A stretch of DNA of 64,000 bases from Takakia lepidozioides (lineage: Eukaryota > Plantae > Bryophyta), in contig CM060733.1 of assembly GCA_030704615.1 (NCBI GenBank), positions 28,520,001 to 28,584,000 of the forward strand. The letters are read 5' to 3'. Position 1 is the stretch's first letter, and each line of letters begins with the position of its first letter. Of the stretch, positions 1 to 64,000 are shown piece after piece. Below the pieces are notes generated by a model, which searched no databases, had not been told where the DNA came from, and worked only from the letters and a program-made list of their open reading frames with translations. The position numbers and the translations under genes were made by a program.

Positions 1-455
1 AGGTCGTAGATATATGGTGTAGTTTTATTTATGTTTGTGGCCAAAACTGACCGATTTGGATTCCCTTCCGCTCTGGATTTGGGAAAAAAATGAGGACAGA
101 ACTACTTTGTTGTACAGTATGCATGTGTCTAACCAATTGGTGGCTGTGGCATGGTTTGAGAACAAACATGTGACATTGCTATCAACAGCCACCAGTTGGA
201 TAGAGCACTGACTGCCACCTAGGTGATTCTGGGTTAAAATCCTGCTACCTTGTCGGGTATGGTATATCTTCTCCCCCTTCCCTTGGGCAGTGTCCCTAGA
301 GACTTGTGCTTGGCGCCTCATGGCAAGGTTACTATGAAAGAGGTTAATTTCTCCTCCCAATATAATTAAGGGGCCTGATTTGTGAGTGGTCATTCCCGGG
401 TATTTCCCTTTCAAAAAAATAAATAATCCATCTATGACTTTTTTTTTCAAACATT

Positions 456-722
456 TTGGTGATACTAGAGATTGTTTCCATGGCGAAACCTATGTGGGAG
501 TTGATTGTATTTGTAAAGTTTGGCGATACCCCAAAATTTCCCCGACTAAGTAATAAACCTTTTTAGATAACATTTTTAGAGGTTTTTTGGGCATGACCAG
601 AGATTATTTCCTTGGCGAAACTTACTTACAGATCTAATGTGTTTTATAGATTTTGGCGAAACCCAAGATGATTTTGCCATCAAAACTTATTTGGAAATTA
701 AATGTAGATTTTGGTGAAACCC
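456..722. repeat. Dispersed TGGYGAWAC motif, about 6 copies in AT-rich DNA
   Basis: Copies at ~456 (ttggtgatac), 481 (tggcgaaacc), 521 (tggcgatacc), 612 (ttggcgaaac), 653 (ttggcgaaaccc) and 711 (ttggtgaaaccc). Probably subterminal repeats of a decayed DNA transposon. Confidence 0.5.
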
Positions 723-937
723 ACAATGATTTGCTTGTTAAATATCTTGTTTTACATTTATCAAGACCTTGTTTTTTAATTTTGTTTCATTTCATCTTAT
801 TTTATAACAGTGCTCTTTCCTCTAAAAATAAATAAACAAAATAATATACAATGGCGATCATCCGTTCTGGCTACATGCACCGTTTATCATGGAACTGATA
901 AAAAAATAAAAAGTAAAAAAGTAAAAGTAGCAACGGA

Positions 938-1111
938 TAAAATGGGATAAAGTTTCTTTAACGTCCAGTGAATTTACAGAGCCTACTGCTCAACACACAG
1001 GCCATCAAGGGCCCAATGGACGGTCTGAAGGCACATGTTGGAGGATTGAACCCAGGATCACCTAGGTTATGCACAGGCAAGGCACAAACACCCAACCACT
1101 GGGCTACCTGC
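938..1111 (-). mobile_element. tRNA-derived SINE, copy 1
   Basis: Reverse strand reads gcaggTAGCCCAGTGG (Pol III box A) ... gGGTTCAATCC (box B), ending tcactggacgttaa plus a TTTATC-like tail. Near-identical copy at 51133-51306. Direct repeat caacgga at 931-937 and 1113-1119. Confidence 0.85.
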
Positions 1112-1451
1112 TCAACGGAGCCTATTTACTCCTGAAGGTCTAATGTCGTGGGGGTACAACCCTAACCGTGGATTGTGTTCACACAATACCAACCCCTAGT
1201 TTTCCCTTGGGTTCGTCCCTCACCTCATGTTAGGATAGAAGGCTTATGACTGTTCATCTATGGATGAATTTTCATCATTTTTAATTTATTTTTTAAAAGA
1301 AAAGATGTGGGGCATCCCAACACCGTGACACTTGGAACTACCTTCATGACCAAATGTGATTGGTCATGAAGTTCACACAAAGTTCAGAAAGCTGTCTGAA
1401 CCCTGACCCTATGACCAATCACGTTTTTGTTTTTCCCTTTGGGGGTTTTTA

Positions 1452-1900
1452 TCAAATAATTGTTTGCCAAGTGACAAAAATGAGCAGTCTTGGGGCCAGG
1501 CAGGGCTCCCACGCTGCCCATCCTGTAGAGCGTCGAGAGAACAGAAGAGATGCGATCCAGGAGCTCCCGTCAAGTTTCCGAACGACCTTCTTCTTGGTCA
1601 GAATGCCTATAAGCAAAGAGCTTAGTAAAGTAATCCGCTGCCACAGCAGCCATGCCTTGGGACTTGATGTGCACAGCGAGTAGAGGTAGATGTGCCTTTG
1701 CTTACTAGGTAGTCTTCGAAAAAAGTATGTGTTCATTTTTTCACCCTGCATCAGGAACCACTTGATGCCCAGCTTGTTGCCTTCTCCCTTTAGCATGAGC
1801 CTTCAGCATTCCAAATTCCTAACTAACCTGGAGACATGCTCATCCATACATTTATGCCTCCCATCCTGGAAAATAGAAACTACAATCCCCTTTCATTTGG
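1452..1900 (-). mobile_element. Decayed L1-type LINE ORF2 fragment
   Basis: GIKWFLMQGEKMNTYFFRRL resembles the L1/Tx1 linker motif KWxxxGEKNTxYFF. In another frame LYRMGSVGALPGP resembles the MxxxKAPGPDG motif upstream of RT. Confidence 0.45.
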
Positions 1901-1909
1901 GAAAAGAAA

Positions 1910-2031
1910 GAACCCTCAACTTAGAAACAGACGAAGGGAAAGTTTGCTTGTATAACGTTCAGTGAAGGGAACCCTCAACTTAGAAACAACTTGTGGAGAA
2001 GGGAAAGTTTGTTTGTTTAACGTCCAGTGAA
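1910..2031. repeat. Two-unit ~60 bp tandem repeat, each unit carrying the SINE 3'-end motif
   Basis: gaaccctcaacttagaaaca...gaagggaaagtttg...taacgtYcagtgaa occurs twice. taacgtccagtgaa is the same terminal motif as in the SINE at ~959-972. Confidence 0.75.
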
Positions 2032-2968
2032 AGAAAGAAAGGAAGGAAGGAAGGAGGAAGATGGAGGACAAGAAGGTGGGGCCGGCGATGGAAGCAGCAG
2101 GCTATGACACTGCTGCATACATGTCAAGGCGACGTTTGCCGGGAGCGAAGATGATTTGCACAAATAGTGCGCGGTAGAATCACCACAGATGCGGGAGAGT
2201 GCATCTGAGCGGCTGTTAAAGATGCACACATTTCTAATGAAGTGGTCACTGAGCAGTGTTTGTCGGGGGATGATGATGAAGAAGAGGAGGGAGGCGAGAA
2301 AAGGTCGTGAAAGACGGTAGGTAGTGTGCGAAGAGTTAATTGATGTATCGTTGGTCACTTGACGGCCACGCGAGGATTGGCGCACTCCATCGCCTCGCCC
2401 TCGGTTGTCTGTAGCCGCGTAACCTATCCGACCCTGTTTTGTACATCTTCATGTGCCTCTGACATGTCGCCTTCATCACCTTTGCTGCCACTCGAAGTCG
2501 TGCCCTTAGTCCACTTTTGCTGCAGGAAACTGCGCCTCTTCTCGTGAGTTGTCGTGTCCCGGACTTTGTTATCATCTGAAATTGGAGGTGTGGCCTTGCA
2601 ACCGTGCAGGCGCCATATCCCTCCGCGCTTGATGTGTCTTCTAGATGATAGATCCATTCAAGCTTGTGGTTTCAGACATTGTGATTACCTTCAGATTCTC
2701 GTTTTCACAATCATTACGTTCTTCTCATTTCATTTTACAGTCTTGAGGTCGTTCTTGGCATCTGTCATCATATATGTGTCTTTCGAGCACCGTGCACATC
2801 CCTCAGTTGTTCCTTGACATTTGTGACACTGCCACAGCTAGTGAGGGAAGACTTGAACAAACACAAAGCGAAAACCCCATCGTCTTGACAACATTATCAT
2901 CCGTAAGGAATAATTAAGAACTAAGTGCTACAAAGGGACAAGCGTTCTGTTCAGCGGTTCTAAAACGC

Positions 2969-5900
2969 ATGATTGGATATTCAGGTCATCAGTATTTTGG
3001 ACATCCCATGAATCCGAATGGACCACTGGGGGCATTGGCGATGGAGCCTTGCCCATGGATTTCGGTTCTTCCTGATTATCCAATGTCGACCTTAAGAAGC
3101 AGGTTGATCCCGTGGTGCTCTCAAATGCATGATTGGTCACTTCAACGACGGTATCATTTATCTCATGCATGCCAATCTAGCAGTTTTCCAAGGAAGGCAG
3201 CAATCAGAACATGTTCACCAACTTTCAGCACTTCATTCCAGTGTCGCGAGTCTGTCTCACACACAGACATTTCATGGTCGAGTTCATGCTCCTCCGTAAT
3301 AGCATTGCGAAGCGGTTCAGGAAAGAACTGTGGCTTTGGTTACGCTGTTGCTAGACGCATGAAATGCCAATTGTCTTCTGTCGATCCTGTCTCTCACAGT
3401 CGGAATGGGACGGCTATGGCAACGGAAACCTCAGCAGAGCAGGAAAAGTATGATGTTGCATTTTCTGTCATTGAACAGTTGAGACCGCAGCGCCTGTTCG
3501 TCCAGTCTACTGGAACTCCTTTGGCAGCTCAAGATCTCGAAAGCAAGGAAACGTCAGGCCCAGACCAGGCGGTTGGGAGGATAGATAAATCCTCCTCTAG
3601 TGCTGGTTTCTCAGGACTGAGCCTTGATAGGGGGCAAGTAACAAGTCCAGTTGAGGAAGAAGCTTGGGACCTCTTGAGAGCGGCAGTGGTCTCGTACTGT
3701 GGAGATCCTGTAGGAACAATTGCTGCCAACGATCCTACAGACCCGAACCCTTTGAATTATGATCAAGTCTTTCTTCGCGATTTCATCCCTTCAGCAATTG
3801 CTTTCTTGCTGAAAGGAGAGCCTGAAATTGTTAGAAGCTTTCTCCTCCACACTTTGCAATTGCAGGTATGATCGAGCCTCCTCTGTTTTAGCCCTTGTTT
3901 TCAATGCATCATCTATGTCAATCCAATCCCAAGCAGTTGGTACTTTTTGGTTTGTCCATGTGCATGACGAAATCCAATTCTCGTTATGAAGACTTGGTTG
4001 CCATTACTTCAAAAGCAGTGGCGTTGGTGCCCATGCATTTGTATTGACCCTGACAGTGAGCTCTTTCAGATGGCTTCTTACTCTCTTTAGGGATCTCTAC
4101 TATGTGGAAGAAACCTTAACTGCGTTGTCTTAGATACCAGTAATCAGACTTTTATGGATTTTTATGCAGAGTTGGGAGAAGACAGTGGATTGTTATAGTC
4201 CAGGTCAAGGTTTGATGCCGGCTAGCTTTAAGGTGCGAACTATTCCTCTTGATGGGGATGACACAGCAACAGAGGAGATTTTGGATCCTGATTTTGGTGA
4301 AACTGCTATTGGTCGAGTAGCTCCTGTTGATTCTGGTATTTACCTAATCCTGGGCTCATGCCTGGTAAGTTTGTGTACACAGTTTGGATCAACCTTGCAT
4401 GCATATGAGGTCCTTATAATGGGGTTACTCGTGTGGGGTTGAAATTTAGTGTTCCTTCGCAGTAGTGCCGGGTCATGAAGTTTCCAGAAGGACCTCTTTG
4501 AGACCATAGGTTGTGACAGGTTTTGTCTTGTCTATCTTCTTTCCTTTGTTCAGTAAATGCAATGTGGATGTTGTTGGGATCTGAGAGAGGAAATGGTTCT
4601 GTATGTCTTTGTGTCTCTCTACTCCAGAAAGTTTTGTGCAATGAGGCTGATGAGCTAGGCCATCAAGTATGGTATGGTGACTACGACTGCCTTCAGCCAC
4701 ATTGAGGGCACTGTTTATGCTATATGGTGTCACACGCGCATGCATGATTTGGGGTATCCTCTTAAATGCATCAGGATTGATTCAAACTGAAGTACATTTT
4801 CTGTATCATGGCAGTGTTACAATTGTGTAACTTTGTCATGGAGCAGGTTTATGGTGGATCATCCTGCTGAGGGCATATGGCAAGTGCACTGGGGACAACT
4901 CTCTGCAGAACAGAGTTGATGTTCAAACAGGCATGAGAATGATATTGAAGCTGTGCCTGGCTGATGGTTTTGACATGTTCCCCACCTTGCTTGTCACTGA
5001 TGGCTCCTGCATGATTGATCGACGTATGGGAATTCATGGCCACCCTCTTGAGATTCAGGTAATCCATTGTAGCATGATTCCACATCATGTTGCTACGTGG
5101 GATTCCATTCTCCCATGGCCTCCCTGCTGGTGGCCTATGATGTTCTGGCAGGGGCAGAGTCCCTTGGAGCACAGATGCAGATTCCTCCTGGGGGCAAAAA
5201 TCCTTGTCGACTGTACAGCCCTATATTTGCAGACAAGTTGAAATCCCTGGAAGCACAGTATCTTTGTGGCCTATGATAATAGCCTCTGTGAGGCTTTGCT
5301 TCAAAACAGAGTAAAAGGGCTCTGTCCACTTTGTGGGGTGTAGGATAGGTCCTTCAGTTTTGACCTTTCTTGCAGCACAACACATTGGGAAGAAAGAGCT
5401 CACAGTTTCTGTTTCTTTGTTGGTATGCAGTCGTTGTTTTACTCGGCTTTAAGATGTGCACGAGAAATGATGAACCTTGAAGATGATATTGACATTATTC
5501 GGGCTTTGAACTCACGACTGAGTGCATTGTCATTTCATATCCGAGAGTACTACTGGGTAGATCTCAAGAAACTGAATGAGATATACCGCTACAAGACAGA
5601 AGAATACTCGCATGATGCTGTGAACAAGTTCAATATATATCCTGACCAGGTATCACCCTGGCTGGTGGATTGGATGCCAGACCAAGGAGGCTACTTCATT
5701 GGCAACCTGCAGCCTGCACACATGGACTTCCGTTTTTTCTCCTTGGGCAATCTGTGGGCCATCTCTTGCTCTCTTGCCACTCATGAACAAGCAGAAGCAA
5801 TTTTGGACTTGATAGAAGCCAGGTGGGATATTCTCGTTGGCAACATGCCCTTCAAGATTTGTTACCCTGCTCTTATGGAGGAAGAATGGCGCATCATCAC

Positions 5901-6628
5901 AGGCAGCGACCCCAAAAACACGTACTGCTTCAACTAAAATTTCTTTGATATATTTGTATAGTACCTTCACAATGCTAGTTATTGCAGTAACTGCTGGCCC
6001 ATACTCCCTCTAATTGGGAAACATATAGTGGCAAGGGATACAGTGTCCATCACAATCAGTGCAATTTTCGTAAAATACTTCGTTCAGCAGTGTGAATGTT
6101 TCTGGGTGTATCGTCCCCCTAGACACTTTTGAATTGTGATCTGGCATAATATCACATTCAATTGTTACTTTTCACTTCAGCGACCCTAGCATGGGCAACA
6201 TTCAGGGTTTAGTGTCATTAATTACCGGGGAAGCAGTAGAATACACTCAGCTTTTGTTGCTTTACTGTTGGTGCAGGCCCTGGTCATATCACAATGCAGG
6301 TAATTGGCCAGTGCTTCTGTGGCAATTCACAGTGGCGTGCATAAAGATGGGGCGCCCAGCATTAGCTCGAAGGGCTGTTGAAGTGGCAGAGGAAAGACTC
6401 TCAAGAGATCGGTGGCCAGAGTACTATGACACTAAGAAGGCTAAATTCGTAGGGAAGCAAGCACGGCTCTATCAAACGTGGTCTATTGCAGGCTTTTTGG
6501 TTGCCAAGATGCTGTTGGCGAATCCTGAGGCTATAAGCATGTTCTCATGCGAGGAGGATATGGCATTGCTGGAGGCTTGTTCATGCCTCTTGAATTCAAA
6601 TCCCCGCAGGAAGAGAGGGGGTAGGTGA
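2969..6628 (+). CDS. Alkaline/neutral invertase (GH100), organellar-type with N-terminal extension, ~705 aa
   Basis: Exons 2969-3865, 4170-4335, 4847-5058, 5431-5921 and 6277-6628, all GT-AG and phase-consistent (2118 nt). Motifs [87 protein letters not shown] and QTWSIAG. The ~220 aa Ser-rich N-terminus is transit-peptide-like. Confidence 0.97.
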
Positions 6629-6759
6629 AAACTCTTAACATGTAAATAGAGTTGAATTATCCATAGGAAATTTTCGCGACGTGGATGCAGTGATTCTTAG
6701 GACCTCTTCCATAATCTGCAAGACAGTAGCCTGGGAAAATGATGTCAGGGAGTTGTTAC

Positions 6760-7720
6760 ACCTCAAGGTACACTATTTTTTTTATTTCTGGACGAAATTT
6801 GACTCCGGTCATCATGTAGAAATCCATCTCCATGCAAAATGATTTGCGTGCTGAAGTTTATGCCCCACAGCTTTCTGCATTGGTCAAACTGGGACAGTCT
6901 GTTTGAGGCTTTCAAGGGGGCCACATGCATAAGAATACTCCTATACTCCTTACAAGACTGGCTATCCTCAGTGCCCAAAGGGGATGCCACACCAATCCAC
7001 ACCTAGCCTGTGATGGCGGCTGCTCCAAGGCAGCAATGTCCAATATTCTGAATATTATGTTTTTTGCTGCAGCTCCATTTACAATGGAAGAGTATCTTTA
7101 CACAGCCGGTAAGCTGGAGTTTAGGATAGTAGAGAGATCTGGGGTACTTCCCCTACTAGCCCAAACCAGAGACTTGTACAATATCGACCTCCTTCCTTGG
7201 AGCTTCTTCGTGAGTACCGTCCCCCTGCAGACCGGTGGTGGGAATTTAGCCCAGCAAGGTCACAGAAACAGGGCCCCACACATTGTGGCAATCACCACAA
7301 ACCCCAAGGTTCTTGATGATGTTGTGAACAGGCTTACCAAGGGGAGTACTGATCAGCTCAAAATCAGTGGCCAGCTTCTCACTGTGGTGGGCAAGAGATA
7401 ATTGCATTTGCGTGTGAGGCGCATACTCAGCCTCCTCTGCTCAAGGAACGTATGCACCCTGTTGTTGACCTCAATTGGACTGCACCCTGGCTCCTTGTTG
7501 ACACCTCGTCCTCCATCATTTTCCTGCTCTATCACTCCACCTGCCAGCTGCAGCACAGATGTTGGAAAGAGGCTGCAATGTGCTGTGGATCACTCTCAAC
7601 AAGGGACATTTCGGTTCACGAAGGCATATTTTTGGAATCTTGGGGAATAGACAGAATATGCTTCTGTTCTTGCATGAGCAGGCTCACACGCTACCCAACC
7701 TCAGGTGTACATTTGTGTAA
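6760..7720 (-). mobile_element. Possible highly decayed L1 LINE 3' region (zf-RVT-like)
   Basis: Broken minus-strand frames KNIIFRIL.. / WIGVASPL..C..SILMH loosely resemble the L1 zf-RVT region. Many stops. Confidence 0.25.
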
Positions 7721-8786
7721 GGGTTTTTTAGTTTTTATTTTCATTCATTGTTACGTTTGGCATTTTTTCTTTGTAAGAGTTGATTTACATGACCAATCCA
7801 ATTGCCTGATATCCATTTTCAAGAACCGTCCGTTCCCTACCCATTTATCCAATATATTGAGCTCCGATAACCGCTTCAAAACCTGCCCATGTAAAACCAG
7901 AATTGAACTTGACCTGGTTTTGAAAGAAAAGTCAAAGACCTACCTCCTAAAGCTCTTCTAATTTTCTATTTGTCAATTTAACCGCCTCGGAGGTTCTAAG
8001 GAGGCACCAACGGCCCAAAACTGTAGGTACACAACAACAAGCACCACATGACACTAAAAAGGCTCGCTTCAAAAATGTTTTCCTGGCTCTCCCAATGGCT
8101 TCTCACAATTCCCAGTTTCGGAAATTATTAGATGAAACAGATGTTAATAATCAAACTTTCATAATTTATGTGGACCATATAACTTCGAACCAAAGCTATC
8201 ATATGAAGCTTTGCCTTTTTATTTTTAGACAACAATTTTGGGGGAGTCTTCCCTAATGCCATTTCCTTTCTTTCCTCTATCTCAGTTAGCTGAGGCTAGC
8301 TAAGGTTTCCTTCCGGATCACCACACAACATTAGAGTTGGAAACAAGTGCAATTAATCCAGTAGGTAGTGATTTTAGCAAATGATCTAGCTTTGTACCAT
8401 GAAGCTTGCAACAGATGGCCCAATGGTGAGGGCACGCGATACCCATCTGTCTCAAAGAAGCCGGTGTCAGTCCGGCTTCCGAAATATGAAAGGTTTTTGT
8501 TTAGGGCACACGGTTTACTTCAGGTTTACTCTGTGCTTTCAGGCATAATGGATAGGTATTTGGGCGACCATCCTGTCCTGACATGTTAAGGGATGCATTC
8601 TCCTTACATGTTCCTTCTCCCACCAGTAATGCGCACAGAAACAAACCTCATCCCAGAAGTACCAAATGAGGTTGACTGCTAGCCCAACAGTCTTCAACAA
8701 TCTTCAAGCTGAACTTGCAGGCATTGCTGCGGTCACCACACACAGGGAGGTTGTGTCCTCAATCATTTCTCACCTTTAATTGTCTT

Positions 8787-11134
8787 CTAATCTGCCAGCC
8801 CAAGCATAAATGACAGATTTGGATCGGTTCTGATGATGCTTTTTGCAGCACGCTCTGCTACCTCCACATTGCCATGCATTCTGCAGGCACCAAGCACGGC
8901 CATCCACACCCCAGCATCTGGTTTGGTATGCATTTTGTTAATTATATGCTCGGCATAATCAAATTGCCCTGCACGCCCAAGGAGGTCCACCATACAGCCA
9001 AAATGCTCTACTGTGGGAGTCAGGCCATACTTCTGACTCATGGAATCAAAGTAGTGGCAACCTTCATCCACTAGACCAACATGGCTACATGCCGAGAGAA
9101 CAGAGATAAACGTGACACCATCTGGATTCAATTGCTCCCATTGCATATTTTCGAATAGCTGCAGGGCCTCCCTTCCGTACCCATGCTGAGAGTATCCTGC
9201 AAGCATGGCATTCCATGAGACTACATCTCGTTTGTTGATATTGTCAAAGACTTCACGTGCATCCTTCATGCTCCCACATTTAGCATACATGTCAACAAGG
9301 GCAGTCTCCAAATTTATGTGGGACACAATTCCAGAGTTGAGGATGTCAGCATGGACCTCTGTGCCCTCCTCCAGAGCTCCTAGGCTGGCACACGCATTGA
9401 GTACGCAAGTGAACGTGACCTTGTTGGGTATCACACCTTCCTGTTGCATCTGCTCATACATCTCTAAAGCCACCCAACCACCCCCATGCTGAGTATACCC
9501 TGAGATCATGACGTTCCATGAGACCACATTTCGTTTGGCCATGTTGTCGAACACTTGACGTGCATCTGTCATGCTCCCACCCTTTGCATACATGTCAACC
9601 AGGGCGGTCTCCAGATTAATATATGACCCAATTCCAGCCTTGATAATGTCAGCATGGACTTCCTTGCCCTTTTCAAGGGCACCTATGGCAGCGCATGCAC
9701 TCAGAACGGAAATGAATGTGACCCTGTTGGGAATCACCCCTTCCTGTTGCATTTGCTCATACATCTCAAAAGCTTCCCAACCACACCCATGCTGAGCATA
9801 TCCTGCAATCATGGCACTCCATGAGATCACATCTCGTTTAGTCATGTTATCAAACACTAGATGCGCATCCTTCATGCTCCCACATTTGGCATACATGTCG
9901 ACAAGGGTATTCTCCAAAGTAATATATGATGCAATTCCAGCTTTCACAATATCAGCATGCACCTCTTTGCCCTTTTCCAGGGCTCCTAGGTTGGCACACG
10001 CGCTGAGAATGCAAATGAACGTGACCCTGTCAGGCATCAACCCTTTGGATTGCATTTCCTCATAGATGTTGAAAGCATTCATAGCACCCCCATGTTGAGC
10101 ATATCCTGTGATCATGGCGTTCCATGAGACCACATCCCGTTTAGTCATATTGTCGAATACTTGACGTGCATCATTCATGTTCCCACATTTGGCATACATG
10201 AGAATTAGGGCAGTCTCCAATTTAATATATGATGTTATCCCAGCTTTGATTATGTCGGCATGGACCTCTTTGCCCCTCTCCAGGGCTCCTAAGTTCGCAC
10301 ACGCATGGAGAACACAAAGGAACGTGACCCTGTCAGGTGTCACCCCTTCCTGTTGCATTTGCCTGTAGATCTTCAAAGCCTCCTCAGCATCCCCCTGCTT
10401 GGCATATCCTGCCATCAGTATGGTCCACGTATACAAAGTTCGTTGAGGGATTTTCTCAAAAACTTGGCGTGCATCCAATATACTCCCGCATTTAGCATAC
10501 ATGTTAACAAGTGTGTTGAGTAGATGAATATTTGGCTCAAAGCCACTTTGGATAATGTGGGCATGCACCTGTTTTCCCTCTGCTAGATCTTTCCTGTTGA
10601 TGCATTCCTGCAAGAGACTGACATAAGTATTCAAGTCTGCCCAAATGCCTTGTTGGTTCAAAATGTGCAGCGCCTGTTTCATTTGTCCAGCCTTATATGT
10701 TGTCCTCAAACACTCAGAAGTGCCAGAAGAGTCCTTGTTTACTCCCTTTGTTGATCCTCTTTCAAAAGTCGTCAGGCTGGCAGATGTGCTAACCCATCTG
10801 CCAGTCTGAGGTCCAGCAAACAATTTGGCCTGATTCAACCTTACCTTCCTGCATAATCCAGAACACTAAGTTACACAACTTACATTCTTCTGATATATTC
10901 CAAAGCTCCTAGCTACATAAAAAAAAGATCTCTTTGTGAGGATAGGCTTCTTGCTACATATTAATAGAATCAGAAAGCTCACATGCTCACAAACTTTGAG
11001 AAGCAGCTGCAACATGTGTTTGAATTGATTATCAAACAATACCTGTTGTATTCTTGGCCCAGAGCTCTCTGGTGTACAATGACATGAGAACCATCACCAC
11101 ATTGTGAACCACATTGTGCACCACCTTGTATCAT
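8787..11134 (-). CDS. PLS-class pentatricopeptide repeat protein (about 17 PPR motifs plus partial E1, no intact E2 or DYW)
   Basis: Main exon 10848-8787 encodes (L1-S1-P1)x4-L1-S1-P2-L2-S2-E1 with 101-aa periodicity (LVDMYAKCGS, DVVSWNAM, VTFISVLSACSH, EHFGCMVDLLGRAG, WMAVLGACRMHGN). A phase-compatible upstream exon 11134-11043 starts with ATG. Further 5' exons are possible. Confidence 0.93.
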
Positions 11135-13128
11135 GGCAGCTAGCCCTGCAAGGAGGGTTTAACAAACTCAGTCCAAATAACGTCCTTTGTGCACTTGTGT
11201 CTGAAGTCTGGTGACCTTGGACTAATCTGTGGAAACACCTGCATGCAGCTGACAGCTTCTCGTAGGCCAGGCTACAGCCAAAGCTTCACAACATTGCTTC
11301 AAAAATAGGGCACAAACTTTGCACAGAGCAACTATTATGACCGAAGTCTAATGAGAAATCTGTGTCCACAGCTTGCCTGGTCAGCAAATAAAGAGTTGCA
11401 ATCAAGGAGATGGCCAGTAAGAACTTGGGGGTTGGTCTTCCCCAACTTAGGAACCTTCTTGATTGTGGGCTCTGGACAGAACATGACCCCTCTTCATTTA
11501 GTGAAGGAGGACCATGTTCGATTCAAACTGACCAGAAGAGCATATTGTCCCACATACAGCAGATGAGGTGCTAGCTTTACCTCGAATCATGAAAGTAACA
11601 CAGTCAGAAGCTCATGATGGATGTAGATGTCAGTGAAACTCCACATCACAGTTTACTGCCACAATTGACTGAATGTGTGCCTTTGAATGACACGTTCATC
11701 ATCATGGCTACAGTGAGCTTCTCTGTCTCCTGCACTGACCCTTCACGAGCCCAACTCCTAGTTTCAGCAACCTGTGGCTTGCCCAAAAAGGAGTCGTAGA
11801 GAGATAGCACTCAGGTCAAACTTGCCATGGCCTAATGGTCATAGAACCTGCACCCAATGTGGATGGAAGCAAAAAGGAGGAAGGTGAGAAAGTGAGCCAG
11901 GCCAGGGGGGGATGAGACCGTGATGATCGGAAATCCCAACTTGACAGGCAAAAGTGAAATGGACGAACCAGCTGAAAACGATGAGAGAAATCAAGATGTA
12001 ATTGCCGACGGTTCGCTGTGAACGCTGGCTATGACGCAATCTTGAGGTCGTAAACTCCACCAGATACAAACCCTCCTGGACCCAGTCGTGGATTTTCCAC
12101 CCACCAGAGTATATGAGACTCAAGCTTGAAACTGCCATACCCACAGCCACAGCCAACGACAATCTGGTATGCGCAGTTGTTAATATACGCGCTCCCTTGA
12201 GACCACATTAGAAAGCTTGAGGTTGACTCCAACACTTTGGTCTCTGATCAAACACCGAGAGACCTGTCAGAACTCCAGCTAATTCTCAATGTTTCTACTT
12301 CCAAAGGGAAAAATGAGCAACCTTAAATGAAATGCAAACTGAAGGTCCTACTGTCGGATAATCGAAATGTAAATTTGGGTCCTTCATACCTGCACCCAAA
12401 CACCACCCCAAAATGAAGCTACACTATCACACCCCGAGCCCAAGAAAAAACCAGACTGCGCACGCAGTACAAATACCAATTCCGTCTTAGTGAAAGAGGC
12501 ACCACCCTGCCCGCAAGAGCAAAAACCAGTAGACTAGAAAGCCAGTAATCACCGGGTGGCATTCCTGATACTCGGAGAAGAAGCAAAAACACCATAAGGT
12601 GAGACAGTGCCCCAGCTACAGACTCAGCGCACGGCACTGCCGCCAACATGGCTTGGCAGTTGGACTCCGACAGAGAGCCGAAGCAGACAGCGGAAGATGG
12701 CGACGCAATCCTCACCAGCGAGACCTGGAAGAGACGCATTATCTCATTCCTACAGTATGCGAGCTTCTGATATTACCTCCATGGGGGTAACGCATTCAAG
12801 GCTCAAGGTACGTTCACACTTGGGGGTAGCGTCACTGATAGCGCCCGTTTTAGCTACTTCCGTTCAAACTACTGGTAAATAGCTTACGTGGCGCCTTCTA
12901 CTTACCCCCTACCACTACTAGTAGTGTACTGGTAAATACTGCTACTGCGGGTGATAACTTAATTTTGCACCAATAAAACCTTCAAGAAATGTAGATATTC
13001 GGTGTTATCACCATCAATAATTTATCACATCCATTTCACAGCAGATAAGTTACCACAATTCGTTGCCACAGCTCCTCTTCCTCCATCGCCATCGCTGCGT
13101 TTTTTTGAACGGACAGACACAAGTGGAC

Positions 13129-14135
13129 ATGGCCGACACAAACAATGTGGAGATGGAGACTGCATCGCAGAACTCGGGAAGAGGTCGTGGGAGGGGTGCA
13201 AGGGGAGGAAGAGGGGGAAGAGGAGGAAATAATGCTCGTATGAGACACGGTAATTGGGAGCACAGCGAGGTACTCGCGCTCATCAAGTGCAAACATCTGG
13301 AATACACACGAAGGAACAGGTGGATCCTCGGCCTGCTATTCAACGATGGGATAAGATTGCGGAGGAAGTTCAGATTATTACCAAAGCCAGAATGGAGCGT
13401 AATGGCAAAATGTGCAAGGACAAATGGAATGGCTTAAACTCGGATTACAAGAAAATATCCGATTATCACAAGGGAACAGGCCACCATACATCGTACTGGG
13501 ATATGGTTACTGCAGAGCGGGACAAATCTCATCTCCCTAGGCAGTTCAACATGGAGTATTACCATGCGATTGAAGCGTTTCAAGGGGAACGTATCATAAA
13601 TGCTCCAGTTCATGTCCGTGATGTCCATGCAGATGGAGACGGAAATTATGTGGCACCACAGACCGAAGCATGTGATGAAGAAGATCAAGATTCGGTCCCG
13701 ACACCCATAAGCGATGATCATGTGCCTGCACCTCAATTTGCTGATACTCCCAACACTCTACCAACGACTCCAATGTGTGGCAGTATAGGTGTTAAACGGA
13801 AGAGAACAAGCGTATTTTCGCTTGTCATTGAATCAAGTGATAAAAACAGCAAGGTGTTGGTTGATGCAATGGAGCGAATCAACGCCACCCAGCTCGATAT
13901 TGAAGATTGACGCGGCAAGGCACAGGCACAGACATCCAAAGACCACCTATTGTACATGAAAGCAAGAGACAAGAAATTTCGTAGGACCAGCAAAACCATG
14001 GTTCAAGTATTGTCTAATCTAAGCATCGCTACGTGTCATGCATTTATCCAAGATAGAGCTCTCATGCCGGCACAGTTCAATCTCAATGATGCTTCATCTG
14101 ACGAAGAGGTTCTAGCACATGATCCCGTCCTTTGA
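13129..14135 (+). pseudogene. Harbinger Myb/SANT (trihelix-like) DNA-binding protein, frameshifted
   Basis: NWEHSEVLALIKCK, then a frameshift at ~13300, then RWDKIAEEV...RNGKMCKDKWNGLNSDYKKI...SYWDM...LPRQF. Premature TGA at 13908-13910, and the frame continues to 14135. RGG-rich N-terminus. Confidence 0.85.
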
Positions 14136-14332
14136 AACTGACCCGGTCTACAGCGAAGGCAGCACATGTTCCAACTATTGCCGAGTTCAGCTGCATCAAT
14201 TGTCTAGGTCTAGCATCAATTTTCTCATGCAGTTTGCTAATTCAAAATTCAAATTGTTGTCTATGTACAGGTGAACAATTTTTTGAGACTGGCTATGATT
14301 CACTGTTCAAAGCTTCAAGCCTCTATTCAATT

Positions 14333-15234
14333 TCAAACTTTACATTTGATTTCAACGTGGTCGTCTTGGTCTCCTTGCAAGACATTATCTGGTTCAGCGG
14401 CTATCCACTGCTCGTTCAGTGCTCTTGCATGAGCTACAGGGTGATTACAATCTATACGATTTTCTAGCTCCAATTGCACCATAAGATTGTCAATGTCCAG
14501 GTCCTTTCCGTCTAGCAGCATGTTATGGAGTATGCAACAGCACACTACTACGTCAGGTAAGCAGTAGACGTGCAGATTTGTTTTGAGGAGCAACTCTCGG
14601 AAACATTTTTTCAGAATTCCAAAAGCGTTTTCAACTACGCTCCGTCCTCTACATAAGTGTCTGTTATATAATGCTTGCATTACAGTATGACGCACATTGG
14701 CTACCTACTTATGTGGAACCATGAGCCAGGGTAGTAACGGATACCCTTTGTTGCCAATAATATATGGTTTGATGTCACCTTCACCCCGATTCTCACTGAA
14801 ATAGTTCTTGTAAGTTTAGGGTTTAGGTTTAGGGTTTAGGGTTTAGGGTTTAGTTTTGATTCAGATTCGAGAGTCTCATGGTATGCAAGAGTCATTCACG
14901 GAGCCAGGCATTCCTATGAAAACATCTCGGAATTTCTTTCTATAGTCAACGACCGCTTGAGCTGATTCATGAAGGCTCGGGTTACTCTGAAATGCTCGAT
15001 CCATCTTGAGTCGTCATATTGAGTCATCAGGAAATGAGAAAACCATATTGTTGACCTCGCTTTCACCCAATCACCGAGGTCTCTATTCAATAACAAATCA
15101 TGCACACATGATAGTATATACTGGTGCAAGACTATGGCATTTCTCATTGTATGAATGAGGGCTAGATTCTCTTCAGAGGTCTCAAGAAATTCATCATATG
15201 GACATGGTAATTTGTCAGCTTCATAACACAACAA
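14333..15234 (-). pseudogene. Harbinger (HARBI1-like, DDE_Tnp_4) transposase, internally deleted
   Basis: Motifs DDSRWIEHFRVTR, QAVVDYRKKFRDVFIGMPGSVNDS, YIIGNKGYPLLPWLMVP, RSVVENAFGILK and CCILHN. The segment bearing the first catalytic Asp is deleted at ~14960, and telomeric repeats interrupt the gene. Confidence 0.88.
14815..14853 (+). repeat. Interstitial plant telomeric repeat, (TTTAGGG) x ~6
   Basis: tttaggg tttagg tttaggg tttaggg tttaggg tttag. Confidence 0.95.
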
Positions 15235-15899
15235 CAGGGATTCATGGACTGCATGATCAAATGGAGGAACTGAACGAGCAAAACAAGCTTAAAGGGCCTC
15301 ATTTCAATGAACACATGAAGCTGTATTCAATGTGAAAGAGTCTGAAATGAAATGGAGGACGTGAGTAGAAAAGAGACACAATCGAAATGAGAAACATGAG
15401 AGACACAATTGCATTCTGTGATGATGTTCGCTGATTGATCACAATCTCTTCTATTCAATTGCTGCTACCTCCCACGGAGAGGTGAACATCGCTAGGTTAC
15501 CAGAATTATTACGGGATTGTTAGGTGATAGGCAAGCCCATGTGTGAATATGAAGTAACTAATTCGAGGATAATAAGTAGCTATTTATCAAAAATATCCCG
15601 ACAGGTGTGAACAGGTCATAAATAACGCCTAAATCCGTGGGTAACACCTATGTACGGGATAGACTACCCCCAGGTGTGAACGTACCCTTAGTAACGGCTA
15701 GTGTAACACATACATTGATTCATGCTTTTGAGCTTTTTCTTTTCTTTTTTTTCTTTTTTTTTCGATAAAGGGGACGGAGGCCCTTTTAATCAAATCAAAT
15801 AAAAAGGGGGTTACAAAATGATGGAAAAAAATATGCTTTTGCACTAAGAGTTTTTATAGCGCCTCTCACTTTACAATAATTGGGACGTTATGGCGCACG

Positions 15900-16320
15900 C
15901 GTGAGTTGACCGGTGGGCCCCGCGCACGGACGCCCGGCTCCCCCACCCGGACCCCCCCCCCCCCCCGCCGCTGCGCGAGAGCGCCCAACCGTGCCCCCAG
16001 TTCGCCCGCCAGTCCGCTGCCCGTGAGTCTAGTTCCCCTCAGCCCGCCAAACCGCCAGTCTGTTGGCCAATCCGCTGTGCACGCCAGTCCGTTGTACCAG
16101 TCCCCGCAAGTCCATCCAACAGTCCGTTGTGCCCGTCTGCTGCCCCCAGTCTGCCAGTCTGCCAGTCCGCGCCGGTCGAAGGATCTGGATCGTCCATTAT
16201 GAGGAAACCCATCCGTGCCATCCACCCCAGTCCCTTGTGCCAGTCCCGGCCAGTCCACCCAACAGTCTGTCCGCCAGTCCGCCGCCCATGAGTCCACTTT
16301 CCTCAAAGTCCACTGATGAT
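15900..16320. repeat. GC-rich block with many CCAGTC/AGTCC motifs at the 5' end of the MULE relic
   Basis: Repeated gccagtccg/ccagtc units. Related caagtc-rich repeats recur at ~18470-18900. Confidence 0.6.
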
Positions 16321-16524
16321 GCCACATCTGGACCGTCCGTTCGTAAATGCCATCTGAGCCCTCCATTTTTAGGGCATGAATTCAAACCTTATCCCTGCCG
16401 CCTGCCACTTGCCAGCTGCCGCAAACGTGCGCACTGATGCTCCTTGCACGTTGTCCATCGTGTCCAGTGTACTGCGGCGCGTTTCTTGTAGGTTCTGAAG
16501 CATGTCCTCTGTACTATACAGGGC

Positions 16525-19500
16525 ATGGACGTGGAAGTAGAAGGCGACGATATAGTGAAAACGGGAAACTGGATGATACAGCCTCTTTGACAAAGTTTGC
16601 AAACACCCAAACCAGGACCCTTCAACACGAAGCACCTCTATTGGAAGAGAGACACGCAATATGGTTATATGGGTGCACGAGTGAATGTTCAAAAGGCCTG
16701 CATACTGTGGGATAGAATTGATGACTTTCTCCTTGGAGAGGAGAGTTTGGTGGACTACCCCACTCAATTTTGGGTGATTGTCCATATTAAAGTGCAAACC
16801 CGGCATGCTAAAAGAGCCGAGAGCCAACAGTTTTCTGAACAGTATCATGTGTGCACCATCCTCATCGTCTTTTTGTAGTCTGATTGCATGTCTGTTGCCA
16901 TTTTTCATACCCACGTACTATGATTTCATGCTTCCAGAAGTCGATGGATATCGATTGTGATTTTTATGTCCAGATATCAAAGTTGTTACGGTCCAGATGA
17001 CAAGCGCACCAACAATGCGATAGTGGAGGATCCCAAACTAAAACATGGAGGACCTCTTGTGGGTGTTGGAACATCTCACCCTCATAAAGGCCCAAGGAGA
17101 AAGAAGTCGGAATATGGAGAGTCTTACAAGCGTGGCTGTCAATGCTGTTTCAAGGTCGAGCAATGCTATCTCGCCCCTGATATTTGTATCATCACGTACT
17201 ACAACAACATAGAGCAGGGAACGTCTGTTATGGGAAGTTCGCTGAGTTCAGGAACACTCGCCACGCCTATGCACCACACATTAGCGAAAGCATGGGTCAT
17301 GGAGTGTCTGTGCCGAGGCCTGTCAGTCGCTCAAATCATGATGAAACATAAAGAGCATGTCATGAACAACATCGGGTTGGGGGATGCATGGACACGGGAC
17401 GATTTTTTGTTGGAGCAGGCTGTGCGCAACCTGGCTGAGAAACGGGCGTGACAAACGTTCAAAAAACATGCCAACGATGCGGAGAGTGTCCGCATGTGGA
17501 AAAACCAGAACCTGAAATCGGTCTTCTTCTATCAAGAGGAGAAATTGGCGCCAACATTCGAGCACTACGATGGCGACTTAACATTCACAATCGGCATACA
17601 AACTGAGTGGCAGAAGAAGCGAATGCTTCAATTAGGCCATGCCCATATCATTGCATGCGATGCAACCTTCGGGACAAATCACCACAAGGTACTCTTCATC
17701 CCTTTCACAATTATCCGCTTGCAGAACTACTGGATGTACGCAAACTGGCAGCATCTGACATTCTGCATTTGAACAGTTCCCATTGTACACGTTGATGGTC
17801 TTCGACAAGTGGCTTAACGGTATATAGTTACGTACATCATATGTGTGCGTGAGCGGACAACAGACCTGGCGCCGTGGATGGCAGCCTTGCGGGACTCACT
17901 CCTCGCAGAAATGTCGGACTGGCACTGTTCATTGTGGACGATGTCGATGAACGCCATTACGTAGGTTTCACGTACCCTCCTATACACTGGGATGTCGCGT
18001 ACCGCAAGCACATAACTGTACATGTACTTCTCCTGTTTGTCATTCCTTATGAATCCGTGCATCTTCAGGTGAATTGCATACCATTAGTGTGTTAGCACAT
18101 GGCCTGTGAGTTCCCATATGAGCCAATCCACTCTACGCCCAGTCATTTTGTCTTTCCTCATCCTCAGTCTTGCCTTGAAGTTTCCATGGTATGCCTCAAT
18201 GCTAGCGTTTGTGTCTTGACTGGCATGCGGAACATGACGAGTTGTTGTACACCACATTATTATTTTAGGATGTCATTCTTTATCGATGTGGTCCACCTCT
18301 ACAGTACATGAGGTCTCCCATATTCTTCAGTAAGTTTGCGGAAATGATATGATCGTTGGTTTTCGCGCATGATTGCTTCATCCAAGCCCACCGGACATGC
18401 CAAAGGCACAGGAAAACAAGCACTCCTCGGAAAATAACCCTGCAAAGTTCAATATGCTCGGGTGTGATGCCAGCAAAGTCTGGGTAAGTCTACTGTCGGT
18501 CTCCTAAAGGCAAGTCCGCTGGCAGGCCAGTCCGCCGGAGAGGACTGTTCGTAAGCAGTCTGCTGCAAGACTCACGTGCGTTAGTCTGCTGCGAGGTCAG
18601 TCTGGTCCAGCAAGTCCACTGGCAAGCGAGTCCGTCGAAGGGGACTGTTTGGAAGTCTGCTGGCAACCCAGTCCACTCAGAATGCCCTCTGGCCAAGTCC
18701 GTTGCAAGACTCACTTACGCAAGTCCGCTGCGAGGTCAGCGTGGTCAAGTCTGCTGGCGGTCTCGTGATGGCAACACTCATGGCAAGTCAGAGTAGGCGA
18801 GTCTGCTAGCTGAATCGGTTGGGCAAGTCCACTGGAACAGATGGGCAGACTAGTCCACCAGAGCGTCTACTAGGTTAGTGCCCAAGTCCACCGACAAAGT
18901 CGTCTTTGAAGTCTCTCATGTGAGCAATGTCACTCTTCTATTCCATCATGGGCAACCAGCCTATGTTCTAAGCACCAATCACCCAAACACAATTTGCATT
19001 GTTTACAACCCCGGATGCAAATGGGCTTCTTGCACTTGCCCATGGGCAATGAAGGGCAATTTGTGCAAGCATCAAGTCCGAATCCTGAAGTTGATTCATC
19101 CACACTTGCATGATGGACTCATAGTGCGCACTTGTGGCATGGCGCTGGGAACCATTCATAGAGGATTGCATAATGTGTTTAGGGTTCATGCAAGTGGCAG
19201 CAACGAAGACAAAAGAGGGTCCTTCCACAGATGACTTCCCTTATGATGCGGAGCCTGTCCTCGTACCATCCTCCATGAACAAAGAATTTGCACACATACT
19301 TCGCATTGTTAGCGACGACAAATACCTGGAGAAACATGTGTTGTCTTCTCTTCGAATCTGTAGGGGGCAGCTTCTTGATATTCTCGCCAAGAGTGTTGCA
19401 TGAATGTTGCACCCTACGGCAGCAAAGAGCTTCCGTCCTGTAAATGACAACAACAATATGTCACTGAAAAGGAAACGAGATTTCGTTGAGGCATGGAAAA

Positions 19501-19613
19501 TGCGACCCAAAATCTTACGCAAAACAGGGAAAAGGGTTGATGCCCCAACACCTGCAGCACACATATACTCCATAATCCAGAGGGTTGCAGACCGTATACC
19601 AGTTGTAAAGTAG
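16525..19613 (+). pseudogene. MULE-like transposase with SWIM zinc finger (intron-containing, degraded)
   Basis: Motifs CYGPDD, SYKRGCQCCF, TRDDFL, DAESVRMW, FFYQE, FTIGIQTEWQ, IACDATFGTN (first catalytic D) and FIVDD. SWIM finger SCTCPWAMKGNLCKH at ~19030-19072. Multiple stops and frameshifts. Confidence 0.82.
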
Positions 19614-19760
19614 AGTAAAAAAATGTAGGAAATGCTACACTATCATTCTCCAGATGAAATAAAATTTCGGCGGTACGATTGCATGTGTACAAGACTTCCA
19701 ACCTGTCTGCCAACCAGTTTGCTGAACCAGTCTTGTGGCGTTTGGACCAGCCTAGTGAGC

Positions 19761-20042
19761 TGCAGACTGGTCCATCAAGATGCTTGTGTATACATGTCTT
19801 GAATCTGTAGTATGGCATGTTGTTCAAGATTACCTACCCAAGGGGCCTTGCATGATGCATGTCGTGGGATATTTACAAATGGCAAAGAGTGAAGTGACAA
19901 AATATAATGCAACTTCATTCTTTACCATTTGTAAGTAACCGAAGACATGCACCATGCAAGGCTCCTTGGGTAGGTAAGAACAACCTGCCCTACTACAGAT
20001 TCAAGATATGTTCATACAAGCACCTTGAAGGACCAGCCTGCA
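19761..20042. repeat. Long inverted repeat (foldback), ~135-bp arms with ~15-nt loop
   Basis: 19761-19895 is the imperfect reverse complement of 19912-20042 (e.g. ttacctacccaagg/ccttgggtaggtaa, tcttgaatctgtagta/tactacagattcaaga). A third, degenerate direct copy of the left arm lies at ~20461-20570. Confidence 0.9.
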
Positions 20043-20114
20043 ATTTACCAGATTTCAAACATGCAACCAAGTAATCTTCTTGGGCATGGCCATCAAAAGC
20101 TGTACATTTCATTC

Positions 20115-21170
20115 GGTTCAGATGAAAAAATCAATGAGTTCATCCCTTGGAAAAAAACCCATCAGTAGGATGAAAAAACAGTAGATAACATCCAAGGCAT
20201 CGGTTTTACATCCTAACAGGTAATTCAACATCCCAAAAAATTGTCTTATCCAGTACGGATTAAAAAAACAATAAAAAATGAATGAAAATAATAATAATAT
20301 CATGTCATTTTACATCCGGTATGGATGGAAAAATAGGATGCCAGTGGCAACCCCCATAGAGGTAATTCCTCATTCTCTGGTAACTCATCCGGTATGGATG
20401 AAAGTCAATAAAAGAATGCCCAAGAGGATTAATTGGTTGCATGCTTGGAATATGATAAACTACAGGCTGGTCCATCAAGATTTGTGTATACATATCTTGG
20501 ATATGTAATGTGGCAAGCTGTTCTTACATGCCCATGATATCTTGCATGATGCATATTTTGGGATCATTACATCTAAAGCTTCAATTTAACATGTATTGTG
20601 CAAGAGGGTCACTTGGGTACATGTTAGGAATCTGAACATGAATAAACCCCGCCCTCCCACCTTGTTTTATCATGACTGAATGGGTGTTGGCACTTGGTAT
20701 GCTATGACAAGACTGGAAGTGTTAGATGGTGCTCTGTCATGGGCCTCTCTCTCTCCCTCTCTCTCCCTCCCTCCATGGATCTGGATGGTTCTTTTAAATC
20801 CGATGGTTTAAACCCAGAGATATGTTTAATTAATCCCTAATTAACTTCCTTGTAATTTCGTCCATACCGGATGATTTGTTGATGATGAAGTCATCAGATG
20901 GTGGATTTACCTTTAACAGAATTCAGCCATACCGACTGATTTTTTACTTTACGGATGAAGTCCGAATCTGGTTAATTTCGGTTAATTACCCTACTTGGAT
21001 TTTTGGTTTATAAGGTCATGAGGTCTCTATCCTAATGAATGCCAAATGATTTTCATCCCTATCTAGATGTCGTCCCCGGCGGATGACACGGGGATGGAAA
21101 ATCGGGATTTTTTCAACCGTTTGTTGATGGATTTCATCCTGTGCGGATGAAATCGCGGGGAAACAACTTC
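20115..21170. repeat. Region rich in CATCC/GGATG mini-palindromes, likely a non-autonomous DNA transposon
   Basis: catccggtatggatg occurs twice (~20313, ~20386), with an inverted copy gtccataccggatga at ~20860. gatttcatcctgtgcggatgaaatc at ~21130. Confidence 0.5.
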
Positions 21171-22819
21171 ATCTCCTCCCTGCCCTAATTTTCTGCACGA
21201 CAATCGTGCTTAAGGTTTGCTGGAACTAAGGGATGGTGGCGGAGTGCGCATTGAGCCCGATTCAGGGCCTTTGATTACTATGGTGCTGCGTAATTAAGGT
21301 CTGCAGGGTTTCTGGCAAGATTCCAGTACTTTCTTCCTCTCTAGGGGTGCGCAATGGCGGCAGTGCCTTCAATTTCCCTATGGCAGTTGTCTCTCATGTT
21401 GGCGGGCGATCTACCTAACTTGTGATCGTTTGTTGTGCCCTTCATTGATCATTAAGATACAGCGGCGCATCTTAAGACCTCAGGGAAGTGAATGAACATA
21501 TTAAAATGCTTGGGCAATCCACTCTTTTTGTGTTTTGTTGTTTGTTGGTCTTGGGAGCCATTTTGCAGGCTTCTCTTCTGCAAACCATCAAGGTGATGGC
21601 TTGTTTATGCTCTGATTTCTTTCTATTCCTACTTTGGAATGCATGTTGTACAGCGATGGCATGCATAGAACTCACCCGCACACCCGGCGGCGTTTCGACT
21701 ATGCTACCTATCTTTGTCGTTGACCCGATGTCTACAGAATGATACCTTAGCACATGTTACGTGGACGCTCTTGGTCAGTGTGTACTGTAATTGCAATGGC
21801 TGTCAATCTCTGACTGAACACTTAGCTTTCCAGGTATATGTTCCTCTATCCTGCCCCTTTCCTAAATGAGTCGAGTGTCATCTGAGGTTAAACTTGGCCT
21901 CATTGCACAGCTCTCCCCAGTCTCATAGACTTTTGTGACTAGTATTTACTCAAATGTGCTGAATATTTCTTCCAACCATCTTGATGGATGATGGAAGGTT
22001 CGTGCCTTAGTGTGGAGTTAAGCACTCCCTTTCTATGTTCACATAGTACTAGGATCTCAATGATGGTTGACCCTGTTATTGAATCACAGAGGGTGTTGAG
22101 CAGTTATGATAAAACTTGACCTAAACTTTGACTTTGTCACATATATTCTGTCACTCTCTTATCAACACATATAACGGTGTCATCTTGTGCGTTTAGCAGC
22201 ACTGACAATAGGTGTTACCACAGGCTTCCCTCTTTACTGACTTGCAAGGGATGGTGAGGAGACTACCAGTTGATACTGTCGTTTTCATGATCAGTTGGGC
22301 ATCGGGAAATCTGCTGTTGTAAGTGATGAGTATGGTTATTGGGAGCAAGTACCACTACGATTTATGCGCACGGTGCAGATGCACTCATCCCTGGTACAAC
22401 GGTTGTAGTTTGACAAGGTCATGGAGGTAACTCTCTCTCCCCACCCTCTTCTCTGTCACCTTTGTTTGACCTAAAGCAGGCAAAGGTAGTTGGATTTAGT
22501 TGTAGAGAAGGGGTCTCTCGGCAAACGTTTCATGAGTTCATTCTCTCTCTCCCTCTCCAATACTGTCCATATCATCAGAGACAACCACATTGTCATGCCT
22601 TCCTTACGAGGGCTTGGTGCAAGGTCGAGGACAATGTGGTGAGGGCACCTCCTTCTTCGACCTATTTAAGCCTGTTTTGCCCTCTCATCAAATTCAGCCC
22701 TGAATTTGCATATTGAATTCTGTAAGTTAGCTCGTTGGGTGGATATGTGGTGGTTTAAGTGACTTTGACAAGTTATTGCCGATGTGGCAGCAGGAAAGTA
22801 CCCAAAAACAGATAACAGA

Positions 22820-23100
22820 GATGAAGAGAAGCTTTGGAATGAACACTTTTACGACCCCAGTCAATGGTGGGACAAGGGAGACAAAAAGATGCACGCCTGT
22901 TGGATTACAAATTTAAGCGGATGCAATTCAGAACTGGACTCTACTGTAAGTAGGGTTGGGGTGTTTGCTGGAAGAACTTCATGCCGTGCTGAAGGAGCGG
23001 GGATAGAGTGTGGGTCTAGATTCATCCAAGAGGGCTATGATTCCCTGTGGAAGGATAGCTACAAGAAACCCGCATGGGTTCAATTGGAAGCCAAAGCAGT
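22820..23100 (+). pseudogene. OSB-like PDF-motif fragment (organellar ssDNA-binding protein family)
   Basis: EEKLWNEHFYDPSQWWDK..K and SLWKDSYKKPAWV resemble the PDF repeat (W..FF..P..WWDNR..K..PDFKHK...LW.....P.WV). The central PDFKHK is not intact. Confidence 0.45.
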
Positions 23101-23185
23101 AGCGGCACAATTGATAAAATCAGGCACTGCTACTCAAGGCACCTTCTTCAACACATAGTTACAGTCGCTCGAGCACCGTACCGTA

Positions 23186-23291
23186 CTAGAGAATGGGCCA
23201 TGTAGGGCCGATTCTGCCCTATAAGCGGCCCTTGGGCGAGCCCTATGGCCGCACACAGAGCAGAGTCGGCCCTACACGGCCCGTTCTCTGG
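23186..23291. repeat. ~106-bp GC-rich hairpin (MITE-like foldback)
   Basis: ctagagaatgggccatgtagggccgattctgccct... pairs with ...agagcagagtcggccctacacggcccgttctctgg. Mismatches are mostly transitions. A second, weaker inverted pair lies at ~23456-23537. Confidence 0.8.
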
Positions 23292-23792
23292 CGTTAAAAG
23301 CAGGTGGTGGAATATACCTGGCGCAATCTGATTAGGCATGATTTATCCCATATCGATTGCCCAGATTCAGATGCCCGTAGTGGATATAAACGGGGGCTAG
23401 CTTCAAAGGGAAGGCGGGCGGGTCGCTGGGAGGTTGCATGTACCTGGGTAGATGCTGCCATCCGGGGTGCATAGTGCATAATTGGCCATCCCTGCCGGTT
23501 ATGCCTGCCGAATCGGCAAGTACACCCTGGGTGGCCGATTTGGCCAAATAAATTGGCTTGTGGAAAGGGCCTAATATGCCTTACCTGATTTTAACGTGAA
23601 CTCAGCTATCAAGGCACTACCTAATCATGCCTCCATTCCACTCGCCTTCCTCCATTCTAGAACATTCGCTCCCTCCATAACCTTAGTCAGCCATACTAGC
23701 CAAGTGGGCGCATGGAGCACATGCAATAGCCCTGTGGGGCTGCATGCAACTAGCCACCCTCATTCACACAAGGTGCTAGACGGCATGTTCCT

Positions 23793-24064
23793 AACTTCAT
23801 TTTCATCGGACAATCTTTTGGTAACAGACATGGCTTTGGACACTATACTCTCTAAGTCAGGTTTATCCAGCAAGGTCAAGACTTGTGGGTCCAGATTCAT
23901 ATCCTTAATAATCTCTTCTACTCTCTTATGCCAGGGCTTAGCCTGTTTGACAGGGCGGTCCTGTTTCCAGGATATAGAGTTGATTAACTTAGGATATCTG
24001 GTGTTGGACATATGTTGCAGCTGAACCCACCATCTGACTTGAATTTATCTCGTCGGGAGCTTAA
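23793..24064 (-). mobile_element. Fragment of the LINE family at 54169-58302
   Basis: Encodes NTRYPKLINSISWKQDRPVKQAK..DPQVLTLLDK, homologous to ~57475-57750. Confidence 0.95.
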
Positions 24065-24145
24065 AAGATAGCAGCACAGAAGAGAGGGACCGAGGGACAG
24101 AGAGGGACAGAGAGGGAGTGAGAGAGGGAGTGAGAAGGAGACATC

Positions 24146-24260
24146 AGAGGGCAACAAAGAAAAGAAAAGAAGGTGGGGGGGGGGGGGGGGGGGTGACTAG
24201 TAGCTGCTCAGTCCCCCCCCCCTCCCCCACATTTTTTTTTTTCCCTTTGTTGCCCCCTCT
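24146..24260. repeat. Imperfect palindrome with a G19 run and a C run
   Basis: agagggcaacaaag..gt(G)19-tgactagtagctgctcagt-(C-rich)ac..ctttgttgccccctct. Confidence 0.75.
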
Positions 24261-24264
24261 CTTG

Positions 24265-25030
24265 GGGAAACAAAAGGGACAAATCCTACCTCTGTCAGGG
24301 GCTGACGTTGGTAGTAAGACTTACCTTCACATATAGAATTAATCCGGGTTTTCCAGATATCCTCTAGAAATCCCTTCACACAATCATCAATATGTTGTGT
24401 GTGATTTGCCCAAAAACTAGGCCTCAGAAGGGGCTGGGCTTTTGACTCAGCCTCGAGACTTTCAAAGTTAGTAAACAGAGGCACATGCACAATTCTCTTG
24501 ATAGATTTGAAGAGAGCATCTCTTTGGTGATAGAACCCCGGACAGTGTATCAGAAAATGAATAATGTCTTCAAGTTGCCCACACAACGGGCAATTGCACT
24601 CTCCCTTTCCTCTCTGCTTCTGTTTGCTTATCAAAGGTAGGTTTCCTGCCCCGAGTTTAAATTTTAGTCTAGTGCCGAGAGTGGGTAGACCCTAGAGGTC
24701 ATCAAAGATGTCCTCCCCATGTCGTGCAGACTATAAACAAGTTCAGGGAAGTTTTTTGCGTAACTTCATTTTCATCGGACAATTTTCTAGTAACAAACAT
24801 GGTTTTGGACACTACACTCTCTAAGTCAGGTTTATCCAACAAGGTCAAGACTTGCGGGTCCAGATTCAGATCCTTGAGAATCTCTTCTACTCTCTTCTGC
24901 CAGGGCTTAGCCTATTTGACAAGCCGGTCCTGTTTCCAAGATATAGAGTCGATTAACTTAGGATATCTTGTATTGGACATTTGCTGCAGCTGACCCACCA
25001 GACCTTAAACTCATCTCGTCGGGAGCTTAA
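24265..25030 (-). mobile_element. 3' fragment of the same LINE family (CCHC zinc-finger region)
   Basis: Encodes KQKQRGKGECNCPLCGQLEDIIHFLIHC...KSYYQRQPLTEVG, homologous to ~57475-58240. Confidence 0.95.
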
Positions 25031-26329
25031 TAAAGAGGGAGAGAGAGGGAAGATACTATGTCTTGTCGGGACATGGACAAGATCAAACAAGGTCTTTGTC
25101 AAATTAACGACAAATCAGCCTCATAACAAGGCATTATCAATCATCCTTCATTCAAAAACCAGTCTTAAAAAGGCATACGTCTGATTTCAAAGTAAATGAA
25201 ATGAATGGGTGGGGGGGTGGGATTACATAAAGAACCCCCCTATATAAATCAGCTTTATATTCAGCAAAACAGGGACCCAAACAAGTGTTACATGTTTGGG
25301 TATGTTTCATATGGAATATTTATAACTGTGCATAGCAAGAATAAGTGTTCAGCTTGCCAAAATTGCCACCCTTGATTACATTGAAAGCCTGGAAAAGAAG
25401 TTCCAGCTTTGTTTTGCTTAACACCTTCACCATATCATTTCTAAGCAAATTACACACTAGGGTATAACCAGATACCTTGTTTTTTGTCCCATGACCTGGT
25501 TTACCTAGGTCTGGGGCTAGTGTATAAATGCATTAACAAGGTGTTGAATAGCAAGCAAGTATTCAGATTGCTACAATTACCACCAATGTCTACATTGCAC
25601 CTTGGAAAAAGAATTCCAATCTGTTTTGATAACACAAACACCATATCAAAACTGCAGATATTTTTCTAATCAGTTTACCATCATAGAGTAGTATCACAGG
25701 GTCTGAATTGTTCATTCCAACAGGCTAGTAAGCTGCCATGGCATATTTATCCTAAGGCAACATGAACACTGGGCCTGAATCAACTTCTTAACACCATGGA
25801 CATTGTCCATTAAAAAAACCAAGCATCCAGGGGCTTGTAACCAAAGACATTATCTGGTCAAAGAAGAGCCACCCTACAATTTTGCATGGCACCAAATGTC
25901 CTAAAACAGCCTGCTTGTAACAGAATCCAGGCTTTCCAAGGTTTACAATAAAGGACATCCCCACTTTGCTGCTTGGTACTAAATATCTTAAAACAGCCAG
26001 CTCGTCATATAATTGCTCCGGTGTCACAACAGAAGGCCACAGGGAACAAGAGAGAAATATCCTAATGAATCGTTGTCCACCATAGAAGGTTAAGAACAAA
26101 GGCCCGAAAGATCAATGCAAAGAGGCAGAAAGAGGTCTTCTCCCCCAAAGATACAGAAGTGGCGGCGTTGCATCAGTAGCTCGATTTCATTCAACTTCAA
26201 GCTCAAAGAATCATATTAAGTGAGGACCCTCACCTAGTCCCATCACAAGCCCCCACAAAAATCAACATGTTAGTAAGGATTGTGGAACCCCAGGTGAATC
26301 ACAGGTCTCACGTCACCTTGTTTTCCAGA

Positions 26330-27140
26330 TTCGTATTGATTTGACAAATGATACGCCAATTTTTCGAAGGCCTTACAGGTATAGTGACATGGAGAGGACT
26401 TTGATCCAGTTACGGACTATGGAATTGTTCGAAGCTGGATTGGTGGAGTTGTCAGGCGGGGAGTATGCCTCGGCAACGGTGATGCCACCTAAGAATGATA
26501 TCTATGGCAATTGGACATAAAGAAGGATGTGTGAGGACTATCGTCCTGTGAACCGTCAGACTAAGTCCGATAGATATGTCATGCCAACTCCAGAGGAAAT
26601 CTTTGATGCCATTGGGCATGCGAAGGTGTTTAGCACATTGGACTTGCGATCCGGTTACCACCAATTGCCAATCAAAGAGGCTGACAAGCAAAAGACGGCA
26701 TTCTGGGGGATTGACCAATATGGGAAGGATTGTTTGTACCAATGGTGGTTCCTACCGTTTGGGTTGAAGAATGCTCCTGCAGAGTTTCAGAGGGTTATGG
26801 ATAGGATTCTCGCGCGGCTAGATTTTGCCCGGTGCTACATTGACGACATCAAAGTCTTTAGTGCTATAATTGAGGGCATGAGAAATACCTTTCAGGTGGT
26901 ATTTGAGCGCTTGAGAGCGCACGGGTTGAAATTGTACCCTAGGAAGTGCAAGTTCTTTCATAGCCATATTGAGTATCTGGGCCACATGATATATCCTGGA
27001 GGATTAGGTGTTCAAAAGACGAAAGTGGAGGCCATTGCACGCAATCCACACCCCATAGATGTTAGCAGAGTTCGTGCTTTCATGGGGTTGGCAAACTACT
27101 ATCGATGGTTTGTCAAATGATTTAGCAGCATTGCAAAGTA
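26330..27140 (+). mobile_element. Ty3/Gypsy reverse transcriptase relic
   Basis: TPIFRRPYR, MCEDYRPVN, FSTLDLRSGYHQ, PFGLKNAPAEFQRVMD, YIDD, KCKFF, YLGH and RAFMGLANYYR. Internal stops. Confidence 0.95.
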
Positions 27141-27814
27141 CCAAGTTGACCAAGGTGGGTCCATTCATTCCACAGCTTCACTCAGATCTCTCTACACAGT
27201 GTGATTGTATCGTATAAGTATCAGATTATGATTTATCAGGTATCAGGCCGAAGCCATTGTGTCTCTAATCTCAACTATAATATCACTACAGCTTTTCATA
27301 TAACAAGCATCTACTAATCATCTCTCCTCCTTCACCGTGCTCTCCATGCTTGCTTCCGTTCTTGCTCTCCGCCTGATCCCCTCTCATCCATGACCAAGAA
27401 GTCCTCCCCCTGGAGTGCTTCCAAGGATAATCCCCCTTCTCAGTCCTTGCTTCTCCCTTTATCTTCCTATCCGTGGCTCTAACCGTTTCCCTCACTAACC
27501 GTCGTCTGTGAACTAACAAGGAACCGCCGCATACGTCGCCTCTCTCCTCCGGTGACAATGGGTCCAATGTCAGGCTCCCAATTGTCCTCCGTAACTGCAA
27601 CCTTAAGTCCAGTGGGCTTAGAGGTAGAGGACGTGTCCCGTGGTTGCTATGCTGCAACCTCTTGAGCAGTACTCCCTTCCTGCTCAGTCAATGACAAGGC
27701 CTTCATGAGTGTTGATTCTGGAGGGTCGAGATGGCATGATATGGAAGGACCATGTGCGCAATTATGCGCCATGTCACCTTCCCCATGTGGATGGGATGAT
27801 AGATCCCAACCTTG

Positions 27815-27962
27815 TAGTGTTACCTGCAGGATTGCGTTGCATGCTAGTGGTGCCGCAACCATGTTGGTGTGTGACAAATGCTTAAGGGGGTGGCATATGG
27901 GATGCTTGACACCGCCACTTGAGGAGGTAGCGAATTAAGAATGGTTGTGTTTACGATGCTTT
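27815..27962 (+). pseudogene. PHD finger remnant, probably the C-terminus of the Gypsy polyprotein
   Basis: C..C...MLVCDKCLRGWHMGCLTPPLEEVAN*EWLCLRC fits the C4HC3 PHD pattern. It is followed by a PPT-like tract (aggggggcgat, 28222-28232) and a candidate LTR start TG at 28233. Confidence 0.75.
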
Positions 27963-28307
27963 GGCCATAGGTAATGGGCATGACAATGGTATAGTTGACA
28001 AGTGATCCAAGGTCTAGCTGGTGGGAGCTCAACGCCATGGATACTCAATTGAAGATCATGGATTGCATGCAGACGACTAACGATGGGGCTCTCGTTGCAC
28101 CCGACCTCTTGATCCATATACTTTAGAAAATTGGAAGATGTGCGATTGAAGACCAAACGATGATCTTATTGAAATGGATACTTGTCAGCTATCCGGTGTT
28201 AGAGGGACCTAATCGCCAGCTAGGGGGGCGATTGTGGCATAGTTTTCTAGGATTGTGTGCTTAGAATGTATGGTAGACAGTGATGTATGTTGTGGCACGA
28301 TGCTTAG

Positions 28308-29240
28308 GTGCACGACAGACTTCTCTATGTACCTCCAGGACCTACACGACTTCGAATTCTTCAAACATGTCATAATCCTCCGGCTGTAGGACATTTCAGC
28401 TTCAACAAAACAATGGAATTGATATCCAGGAACTATTGGTGGCCGCAGATGTGGAAACTCATGAAAGAATTTATAAAATCTTGTAACAAGTGTGCTAGGG
28501 CGAAGGGACCACGACATCGACCTTAAGGCCTTCTTCAACCATTACCCATTCCCAATGGTCCATGGTCGTCCTTGTCTATGGACTTTATTACGGACCTTCC
28601 AATTTCCAAGACCACCGACTCAATCCTTGTTATTGTGGATCGTTTTACGAAGATGACACATTTCATTCCATATAATAAGATGGTTACAAGCGAAGAAACT
28701 GCAAGACTCTTCCTCAATTATATCTACCGCATTCATGGACTCTCGAACAACATCATATCTGATCGAGGACCACAGTTCATATTTAATTTCTGGAGGGGAT
28801 TATTTCACATATTGAATATTAAGATCAACCTCTCTACAACTAATCATCCACAGATTGATGGTCAAACCGAATGCGTAAACCAGATTTTGAGCAGTATCTT
28901 CGTTATACGATAAATTATCGTCAAGGTAATTGGACAGACCTTTTGCCCTTGGCTGAGTTTGCCTACAATAACACTATACATTCTTCGACCAAGCAAACTC
29001 AATTTTTCTTCAATTATGGTCATCATCCTCGAGCAAACCCTTTCCACATGAAGACAGTCGGAAGCCCTGCTGCAGAAAATCTTACTACTCATCTTGCTAC
29101 GATTCACAATGAGCTTACATTCCACCTAACAGAAGCTCAAAAACAATACGAGGAGTATGCAGATCAACATCGACAACTTCAACCTTAGTTCAAGGTCGGA
29201 GATCGTGTGTGGTTTCTTCGACAGGACATACAAACCTCGC
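28308..29240 (+). mobile_element. Chromovirus (Tcn1-like) Gypsy integrase relic
   Basis: HHCC region CHNPPAVGH..CNKC. Motifs [50 protein letters not shown] and FKVGDRVW. Confidence 0.93.
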
Positions 29241-29299
29241 GACTCTATGCTGCCAATACAAGATGCAAGAGTGCTGGAAGTGTAACTATATATAGTGAT

Positions 29300-29680
29300 A
29301 TGTGGTGTTCATCCCTCCTTATTGTGTAGCAGGTACACTGAATGTGGAGTCTTCACCTTGAAGCTAACTTGGCTGGCAATCTTATTGACCTGTAGCTCGG
29401 GGCTTAGCTGGCGTTGATGAAACTTTTGCACAAGGTCAGATACATTGGTGAGGTTGGATGAAAGTTCACACGTTCGTTCGTTGATGTCGTAGCCTTTTCA
29501 ATGTACGAAATACTCAAGACGTTTATACTTGATGCGAGAGTTTAGGACTTCGTCGACTTTATACTCGATTTCCTGATTGACTTCGATTGGTGGAGGTGAT
29601 ATGGAACTCTCCTTGGAATATTCGATGGATGATACAACTCCAATAATGAAACATGAAAGACTAGATGGATGCCCATACTT
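29300..29680 (-). mobile_element. Inverted chromovirus 3' end: IHLVFHVSLL, chromodomain and PPT-like tract
   Basis: Minus strand reads MGIHLVFHVSLLE.., then PPPIEVNQEIEYKVDEVLNSRIKYKRLEYFVH*KGYDINERTCELSSNL..VQKFH. A purine-rich aggagggatg at ~29310-29319 follows on the same strand. Confidence 0.85.
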
Positions 29681-30210
29681 GGAGCTGTCGCTTATCCAAC
29701 TACCAGATGACGGTGTGTCTCATTTTGGTCCACCGTAGGCTGCAACTACCCGTATTTCCTTTATTCGGCTTTTGGGTGGCACATAGAAGACAAGTGGCTA
29801 ACCGCGTGTGGCTCCTCCCTGAATTATCTACCGTAATCCATAATAGACTTCAAATTTCATCCATTTATTCCTTAAAATTTGTCAATAAGGGAGATGTTAC
29901 CTGAGGGAGGTGTTACCTGGAGGCACTTCATGAAGTAATTTTCAACAAAGGAGATGAGGTGACACCTGGTAAAGACACAACATGGGCTTAGTGATTTTTG
30001 ACACTGATGCGTGGTCTTCTCTTTAGAATTATGTAAGTTTTATATGTAATGCCACGAGCAAAGATAAATCATGTTAATGGCCCAAAACATAAATTTATAT
30101 CGTCTCTTGTAAGATTATGGACTAAACCCCCAACCTCCTAAAGTCTAAAATGAACTACCTATTTCAAATTCAAACTATTTAGCTTTAAAAGCTAGTTGTA
30201 CTATAGGTAC

Positions 30211-30236
30211 TATATATATATATATATATATATATA
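30211..30236. repeat. (TA)13 microsatellite
   Basis: Read directly from the sequence. Confidence 0.95.
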
Positions 30237-31789
30237 ACGTCAGCCGGAGCTAGCGTACTTCCCCCTTTCGGGAGAGGGCTCTATCAAAACCAGAACCAGT
30301 TACGTAGGGGCAAGCTGGCCACTTTCAATTGTTTTTTTGTTGAGGATTAAGGCTGTAAGTGAGGTGATAGCTGTGAAGTGTAGGGTGCGTAGGAGTGGGG
30401 TGGTGTGTTTTAACGAAAGTTTGAGGTTTTCGTTGAGAGTTTGAGTGTTGTGGCAATGTGCTCCCCTTGTGATACCAACAGTAATGATAGTCAAAAGGAC
30501 TGTGCTCCATCCATGTTGACTTAAATGAGCGTTTTTTTCGTTTATACATAATTGATTGGTTCAAATATCTATCATTACAAAGTGTAAATTCTATTATATG
30601 AATGGTGAGGGAGACGTGTGGACATGTTGGCATTGTTGATGAAAGATGTAGCTCATGGATAAGTAAAATATCAGGCCATAGCCTTGCTAGACACCGACAT
30701 GGGATATAGAGACATGTGCAGGTGTACAAGCCATGGAGGTATTGATTGGTCCAATGGCCTACCTTGAAACGTGCCTACATTGATGAGGTTGAACCATTTG
30801 GATTTACAAAAGGAACCTATAAAGTTTTTGAAGGTGCCAAACTCCTTGGTTACGACAAGTTATATATAGTCCATGGAGTATATGGTGCTTACAATGGAGA
30901 AACAGGCGTGGCCGTGTGTTTACTTGGGGGCTGTGCATGGCATAACGTACAATGTTTGTTAGGGTATAAGGTATCCTGCCCTATGACCATTAGGACCTCT
31001 AAGTCGACCGTCATCTAGGGAACGCGCTCTTTAAGTCGTTCCCTAGGTCCATGCATGAGAACCAATGAATGTACGAAAAAGGGTGTGATGTCGTAAGCGA
31101 TGAGCAAGAAAAGTGATTTAACTACTTCGAGATGTGCCATAGAAAGCATCGCGCTGCGCCATTACATTCTAGAGTTGGTCTTAGAGCAAGCACAACTAAT
31201 ATCATATCACCCAATGCCATTTTATCTTAAGGGTAGACAGAATGGTGCAAAGAGTGTGTTGTAGTAGGTGCAGTAGTCTCGAATGAGGATGAACGACGTG
31301 TAGTTTTTCAGCGTTGCAACAAGGAGAGAGCGATGTGATAAGTAGACCTTGACCATCAAAATGTATTTACGGAGTAGATGAAATGATCATTTTGTAGGCT
31401 GTTGCAGGGGACAACAGAGAATAATTCCCAAATTGTCTACCAACATAGGGTACTAACCCTATCACCTTCTATGTAGTGCTGCAAAACAAAGACTGGAAAG
31501 TTCTTGACCCTACGAGGTCAACTGAAGACCATTTGCAGCTTACCACATAACTAAGAGCAAACACATTATGGACTGGTCTTTCCCTCCATACAAATATGTG
31601 AGCTTAGATGCTGAAAATGATTCTCATGATGAAGAGAACAGTGAAGGTTTACCTTTTCAATGGGCTTAGTCCCCAAATCCATATCTTACTCCACTATTTG
31701 ACATCACTAATTTGCTTCAACCATCTTCACATCCTTCTATTTCTAAGCAAACACCACCACAAGGGTCTCAATGTCCTTCACATCAGCCA

Positions 31790-33915
31790 AGAGCTAGAGT
31801 AGCCTATCCTCCACCCTCAAACAATACTAGAGGTGCAAGGAACAAGGGTACTAAGAGAGGAGGATGGTTAGATGCAAACTTAGAGGTAGCCATAGACGCA
31901 ATCGATGATGGAATGCCTATTAGTATTGCTGCCCGCCATTGGTGCATTCCAATAACATCTTTGCGAGACCATTACTATGGGAAAACAACCAACCGCAAGA
32001 CTGGGTCTGCCACAATATTGTCACAAGAAGAAGAGAAGCAAGAGTGTGGACATGGGCTCACAATTGCACAACTGAAATTCAAAGTAGCAGAGATAACTCA
32101 AGAACGACCTACCCCATTCACGAATGTCATACCGGGGAACAATTGGTGGAGGTGGTTCAAACGACGCTGGTATCCAAATGTCACTTTGCGATCAGCACAG
32201 GGTCTGGAGATTGGTAGAGCAAAGACACTTAACCCTAACAATTGCAAAAGTTTTTATGACAACCTCAAAAAATTGTATGATGAGCAGAAATACCCCCCTT
32301 CCCACATTTGGTCAAATTGTGACGAAACGGGGCTGCAAGTTGGCCGGACCTGTAATGTGAGAGTGTTAGCCAAACATGGTGTTCGTAGTGTGTATGGAAT
32401 CATACCAAAGGCAATAGAATGGATGTCTATTTTGGTATGTGTGAATGCAGCAAGACATTCCATCCCCAACTTCTATATCTTTCGAGAAAGAAAATGAATG
32501 AAAAATTATATAGCCAAGTGTGAATCAAGAGCTATAATGGGCATGCAAGACAAGGCACGGATAAAAAGTATTTGTTTACTGCATGGCTCACACATTTTGC
32601 AAAAAATGTGCATGGAGGCATTTCCACAAATCAGTGACATCTCCTCATTCTCGATGGTCATGGATTCCCTGTTGGAAATGAAGCTGTTCTCAAAGCACAA
32701 AGTATGGGAATTGACCTTCTCACCTTGCCCTCGCATACAAGTCATGCATTCCAACCTTTGGATGTGACATGTTTCAAGCCCTTCAAAGTGGGCATTCAGA
32801 CATGTTCGAGACAAATCAGGGTTGATTCACAACCATCGAAATCCGGAGAAAGAAAGATCCGGCTGAATGGGCATCAATCGCATTAGAATCAGCCTTGACC
32901 TACACAAACATCACCAAGGAATTTCAAGCAACTGGAATTTGGCCATTGAATTCAAGACCTATGGAGGGAAAGTACGCGCGACGCCCATTCTTCCATTTTC
33001 CATCAAGAAAGTGGATCATAACAAGAGACGACAGCGAGGAGAGTGAGAAGGAGGACGAATAGAATGATTCATACGCACAAGCACATGAAACAACACATAT
33101 TCACTTGGAGGACATGGAGAATAATCACACACAAGACAATGCAGAGTGTGACAACCAATACTTTGTCAATGAGGTTCATGATGGGGATAATCACTATATG
33201 CAAGTACAACCAGCACAATATCTTAATGTCGATGAGGGAGAAAGAGGTGATATTTCAAGATATTTACCTCTGCCCCGAGTCTCATTACCGGCAGAAAAGA
33301 ATGACAATGATCCCATCATCGAATACTCTAAATCGTTGATCATGACTTCGGAAGAATACAATGCAAGCCCCTTGAGGAGAAGACCAAGAGAAAGGAAGTG
33401 GCGGACAAAGAGCGTGAAAGAAAAAAGAACGAAAATGAAAAGCGGAAATCTGCACTTGCAAAAGAGAAAGGGCAAAGAAACTTATCCAGGAGCAAAAGGC
33501 CAAAGACATGGCAGCCAAAAGGACTTTTGATGAATTCTGGTCTGAAAAAAACTGCAGGGCCATTAGTGAGAGACTTCATGTTGCCATCAAAGAAAGCAGG
33601 CCACTTGATCCCGAAGGCTACATAGCACGATATTGTGGCCAAGCACCACAATGGTCTCGGGATAATCAAAAGACTGCACTCGAACGGAGAAAACTTCAAA
33701 GGGAGGGTGCTGATCCTTCAACCTTGCCACTGTTGAAAGAGCCACCAACACGATGCACAACAAGTACCGTGCAACGAGAATTCACTTCAACTTCAACATC
33801 AAGGGTGCCAGTGGTATTGCCTACGCACTCAACAATTTGCTGCCCTACTGCACGGAGACAATTACCATTTCCAACATTTGACTTGGGAATTCCTTTGGAT
33901 TCACCTCAGCAGTAA
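31790..33915 (+). pseudogene. pogo/Fot1-like (Tc1/mariner superfamily, DDE_1) transposase, degraded
   Basis: Psq-like HTH (AIDAIDDGMPISIAARHWCIPITSLRD), CENP-B-type HTH (PGNNWWRWFKRR), and motifs NCDETG, LILDGH and LPSHTSHAFQPLDV..FKPFK. Acidic and charged C-terminal tail. Frameshifts present, TIRs not identified. Confidence 0.88.
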
Positions 33916-34916
33916 TACAAATACAGCATTGTGACAGTTCAGAAGATAATTGGGTGCATCTATTTCACAGTTAGAAGATTGTTGTGGCATAATGGCTTTG
34001 CCTGCAGTATGTCCCCTGGTTATTTCCTTTAATGCTACCCTTACCCTTATGGTTGAGGAAAAAAATTGCTCACAGGTGTTCATAAGCCCCATGTGCTTCA
34101 ACGGATTAGCAGTCGTCTCCTTGTAGTACGAATCCAGCCTTTCTCATGGAGAAAACATGGTATGATTATGAAGAGCAAGACCTTCTATGGTTTGGCCTTC
34201 CATGCACTAGGTTTGATTTATGGCACAATTTGTCCACATCTTTTTGTTTATTAGGAGATTGTCTCCTAGTTAAAATTTACAGAATTATATTGCAGCAATA
34301 TATTGTGAAAATTCTCCAGAGCAAACCTTATAGACATGTAAGTAGGAATAGAGACTACATTTGTAAAAAGAGGTTGACAAACAACATGCACTAAAGATTT
34401 CACGAGTCCCCAGTAATCAACTAGTATTAAGTGTGCTATATTACATGAGTGTCTCCGTGTGAAAACATGGGTGATAAGCATAAGAAAGTAGTGGATTCCA
34501 AAAGTGCACCAAACATCAAGCTTCGTATTAATACTCTGGGAGCTGCCTCTAGTCCAGCTGTACACACATGAAGAATGTTGAGCCAATAAGTTCATACACA
34601 CATGTCCACTGATGTCCCCTAAGAAATTCCAAGCAGCCCAAGTTGCTGGGTTTTTGGCATCCGTTTCGTATCCCGATGCACATACATATCACTGCTACCA
34701 CCCAAAGCAAGACGCACTGTACAGTAAGATAGAAGATAACTTAAGCTTAAACTTAAGTTGCAAAAGATGAATCTTCCTTGCTTTCTCAATGTAGCGGGCG
34801 AGACGACGGAGAGGGAGAGACGACGATGGAGCAGGACGACGATGGAGCAGAAAGACAATGAGCATAGGATGTCCGTTGTCAAGTATCAGAGGAGATGCTG
34901 GCACACACTTAACTTA

Positions 34917-35334
34917 GGGCGCTACCACATTAGTGGCAAAAGGGGCAGCGGCACTCACTTTCGGACCCTCAGGTATTGGTTTAAGGGAGGGCAGTGTGCC
35001 GCTCTACCTACCACACTAGTGGCTGCTGCCGGCGGAGAGGCATTGTTATGGCCCCTACACGTCACATTACCGTGAAATACGGATTTCCAGGCAGTGTCCC
35101 CTGGAAATCCACAATTTTAGAAGACATCTTGTCGTAACGTGATTATCGCGAAGTTGATCTCTCCGACCGTGTCGTGCGATGGTCTCTCCCACCGATTTTT
35201 TTACCGCTGGGCTTCTGCTATAGTGTGGTAGCCGATTCATTGCCGCTTGTGACATGGACCTATATCATCCAACAATCCCTAGCTTGCAATGTCCACGTCA
35301 GTGCCGTTGGTGTGCCGCTAGTGTGGTACGACCT
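34917..35334. mobile_element. Candidate Tourist-like MITE
   Basis: TTA on both flanks (34914-34916, 35335-35337). Imperfect 22-bp TIRs (16/22) gggcgctaccacattagtggca / tgccgctagtgtggtacgacct, with internal copies of the taccacactag motif. Confidence 0.5.
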
Positions 35335-38300
35335 TTAAACGTGTCTCTTACGGGGAAGCAGAGTTGCACAATAATAACATTTAGTAGTGGTTGAATATTC
35401 AATTAACACATTCAATAGTTAGTTTTGACTTGGTGTACAGAAACTAAAACCTCGCTCTCAAACAACATAGCAGCTATGGTAAATTTGATACTTTGACTTT
35501 AGTGAAAAAAGAATAGTCATTGTATTAATACAACAAATGTCAAACCGTTTATGAGTCACATTTCTGAGATTGGATTCCATTTAAGAGCAGACTTGAGCTT
35601 CTACCGTCGGTCATAGGGCATGATACCTAATAAAGGCTGGTACTTTGTATCACCACCTACTTCTAATCTTAAGGTCCAAGCTACTTTTAGAGTTAAGGTA
35701 CTTATAGTCCCAAGCGAATGCAAAGTCCTTGCCTTAAGGCATGGCCCAACAAATGGCATGGTACATGTTGGCTCTGCCCTTCATCATCTCATAGTAAGGT
35801 TTATGTTCCAAATAATGGTGTCAATCTTACAATCCTAACAATTTCGGATCCATCTAACCCATCCGTCCCAGTCAATGTTTCAATACTCTATGTTCAAGTA
35901 AAGAATGCAAAGATTAATTCTGTTATTGCCATCCACATGTCACTGATTTTCACTTAAAAAAAAGAAAAAAGAAAGAAAACCAGGGTGTGTGGAGATGGGT
36001 GTGAGCATGAGGGATGTGGAGATGGCAGGGTGGTCCCACACATTCAAACTGGAGTAAGTAATACGCTGTGCAGAAGCTTGTTTTGGCGGCAAGCTGCTTC
36101 ACTGCATCCATTTACTAAATAAATAAATAATAAATAAATAAATGAAGTGCCCATTTGTTGGTGTCAATGACTACTCTGACCCAACTGAGTCCTACTGCCT
36201 ATGTATTATTTTAAAAACTTGATACAAAAAGTAACAAACTCTAACAAGCAAACATAAGTATTACATCCAACAGCTATAGTATATTTCATCGAACACCAAA
36301 ATCAATGTATTCCATCCAAAAGTAATCATCGAACAACATTGCCAGTCAGTCAAAAGCTGCCAGTCCCGTGACAAGTAAGGAAACCCATTGGGTAGACTCT
36401 CCCTCAGGGCAGGACCAAGTATCCCGCACCGCAGGACTGGGGAAGGGGGAATGCGGGTAGATGGATGAAACAGCTGCCTCTCATCATCTCTCTCTTGCTT
36501 TGTCAATGCCAGGAAGCTGCATTTTCTTGTTTGTCCTCACACGCGGATGTGTGTTTGACTTCTATCCATCCATCCATTGGATGGATGTTGACTCAACGTT
36601 AACTATGTGATCGAAACGTGTGTAGTTAGAGGTAATTTCGCCAATCCGAGAACGAGGGCGCGAAGTACGTATCCTCAGCTGAGAATACGGTATCCAATGG
36701 AGGGGTGGATACGCCATATGGGTAGGAGTAGCTAGTACCTACGTCGCCTTCTTGAGCGCCGTCTTCGTCTGTGCGCGTGGGGTTGGAGCGCGATCTGCGC
36801 CGCTGCTGTGCTGCACGACATTCCCCGACATTTCCTCCTGCGTACGGAAGGATTTGAGGTTGCTTGGTGAGTAGTAGTAGAAGAGGACAGATAACGAAGG
36901 GCATTCCGCTTTGACCAGCGCAACAGCTCCGATGAATGTGATTTCTTGAAGAAAGAAAAGAGAGAGAAAGAAGAGTGTTTGCGGAGGAGGTGGAAAATGG
37001 AAAATATACCGGGATTGAAGAAAGGTAGAGAAGAGTGTGGCATCATTGCAGCGCGATCGGATTGACAATCTTAGTGTATGTAAGTTTTGCTCTCAGCTGG
37101 GCTTGCCTTGGCTGTGGCGCCTGGCAACACTGTGTTTTGGTATTGATTTCAGATTCATTTCTTGGTAGACGGAAAACTCTGATCTTCGTTAGGTATGGGA
37201 GACGGAGGAGTCTGGCAATTGGACTAGGGGCGTATGCACGATTCCGGATTGCCTAAGCACCTCCTTGCATGCAGTGGATATTGGAATCGGAATCAGCATT
37301 ACGGTGAACAGGGAGATGTTATGTTATAGTGTACACAGACTTTCCAAGTGCACTGTGAGCTGACTCCCTGTCTACTCAAGTGTGGAGTACATTTTCTGAC
37401 AAGGAGGCCTATCATCCTGACTGCAGCAGTCCTCCAAGACGTTCAAAGGTAATATCTTCTGATGGATGTTAGAAAGGAGGCAAGAGGAAGAATGAGCGTC
37501 TAACCGAAAGGTGAAGAGGCAGAGGCAACATATGATCATTTATAGTTGTTAGTCCCTCGCAGGTGAGACAATAATCTTGTGAATGTGGTAGAGACCGGGA
37601 ATATGATTTAAGGATACGCTTACATTACAGGCATGGAACACAAATCAGATGGCCTTATTCTAGCTGGTAGACGTGTAACAGGTTGCGAAGAGAATCAAGC
37701 CTGGTCAACTAGATAGACACCTAGTTGCTGTAATGGAAGCTGCTGATACTTCCTTCTGGAGCTGCCACAGGAGGTTTGCAGAGTACTTTTCACAGCGGCT
37801 CAGGGTGAAGGGCCGAAAATGGGGCCAGCTTAACTGGAGAGCTGCCGGTTGCAGATTCATTGATAAGGAGATCTGAAATAAGACCTAGTGTTGTGTGAAT
37901 TCGGTAGGCATGCACGACTAAAGGCTGACACAGAAGAAAATGGAACCTATCTTACTTTAAGGCGCGGTAAATCAATTATTTTATTATGCAGCATGCCTGC
38001 ACAATAACCACACCCTGGACATTAGAGTTACCTGATCATCCCTGTAAAGACACAAATTGAAGTTCCCTGGTACTGTTTGCAGTGCATGTGAATTCGCCAA
38101 CGCTCCATAGATAGACTGCGAAATGGAGTTTGTGGACCACATACTTTGACTTAGTTGAAGCTTTTAACGAGTGTTAGCACTAATCAAGTTTGACAATGGC
38201 CTGTCTGTCACAACAAATCCATCACAAGGGGAAAAATGATTCAGTCTGTGAGTAGAAATCAGATGTCTAGTTCTTCACAGCCACAATGGACCAAGGTGTG

Positions 38301-38816
38301 TCAAACGGAGAAAAGAGAATACCTTCATAGTACCTTTTCTTGTTGTAGCTGTCATGGTCCTTGTCATCAGCTCTAGCTGGTCTCTTTCTCTTTGCCAAAA
38401 TTTCAGTAAGTAGCAACTGGACAGAGATCAAACAATGAAGCGTAAAAGGGAAGACTCTTAACATGAGGATGATTGGGGTTAGTTTTAGCTCAGTTGGTGC
38501 TGGGCCTCTCCAGTGCAGCTGTCCACCAAGTGGACATTTAACATTTCAGCAAGTCATGAAGAGAGATTATCAGAAGCCAGGGTTGAGATTAGTTGAGTTG
38601 TTTATGTAGGTAATAGTTGGACATCGGTAGTGTTTTGACCCCTTTGGTCAAATGGATCTGAGAGCGTAAGAGTTTGTGGCCACCTTTTAGTCACTCTGTG
38701 CCCCACCCCTGCATGAAAAAAAGAAACCAAAATGATTCCCTTCTGTCCTTGTTTCTTAGTCATGCACACATGTACTGGCTGCAGGAAGCTGGGTTGGGGC
38801 TTCTTTAAGGACCATC

Positions 38817-41800
38817 ATGGGGATGTGGGTGCCTGTGCTATTGGCACTTCTGGTTGGGGCATCTGTGTGGAGGGATGCTTATGCGTGCACTGCTGGCCAA
38901 TGTGAGGTCAGCGTCTTCACTTGTGAATTTGATTCACTTCAGAACATTATGAAATGCACCTGAGCGACAAATCATCTAGGATGTACTAGGTGACTATTCT
39001 GGGATCAACCTGGATGCACTAAGCCTATGACAGAATTCTGGGTTGCATAAGGATATGGTGGCAAAATACTCTGCCCTATATCTTTTGTTCTGAATTCCTT
39101 GTATGCAAGATAAGGTCAGTTCAACACTACTGTTGCTGCTCCACAATGTCTGACATTCCCAGTGGTGTCTCTGGGGCACACTCTGCTATCTTACTGCTAT
39201 CTTATGGTATCTCTGTTGATGTTCCTGAAACAGGTTTCAAATGTGTGCAATGTGGACACCGACTGTGCTACAGGCCTATCCTGCAGTTCCTGTGCTGCAG
39301 CGAGTTACAGATCATCAATTTGCACACGTGATGTGGCCACCCCCGTCTCTTCCTTTCCTAAGGTTCATGTTCTCAACGATAGTTACATGTTATTGTGCAA
39401 ACAGGGAGGAGAGTGTACTCATAAGAGGCAGTTTGCGGCAGCCTTGTGGCGATAGACCTCTTGCCCAGTTTGGGCGGAACAAAAGGGAACAGATACTACC
39501 TTTGTGAGGAGCTCACTCCAGTATTGTGACTTACCACGACTTACTACTTTGAGCTTTCGCGGAGGTTATAAAGTACCATTTCATTTCATTTCGTCGTAAA
39601 GACAATTAGTTTAGGTTTCCAGATATCCTCCAGAAGGCCCGTCACACAAGTATCAACTTGCTGTGTTCGAGCTGCCCAGCAATTAGACCCCAACAGGGCC
39701 AAGGCTTTGGTCTCAGCCTCAAGATTTTCAACAGGGAGGAGTTGTACTCATAAAACTTTGTTTGCCGTAAAAGGGACCAGAAATTACCTTTGTGAGGGGC
39801 TCACTCCCGTATTATGACTTACCTTGATACAAACAATTAGTTCGGGCTTTCCAGATATCCTCTAGGAAGCCCTTCACAGAAGCATCAATTTGCTATGTGT
39901 GAGCAGCGCAAAAGATAGATCCCAACAGGGTCAGGGCTTTAGGTTCAGCCTCAAGATTTCGGAAGTGGGTGAACAGAGGTGCCAAGACAATGATTGTCCT
40001 GAAGAGGGTCACTCTCCAGTGAGAACAACAGGGAGAAGAAACAGACAGATAGGATGGGGGTTGGGTTTTTGGGAGAGAAGGTAGACAGAGTATTGAGATT
40101 ATTGCTGGAGCAAGTCTGAAAATGTGTGAATTTTGCAGAATACATCCCTGCCTTTCAACAAGTATGCGTGGGTAACCACCCACAATTCCTATTCCATACT
40201 TGGTGAATCATCAGCTACAGGATCGCCGTACCTCCTTTCTCCTAGGAACCAGGAAGACAATGTCACCGCTCAACTCAATGTAAGCATTTGTTCCTATGGT
40301 CCAGTATTGTACTTCTCATTCTTGACAAAAGAAGAGTGAATTTGGAGGGTTACCTATGGTGTTTTGTTGAGCCAAGGTTAGAGCTAACGTGTTTTGGCCA
40401 AAGGGTGCAGAATGGAGTGAGGGGGTTGATGCTGGACATGTATGACTTCCTAGGGGATGTATGGCTTTGTCACTCCATAGGAGGAGTCTGCTACAATTAT
40501 ACTGCATTTGTGAGTTCCATCGGTGACTTTTGAATGTTTGAGCCATTAGAGAAGAAACTGTTTTCTTGTAATGTATTGTGCTGCACTTCAGGTGCACATA
40601 TAACTCAAGGATTCAGATATACAACCATGAAATAAGATGAAGACAAACCAATCCATGAGGTTCAGTAGCTATCGCTTGTGGAGTTTCGTATTATGGTTAG
40701 GAAAAGCCGAGCAGAAATTTGCTCATCAGAGGATGAGAACAATGAATCCAAAGGAATTTGCTCATCCACAGGTCTTAATATTTATTTCCTGTGTCTCTGG
40801 GGACTTGGGCCCTCTCTGAAATCCGTATGTTCTTGTGCAACAGCAACCAGTTAGTGGCACGTTGACGGAGATTGAGAAATTTCTGGCAGCGAATCCAAAG
40901 GAAATCATTACTATTTTTATTGAGGACTATGTTCACGCAACCAATGGTCTTACCAAAGTGTTCAAAGCTGCTGGCCTGCTGAAGTATTGGTTCCCAGTGA
41001 GTAACATGCCCAAGAGTGGGGGCGATTGGCCTACGCTCGATGATATGATCCAGAGCAATCAGCGTTTGCTGGTTTTCACTTCCATCAAGTCCAAGGAAGC
41101 CAGTGAGGGAATTGCTTACGAATGGAACTACTTGGTTGAGAATCAGTGTAAGTATGCCGAACTTACTAGGTCAGTGATTATGAATGAACCACTCGGTTTT
41201 GCGTGGCGCACAACAGAGAGAGAAACAGGGAGGCCAAACTTTTCAGTTGCCACCTTCGAACCTAATTGTGAAAGACTGAGATGGAAGCTGGTTTTCAGGT
41301 TGGGAAATTAATGAAACATACACTGTGTGTGACTTGCCTTCAAGGGTACCACTGTTTGCGGAAAGGTTATTTTGTTTGTGAAGCTTTTCTGGATTATGCA
41401 GAGCTATTCAAGGTCCAAAATAAACAGCTAGAGAAGGAGAAAATATTTTTCTGCATCAACATGTTTTGGCAAATGGTGTTGCAGATGGTACTTCGGGCCA
41501 GAAAGCTGGGTCTTGCCCAAACCGAGGAGAATCTGCTTCTATGAATGACAAAAGCAGGTCACTGGTCCTGGAAAACTACTTCCCAGATGACCCTAATGTG
41601 ACACAGGCATGTGCAGACAACTCCAACAATCTCTACGATATGCTGAATGTATGTTACACAGCGTCAGGCAACCGGTGGTCCAACTTTCTGGCCGTTGACT
41701 TCTACAAGGTACACCTCCTTTCGATAGAACCATGAAGGTAGGGTAGGGCTTGTCCTGTAGATTTCATCATTGGACCTGAGCTGACATCTGGGCTGGACTA

Positions 41801-42738
41801 TAGGAGCAAAGGTCAACTCTTTTAAGATGACCTGAGTGTGAACACAATGTGGTGTTGAATTCATTTATTGGTCCATCCATGTTTCCATATGGTAGACTTA
41901 TGCTTGATTATTTGGCTTGCAGAGAAGCACAGGTGGAGGAGTGTTCAAGGATACTGATTTGTTGAATGGAGAGTTGCAATGTGGCTGTACGGACATCAAC
42001 GCCTGCAAGGCATGTTTGATTTTCTGATCTGCTGTTTTGCTAATGGCCCTCTGCAGGTTGTTTGCAATAGCTTCGTAGCTGTAGACCATGCAGCTGATTA
42101 CTGGTTGGGCGACTAGGGTGTTCAGGAAATGTTGTTTATAACGGGGCAATAAGATAAAGGCAGACAGTCAGCGAGAGCTGATGGTGCTTGCAGTAGACTT
42201 CTGCACACAACCTGTTCTATTGGTTTCTCTCCTTTTTGTTCATATGATTGACACCGTTTTCTGGAGTTTATTCTGCAAATTCATGGAGATGTATCGTCCC
42301 GAACTTGTTCATTTCCTAGAACTTGTACTAGGCCTGCATTACTATGAACTGAACAACATCGTGGGATTTGGCAATGGTTAATTTGGAAGTCGTCCCTTTG
42401 CAGGATCTATTTGTCATCCACTGCCATCTCATTCTACCCTTGTGAATTTCATCGATGCCAAAAGCATTCAAATGTGATTTATTTCACAGTCCTCGGTTTC
42501 ATCTGATTAGTAAGGGTTGGCTAACTTTTTGGATGTGCAGGGTGGCACATCCCAAAGTGTTTGCACCAAGTTTGTGCAGGATACACCCCCCCCCATTGCA
42601 TCTACATCAAAGGATCCATCGGGCCCTGCTCCTTCGCACACGGGTGGTACAACTTCCAGATATTTTTCTGACAGCAGCAGATCACTCCTATGCATGACTT
42701 TGCTGTTACTGGCATCTGGTCTTCTTTCATCTTGTTGA
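38817..42738 (+). CDS. PI-PLC X-domain-containing protein (At5g67130-like), signal peptide and GPI-type C-terminus
   Basis: Exons 38817-38906, 39234-39362, 40139-40279, 40411-40509, 40844-41147, 41485-41708, 41923-42009 and 42541-42738, phase-consistent. Motifs LPFNKYAWVTTHNS, NQEDNVTAQLNNGVRGLMLDMYDF, WLCHS, EIITIFIEDYV, DWPTL, NQRLLVFTS, ENQYG and NFLAVDFYK. The last intron is GC-AG. Confidence 0.95.
39412..39729 (-). mobile_element. 5'-truncated LINE copy in PI-PLC intron 2
   Basis: Reverse complement of the family 3' end (tgtactcataa..gccttgtggc). Flanked by aacagggaggag at 39400-39411 and 39730-39741. Confidence 0.9.
39742..40026 (-). mobile_element. Second 5'-truncated LINE copy stacked at the same site
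   Basis: Starts ttgtactcataa and is homologous to ~57980-58302. Followed by a third target copy aacagggagaag at 40027-40038. Confidence 0.88.
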
Positions 42739-42868
42739 TTGTCTTCAAGTATGTATAAGATTATTAAACAGTGGGTAAACCTTCAACAATACCATATAGT
42801 TCTGTCCATGATGTTGGGAGACCGTTGGTCATCTGAAAAAGTAGATTTGGGTGTTATTGGCTTCCTAG

Positions 42869-43029
42869 GTCCTGTGGAGGATACGCCGTCCCCCAAGGGA
42901 TCCACGACTGAGCCATTGGCAGCTCCATCCTTTCCTCCTCAAAGAGGGGGTACATCTTCCAACTATTTTTCTGACAGCAACGTATCATCCCTATGCATGA
43001 CTTTGCTGCTAATGCTTCTATCATGGTGA
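42869..43029 (+). other. Duplicated PI-PLC terminal exon (second GPI-signal-like sequence)
   Basis: VEDTP...GGTSSNYFSDSNVSSLCMTLLLMLLSW* parallels VQDTP...GGTTSRYFSDSSRSLLCMTLLLLASGLLSSC*. Candidate acceptor cttcctag at 42861-42868. Confidence 0.7.
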
Positions 43030-44121
43030 TGATCTCTCAATGTCTATTTGAGAGTCAATTCTTATTCAATAGGGTGGTTATTTGTTCCAGTCATCTATGA
43101 TCTACCATTGTTATTGGATTTGTAAGTCCATTTGCTCTCTCCTTTCTAGTGAAGTGGGGTGGGGAAGCTTTGCCAGGAGATCATAATGTCATAGATCCAG
43201 GGATGCCATTAGGGCAATGTCCATGTGTGGACTCCAAATTAAGTTTGCATTTCTCAAATGTAACTTTACATTGAAGTAACTTTACAGGCAAAGCTTTTAT
43301 GGTCGATTTCTGAAAGACTACTTGGATCTGTTTCTCTTAAAAAAGTTCTAATACCTGGGTGTACACATGGGTCTGGATACGTATACCACCAAACACTGGA
43401 TTGAGCACTTACTAGGTGCTTGCTTCAATACTGATGCACATGTAGAGAAATTCCAGGTATGGCGAAATCTAACATCCTCCTTAAGATGATATCCAGAGGT
43501 TGTGGTTTCTAAACTGTATTATATGTGGACATTGCAAAATTACCCTACCTCTAGGGTATCAATAGAGGCAGACGCAACATCATCAGGTAGACCAGCTAGC
43601 CTATCACCATGCAATCTAGTGAAAGCTTTGATGCATTTGTTGAAGATCTACTTCGGCGGTTCCGTGTCCAATTTATTTGAAAAATCCTGGTAATGCTGGA
43701 GTGAGGATATTCAACGCAACATCAAGAACAGGGCTCCTAATATGGACTGTCATCATTTGACACTATTCAACTCATTCGATACCTGTTTGAATGTGGCTGC
43801 TCTCCTCATTCTGCACTTAGGGGAGACGGATCGCCTACCGTAGAGCCCAGCACCCTGCAGGTCCAGTATGGTTAGCTCTTGCTCTTCTGCCAAGTTGAAG
43901 TCTCATACCCTTCGTAATGTGGCTTCTGGAAAGGAAGGAACCAAATTGATTCCAGGTATATCTGAATGTAGTTATATCATACCCATTTGAAACATAAACC
44001 TGGCAGTGATGGCTTGGAAACAATCACTGACAATAGCTCGTGAAATGCAATGTAGCAGCTTTACAGTTCCATCTTGGAGCCACCTCTCTGTTCTGGCTTT
44101 CTGATGCATGTCCAGGGAGGC

Positions 44122-47100
44122 CTATGAAGCCACATTTGTCAGGTTCATATTTGCATAGATTACTTTCCCCTCGAGAGCTGCATATGCATTCGCTATCATA
44201 CCTCCCAGCTCACGGGATGGTGGAAGGAGCACTCTGGATCGGAACACTGGAATATGAAGTACCACACTCGGTGTCCGCGCATTCAGATCTGGAATAGAAA
44301 CCTTAGGTGCTCTGAGTGTTTCTTTCTGAATGTTTTTTATGCGCTCTTGAGAACACACATTCTCTTCTGGCTTTTGTGGAAAAGTTAAAGGGGTTATAGG
44401 CACAGTTTCTCCTTGTGCAGATTCTGATGATGATCTGGCCATCTCAGCTACAAGAGTTGATTCATGGCTCTGAGTTTCTTGGACTCGCAGAATGCCTTCA
44501 TTCTGGACCTTGTCTGGTGGGCAGTCTGCAGGTTTGTCGCCGGATTCCTTGAGGTAGTGAGACATGTTGAAATTGGTGATTGCATTGGCTCCCCGAGATT
44601 TGACTGCAGCTCTATCGTATGCTGTAGCTGCCTCCTCTTGTGTATCTGTAGACACTCCATGATATCTAATAAGAGGAAGAAGATTTGCAGTAACATTGTC
44701 AATTGCAGCTGATAGCAGATCACAATACGCACCGTAAGTGCCGAGATAGAGGTGTTTAGATCCTGAGCTTTGGCCGATGCGAGCCTGCCACCGCTGGTGG
44801 TGCCTGCAATTTTCCAAAGGGAAAACATGTCTGTACATAGTTGCTTCTTAAAGAGTAGGCATAGCTCCACTTTTACGTTTTTGTGACCAGGGGCTTGAGG
44901 ATTGGAATTACTGGAACCAGCCTACCTTCAAAACAAAATGCAACGGTGAGAATGCAAACCTTGTGACTCCACGATATTTTGACTGGCCACGGGAAAATCC
45001 AGGACTCCTGTCATCAAGTCAGGAGTAGTTTAAACAGTATTATTAGCAACAATCATGGAAGCTGTCTTTGCATGCCCACTGTATTTCTTGTTTTTTAACC
45101 TTCATCTATCTTTCCTCTCATCTGCCTGTTTGTATGAGAAATAGATGGAAGGTTTAGGAAGCAAACCTTTGAATGAACAAGATGTACTCTTCTTTCGAGA
45201 AATCATGCATGGCTTTGATTTGTTCCCCATACTCGCTGATCTGCTCTCACATTAGAACGTTAGTAGAATTAGTAGTCCGTGTACTAAGACCCGGGTTTTG
45301 AAAGTCTCTTCTGACTGTGCACAGACATAGACTGAGTGTTTAGTACTCAATCTGTGTCTCTCAGGTGAGGTGTGACCATTTATGGATTTGATTTCTGGGG
45401 TAAACTTGTTCATGAGAGGGTAATTTGCATCCTTCAGATAATTGGGAAGGCATAATCGACACCTTTACACTACTGAAGGGCAGGCATTCTCACCCCTCCT
45501 TACTCTCCTCTGCGTTTGTGGGCCACATACTGAGGGCGATACAAGTCTTTGAGATATCTCTCCCAAGCATCATTTAGCACTGTAGGAATTTGCTCCAGTC
45601 AGAGAGCTCTACCTGTGATTGCGACCTTGGTTCTCTTGCGATAGTGTCCAAGCAGACTACCTCATCAGAGATTCTGAGCTGATGAATCTCTCAACTTGAA
45701 TTCATGAAATTGACTGAAGTTTGCAATTTCAACTTGAGATCTCGAAATTACCGGAAAGTTGAAGAGTATGTCAGGACCCCAGTATTTAAGAGCTGCCAAG
45801 TCGCGCGCTTGTGCAGCTTGCTCTTCGTGCTGGTACGTGCCTGTATGGGTTGGTCAGTTGTCAGTTGTAGAAGTTATTGCATCAGGAGCTTACTTTCTGG
45901 CTTCAACCTTCTTAGAAAGAAGTGCAAAGTTGGTGAGTGGAGAAAACTTCATGGTGCTTCAGTATTGTTAAGATCTGATGGTGCTTGTAGTTTATCGCTT
46001 CAGAACCAAGGATAAAGGTCTCCACCCTGTAGGAATTCAACTACATAAGTTCCTTCTTGAGAACCTGAATTCTCGTAAACATATGGAAACTGGGAATGTA
46101 GAGGAACATCCACACAGAGCATACCAAGGTAGACTATTTTGGCATGAAAGAGTGGACATCCGTAAAGTTCCGAGCGTACACATTATGCAGGGCAAGACAA
46201 AGTACAAGTTAGATTCAACATAAGACATAACAAAACAGGAAAGGATTTCTGCCCAAAACAGCAGTAAGCAATCCCACGTACTGTAACTTTAGCAGCCCAA
46301 CATGTTTTTTTATAGCACAAGCGATTAGGACATTTGCAGTAATAAAAGCAAGGATGCATTAAAATCTGAAAACTGAAGACTTGCCATAATCATTGTTGGA
46401 AACTTTCTTCTCAAATGACTCCATTTGAATGTCAGATTTACTAATAGATCCTATAGCAGAAGAAAGTTCACGAAGGAGCTAGTAAGATTCAACCTGACCA
46501 CCAAGAGATGTAGCTATGGCTCCGTGCTCACCTTGCTTGCCCTTCTTTGAGAGGCCTGTTTTGTCACAGCTGTTGTCCCACAGATATGCTTCAAACCGTC
46601 CAGTGCAACGATGTCTGCTGCCAAAGTAGGGAAGAATTTGATCGTAAGATTGCATTGTGAAAAACAGACCATGTTGGTGTTCGATGCATGCCATAGGCTG
46701 TACTTCTTATATGGTCAGTATGGTGCTCCAACAAAAGAAACTTCCTCTCTCTTCTCTTTCTCAGGAGAAGTCAATTAGTATGTAGATTCTCTCATTTACT
46801 GTCAGGGCTTCCTATGGATGTGATCGTTTCTCTTCTTTCTTAAACTTCTTACCTTATGTCCAGTTATTCTATAGCTCATTACAAAATAAAATGTACTAAT
46901 GGGGTGCCTTAAAGAGTCAAGGCACAGGATAAGTCATTGTATGTCAGTATACCTTGTGACACCATGATATCGGGAGATTTGATTCACTGCAGATACAGAA
47001 ACTTTTTGTATAACTGGTAGACGTCCATCTTTCTCTTGGATACCACTCACTACTTCCGCTTTCACACACAAGAACTCTTCAATAGGATCTGTCGTAGTAA

Positions 47101-49757
47101 CTGGCATTCCAGTACTGGTTTGCTGGACCCAACTGAGGGTGTTACCAACTAGTCCATAATTTTGCCGACTTGGTTCAGACCTTGCTCCCTTTGAATTTGC
47201 AGTTTTAACCCTTTGTGGTCTCTTTCTCACCCTTCCCCCTCGCACTTCAGATACCTGGGGGGTTACTGGTGATGAATGAACATCCCGGCCACTGGTCAAA
47301 TTTTCGATACTTTGAGGTGAGGCTTGCAATTTTGAAGTCAAAGAGCCACTCACAAAAGATTCTCCAAGAGATATAGCACCTGCCATATTGGACTTTGCAG
47401 TGTTACAGTCCTGAGGAAGGCCTTTGGCGTCTGGGAGATCTGTGACTGATTTGGGCACATTAAACTGACCCAGGATATTGTGCACAGTTGGGCTCAATCC
47501 TACAAAGAGGGATCTACTCACACAATTGCCCTCAATGGGACTGGCAGCTACCTTCATTATTGTCTCAGCACTACCAACTTCTGGAGGATACCCTACATCA
47601 GCATTTTTAGTAGAAGAGTATGGAGCTGCATTGATAGCTGTAGCCACAAGTACAGGATTGATCTCAGATTCACTGCCTCTGGCCATGTTCTTGGTAGCCA
47701 CGCATTCGGTTCGTGACATTGGTAAATCATTGAGGAAAACTCTGAAAGTGTCTTCTTGCTGTTCTATTGCTGAGGGTCGCTGGGATGAGGAAAGTTCATA
47801 ATTCAAATGATCTGCTTCAGCAAGAGACTCCTTCATTGCGTTTGTTGAGGTTGTCGCATAATCATAGGTATTTCTGGAATATGCTGCACTAAGCTGAGAG
47901 GAAGACAGGGGTTCAAGGTGAGGTAACTCAATCTCATCAGAAATTTCATCAACTTCCCATTTCATGTATCCTTCACAGGCAGATTTGGTTTCTAGTACTG
48001 CACACCAGCGCATGACTGGCAATGAGGTATCATTTCCACCTACAATCTCGTCCAAGTCTTCTGAAAATCCGCTGGCGGTACTTCTCTCAAATATATTATC
48101 CTTGTCAGAGAGGCCTTTATCGCCATCATTTGGTACTTCCTGCTGGGTGGTCTGAGTCATACAAATATCTTGTCTAACATTGGGCTGTCGCTCTGCAATG
48201 GGTTGTGGAAAATTTTCGTCAGAGCTGGCAGTGGTTACAGTTTCTCCTGTGAGCTTTATATTCTCAAACCTACTCTGCTGTGTATATTCATGCTTCTCCA
48301 TAATATGAGAAAGCACTTTTGGAGAGAGATTGCAAGCTGAGTTGTGATCATTGCTGTCTAATAGGGACGTCTGCACCTCAAGGGTACCTGTCTTTCCTGG
48401 GATGATACAGTCAGCTCCAAACCCTTCAGAGGACTTGAACATATATTCATCTTCCCCACCTTCCACATAGTGACCAGAAGGAATAATAGTACAATGCTGC
48501 CCAGGTATGGAGTTCTGTGTCTCAACCATCTCTTTCTGTCCAGTTGCCAAAATATCACGGGTATGAAGCAAACCAGGCTTCTCAGCTGAAGCTGTTGCAC
48601 TACTAGATAGTATTTGCTCCAAGGTCTTAGGAGGTTTCAGTTTCTGCTGCCTGAGTGGCAGGGTGACAGAATGTCCAACTAGTGCCAGTTCTGTTGCAGA
48701 AAACAACAGTTGCTCCTGCCCAGAAATTGTAGTGTTCAGAGAGGGTTCCCATCTATCTGTGTGATGATAGTTCAGACTTCCAGGCTGGTCTGCATGGCCA
48801 GAATCTGACCCTGATCCTCGCTCATTGCACTCATGGTTGAACAAACATTCACCCCTATGTATTCCACTCCTAGAGTCAAACTCACCGTCTTTGAAACTAC
48901 TTGGAGACTCCTCACCCTCCTCACTGAATTTCACATCCATATCAATGTCCAAATACCTCCAGTGCTCACCAAGGTGAAAAGCACTCCTGCCCTTGTCATT
49001 GGGTGCTCTATTGCAGACCAAAGCAAGTCGAGAGTTGGCAGTTGCCACAGTTTCCGTCTGAGCACCCTTGAATGTTTTTTCTTGTCCATGGCCTACAGCA
49101 TCTTGGTCATATCCCTGACTGGCTGCTATAGCCACCATACCCATACCAGCATTCATCATCCACTTCCCCTTGCGCTTCTTCCTGGGTGGGCTATCAGTCG
49201 TTACCCAGTCAATGGGATCCGTTGTGGCAGGTCTATACCAGTCAACATATCCATACCAGTTTCCTTCAGGAAGAGAGGAGAAGGGAGTTCCTCCAAATTT
49301 CCAGGACTCGTCATTCAAAAGTTTCATGAAAGGTGTGGGGGAGCCGCTACTTTTCGCAGAGTTTACTTCTCCAATCAAAGGTGGGTAGTCGTCACTGCTG
49401 AAAGCAATTAGTTCTTGGCTGTCGCAGGCCATTGAGCTGTGAAGTCCGGCACCATTAATATACGTATGTGCATCTGAGAATGTCTCTAATTCGAGAATAT
49501 CGGGCAATTTCCCATTCAAGTCAACGAAGGGAAGATTGATTTCATATCTGTCGGATGGCTGATCTCTGAAGACAGCATTCTGGGGTGGGTTTTCACCCGG
49601 GCCATCCGCTGAGACTTGTGGAATATTCGCTGCCTGTGTGCAGTAGAGTTCGTCAGTACCGTTGACACTCGGGTTGGTAGTATACGTCAGAGAGTTCAGG
49701 AGATCCTGGAGGTTGAAATCGTCATCTGCATCCGTCGAGTGCCAATTTTGTAATAGT
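44122..49757 (-). CDS. AP2-subfamily transcription factor with two AP2 domains (ANT/AIL/WRI-like), divergent, with a long N-terminal region
   Basis: Exons: large exon ending at 46953 (frame open to ~49757, start codon unresolved), 46614-46532, micro-exon 46133-46125, 45840-45752, 45240-45167, 45007-44960, 44803-44733 and 44645-~44122 (3' end uncertain). Spliced protein reads [93 protein letters not shown]. Confidence 0.92.
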
Positions 49758-50154
49758 TAGCAGCAAAGGCAAATGGTAACAGTCATTAACGAAAAAACCT
49801 CAAGCTCCTACATATCTGCTGAAGTTCTGGTCTGCTGGACAGCTAATTGGATTGCTTCACGTTATGAGGGTCTGGCGTTCATGGTACACTCTTGATTAGA
49901 GTACGGCCGTTGGATCCCAGCAGAGACAGAAGCCCATGTTGCCATTACTGGAAGATTCGTCAGCTTTATGAGGGGATTATGCGCATACATTGTAAGACTA
50001 CAGACAATACTCAATAGCATCATTCGAAGGAATTTGGGAATGCAACTGAGCAGGGGGTAGACAATAGTGAGTGTGAGGCTGCTGTTAATCACATGGCATC
50101 TGCCCCAGGCCTTTTAAACATCTGTCTCCCTCTCCCTCTCTCTCCTGTTTTTCT

Positions 50155-50192
50155 ATGGCCACAAGGCTACGGCAAAAAGTCTTATGAGTACA
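50155..50192 (+). mobile_element. ~38-bp terminal stub of the LINE family
   Basis: atggccacaaggctacggcaaaaagtcttatgagtaca matches 58265-58301. Flanked by tctctcct(g/ata)tttttc. Confidence 0.85.
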
Positions 50193-50787
50193 TCTCTCCT
50201 ATATTTTTCGCTCGTCGACACTAATTTACGAAACTCAGCCTGCTTACAATTTTTGAACAGCTCCGGTAGAGTTAAGGTTCTGGCCCCCCCTTTCCTCTAC
50301 CTCAAATCTACTCTGGTTACCCTTGAAAGTAGCCTCCATGTCTTTATCTGCATAATTTCTATCTGATGTGGACAATGAAGCTCTCCCAAAAACCTTGGAA
50401 AACAGAATTTCTGCTAAACTCAGTCTAATGCATTTCATACACTCCACCCACCTCCTTGTTTGCATTGAGCAAGAAACAAGCAACGGGCATCGCAGCTAGA
50501 GAGGCCAGTGGCAGGCGCCAGCAAGGAGGTTGTCACCAAGTCTACCTGGTTATCAAATCGTACTGCCGATGTGATGGTGGCCCATGTTGGAGGTACAATG
50601 AGAGAACTACTAGGCCGAGGACAACAGTCCATGGCTTCCATCTTCATCAGGCTTGAAAACAAAGAGAAACAAAAGTAACCCAAACTCTAGGTGAGTATTT
50701 TTGCTGCTAGATTCACAGGATAACTGATCCAATAATGCTTATCACAATCTCTCTGTCTGTCTGTCTCTTCTCTCTTTCGTAGGAATG

Positions 50788-50825
50788 GCCACAAGGCTAC
50801 GGCAAACAACGTTTTATGAGTACAA
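50788..50825 (+). mobile_element. ~38-bp terminal stub of the LINE family with 19-bp TSD
   Basis: gccacaaggctacggcaaacaacgttttatgagtacaa, flanked by tctctctYtcgtaggaatg at 50769-50787 and 50826-50844. Confidence 0.9.
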
Positions 50826-51132
50826 TCTCTCTCTCGTAGGAATGCAGCAAGGGAGAGAGACAAGACAGACAGAGGAGCGGCACATTTTGAATTTGAAAGC
50901 GACATGTCTTCCATCGGACGTGGACTCATGAAGCCTGTTCAAACCTATGCATGAGATCCACGTGGCTGACCTTGGCCCATGTGTCGAGAGACATGACTAC
51001 TCGTACATACTTACGCCAAATCAGATGATGATCAGCTGGAAGAACAGTGTCGGACAGTGTGAATCATCGCTGTCGATGGAGTGATGTATGTACCCAGGGT
51101 GTTTTGCGGATGAAGAGATAAATCCAGACGGA

Positions 51133-51306
51133 TAAGATAAAGATAAAGTTTCTTAACGTCCAGTGAATTTACAGAGCCTACTGCTCAACACACAGGCCAT
51201 CGAGGGCCCAATGGACGGTCTGAAGGCACGTGTTGAAGGATTGAACCCCAGATCACCAAGGTTATGCACAGGCAAGGCACAAATACCCAACCACTGGGCT
51301 ACCTGC
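51133..51306 (-). mobile_element. tRNA-derived SINE, copy 2
   Basis: Highly similar to 938-1111, with A/B boxes and a (TTTATC)n tail. gacgga at 51127-51132 and 51313-51318. Confidence 0.85.
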
Positions 51307-51972
51307 GGAGTCGACGGAGTAAGCTAGTTACTAGTTACACCCAAATGTGAGCGTTTAAGCAGAGCCCTCGGTGCAGTATGGAAAAAAATTATATGAGCGG
51401 ATGAGCAATTGAACAAACAGCTTGTGGTATCAATTGCCTCAAGCAAAGACGAATGAATCTTTTTGCCCAAGGGGCTAACTGATATATATTATCAAAGTGG
51501 CAGTACACAAAAAGGCTATGCGTGAGCTATAGAGGGTATCATCTCTCACTTATGTGAGATTATGGAGGGAGAGAACGATCTGAAATTGTTGGGTATTAGT
51601 GAAATCTTGTTGGGGTATCGAAGCATGCAGGTTTTGGTTGAGATGGCGTTAGAAGCTTGAGGAGGTCTGACGTTTTGAGTGTGGGTAACTATGAAAACCT
51701 TCCCGAAACACTTGACACTTCAGGGTGTTGGAGCGTCAAGGGTTTGGTGGAGACTTGAGACGGCGTGTTAGAAGCAAGCTGTGTGGAGGAGAGGAAAGTC
51801 TAGCTAGCGCAATGCTTGGGTTGTTGTACCTGGAGGCATTGTTTAGGGTTTCTGAGATATGATCCTTGCAGGCTTTGGAGGAGGTCACAATCTAGCCGAC
51901 TGACCTGGGCTATGCCGTAGTCTGACGGACTTAAAGCAAAAAAGGATTTGGACGAGAGGGAAAGTGGCAGAG

Positions 51973-54900
51973 ATGGCGGCAGTAGTGGCGCAAGGACAGG
52001 TCCAGGGTCAAGCGGGGAGGGCCGACATGGCGCCTGTCCTCCAGCAGCTGAACTTAGCATCCTTGCGTACGCGCACACAGGACCTGCATAATGCGATCTC
52101 GCGCATTTTGCATTCTTTCCACACGCAGTCCGCACTGAAGTGGTACTCTTGATTCTCTCTTTTGCGCCTCACCGGTGGTCTTTTTCTCTTCAGAATGCAA
52201 TTCAGGATATAACATGAAAGAATGAGGGTTTATGGGTTTATAATGATATGAATACTGGAGCCAGACCTTGGTGTGTTGCCCATATGGATCCATTCTAGCT
52301 GGCAGGATTTCCTTGTGGAAACTACAGTAAATGACACAAGGCACCCGGTTAGTGATGAGCCAATGGCTTGCTCTTGCCATTATTCAATGCATCGAGACTT
52401 AGGGGTTCTTGTATCAGGATTTAGGTGCAGCGGAACTAGAAACTAGTGCTGTTGTACTTTCACAGCACTGTTCTGAATTTCCATCTCATAGTTTTATCTT
52501 ATCTTGTCATTTATCTGTGTAAAGAGTGTGTGGTCAGATAGATTATGGGTTGTTACTGTATATTTATTGGCGATTCCTGGAATGGCTTCTCAGGAAACAA
52601 GTGTACTGGTGTGATCTGTGGATTTAAAGGCATGTGCTTGTATATGCTCATCCTTGCTGCCCTGTGGCTATCCTGTCTGTGAGGCTGAACAAATTTGATG
52701 GTTCAGGACTGAGGTCCTGGGGCAGTTTGCAATGGTGAATGTGGAGCTGCTCAACCTGGTGGAGGATATCAAACCAATCCTAAAAATGTTTGTGGTGTAT
52801 CCGAAGAATGTCAATGCAGAAAATGCTTCAAGTAAGTCTGCTTCAGCCCTCGTTTGATTGTTTATGGTGGTCAGGCTAATTTATGCGAAAGGGCAGGGCT
52901 TTAGGGCCCAGTGGGCGTATAGCAGGGCTTGAGAACAAGATGGTTGTTTTGATGTTGTAGTCATATTTGCTGTTAGTGTGGCAGTATTGCCAATAATGCT
53001 GTCGTCAAAGCTTTTGCCGGAGATGGAGGCAGAGGAGGCATCAATGAAGGAGCAAATCTTGTCAGGCATTTCCAACCTTCCCATTCACATGCAAAGTGAT
53101 AAGATCCAGGTACTTTGTTGTGTTTACTGTTAATATTAGTTCAGAACTAGTTTTAAGTCTTGGTTGTTGTCATCTGGTTTTCAACCCATCTTATGTTATA
53201 CTCTGATCTGATTTTCCTTTAGTAGCTTCTGTGGTTTGCTTGCACATGTGCTAGCTGCCTTTTAGGTAGATTGTTGATTTATGATCTGTTTCTATTTTAT
53301 CCGTTTCAGTCTGATTGCAAGGTGCTTAAATTTGAACTTGTGTACTTTCAAGCCAGAGTATTTTTTACAACTTAGTCCATTTTGTGGACAGCCATACTGG
53401 GGGTGCGTATTTAAGAAACAGCATCCACTTAATTTCTCCACATCTAGAAATACGTAACTTGGCCATGGGAAGATAAGGTTGATTTCTGATATGGGCTTTT
53501 CTTATGGCATGTACAGAAAATTTTGGTGTTTGGGAATATGTGATGGTTATTCTTTGAACTTTCTGAGAGTAATTTAAATACAGCATAAGTTTGGACATTG
53601 GATCTGATCAAAAATTTGACTTGGATATTGGATTTTGACCCTCCAGAGGCAAATTGAGCTAGTCCGGTCAGTATGTGATGCAGCTGAGAAAGTGGTGGCT
53701 GAGGCACGCAAGCATTATGGAATTAGCACTCGACAGGGTCCTGTGTCCCTCACCACCCTCGACAAAGGCCATGCAGCTCGCATTGCTGAGCAAGAGAAGC
53801 TCATTCGGGCTGCTGCTAACTATGGGGAAGGTGGGTGAGAGTTTCATTTCGCAATCATTGTGCTTCATTTTCCTTCTATTTGGGGGGGGAAAAGAGGAGA
53901 CAAGAGTATCGTAATTAGTATAGTCTGTCTTTCATTTGAAGATGCTTGGACCTATCATGGAGAGTGGTTTCCATAAAGTTGCATTGTGCTGTAGAGACTT
54001 TGACAGTTTATGCAGGTTGTTTTGGATCGTCCAATGCCAGGGCTTCGCATACCACCGGACCAGCAACAATCAGGCTCTGTTCTGCCTCCACACATGGCAT
54101 CTGCATTGGGTACATCAGGAACAGATGGGGGTGGGTCTTCCTTTTACTCTCTCTCTTTACTGTGGAGAGTTTGACAGTTTCTAATCGGTTTGATGGTCTG
54201 GATGAGGTTGAATCCAAACAGCCAGAAGGACAAGATGCCCCTAAGTGTACGGAACCTGAACGTCCTGAATCTGAAGGATTTGGTACTCTGAATGGTTTAC
54301 CAATCCTCAAGGTTTACACAAGACGAACAAATTCTATACACGGGGTAATTGTCCCCAAGCCGTCAGATGGACAATCTGTCCCTAAGTGTGCAGAGCCTGA
54401 ACGTCGTGTAACTGAAGGATTTGGTACTCTAAATGGTTTACCAATCCTCAAAGTCTACACAAGACGAGCAAAATCTATACACGGGGAAATTGTCCCCAAG
54501 CAGTCTGACGGACAATCTGCCCCTATGTGTGCGGAGCCTGTGCGTCGTGTAACTGAAAGATTTGGTACCCTGAATGGTTTACCAATTCTCAAAGTTTACA
54601 CAAGACGAGCAAAATCTACACATGGGGTAACTGTCCCCCCTTTGCAGAACGGTTGGCCGTCCAGGAGCAATCACAAGCTACCTAGACGACAAACAATTCA
54701 CACGCAAAGGGCTGGCTTGCGGCTGGCCACTTTCAACTTCTCAGGGTTGACCAACCAAAGGAAACAACTTGAAGTGGGACAAGTTCTTCGGACTAATGAT
54801 ATTCATATCTCTGCTGGGCAAGAAACATGGGAAACGTCGGATAAACTGGTTGGAGATGTCATTGGTTATAAATGGGCAGGTAAGATGTGTACTCTCAAGG

Positions 54901-57900
54901 CAGCCTCTGCCAAACGCGGTCAAAAAGGGGTCGGATTCTTTGTCCGTGATTTCTTGTTTGACAATTGTGAAATTATCAACAAGGGTTTGAGGTACGAGCA
55001 TAGTATCTGGCTAAAACTGAATTTGAAGGGCGGCATGAGTACAAAGGACCTCTTTGTTGGTTGTGTTTACATGCCCACAGAGGGGACCCTTAGTGCTGAC
55101 GCAGACAAGGCCTTCGAAGATGTAAAGCTGGACTGTGCTTCGTTTCTTGCCAAAGGTCAGGTGGTACTATTGGGGGACTTCAATGCCCGGGTGGGCAAAG
55201 GGATCCATCAGGATGATATCATTGGACCGTTTGGTGAGGACGAGCTGAATTCTAATGGCAGACGGTTAATTAACTGTCTAGAAGAGCTTCAGCTTTTGAC
55301 CTTGAATAACAACAAGAGGTGACCAAGTGCAGTGGACTCGTGAGAAACCCAAACTGGGGAACGTTCCATTGTGGACTATATCATAATGGACAAAATTTTG
55401 TTCCCCCAGTGTGCCAATATGACAGAACTGATTATGGTACCTCTGACCACTTCCTGGTTTGGACTGAGATCAAAAGGTGTTTTCCCACCGCCAAGAGATC
55501 TGTGAAACGTTCGATTCGGAAGTGGCGCATAGAAAAATTCCACAATGAGGAGGTCAAGGCTGAGTACGTCCAGGCCTTGCAAGAGGCTCTCCCTCATTTT
55601 GTCCAATCGCTCCAAGAACTTCAGTCACGCTCTGTTAATGCAAGAAATGAAGTCGAAAGAGCAGTGGACTCTTGGGAGAGTTTCGTTTCCTCCGTGGCTG
55701 ACAAGATCATTGGGAGGAAACTAATTGTCTGCGGTAGAGCAGTTAATTGGTGGACTACTGAGATTAAACTCAAGATAGCTGAGAGACGAGCCCTCTATAA
55801 AGAGTGCTGCAATTTGGAAACCAACAGAGAATTGTGGGCGAGGTACCACCAGCTCCGTAAAGATATCAATCAGCTTGTTAGGTCTCAGAAGAAATTATAC
55901 TGGGACAAGTTATACAGTGAAATAAACTCAAACCACCATGGTGGTAATGACAAGAAATTCTGGTTGGCCCTTCAACGTTTGTACAAACCGAAAAACGGTC
56001 AGCAAGTACAAGCGCTGAAGACTACTAAAGGTGCAGTGGTGACTTCATCGGTTGACATTGTCAAAACCTTGAAACTCACTACAGTATCCTTGGCAGAACT
56101 TCTAGGTCTAACAGTGAGGGGTCTTCTGCTGAATGGAGGGACACAGTTGGAAAAACTGTTCCTATGATTCAAAACAGCCCTGATGAACTGGAGTATATTT
56201 CAATGGCTTATAATGCTCCCATTAGTTCTTCTGAGATAGTGGAAGCAATTGAACATTTAAATGGATATAAAGCTGGTGGACCTGATGGTATTGTCAACGA
56301 GCTTATCAAGCACGGTGGCGATCCCATGATAGAGGCCCTAGTTCTCCTCTTTAACCTTATCTGGAAGACTGAAATGATCCCCTTTCGCTGGCGACAGGGG
56401 GTCATTGTCAATCTATACAAGAAGGGTGACAGAGAAGAACCGGGGAACTACCGTGGCATCACGCTCCTCAATGCTGTTGGCAAGACATTCTGCAGAGTTA
56501 TAAGTACTCGTCTCGAGGTTGATCTGGAGTCTAGAGGTTGTTTCCACGAAGGCCAAGCTGGCTTTCGGCGAAACAGGGGCTGTGTGGATCATATCTTCAC
56601 TCTAAGCCAGATTATCCAGGGAAGGAAAAAAGAAGGGAAACCCACTTATGTCTTTTTCCTGGATGTCAAAAAGGCTTATGACACAGTGTGGAGAGATGGC
56701 CTATGGTTCCGCCTCTGGTCTTGTGGGATCAAGGGAAAGATGTGGAGAGTTGTCCACAACTTGTATGCTCACACCAAAAGCTGTGTCACTGTTAACGGAC
56801 AGAAGTCCAACTTCTTTGACATAGACCAAGGTGTAGCTCAAGGATGTACTCTCTCCCGTCTCCTCTTCAATGTTTTCATCAATCAACTCCTCGAGGATGT
56901 GGAAAGTGAGGGATTTGGGTTAAGGGTGGGTGATACCACCATACCAGCCCTTATGTTTGCGGATGACTTCGCAGGCATAGGGGAGACTCCAACCAATCTC
57001 CAGGAGTTGATTGATTGCGCGAAGAGATACTTTGATCTTTGGGGGCTAGAGGCTAATGTCAGCAAATGTGCAGTGGTAGCATTCAACGACAGAGGAGAGG
57101 GAGGAAGTGATCTTAAGTGGCAGTGGGGTAGCCAAGAGATCCCGGTCCTCCCTTCCTACACTTACCTGGGCGTTGAGTTCTCCTCCAATTGTAATTGGGA
57201 TGCACATATCCGGAAAGTTGTTCAAACTGGCAAGGGCAAAGCTCTGGGGCTCACTAAATTTTTCCACTGCAGAGGGGTCAACTCTGAGGTCAAGAAAACC
57301 ATGCTTTGTCGCGTTATTAGACCTGCCTTGGAGTACGGATCTGCTATATGGGTTGATAACTCCAACCAGACTAAGTCTCTAGAATCCATTCAAGTGGGGG
57401 TGCTTAAGGAGTGTATGTCAGCATGCTCCAAAACAGCCAATGTGGCTGTTCGGGGTGAGTTTGGCATTCCGTCCTTAAGCTCCCGACGAGATGAATTCAA
57501 GGTCAGATGGTGGGGTCAGCTGCAACATATGCCCAACACCAGATATCCTAAGTTAATCGACTCTATATCTTGGAAACAGGACCGCCCTGTCAAACAGGCT
57601 AAGTCCTGGCAGAAGAGAGTAGAAGAGATCCTCAAGGACCTGGACCTGGATCCGCAAGTCTTGACCCTGCTGGATAAATCTGACTTAGAGGCTGTAGTGT
57701 CCTCAGCCATGTCTGTTGCCATGAGATTGTCTGATGAAAATGGAGTTCGGCAGAAAACTTCCCTGAACTTGTTTCCAGTCTGTGACGTGGGGGAGGACAT
57801 CTTGGATGACCTCAAGGGTCTACCCACTCTCGGCACTAGACTGAAATTTAAACTCAGGGCAGGAAGCCTACCTTTGAACAGCAAACAGAAGCAGAGAGGA

Positions 57901-60900
57901 AAGGGAGAGTGCAATTGCCCGTTGTGTGGGCAATCTGAAGACAGTATTCATTTTCTGATACACTGTCCGGGGTTCTCTCACCAAAGAGACGCTCTCTTCA
58001 AATCTATTAAGGGAATTGTGCCTGTACCCCTGTTTACCAACTTTGAAAGTCTCAAGGCTGAGCCAAAAGCCCAGGCCCTCCTGAGGCCTAGTTTTTGGGC
58101 AAATCACACACAGCAGATTGATGCTTGTGTGAAGGGATTTCTAGAGGATATCTGGAAAACCCGGATTAATTCTTTATATGGAGGTAAGTCTTACTACCAA
58201 CGTCAGCCCCTGACAGAGGTAGGTTCTGTCCCTTTTGTTCCCGCTCAAACTGGGCGCGGGGTCAATGGCCACAAGGCTACGGCAAACGTCTTATGAGTAC
58301 AATCTTTACTGTGGAGATGCTTGAACTTCTGTCCGTCTAGTTTCTTACAAACACGTCATTCTGTGGCTACTCCATTGGTCCAAAACACAGCAGTGGGCCT
58401 CTTCAATTCCCTAGATTAGAATTGACTCACTGACATCCTGATTTCTCTGTAAGTACTTTCTCCATCTTTAATTAAAACTGGCTTCTGCTTAACTTTGTCA
58501 ATGCTGATGAAATGTCTCCAAATTCAGCTTCCTATATCAGTGGAACCCACGACTGCTGGATTCTGGCAGCCACTCCATCAGTAGTCTCAGTAGCACGAAG
58601 TAAGAATTCTAGCCAGAGTTGGACTGATATGGTTTGTTTCATTCTCGTCAGGCCTGGGATTTCAAAGGGGGTCGGCATTGCCGCCCACTGGTCTGATGCG
58701 CCCTGCAGTGCCTCAACAGGTCTGTTTCTTCAACTTGCCTTCTTAAAGGAGGGAAGGGGGGGTGGGCGAGAGAGAGAAATAGAGAAATAGATAGATGCTT
58801 GATAAGGGGTGGGGCCTCAAACATAGGGCAGGGGAAGGAGTTGTAAGTTTGCTCTAGGGAGTTTCCCCTTTTCCTTGCCAAATGCCCAACTTCGAAAGAG
58901 AGATTATGTCAACAGGAGGCCAAGAGAAGGAGAGAGCACAGCAGCAGCAGTATAGAACTAGGCAAAAATGCAGAGACTTCTACTTTGAAAGCTGGTCAGG
59001 ATTGAGCTGGTTAAGGGATGTGGAGGGTTACCATCCTCAACATGACGGCTAACCTTTTGGTATCATGCCGTAGTTTCCAACGAATTAATGTGTCTTCAGA
59101 GGGAACTGGAGACTTTTCTTCATATCAGAAGTTGCTAAGTATATCAGATTTAGAGTGTTCAACAGTCACTCAATTTAAATCTGTGAACCCACTAAACACA
59201 GATCAGTAGCATGCAATCACCAACTCTAACAGTGCTTATCATTTCTCTGCATGCAAGGGAGGTTGCTTGTTAGCTGTCCTACCCTCTTCTGTGATTGCTT
59301 TCCAGGGGAAGTTTGCTTCTAAGTTACTTTCTCCAAAACACTATTCAGGTACAAACCCGATGTGTAGCTTCATCTCGCTTTGGTGTCAGTAGTTTATCAT
59401 CCATACGGACTGAGTAGGATTTGTGTGTGTGCACACAGCAGGCCAACGCATCCCAGCTTTTGGGTCGTTCAACCGTTACAAACCCGCTGCAAACCCTCAC
59501 GGGGGCTGGGACTCTCCCTGGAGTTGGGTCAGCTGCAACACCCATCCCGTTTGTGAATTCACCGAGGTCCAGCACTGGAAACTTCAATGTACCTTCCCCA
59601 CAACAACAACAACAACAACAGCAGCAACCACAACAACAACATTCCACACAGGCCGCCCTCTTGCAAAGACAAAAGCAGCAACTGCAGAAACAACAGTTGC
59701 AGGTGCAACTCCAGCAGACACAGCAGCTTCGACGGCCTGGGACCCCTCCTATCCCACAGGTGGGTTTGTGAAAACCTCTGACCAGACCATCAATAACATG
59801 TTCCGGCACGATAGCTTTTTTAGACCATGCTGGTTGGCTTTGTGGTTGCCAGTCTATAGAAAACACAGGAAATGCTGCTCAAACGTGAAAAAGCAAAGCC
59901 TGGCACAACCATATTCTTGAGCTTCTCAAGGGAACAAGTGGAACACGAGGACCACCTAAAGGACCTTCCCCAGCTTGGCAAAAGGCTGAAGTGTAATTAA
60001 GCGTCCTCTGTGTGGCAGATCCAAGCTGGGAAAATTGGAACCCAGATGTTCGCTTTGTGAGCTTTGCTGAAATAGCAGATATTTGTAATGTGGTTTCTTC
60101 TCTTGTGAATAAGAGGTCCTCTGAAATGCATTAACACTGATTAGTCGGAGAAGCTGAAGACACTGTTGAATGCTGTGCCCGTGCGGGGTCTGAGGTATTC
60201 AAAACTAGTTATGGTATTGAAGGCCAGTCCAATAACTTGTTAAAGCTACAGTACTGCAGCAAGCTCTCCGTAATAGCATTCTACTCTCCTCTCGTTTCCT
60301 GCTCTGTTCCAACCAGGCCTGGAGTCTTAAGTCCAGGGGAAGCGGAGTCTAATCAGTACATATTCTCTTATCTCCCTTCAAGGGTCCTCCTCCTGTATTT
60401 GGCTTATTGTCGGCTGTGTGGGTTAGTATTATGACAGTTTTGGCTGAGTTTCCTTACTCTGTTGGCCCAGAACAGCATGATGGGTTCTAATAGGGTGGAT
60501 GTGGGTCAGAGACTATGGCCTGAGAGCCAGTCATAGCCAATGTTTGCAAGGAATGATCAGTGGGTAGAAACTATCTGCGCTTTCTCTGTAGCCATGTTTC
60601 TCACTCAGTGGTCTTTGTTCTAACCAGACATTGGGCAGGATAGTGATGTTAGGATTTTGGCATCAACTGTCACTGATGATGGTCATTTCATATTATGGAC
60701 AGGGCCAGGTTGGATCCCAGCAACAAGGACAGGTGGCTCAGCAGCATTTGCTACAACATCAGCAAAAGCTACAGCAGGTTGTAGTTTCCCTAGTCCTACA
60801 CAGGGATGTCTTGTATCTTTGTAACTTCCATGGAAAGCAGCCAGAAGTGGCCAGCAGTTATAAGATGTGGGAAGTAGCTGACAAGATTGTTGGTGGAGTC

Positions 60901-62706
60901 AGACTCAGTTGCAGCAGTTGCAGCAGCAGCAGTATCAGCAACATTTGCAGGCACAACAGGTGTCTCTCTCTGCCTCTTTTAGTGATAAGCTTCTTTCTTT
61001 TCTTTTCTTCCATACAACAAACACCTCTCTCTGCCCTCTGAAATGCTATATGTCATTGTTAAGATCTAATACATGCGATGGTAGGTGAGATTAGACAGAC
61101 AGTTTACTGTTATGCAACATGCCAGACCGTTTTCTCCATAGATATCCGTTAATTGTGTTCCTGCTGCCAAAAGATTGAGAGACTTAGGAAAAATTTGTTG
61201 TGTAGTAGTCATAAATCTCCATGTGTACTCGGGGATGAAGCAGGAGAGGCAAACTCTTCAGCAACTGCAAGCACAGCAGCAACAGACTCTTCATCAGCAG
61301 CTCCAGAACTCACAGCTGCAGGCCTCCCAACAAAATACACTACCGCAAGCTAACCAAGGGCGCTCTCAGATGAATCAGCTGGCATCTATGAACCCCTATG
61401 GCAACTCACAAACTTCACTACTACCTTCTAGCATGGTTAGGACTTTTTCTCCGTTCCTGGCAGCATACCTGTTTCCATGTTCGTGCCATGTTTGAGTGGT
61501 TCTTTGGTTTTGGTTTTGGTTTCTATGGTTCTACAGTTTGATTGTTTTGTGTTGGACCTTTTGTGCCTGCCACAATGTGATAAAAAAATTTCGGTCATTT
61601 GTGTTTGGTCCATAACAAAAAGATGACTTCATTGCCATAAGACTGCATACTGAGTCATGTATATCACAGCCCTTTAATTTCCATCAGACTGGATGTTGTT
61701 GCATGTGCAAACTAAACGAACTTAATTAAGTAGGATGTTTGTTAACTTAATTTTGGTGGAAATTGTCATTGGAGAGAGAAAATGAAGCGAAGAAATTGCA
61801 TAGCATTCAGTGGAGTGCCTTCAAGAAAGTGAAACACAAAGTTCTTCCATTCTTAATGAGTCAACTAAGTTTGCTGATGGTGGGTGGCAATGTCTGGCAG
61901 ATAGCAAACATGAATCAGCCAGGGGGGCAGTCACAGGCCCTTTTGCAACAGCGATTGCAGCAGGTACCCACCCTACCATCTTTTCTTAAAACTGGAGTTA
62001 GGAGGCTAAGACGAGGGAGAAAAGACTGATGACAACTGATGTAGTCAATATTAAGTGGGCTCATCAGTCATGGCTGAGGTTTGCTAGTTTGCAAGAGGTG
62101 GAGGGAAGGAGGAATCCTTCTAATGCTGGGGGTAGAGGAAGAGTGGGGCAGAAATAGACATCTCTGACCTCTTGCGTTTTTTTGATAGTTACAAGGAGCA
62201 AATCAATCACAGCGTATCCTCTCTGATCCATGTAAGGCTTCCACCCTAGAGGCTTCCTCACGCAGAAACCTCGTCTCGTGATGTGAGTTCGAATTAACTG
62301 GGTTTTATTTCTGTTTAATCATATGGATCTTTCAGATTTCAGTCAAATTTATCTTGGTCTGTCTTTGGGTTTGCAGAATCACATAGAAGGTTTGACGCTA
62401 GACAACGATGTTGCCACAAAAACCACATTGTCAGCCTTATTGCCCTATTTATTGGGCTTTTCTACGCAATTTTGAAGGCATTGGCTGCATGTCTCGGGAG
62501 CTGGCAGATAATATTGTGTCTGTATTGTTGCAGTGTACAGTATGAGCAATATGGGACTTTCAGGAACTGGAAGCCAGGCAACCTCAACACTTGCCTTACC
62601 ATTGCAGCAGCAGTTGGCTGGCCAGGCAAATTACACGGGTCTCTTCAACTCGAGTCAGAGTACAGGCTTTGGACAGCAACGGCAGCAACCCCCACCATCT
62701 CAATGA
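51973..62706 (+). CDS. MED8: Mediator of RNA polymerase II transcription subunit 8
   Basis: Exons 51973-52142, 52707-52831, 52985-53109, 53647-53830, 54041-54130, 58652-58719, 59442-59759, 60703-60777, 60903-60959, ~61241-61436, 61901-61963 and a final exon ~62534-62706. The Gln-rich 3' exons are less certain. Plant MED8 motifs QQLNL..LR.R..DL..AISRIL, KW.EVLGQF.MVN.EL, VYPKNVNAENA, ILPIMLSSKLLPEME, TRQGP..TLDK..A.RI.EQE.L.R.A.N.GEGLRIP, QLLGRS and NSPRS. Confidence 0.93.
54169..58302 (+). mobile_element. 4.1-kb non-LTR retrotransposon (APE endonuclease, RT, C-terminal CCHC finger; RTE-X/RTE-like) in MED8 intron 5
   Basis: Perfect 15-bp TSD tctttactgtggaga (54154-54168, 58303-58317). APE motifs ATFN, QETW, GVGF, VYMP, LLGDFNARVG and SDH. 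RT motifs KAGGPDG, NYRGITLL, QAGFR, FLDVKKAYD, GVAQGC, FADD and YLG. Zinc finger CPLC..E...H....C. Frameshifts at ~55310-55430 and ~56070-56165. Confidence 0.96.
54228..54640 (+). repeat. Three in-frame 141-bp (47-aa) tandem repeats at the LINE ORF N-terminus
   Basis: Units anchored at 54240, 54381 and 54522, each encoding ..EGFGTLNGLPILKVYTRR..S.HG..VP. Confidence 0.95.
59601..59730 (+). repeat. CAA/CAG polyglutamine-coding tract in MED8
   Basis: Encodes QQQQQQQQQPQQQ...LQRQKQQLQKQQLQVQLQQTQQ. Confidence 0.9.
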
Positions 62707-63192
62707 CAATTTACGAGTTGCTTCTGTATAATGTAATGAACACTGCAACGACAACTTACAACTGTTGCTGAGATTCCCTACGGATTGTACAACAACATTG
62801 TCAATTATCGTGATGGATGGATACGTCAATCAGTCAATCATTTGATTGTTAATATCAATTGATTGACAATTGTTCAACTTTTGTTCCTGATATACTCAGT
62901 TAGCCAGCCTAGGAACAGCTGGACATTGACAGACTCGCAAGACAGTCCTGATCATGGACAAAAGAGACCCTCAACAAAGCAGAAGCCTATGCTCCCAGGA
63001 GATCACAACAGATAAGACAAAGAAGATGACCCTTGTATCCACAGGCCCTTCACTCCGAAGCAAATTAGCCCTTGAGCCTAGAGTGTATGGGCAGGGGCTC
63101 AAAACGCAAGTGAGTCTTAGTTTTGGAACTCCTATTTGTCATGTCTTGTATCCCTTGAGCTCGGCAGGAAAGGCCATTGGCACGGAGCAAGG

Positions 63193-63290
63193 GTGTCCCC
63201 AACATTCAGAAGTTGAATCATAAGGGGATTCATCATTGAACGTGTCCCCAACATTCAGAAGTTGAATCATAAGGGAATTCATCATTGAAC
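63193..63290. repeat. 49-bp tandem duplication
   Basis: gtgtccccaacattcagaagttgaatcataagggRattcatcattgaac occurs twice (63193-63241, 63242-63290). Confidence 0.9.
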
Positions 63291-64000
63291 GCTTTCGGCG
63301 GAGAATACTCATCTTCAAGCATCCAATAGAAGGGCCAGTGGTCAGGGCACGAGGTCGCTTATAAGTAGTTGTGTGTTCGAAGTCACATAGGTGTATGTGG
63401 AGTGTCACGCGACACAGCCAACAACTATATAAGGGGGACTTTTACAGGACTTATATAATTTCTTCTAAAGTATCATTATGGAAATTTCGCTCACGAAACC
63501 GCTTGATTGTCTTACATTTCACCTCACCGCTCATGGCTCGTGGCTAATGAAATAGTAAACCACGCTCACCAAGTAAAGAATCTGAGAAGGACTCTTGGGC
63601 AGAGCCTACTCTTGCTTGATTGCTTGGCCTGCGTACCTGAACTGCAAGAAGATGAAAATTCAGCTCCTCATAGTGCAAGTTTTATTTTCAGAATAGGCTT
63701 TCACAAAAAGAACTGCAATCACTGCCCACATCCGTCTCCGCTAGACATGCGACCCTGGCTTAATTTCCTGCAACCCACATGGAGGGTTGAAGGTTTCACT
63801 GCCCAGAGAATTTGCACGTAAGTCCACTTGGATCTACGGGTGACTAGAGCTAATTGAGAGATTTCGGAATACTTCCATCTCTTCTCCAACATCCCCAGGT
63901 GAGAGCTCCCACCTTCAACCAGGTTTAGGTCTCAAGATGAAGATTCACCATTTTTCCTATTTTATACTCTAATAATATATATTTATTCCAGTACTGGGTA

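Follow-up and report, generated by a model that had tools for sequence, protein, structure and literature searches.

The LINE family found in the window (the whole 64-kb stretch of Takakia lepidozioides DNA that was analysed) has a real preference for TC tracts and adds a new representative, from a land plant, to a sort of LINE that was already known. As a whole, the observations are probably explained by a high-copy, single-ORF LINE related to RTE-X that inserts into TC tracts in a land plant. The land-plant host proposed in a first-pass annotation of this DNA is borne out by the gene content of the window, which features an intronless PPR gene and a neutral invertase exon; PPR paralogues come closest (50-54%) to the lycophyte Diphasiastrum. 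The same gene content rules out a brown-alga origin of the window, which was suggested by matches to Ectocarpus.

Structure of the Element

The near-full-length element, copy A, and its target site duplication (TSD) have the following features:

54154..54168, + strand: 5' TSD of copy A, 15 bp, tctttactgtggaga, with ttttactctctc directly upstream
54169..58302, + strand: copy A, near-full-length APE-RT-zinc-knuckle LINE, 4134 bp, frame-broken
54214..54638, + strand: tandem repeats, 3 x 141 bp (47 codons), in the N-terminal coding region 5' of the endonuclease
54726..55196, + strand: APE-type endonuclease domain (Pfam Exo_endo_phos, profile positions 1-159 of 225, E 8e-5)
56422..57177, + strand: reverse transcriptase (RT) domain (RVT_1, E 7.5e-32)
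57910..57966, + strand: C-terminal zinc knuckle, C-x-C-x2-C-x7-H-x4-C, with Cys/His columns kept in relatives
58261..58283, + strand: putative small hairpin with a GGC-CACAAG-GCU core, 20-40 nt before the 3' end, kept in relatives with few compensatory changes
58291..58302, + strand: 3' terminus ttaTGAgtacaa, stop codon plus 6-nt 3' UTR, no poly(A)
58303..58317, + strand: 3' TSD of copy A, a perfect repeat of the 5' TSD, directly after gtacaa

Copy A is a dead copy because its one ORF is split across three frames (about 54171-55319, 55319-56164 and 56164-58293). The long ORFs of copy A are solely these three collinear pieces, which bear the APE and RT domains of a single EN-RT ORF, and no separate ORF1 was seen among them. 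The endonuclease domain is interrupted by the first frame break and scores 22.9 bits against a gathering cutoff of 24.5; the APE piece had no match in a PDB sequence search. The best solved-structure matches of the RT in the PDB search are LINE-1 ORF2p and the R2 RTs, and the L1 and R2 scores are alike, so that they do not separate the clades. Homologues combine PF03372 or PF14529 with PF00078. Copy A features an N-terminal APE endonuclease followed by the RT in one ORF, as in APE-type LINEs, and the C-terminal zinc knuckle completes the APE-RT-CCHC architecture described in the first-pass annotation. Signs of target-primed reverse transcription are also present, namely TSDs of 12-19 bp, a fixed 3' end and variable 5' truncation.

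A blastn search of 54169-58302 against the 64-kb window returned seven fragments (A, B, C, E, F, G and H), in agreement with the seven copies counted earlier. Six are truncated, five different 5' ends occur among the seven, and together they represent four independent target sites (A, B, C and E/F). The six truncated copies are:

50155..50192, + strand: copy B, 38-nt 3' end, extreme 5' truncation, TSD 50139-50154 / 50193-50208
50788..50825, + strand: copy C, 38-nt 3' end, TSD 50769-50787 / 50826-50844
39742..40026, - strand: copy F, 5'-truncated, diverged subfamily, TSD 40027-40038 / 39730-39741
39412..39729, - strand: copy E, 5'-truncated, diverged subfamily, head-to-tail behind F, TSD 39730-39741 / 39400-39411
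24266..25030, - strand: copy H, element positions 3307-4074, 3' end lost at a 51-nt imperfect palindrome
23790..24064, - strand: copy G, element positions 3307-3582, 5' breakpoint identical to that of H

The subfamily of copies E and F is about 78% identical to copy A. Copies G and H yield no TSD because their 3' ends are lost. The 5' flank of H is TC-rich on the sense strand of the element and that of G is TC-rich but unrelated to it; both copies adjoin GA-rich runs on the + strand, and such runs had been noticed at 24-25 kb. A segmental duplication of G and H is ruled out, since their 89% similarity begins exactly at the element and the flanks are unlike.

Target Sites in the Window

At all readable 3' junctions (5/5) the stop codon TGA and gtaca(a), in copy E gtacact, run directly into the TSD. 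Poly(A) is absent from these five junctions in the 64-kb window, as had been claimed along with the near absence of a 3' UTR. The TSD of copy C is 19 bp with one mismatch, tctctctYtcgtaggaatg. That of copy B starts with tctctcct and is the degenerate one of the four, with 13/16 positions matching. The 12-bp E/F TSD, ctcctccctgtt, occurs three times, at 40027-38 (cttctccctgtt, one mismatch), 39730-41 and 39400-11.

Pyrimidine content was scored in a 20-nt stretch with the start of the TSD at its midpoint, and the fraction at the target is 0.85 for A, 0.95 for B, 0.90 for C and 0.85 for E/F. This confirms that the readable TSDs begin in a pyrimidine tract on the sense strand. In the unmasked window 0.93% of strand-positions reach 0.85 pyrimidine, and the presence of all 4/4 independent sites at or above this value has a p of about 7.6e-9. 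Chance is ruled out as the cause of the TC association (p about 8e-9, 4/4 sites against the 0.93% background). The target tracts are short and imperfect, for example (CT)3-5 or ctgtctgtttcttctccc, rather than long microsatellites; a TC-tract preference stands, and the word "microsatellite" in the first-pass annotation overstated it.

TC-rich sequence is found on both sides of the element at 4/4 sites, including upstream of the 5' TSD copy, and is therefore part of the target and not of an element tail. One kind of repeat on both sides is also the trait of the microsatellite- or sequence-specific LINEs Kibi, Koshi, Waldo, Mino and Dong. No true empty site, allelic or orthologous, was seen, and thus it is the 5' flanks and the TSDs that indicate a TC tract older than the insertion. 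The run of a second organism that was examined for an empty site (X6, organism B) contained element fragments only and none of the flanks of the window.

It is unlikely that the element itself produces the TC run, with a (UC)n RNA tail or RT slippage at the start of synthesis creating TC repeats at the 3' side. RTE elements with very short 3' UTRs that contain simple sequence repeats were proposed as microsatellite progenitors in Lepidoptera (PMC2887409), many relatives in metagenome contigs directly precede extended simple repeats, among them (CT)n with over 25 units, and the 3' TSD of copy C is a more perfect (TC)5 than its 5' TSD. However, nothing lies between gtacaa and the TSD in A, C, E and F, and a 3' tail cannot place the TC-rich letters that are found inside the TSD and upstream of the 5' TSD at 4/4 sites. 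The single TSD mismatch in C fits the ordinary decay of an old copy. The first-pass annotation had considered TC runs that occur only 3' of the element as an encoded tail, and the TC-rich sequence in and upstream of the 5' TSDs rules out such a tail as the sole cause in the window.

Junctions in Public Contigs

Public contigs of the organism were taken from runs X1, X2 and X5; these are collapsed contigs and give 3' flanks only. X1 and X2 are one sample, possibly the sample behind the window assembly. Contigs that leave the element after 58305 number 112 in X1, 120 in X2 and 8 in X5, and their 3' junctions read GTACAA-TCT with the flank consensus CTCTCTCTTT, which is (TC)n-like. A subfamily with an AAC insertion reads GTACA-TTCTCTCTTTCT in 139 and 135 contigs. 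The consensus agreement of the loose ends is 0.38-0.65, and many copies therefore show hardly anything beyond TCT. Against a summed depth of about 62 for the flanks, the element reaches 1.5e5 at its 5' end and 1.7e6 at its 3' end, which shows that the family is very abundant and commonly 5'-truncated. Additionally, a read joint connects 58305 to 58009 with CTCTCTC in between.

With more than 100 further 3' junctions in public contigs, the proposed association with TC tracts is also seen beyond the window. These junctions also bear on a passive association, in which the element would insert anywhere but persist for the most part where the DNA is TC-rich and of low complexity, intronic or non-coding, or in which TC tracts would simply be common near these genes. 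The window does contain about 140 pyrimidine-rich 20-mer tracts on both strands, and passive accumulation near CA repeats was proposed for Drosophila Waldo-A and Waldo-B (PMC3812793). Selection by neighbourhood cannot, however, give junctions that are precise to the nucleotide, the TSDs start with TCT or CTC and always on the sense strand, GTACAA-TCT followed by CTCTCTC is common to more than 100 other contigs, and 4/4 sites qualify where 0.93% of positions do, so this explanation is very improbable.

Relationship to RTE-X

The closest named relatives are copies of RTEX-1_Ec32, a curated RTE-X family. The 710-aa RT piece is 41% identical to P0011 over 97% of its length, and both P0011 and P0072 are almost the same as the protein given for RTEX-1_Ec32 in supplement 2 of PMC12477816. 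A quick maximum likelihood tree without labelled outgroup clades (RTE, Proto2, Tx1, L1) placed the element in one group with Ectocarpus RTEX-1 with an SH-aLRT of 89. Best hit and this tree, which lacks labelled outgroup clades, support the assignment of the element as a probable relative of the RTE-X group. A single EN-RT ORF, the absence of a separate ORF1 and the lack of poly(A) are traits of RTE-X. The earlier description of the family as RTE-X or RTE-like is upheld as far as its closest relatives, on a tree without labelled outgroups.

The terminal motif ATGAGTAC(A) is common to the relatives, one of which has its stop codon at another place. Relatives with this same terminus adjoin (C)n, (TTA)n, (TTTA)n and also TC, which suggests that the terminus itself is not what dictates the repeat. 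In many relatives on metagenome contigs a long simple repeat, in some cases (CT)n with more than 25 units, directly follows the element. No TSDs were found in relatives L001, L003, L004, L006, L009, L033, L039 and L083. The Ectocarpus RTE-X families were curated as having a single EN-RT ORF, "(C)n 3'" and "C-rich" TSDs, with the remark that they "can be present in tandem" (PMC12477816).

Proposed Mechanism of Insertion

The element would copy itself by target-primed reverse transcription. The bottom strand would be nicked within a run of purines (GA), at a position close to 5'-AGA^G-3', and the new copy would lie on the sense strand directly before TCT inside a TC-rich tract. A cut of the top strand 12-19 nt downstream would then give the TSD. 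The RNA would have no poly(A) and would end six bases past the stop codon, and its 3' end would be a conserved module of the small hairpin and ATGAGTACAA that the RT may recognise. A few compensatory pairs tentatively suggest that the hairpin at 58261..58283 is a candidate RT-recognition element; it overlaps conserved coding sequence, and the 3' region folds no better than its shuffles, with an overall fold z-score of about 0. In R2 and other "stringent" LINEs the RT recognises a specific 3' structure.

The choice of site may lie with the endonuclease, with a short UCU(C) read-through of the RNA that pairs with the nicked strand, or with both. Each insertion would have the TC tract, duplicated or unbroken, on either side of it, and thus the site would stay attractive and copies would stack head-to-tail. 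Stacking is supported by copies E and F, which have the middle TSD copy 39730-39741 in common and differ in truncation points and internal indels, and by the read joint between 58305 and 58009.

Specificity from base-pairing alone is a possible but doubtful explanation. The nicks would be fairly unspecific, and a productive start would occur where …GAGA-3' pairs with UCUC that was read through from the downstream flank of the parent. The occurrence of one conserved terminus in relatives beside (C)n, (TTA)n, (TTTA)n and TC speaks for it, as do the precise junctions with a possible TCT overlap of at least 3 nt and one stacked copy, which may have entered right behind the gtacaa of another where the upstream sequence is not TC-rich. 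R2 offers a precedent, since R2 RNA with downstream 28S sequence pairs with the target for precise initiation. However, the sequence upstream of the nick is also TC-rich at the 4/4 primary sites, as would be expected of a nuclease that reads both sides, although nicks that happen to fall inside tracts could explain this equally well. The endonucleases of the relatives have also diverged enough for different specificities.

It is similarly doubtful, although conceivable, that the target repeat is inherited via the RNA and is not fixed by protein, with read-through into the downstream repeat of the parent pairing with the nicked target. If this were true, the landing site of each lineage would be set by the location of its parent. 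It would also explain the stacking of copies behind their own ends and the presence of one terminus, ATGAGTAC(A), beside (C)n, (TTA)n, (TTTA)n and (TC)n in animals, brown algae and a plant.

Comparison with Known LINEs and Significance

The LINEs of land plants are as a rule assigned to L1 or RTE and credited with little site choice. R2 and the "stringent" LINEs resemble the present element in that they have no poly(A) and initiate precisely at a fixed 3' end, and R2 also reuses one site with possible pairing via co-transcribed downstream target. In contrast, R2 relies on one rDNA site and on an endonuclease of the restriction-like type, whereas the nuclease of the plant element is of the APE type and its sites are dispersed and number in the thousands.

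The Ectocarpus elements RTEX-1_Ec32 and RTEX-2_Ec32 and the non-autonomous RTEX-N1/N2 (PMC12477816) are similar in their single EN-RT ORF, C-terminal zinc knuckle and C-terminal peptide (…VNG..A..), and the RT together with the C-terminal region is 41% identical. They likewise lack poly(A), occur in tandem and have TSDs rich in pyrimidines ("C-rich"), and they are the most abundant LINE group of their genome (PMC12477816). The algal elements are 5.5-5.9 kb with a (C)n target or flank, whereas the land-plant element is 4.1 kb with TC/TCT and has three N-terminal 141-bp repeats. The C-rich habit of the algal elements was recorded solely as a supplementary-table note (PMC12477816).

Kibi elements of zebrafish and pufferfish are (TC)n-specific and Koshi elements (TTC)n-specific LINEs of the Tx1 group (Kojima and Fujiwara 2004, as cited in PMC3812793). 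As summarised in PMC3812793, they too belong to the APE type and have TC microsatellites as their insertion sites, with the specificity credited mainly to the endonuclease. They differ, by description rather than by sequence, in belonging to the Tx1 clade of the L1 superfamily in animal hosts, and they were reported there as strictly repeat-specific, whereas the plant family lies in short imperfect TC-rich tracts. The Lepidoptera elements, which are RTE proper and not RTE-X, have many 3' partial copies and a tight tie to simple repeats as well (PMC2887409); in that case the repeat was read as a part of the element and a slippage product, whereas the plant TSDs put the TC run in the target.

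No land-plant report of a LINE that targets TC tracts was found in the literature, and a 2025 review of plant transposon localisation, as far as it was searched, names no repeat-targeting LINE. Insertion into TC tracts is new for land plants as far as was found, with similar habits in fish LINEs and algal relatives. The suggestion that the family may be undescribed thus holds for land plants as far as the literature was searched; it does not hold for the habit, since algal RTE-X with C-rich TSDs and the (TC)n-specific Kibi of fish were already known.

A very abundant family with a nucleotide-level TC preference would be a natural system for studying how APE-type LINEs choose simple repeats, and the common terminus with differing repeats among the relatives gives a comparative handle on nuclease versus RNA specificity. 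In practical terms, the family matters for the annotation and the TC/GA microsatellite markers of the plant. The preference would bias the accumulation of insertions, and of TC repeats, within genes.

Target Sites of the LINE Copies in the Window

Seven fragments of one LINE family were located in the window by blastn, using 54169-58302 as the query, and by direct reading. They are as follows:

54169-58302, + strand: copy A, 4134 bp, near full length, with a perfect 15-bp target-site duplication (TSD)
50155-50192, + strand: copy B, a 38-nt 3' end, with a degenerate TSD matching at 13/16 positions
50788-50825, + strand: copy C, a 38-nt 3' end, with a 19-bp TSD containing one mismatch
39412-40026, - strand: copies E and F, of a subfamily ~78% identical to A
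23790-24064 and 24266-25030, - strand: copies G and H, 89% alike, whose 3' ends are lost and which are uninformative on TSDs

Pyrimidine content was determined for the 20 nt centred on the TSD start, where target-primed reverse transcription nicks the bottom strand. On the sense strand (the coding strand of the LINE), pyrimidines make up 85%, 95%, 90%, and 85% of the four independent sites. With the LINE copies masked, a content of at least 85% is found at 0.93% of the strand-positions of the window, and the chance of all four sites reaching 85% is ~8e-9. The pyrimidine-rich letters lie within the TSD and also upstream of its 5' copy, and in A, C, E, and F the terminal gtacaa of the element stands directly against the TSD with nothing between, so, judged from the 5' flanks and TSDs, the TC run belonged to the target. 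The TC runs are thus not confined to the 3' side, as an encoded tail would be. A repeat made by the LINE itself, through a carried tail or slippage, has been proposed for lepidopteran RTE elements (PMC2887409); such a process may add to repeat length, but as the source of the repeat it is contradicted here by the TC-rich 5' flanks. Taken together, it is probable that the TC preference noted in the first-pass annotation is real and mechanism-based.

Copies E and F lie head to tail, with the 12-bp TSD ctcctccctgtt present once between them and once on each outer side. They differ in their 5' truncation points and in their internal indels and are read as two separate insertions into one site. Copies G and H had been described as lying beside GA-rich runs, and their 5' flanks are indeed TC-rich on the sense strand. 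Both share an identical 5' breakpoint at element position 3307 (window 57475) in unrelated flanks, which may mark a 5'-truncation hot spot that arises via microhomology with TC-rich TSDs, or a short subfamily. The element reads ..gtccttaagc.. at this breakpoint, and read contigs are also joined close to it, at 57472-57474. Between G and H, where H loses its 3' end, there is a 51-nt imperfect palindrome (24146-24258, 76% complementary). It is made up of a G run of ~20 together with runs of C and of T, and inverted copies of the element motif ..cccttttgtt.. stand on either side of it. Its appearance is that of a foldback or repair scar, or possibly of an assembly problem.

Junctions and Abundance in Public Contigs

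Logan contigs from four public runs were compared with 53800-58700. In the two runs from the same sample of the organism (X1 and X2), the depth summed over contigs, which is not a copy number, is ~62 in the unique flanks; within the element it rises from the 5' end (~1.5e5) to the 3' end (1.7e6). This gradient is as expected for a very abundant, mostly 5'-truncated LINE. Contigs of other copies depart from the reference exactly past 58305 (gtacaa + tct), in 112 contigs of X1, 120 of X2, and 8 of X5, a run labelled 'plant metagenome'. Past this point the flank consensus reads CTCTCTCTTT, beyond which the contigs agree less and less. In 139 and 135 contigs a subfamily carrying an AAC insertion shows GTACA-TTCTCTCTTTCT, and one joint runs from 58305 back to 58009 with CTCTCTC between, which is a further head-to-tail pair. 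The contigs widen the junction pattern from five cases to a few hundred, as 3' flanks only, in collapsed contigs that possibly include the sample behind the window assembly. Passive survival of insertions that happened to fall in TC-rich DNA cannot give such junctions, since it offers no account of their nucleotide precision and strand specificity.

Several contigs from three runs also feature a joint from 55487 to 57616, which skips 2128 bp and carries 5 filler letters. This suggests an internally deleted derivative without most of the reverse transcriptase (RT) that has itself spread and is probably non-autonomous.

Anatomy and Family Assignment

The features of copy A, all on the + strand, are:

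54171-55319, 55319-56164, and 56164-58293: coding pieces, with the coding capacity spread over three frames
54214-54638: three tandem 141-bp (47-codon) units, 87% alike and in frame, N-terminal and upstream of the endonuclease
57910-57966: zinc knuckle, C-x-C-x2-C-x7-H-x4-C
58294-58296: stop codon, followed by six bases (gtacaa) and the element end

Copy A is a dead copy, and near its frame changes the contigs of other copies differ by small indels. In Pfam, the first coding piece matches an APE-type endonuclease slightly under the gathering score (E 8e-5) and the third matches RVT_1 (E 7.5e-32). The 141-bp units are not visible in the N-terminus of Ectocarpus RTEX-1 as printed in PMC12477816. 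The 3' end abuts the TSD without poly(A), which bears out the earlier description of an element with almost no 3' UTR.

A search with the 710-aa RT and C-terminal piece returned 1167 homologues, of which the named ones are Ectocarpus proteins. The homologue P0011 is 41% identical at 97% coverage, and P0011 and P0072 are near-identical to the EN-RT protein of RTEX-1_Ec32, a curated RTE-X family of this brown alga (PMC12477816 supplement 2). A quick ML tree, built without labelled references for other clades, places the plant element as partner of the metagenomic relative P0001/L002 (56% identity) and puts the plant element, Ectocarpus RTEX-1, and an animal-hosted lineage into one group (SH-aLRT 89). 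The neighbours of a further homologue, P0010, encode SRCR domains. The RTE-X or RTE-like assignment first proposed is therefore well supported by the best matches, but is not formally closed against other clades.

Host and Precedents

Genes and ORFs in the window include:

2969-3868, + strand: alkaline/neutral invertase (GH100) exon
8790-10838, - strand: intronless PPR gene, 683 aa
13254-13907, + strand: Myb/SANT-like DNA-binding ORF, of a kind often linked to Harbinger transposons
46937-49519, - strand: 861-aa ORF, just upstream of B and C

The relatives of the PPR protein are all land-plant proteins, the closest (50-54%) from the lycophyte Diphasiastrum. The PPR gene and the neutral invertase exon mark the host as a land plant. 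The 861-aa ORF has no Pfam match and possibly belongs to a different mobile element.

Among the LINE groups of Ectocarpus, RTE-X is curated as the most abundant (PMC12477816), and supplement 3 of that study annotates RTE-X families with '(C)n 3'', 'can be present in tandem', and TSDs that are 'C-rich'. The recorded TSDs of these algal relatives are C-rich, whereas the targets of the Takakia element are TC-rich. Among fish, LINEs specific for (TC)n are known, namely Kibi of the Tx1 group, as cited in PMC3812793. No TC-tract LINE of this type was found described for a land plant in a literature search, and on microsatellites and non-LTR retrotransposons a 2025 review of where TEs localise in plants offers only a general 'landing pad' idea. 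The suggestion that the family is undescribed holds insofar as no land-plant description was found, but not for the habit as such, given fish Kibi and the algal C-rich RTE-X.

Conserved 3' End and Proposed Mechanism

Among the loci of relatives, the last 45 nt are conserved as DNA across hosts. In this 3' module a small hairpin (GGY-loop-RCY), in which some changes are compensatory, precedes ATGAGTAC(A). Evidence for the hairpin is weak: it lies over coding sequence, and the fold z-score is ~0. The terminal motif is probably a cis signal and not a stop codon alone, because L002 still keeps ATGAGTAC(A) with its stop codon further upstream. The repeats that follow the terminus are:

L003, L004, and Ectocarpus: (C)n
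L001 and L083 (two copies of one family): (TTA)n
L005: (TTTA)n
L041 and the Takakia element: (TC)n

TSDs were searched for in the loci of the relatives and none were found, and their repeats may be target or tail. Two copies of a relative at 42% protein identity (L001:5725-5801 and L083:8730-8807, ENA ERZ25069326) are 99% identical over 2 kb and share the terminus ..GCTACGGCA..ATGAGTATA, then (TTA)4 and (TTA)5+ before the flanks diverge. These elements are mosaic, since the copies are dissimilar upstream of the common 2 kb.

Copying most likely occurs by target-primed reverse transcription. The nuclease would nick the purine-rich strand at ~AGA^G, and the RT would sit on the conserved 3' module and begin at the final A of GTACAA or beside it. 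The top strand would be cut 12-19 nt further on and the 5' ends joined through microhomology, which is visible at the junctions of C and E. What selects the site is split roughly evenly between two proposals, and both may act. Selection by the nuclease, the view taken of Kibi, Waldo, and elements like them in PMC3812793, agrees with the TC-rich sequence that flanks the nick on either side. Selection by pairing of the nicked ...GAGA-3' with UCUC read-through on the RNA fits a common terminus with lineage-specific repeats, and also stacking behind gtacaa. More distant relatives adjoin (CT)n, (AAT)n, (TACA)n, or (TCAC)n, so contact with simple repeats is a habit of the wider group in which the repeat itself is labile. 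In Takakia, each insertion would leave a TC tract on both sides; because the tract survives, the site could be re-used, giving rise to E/F and the stacked joints and permitting renewed insertion.
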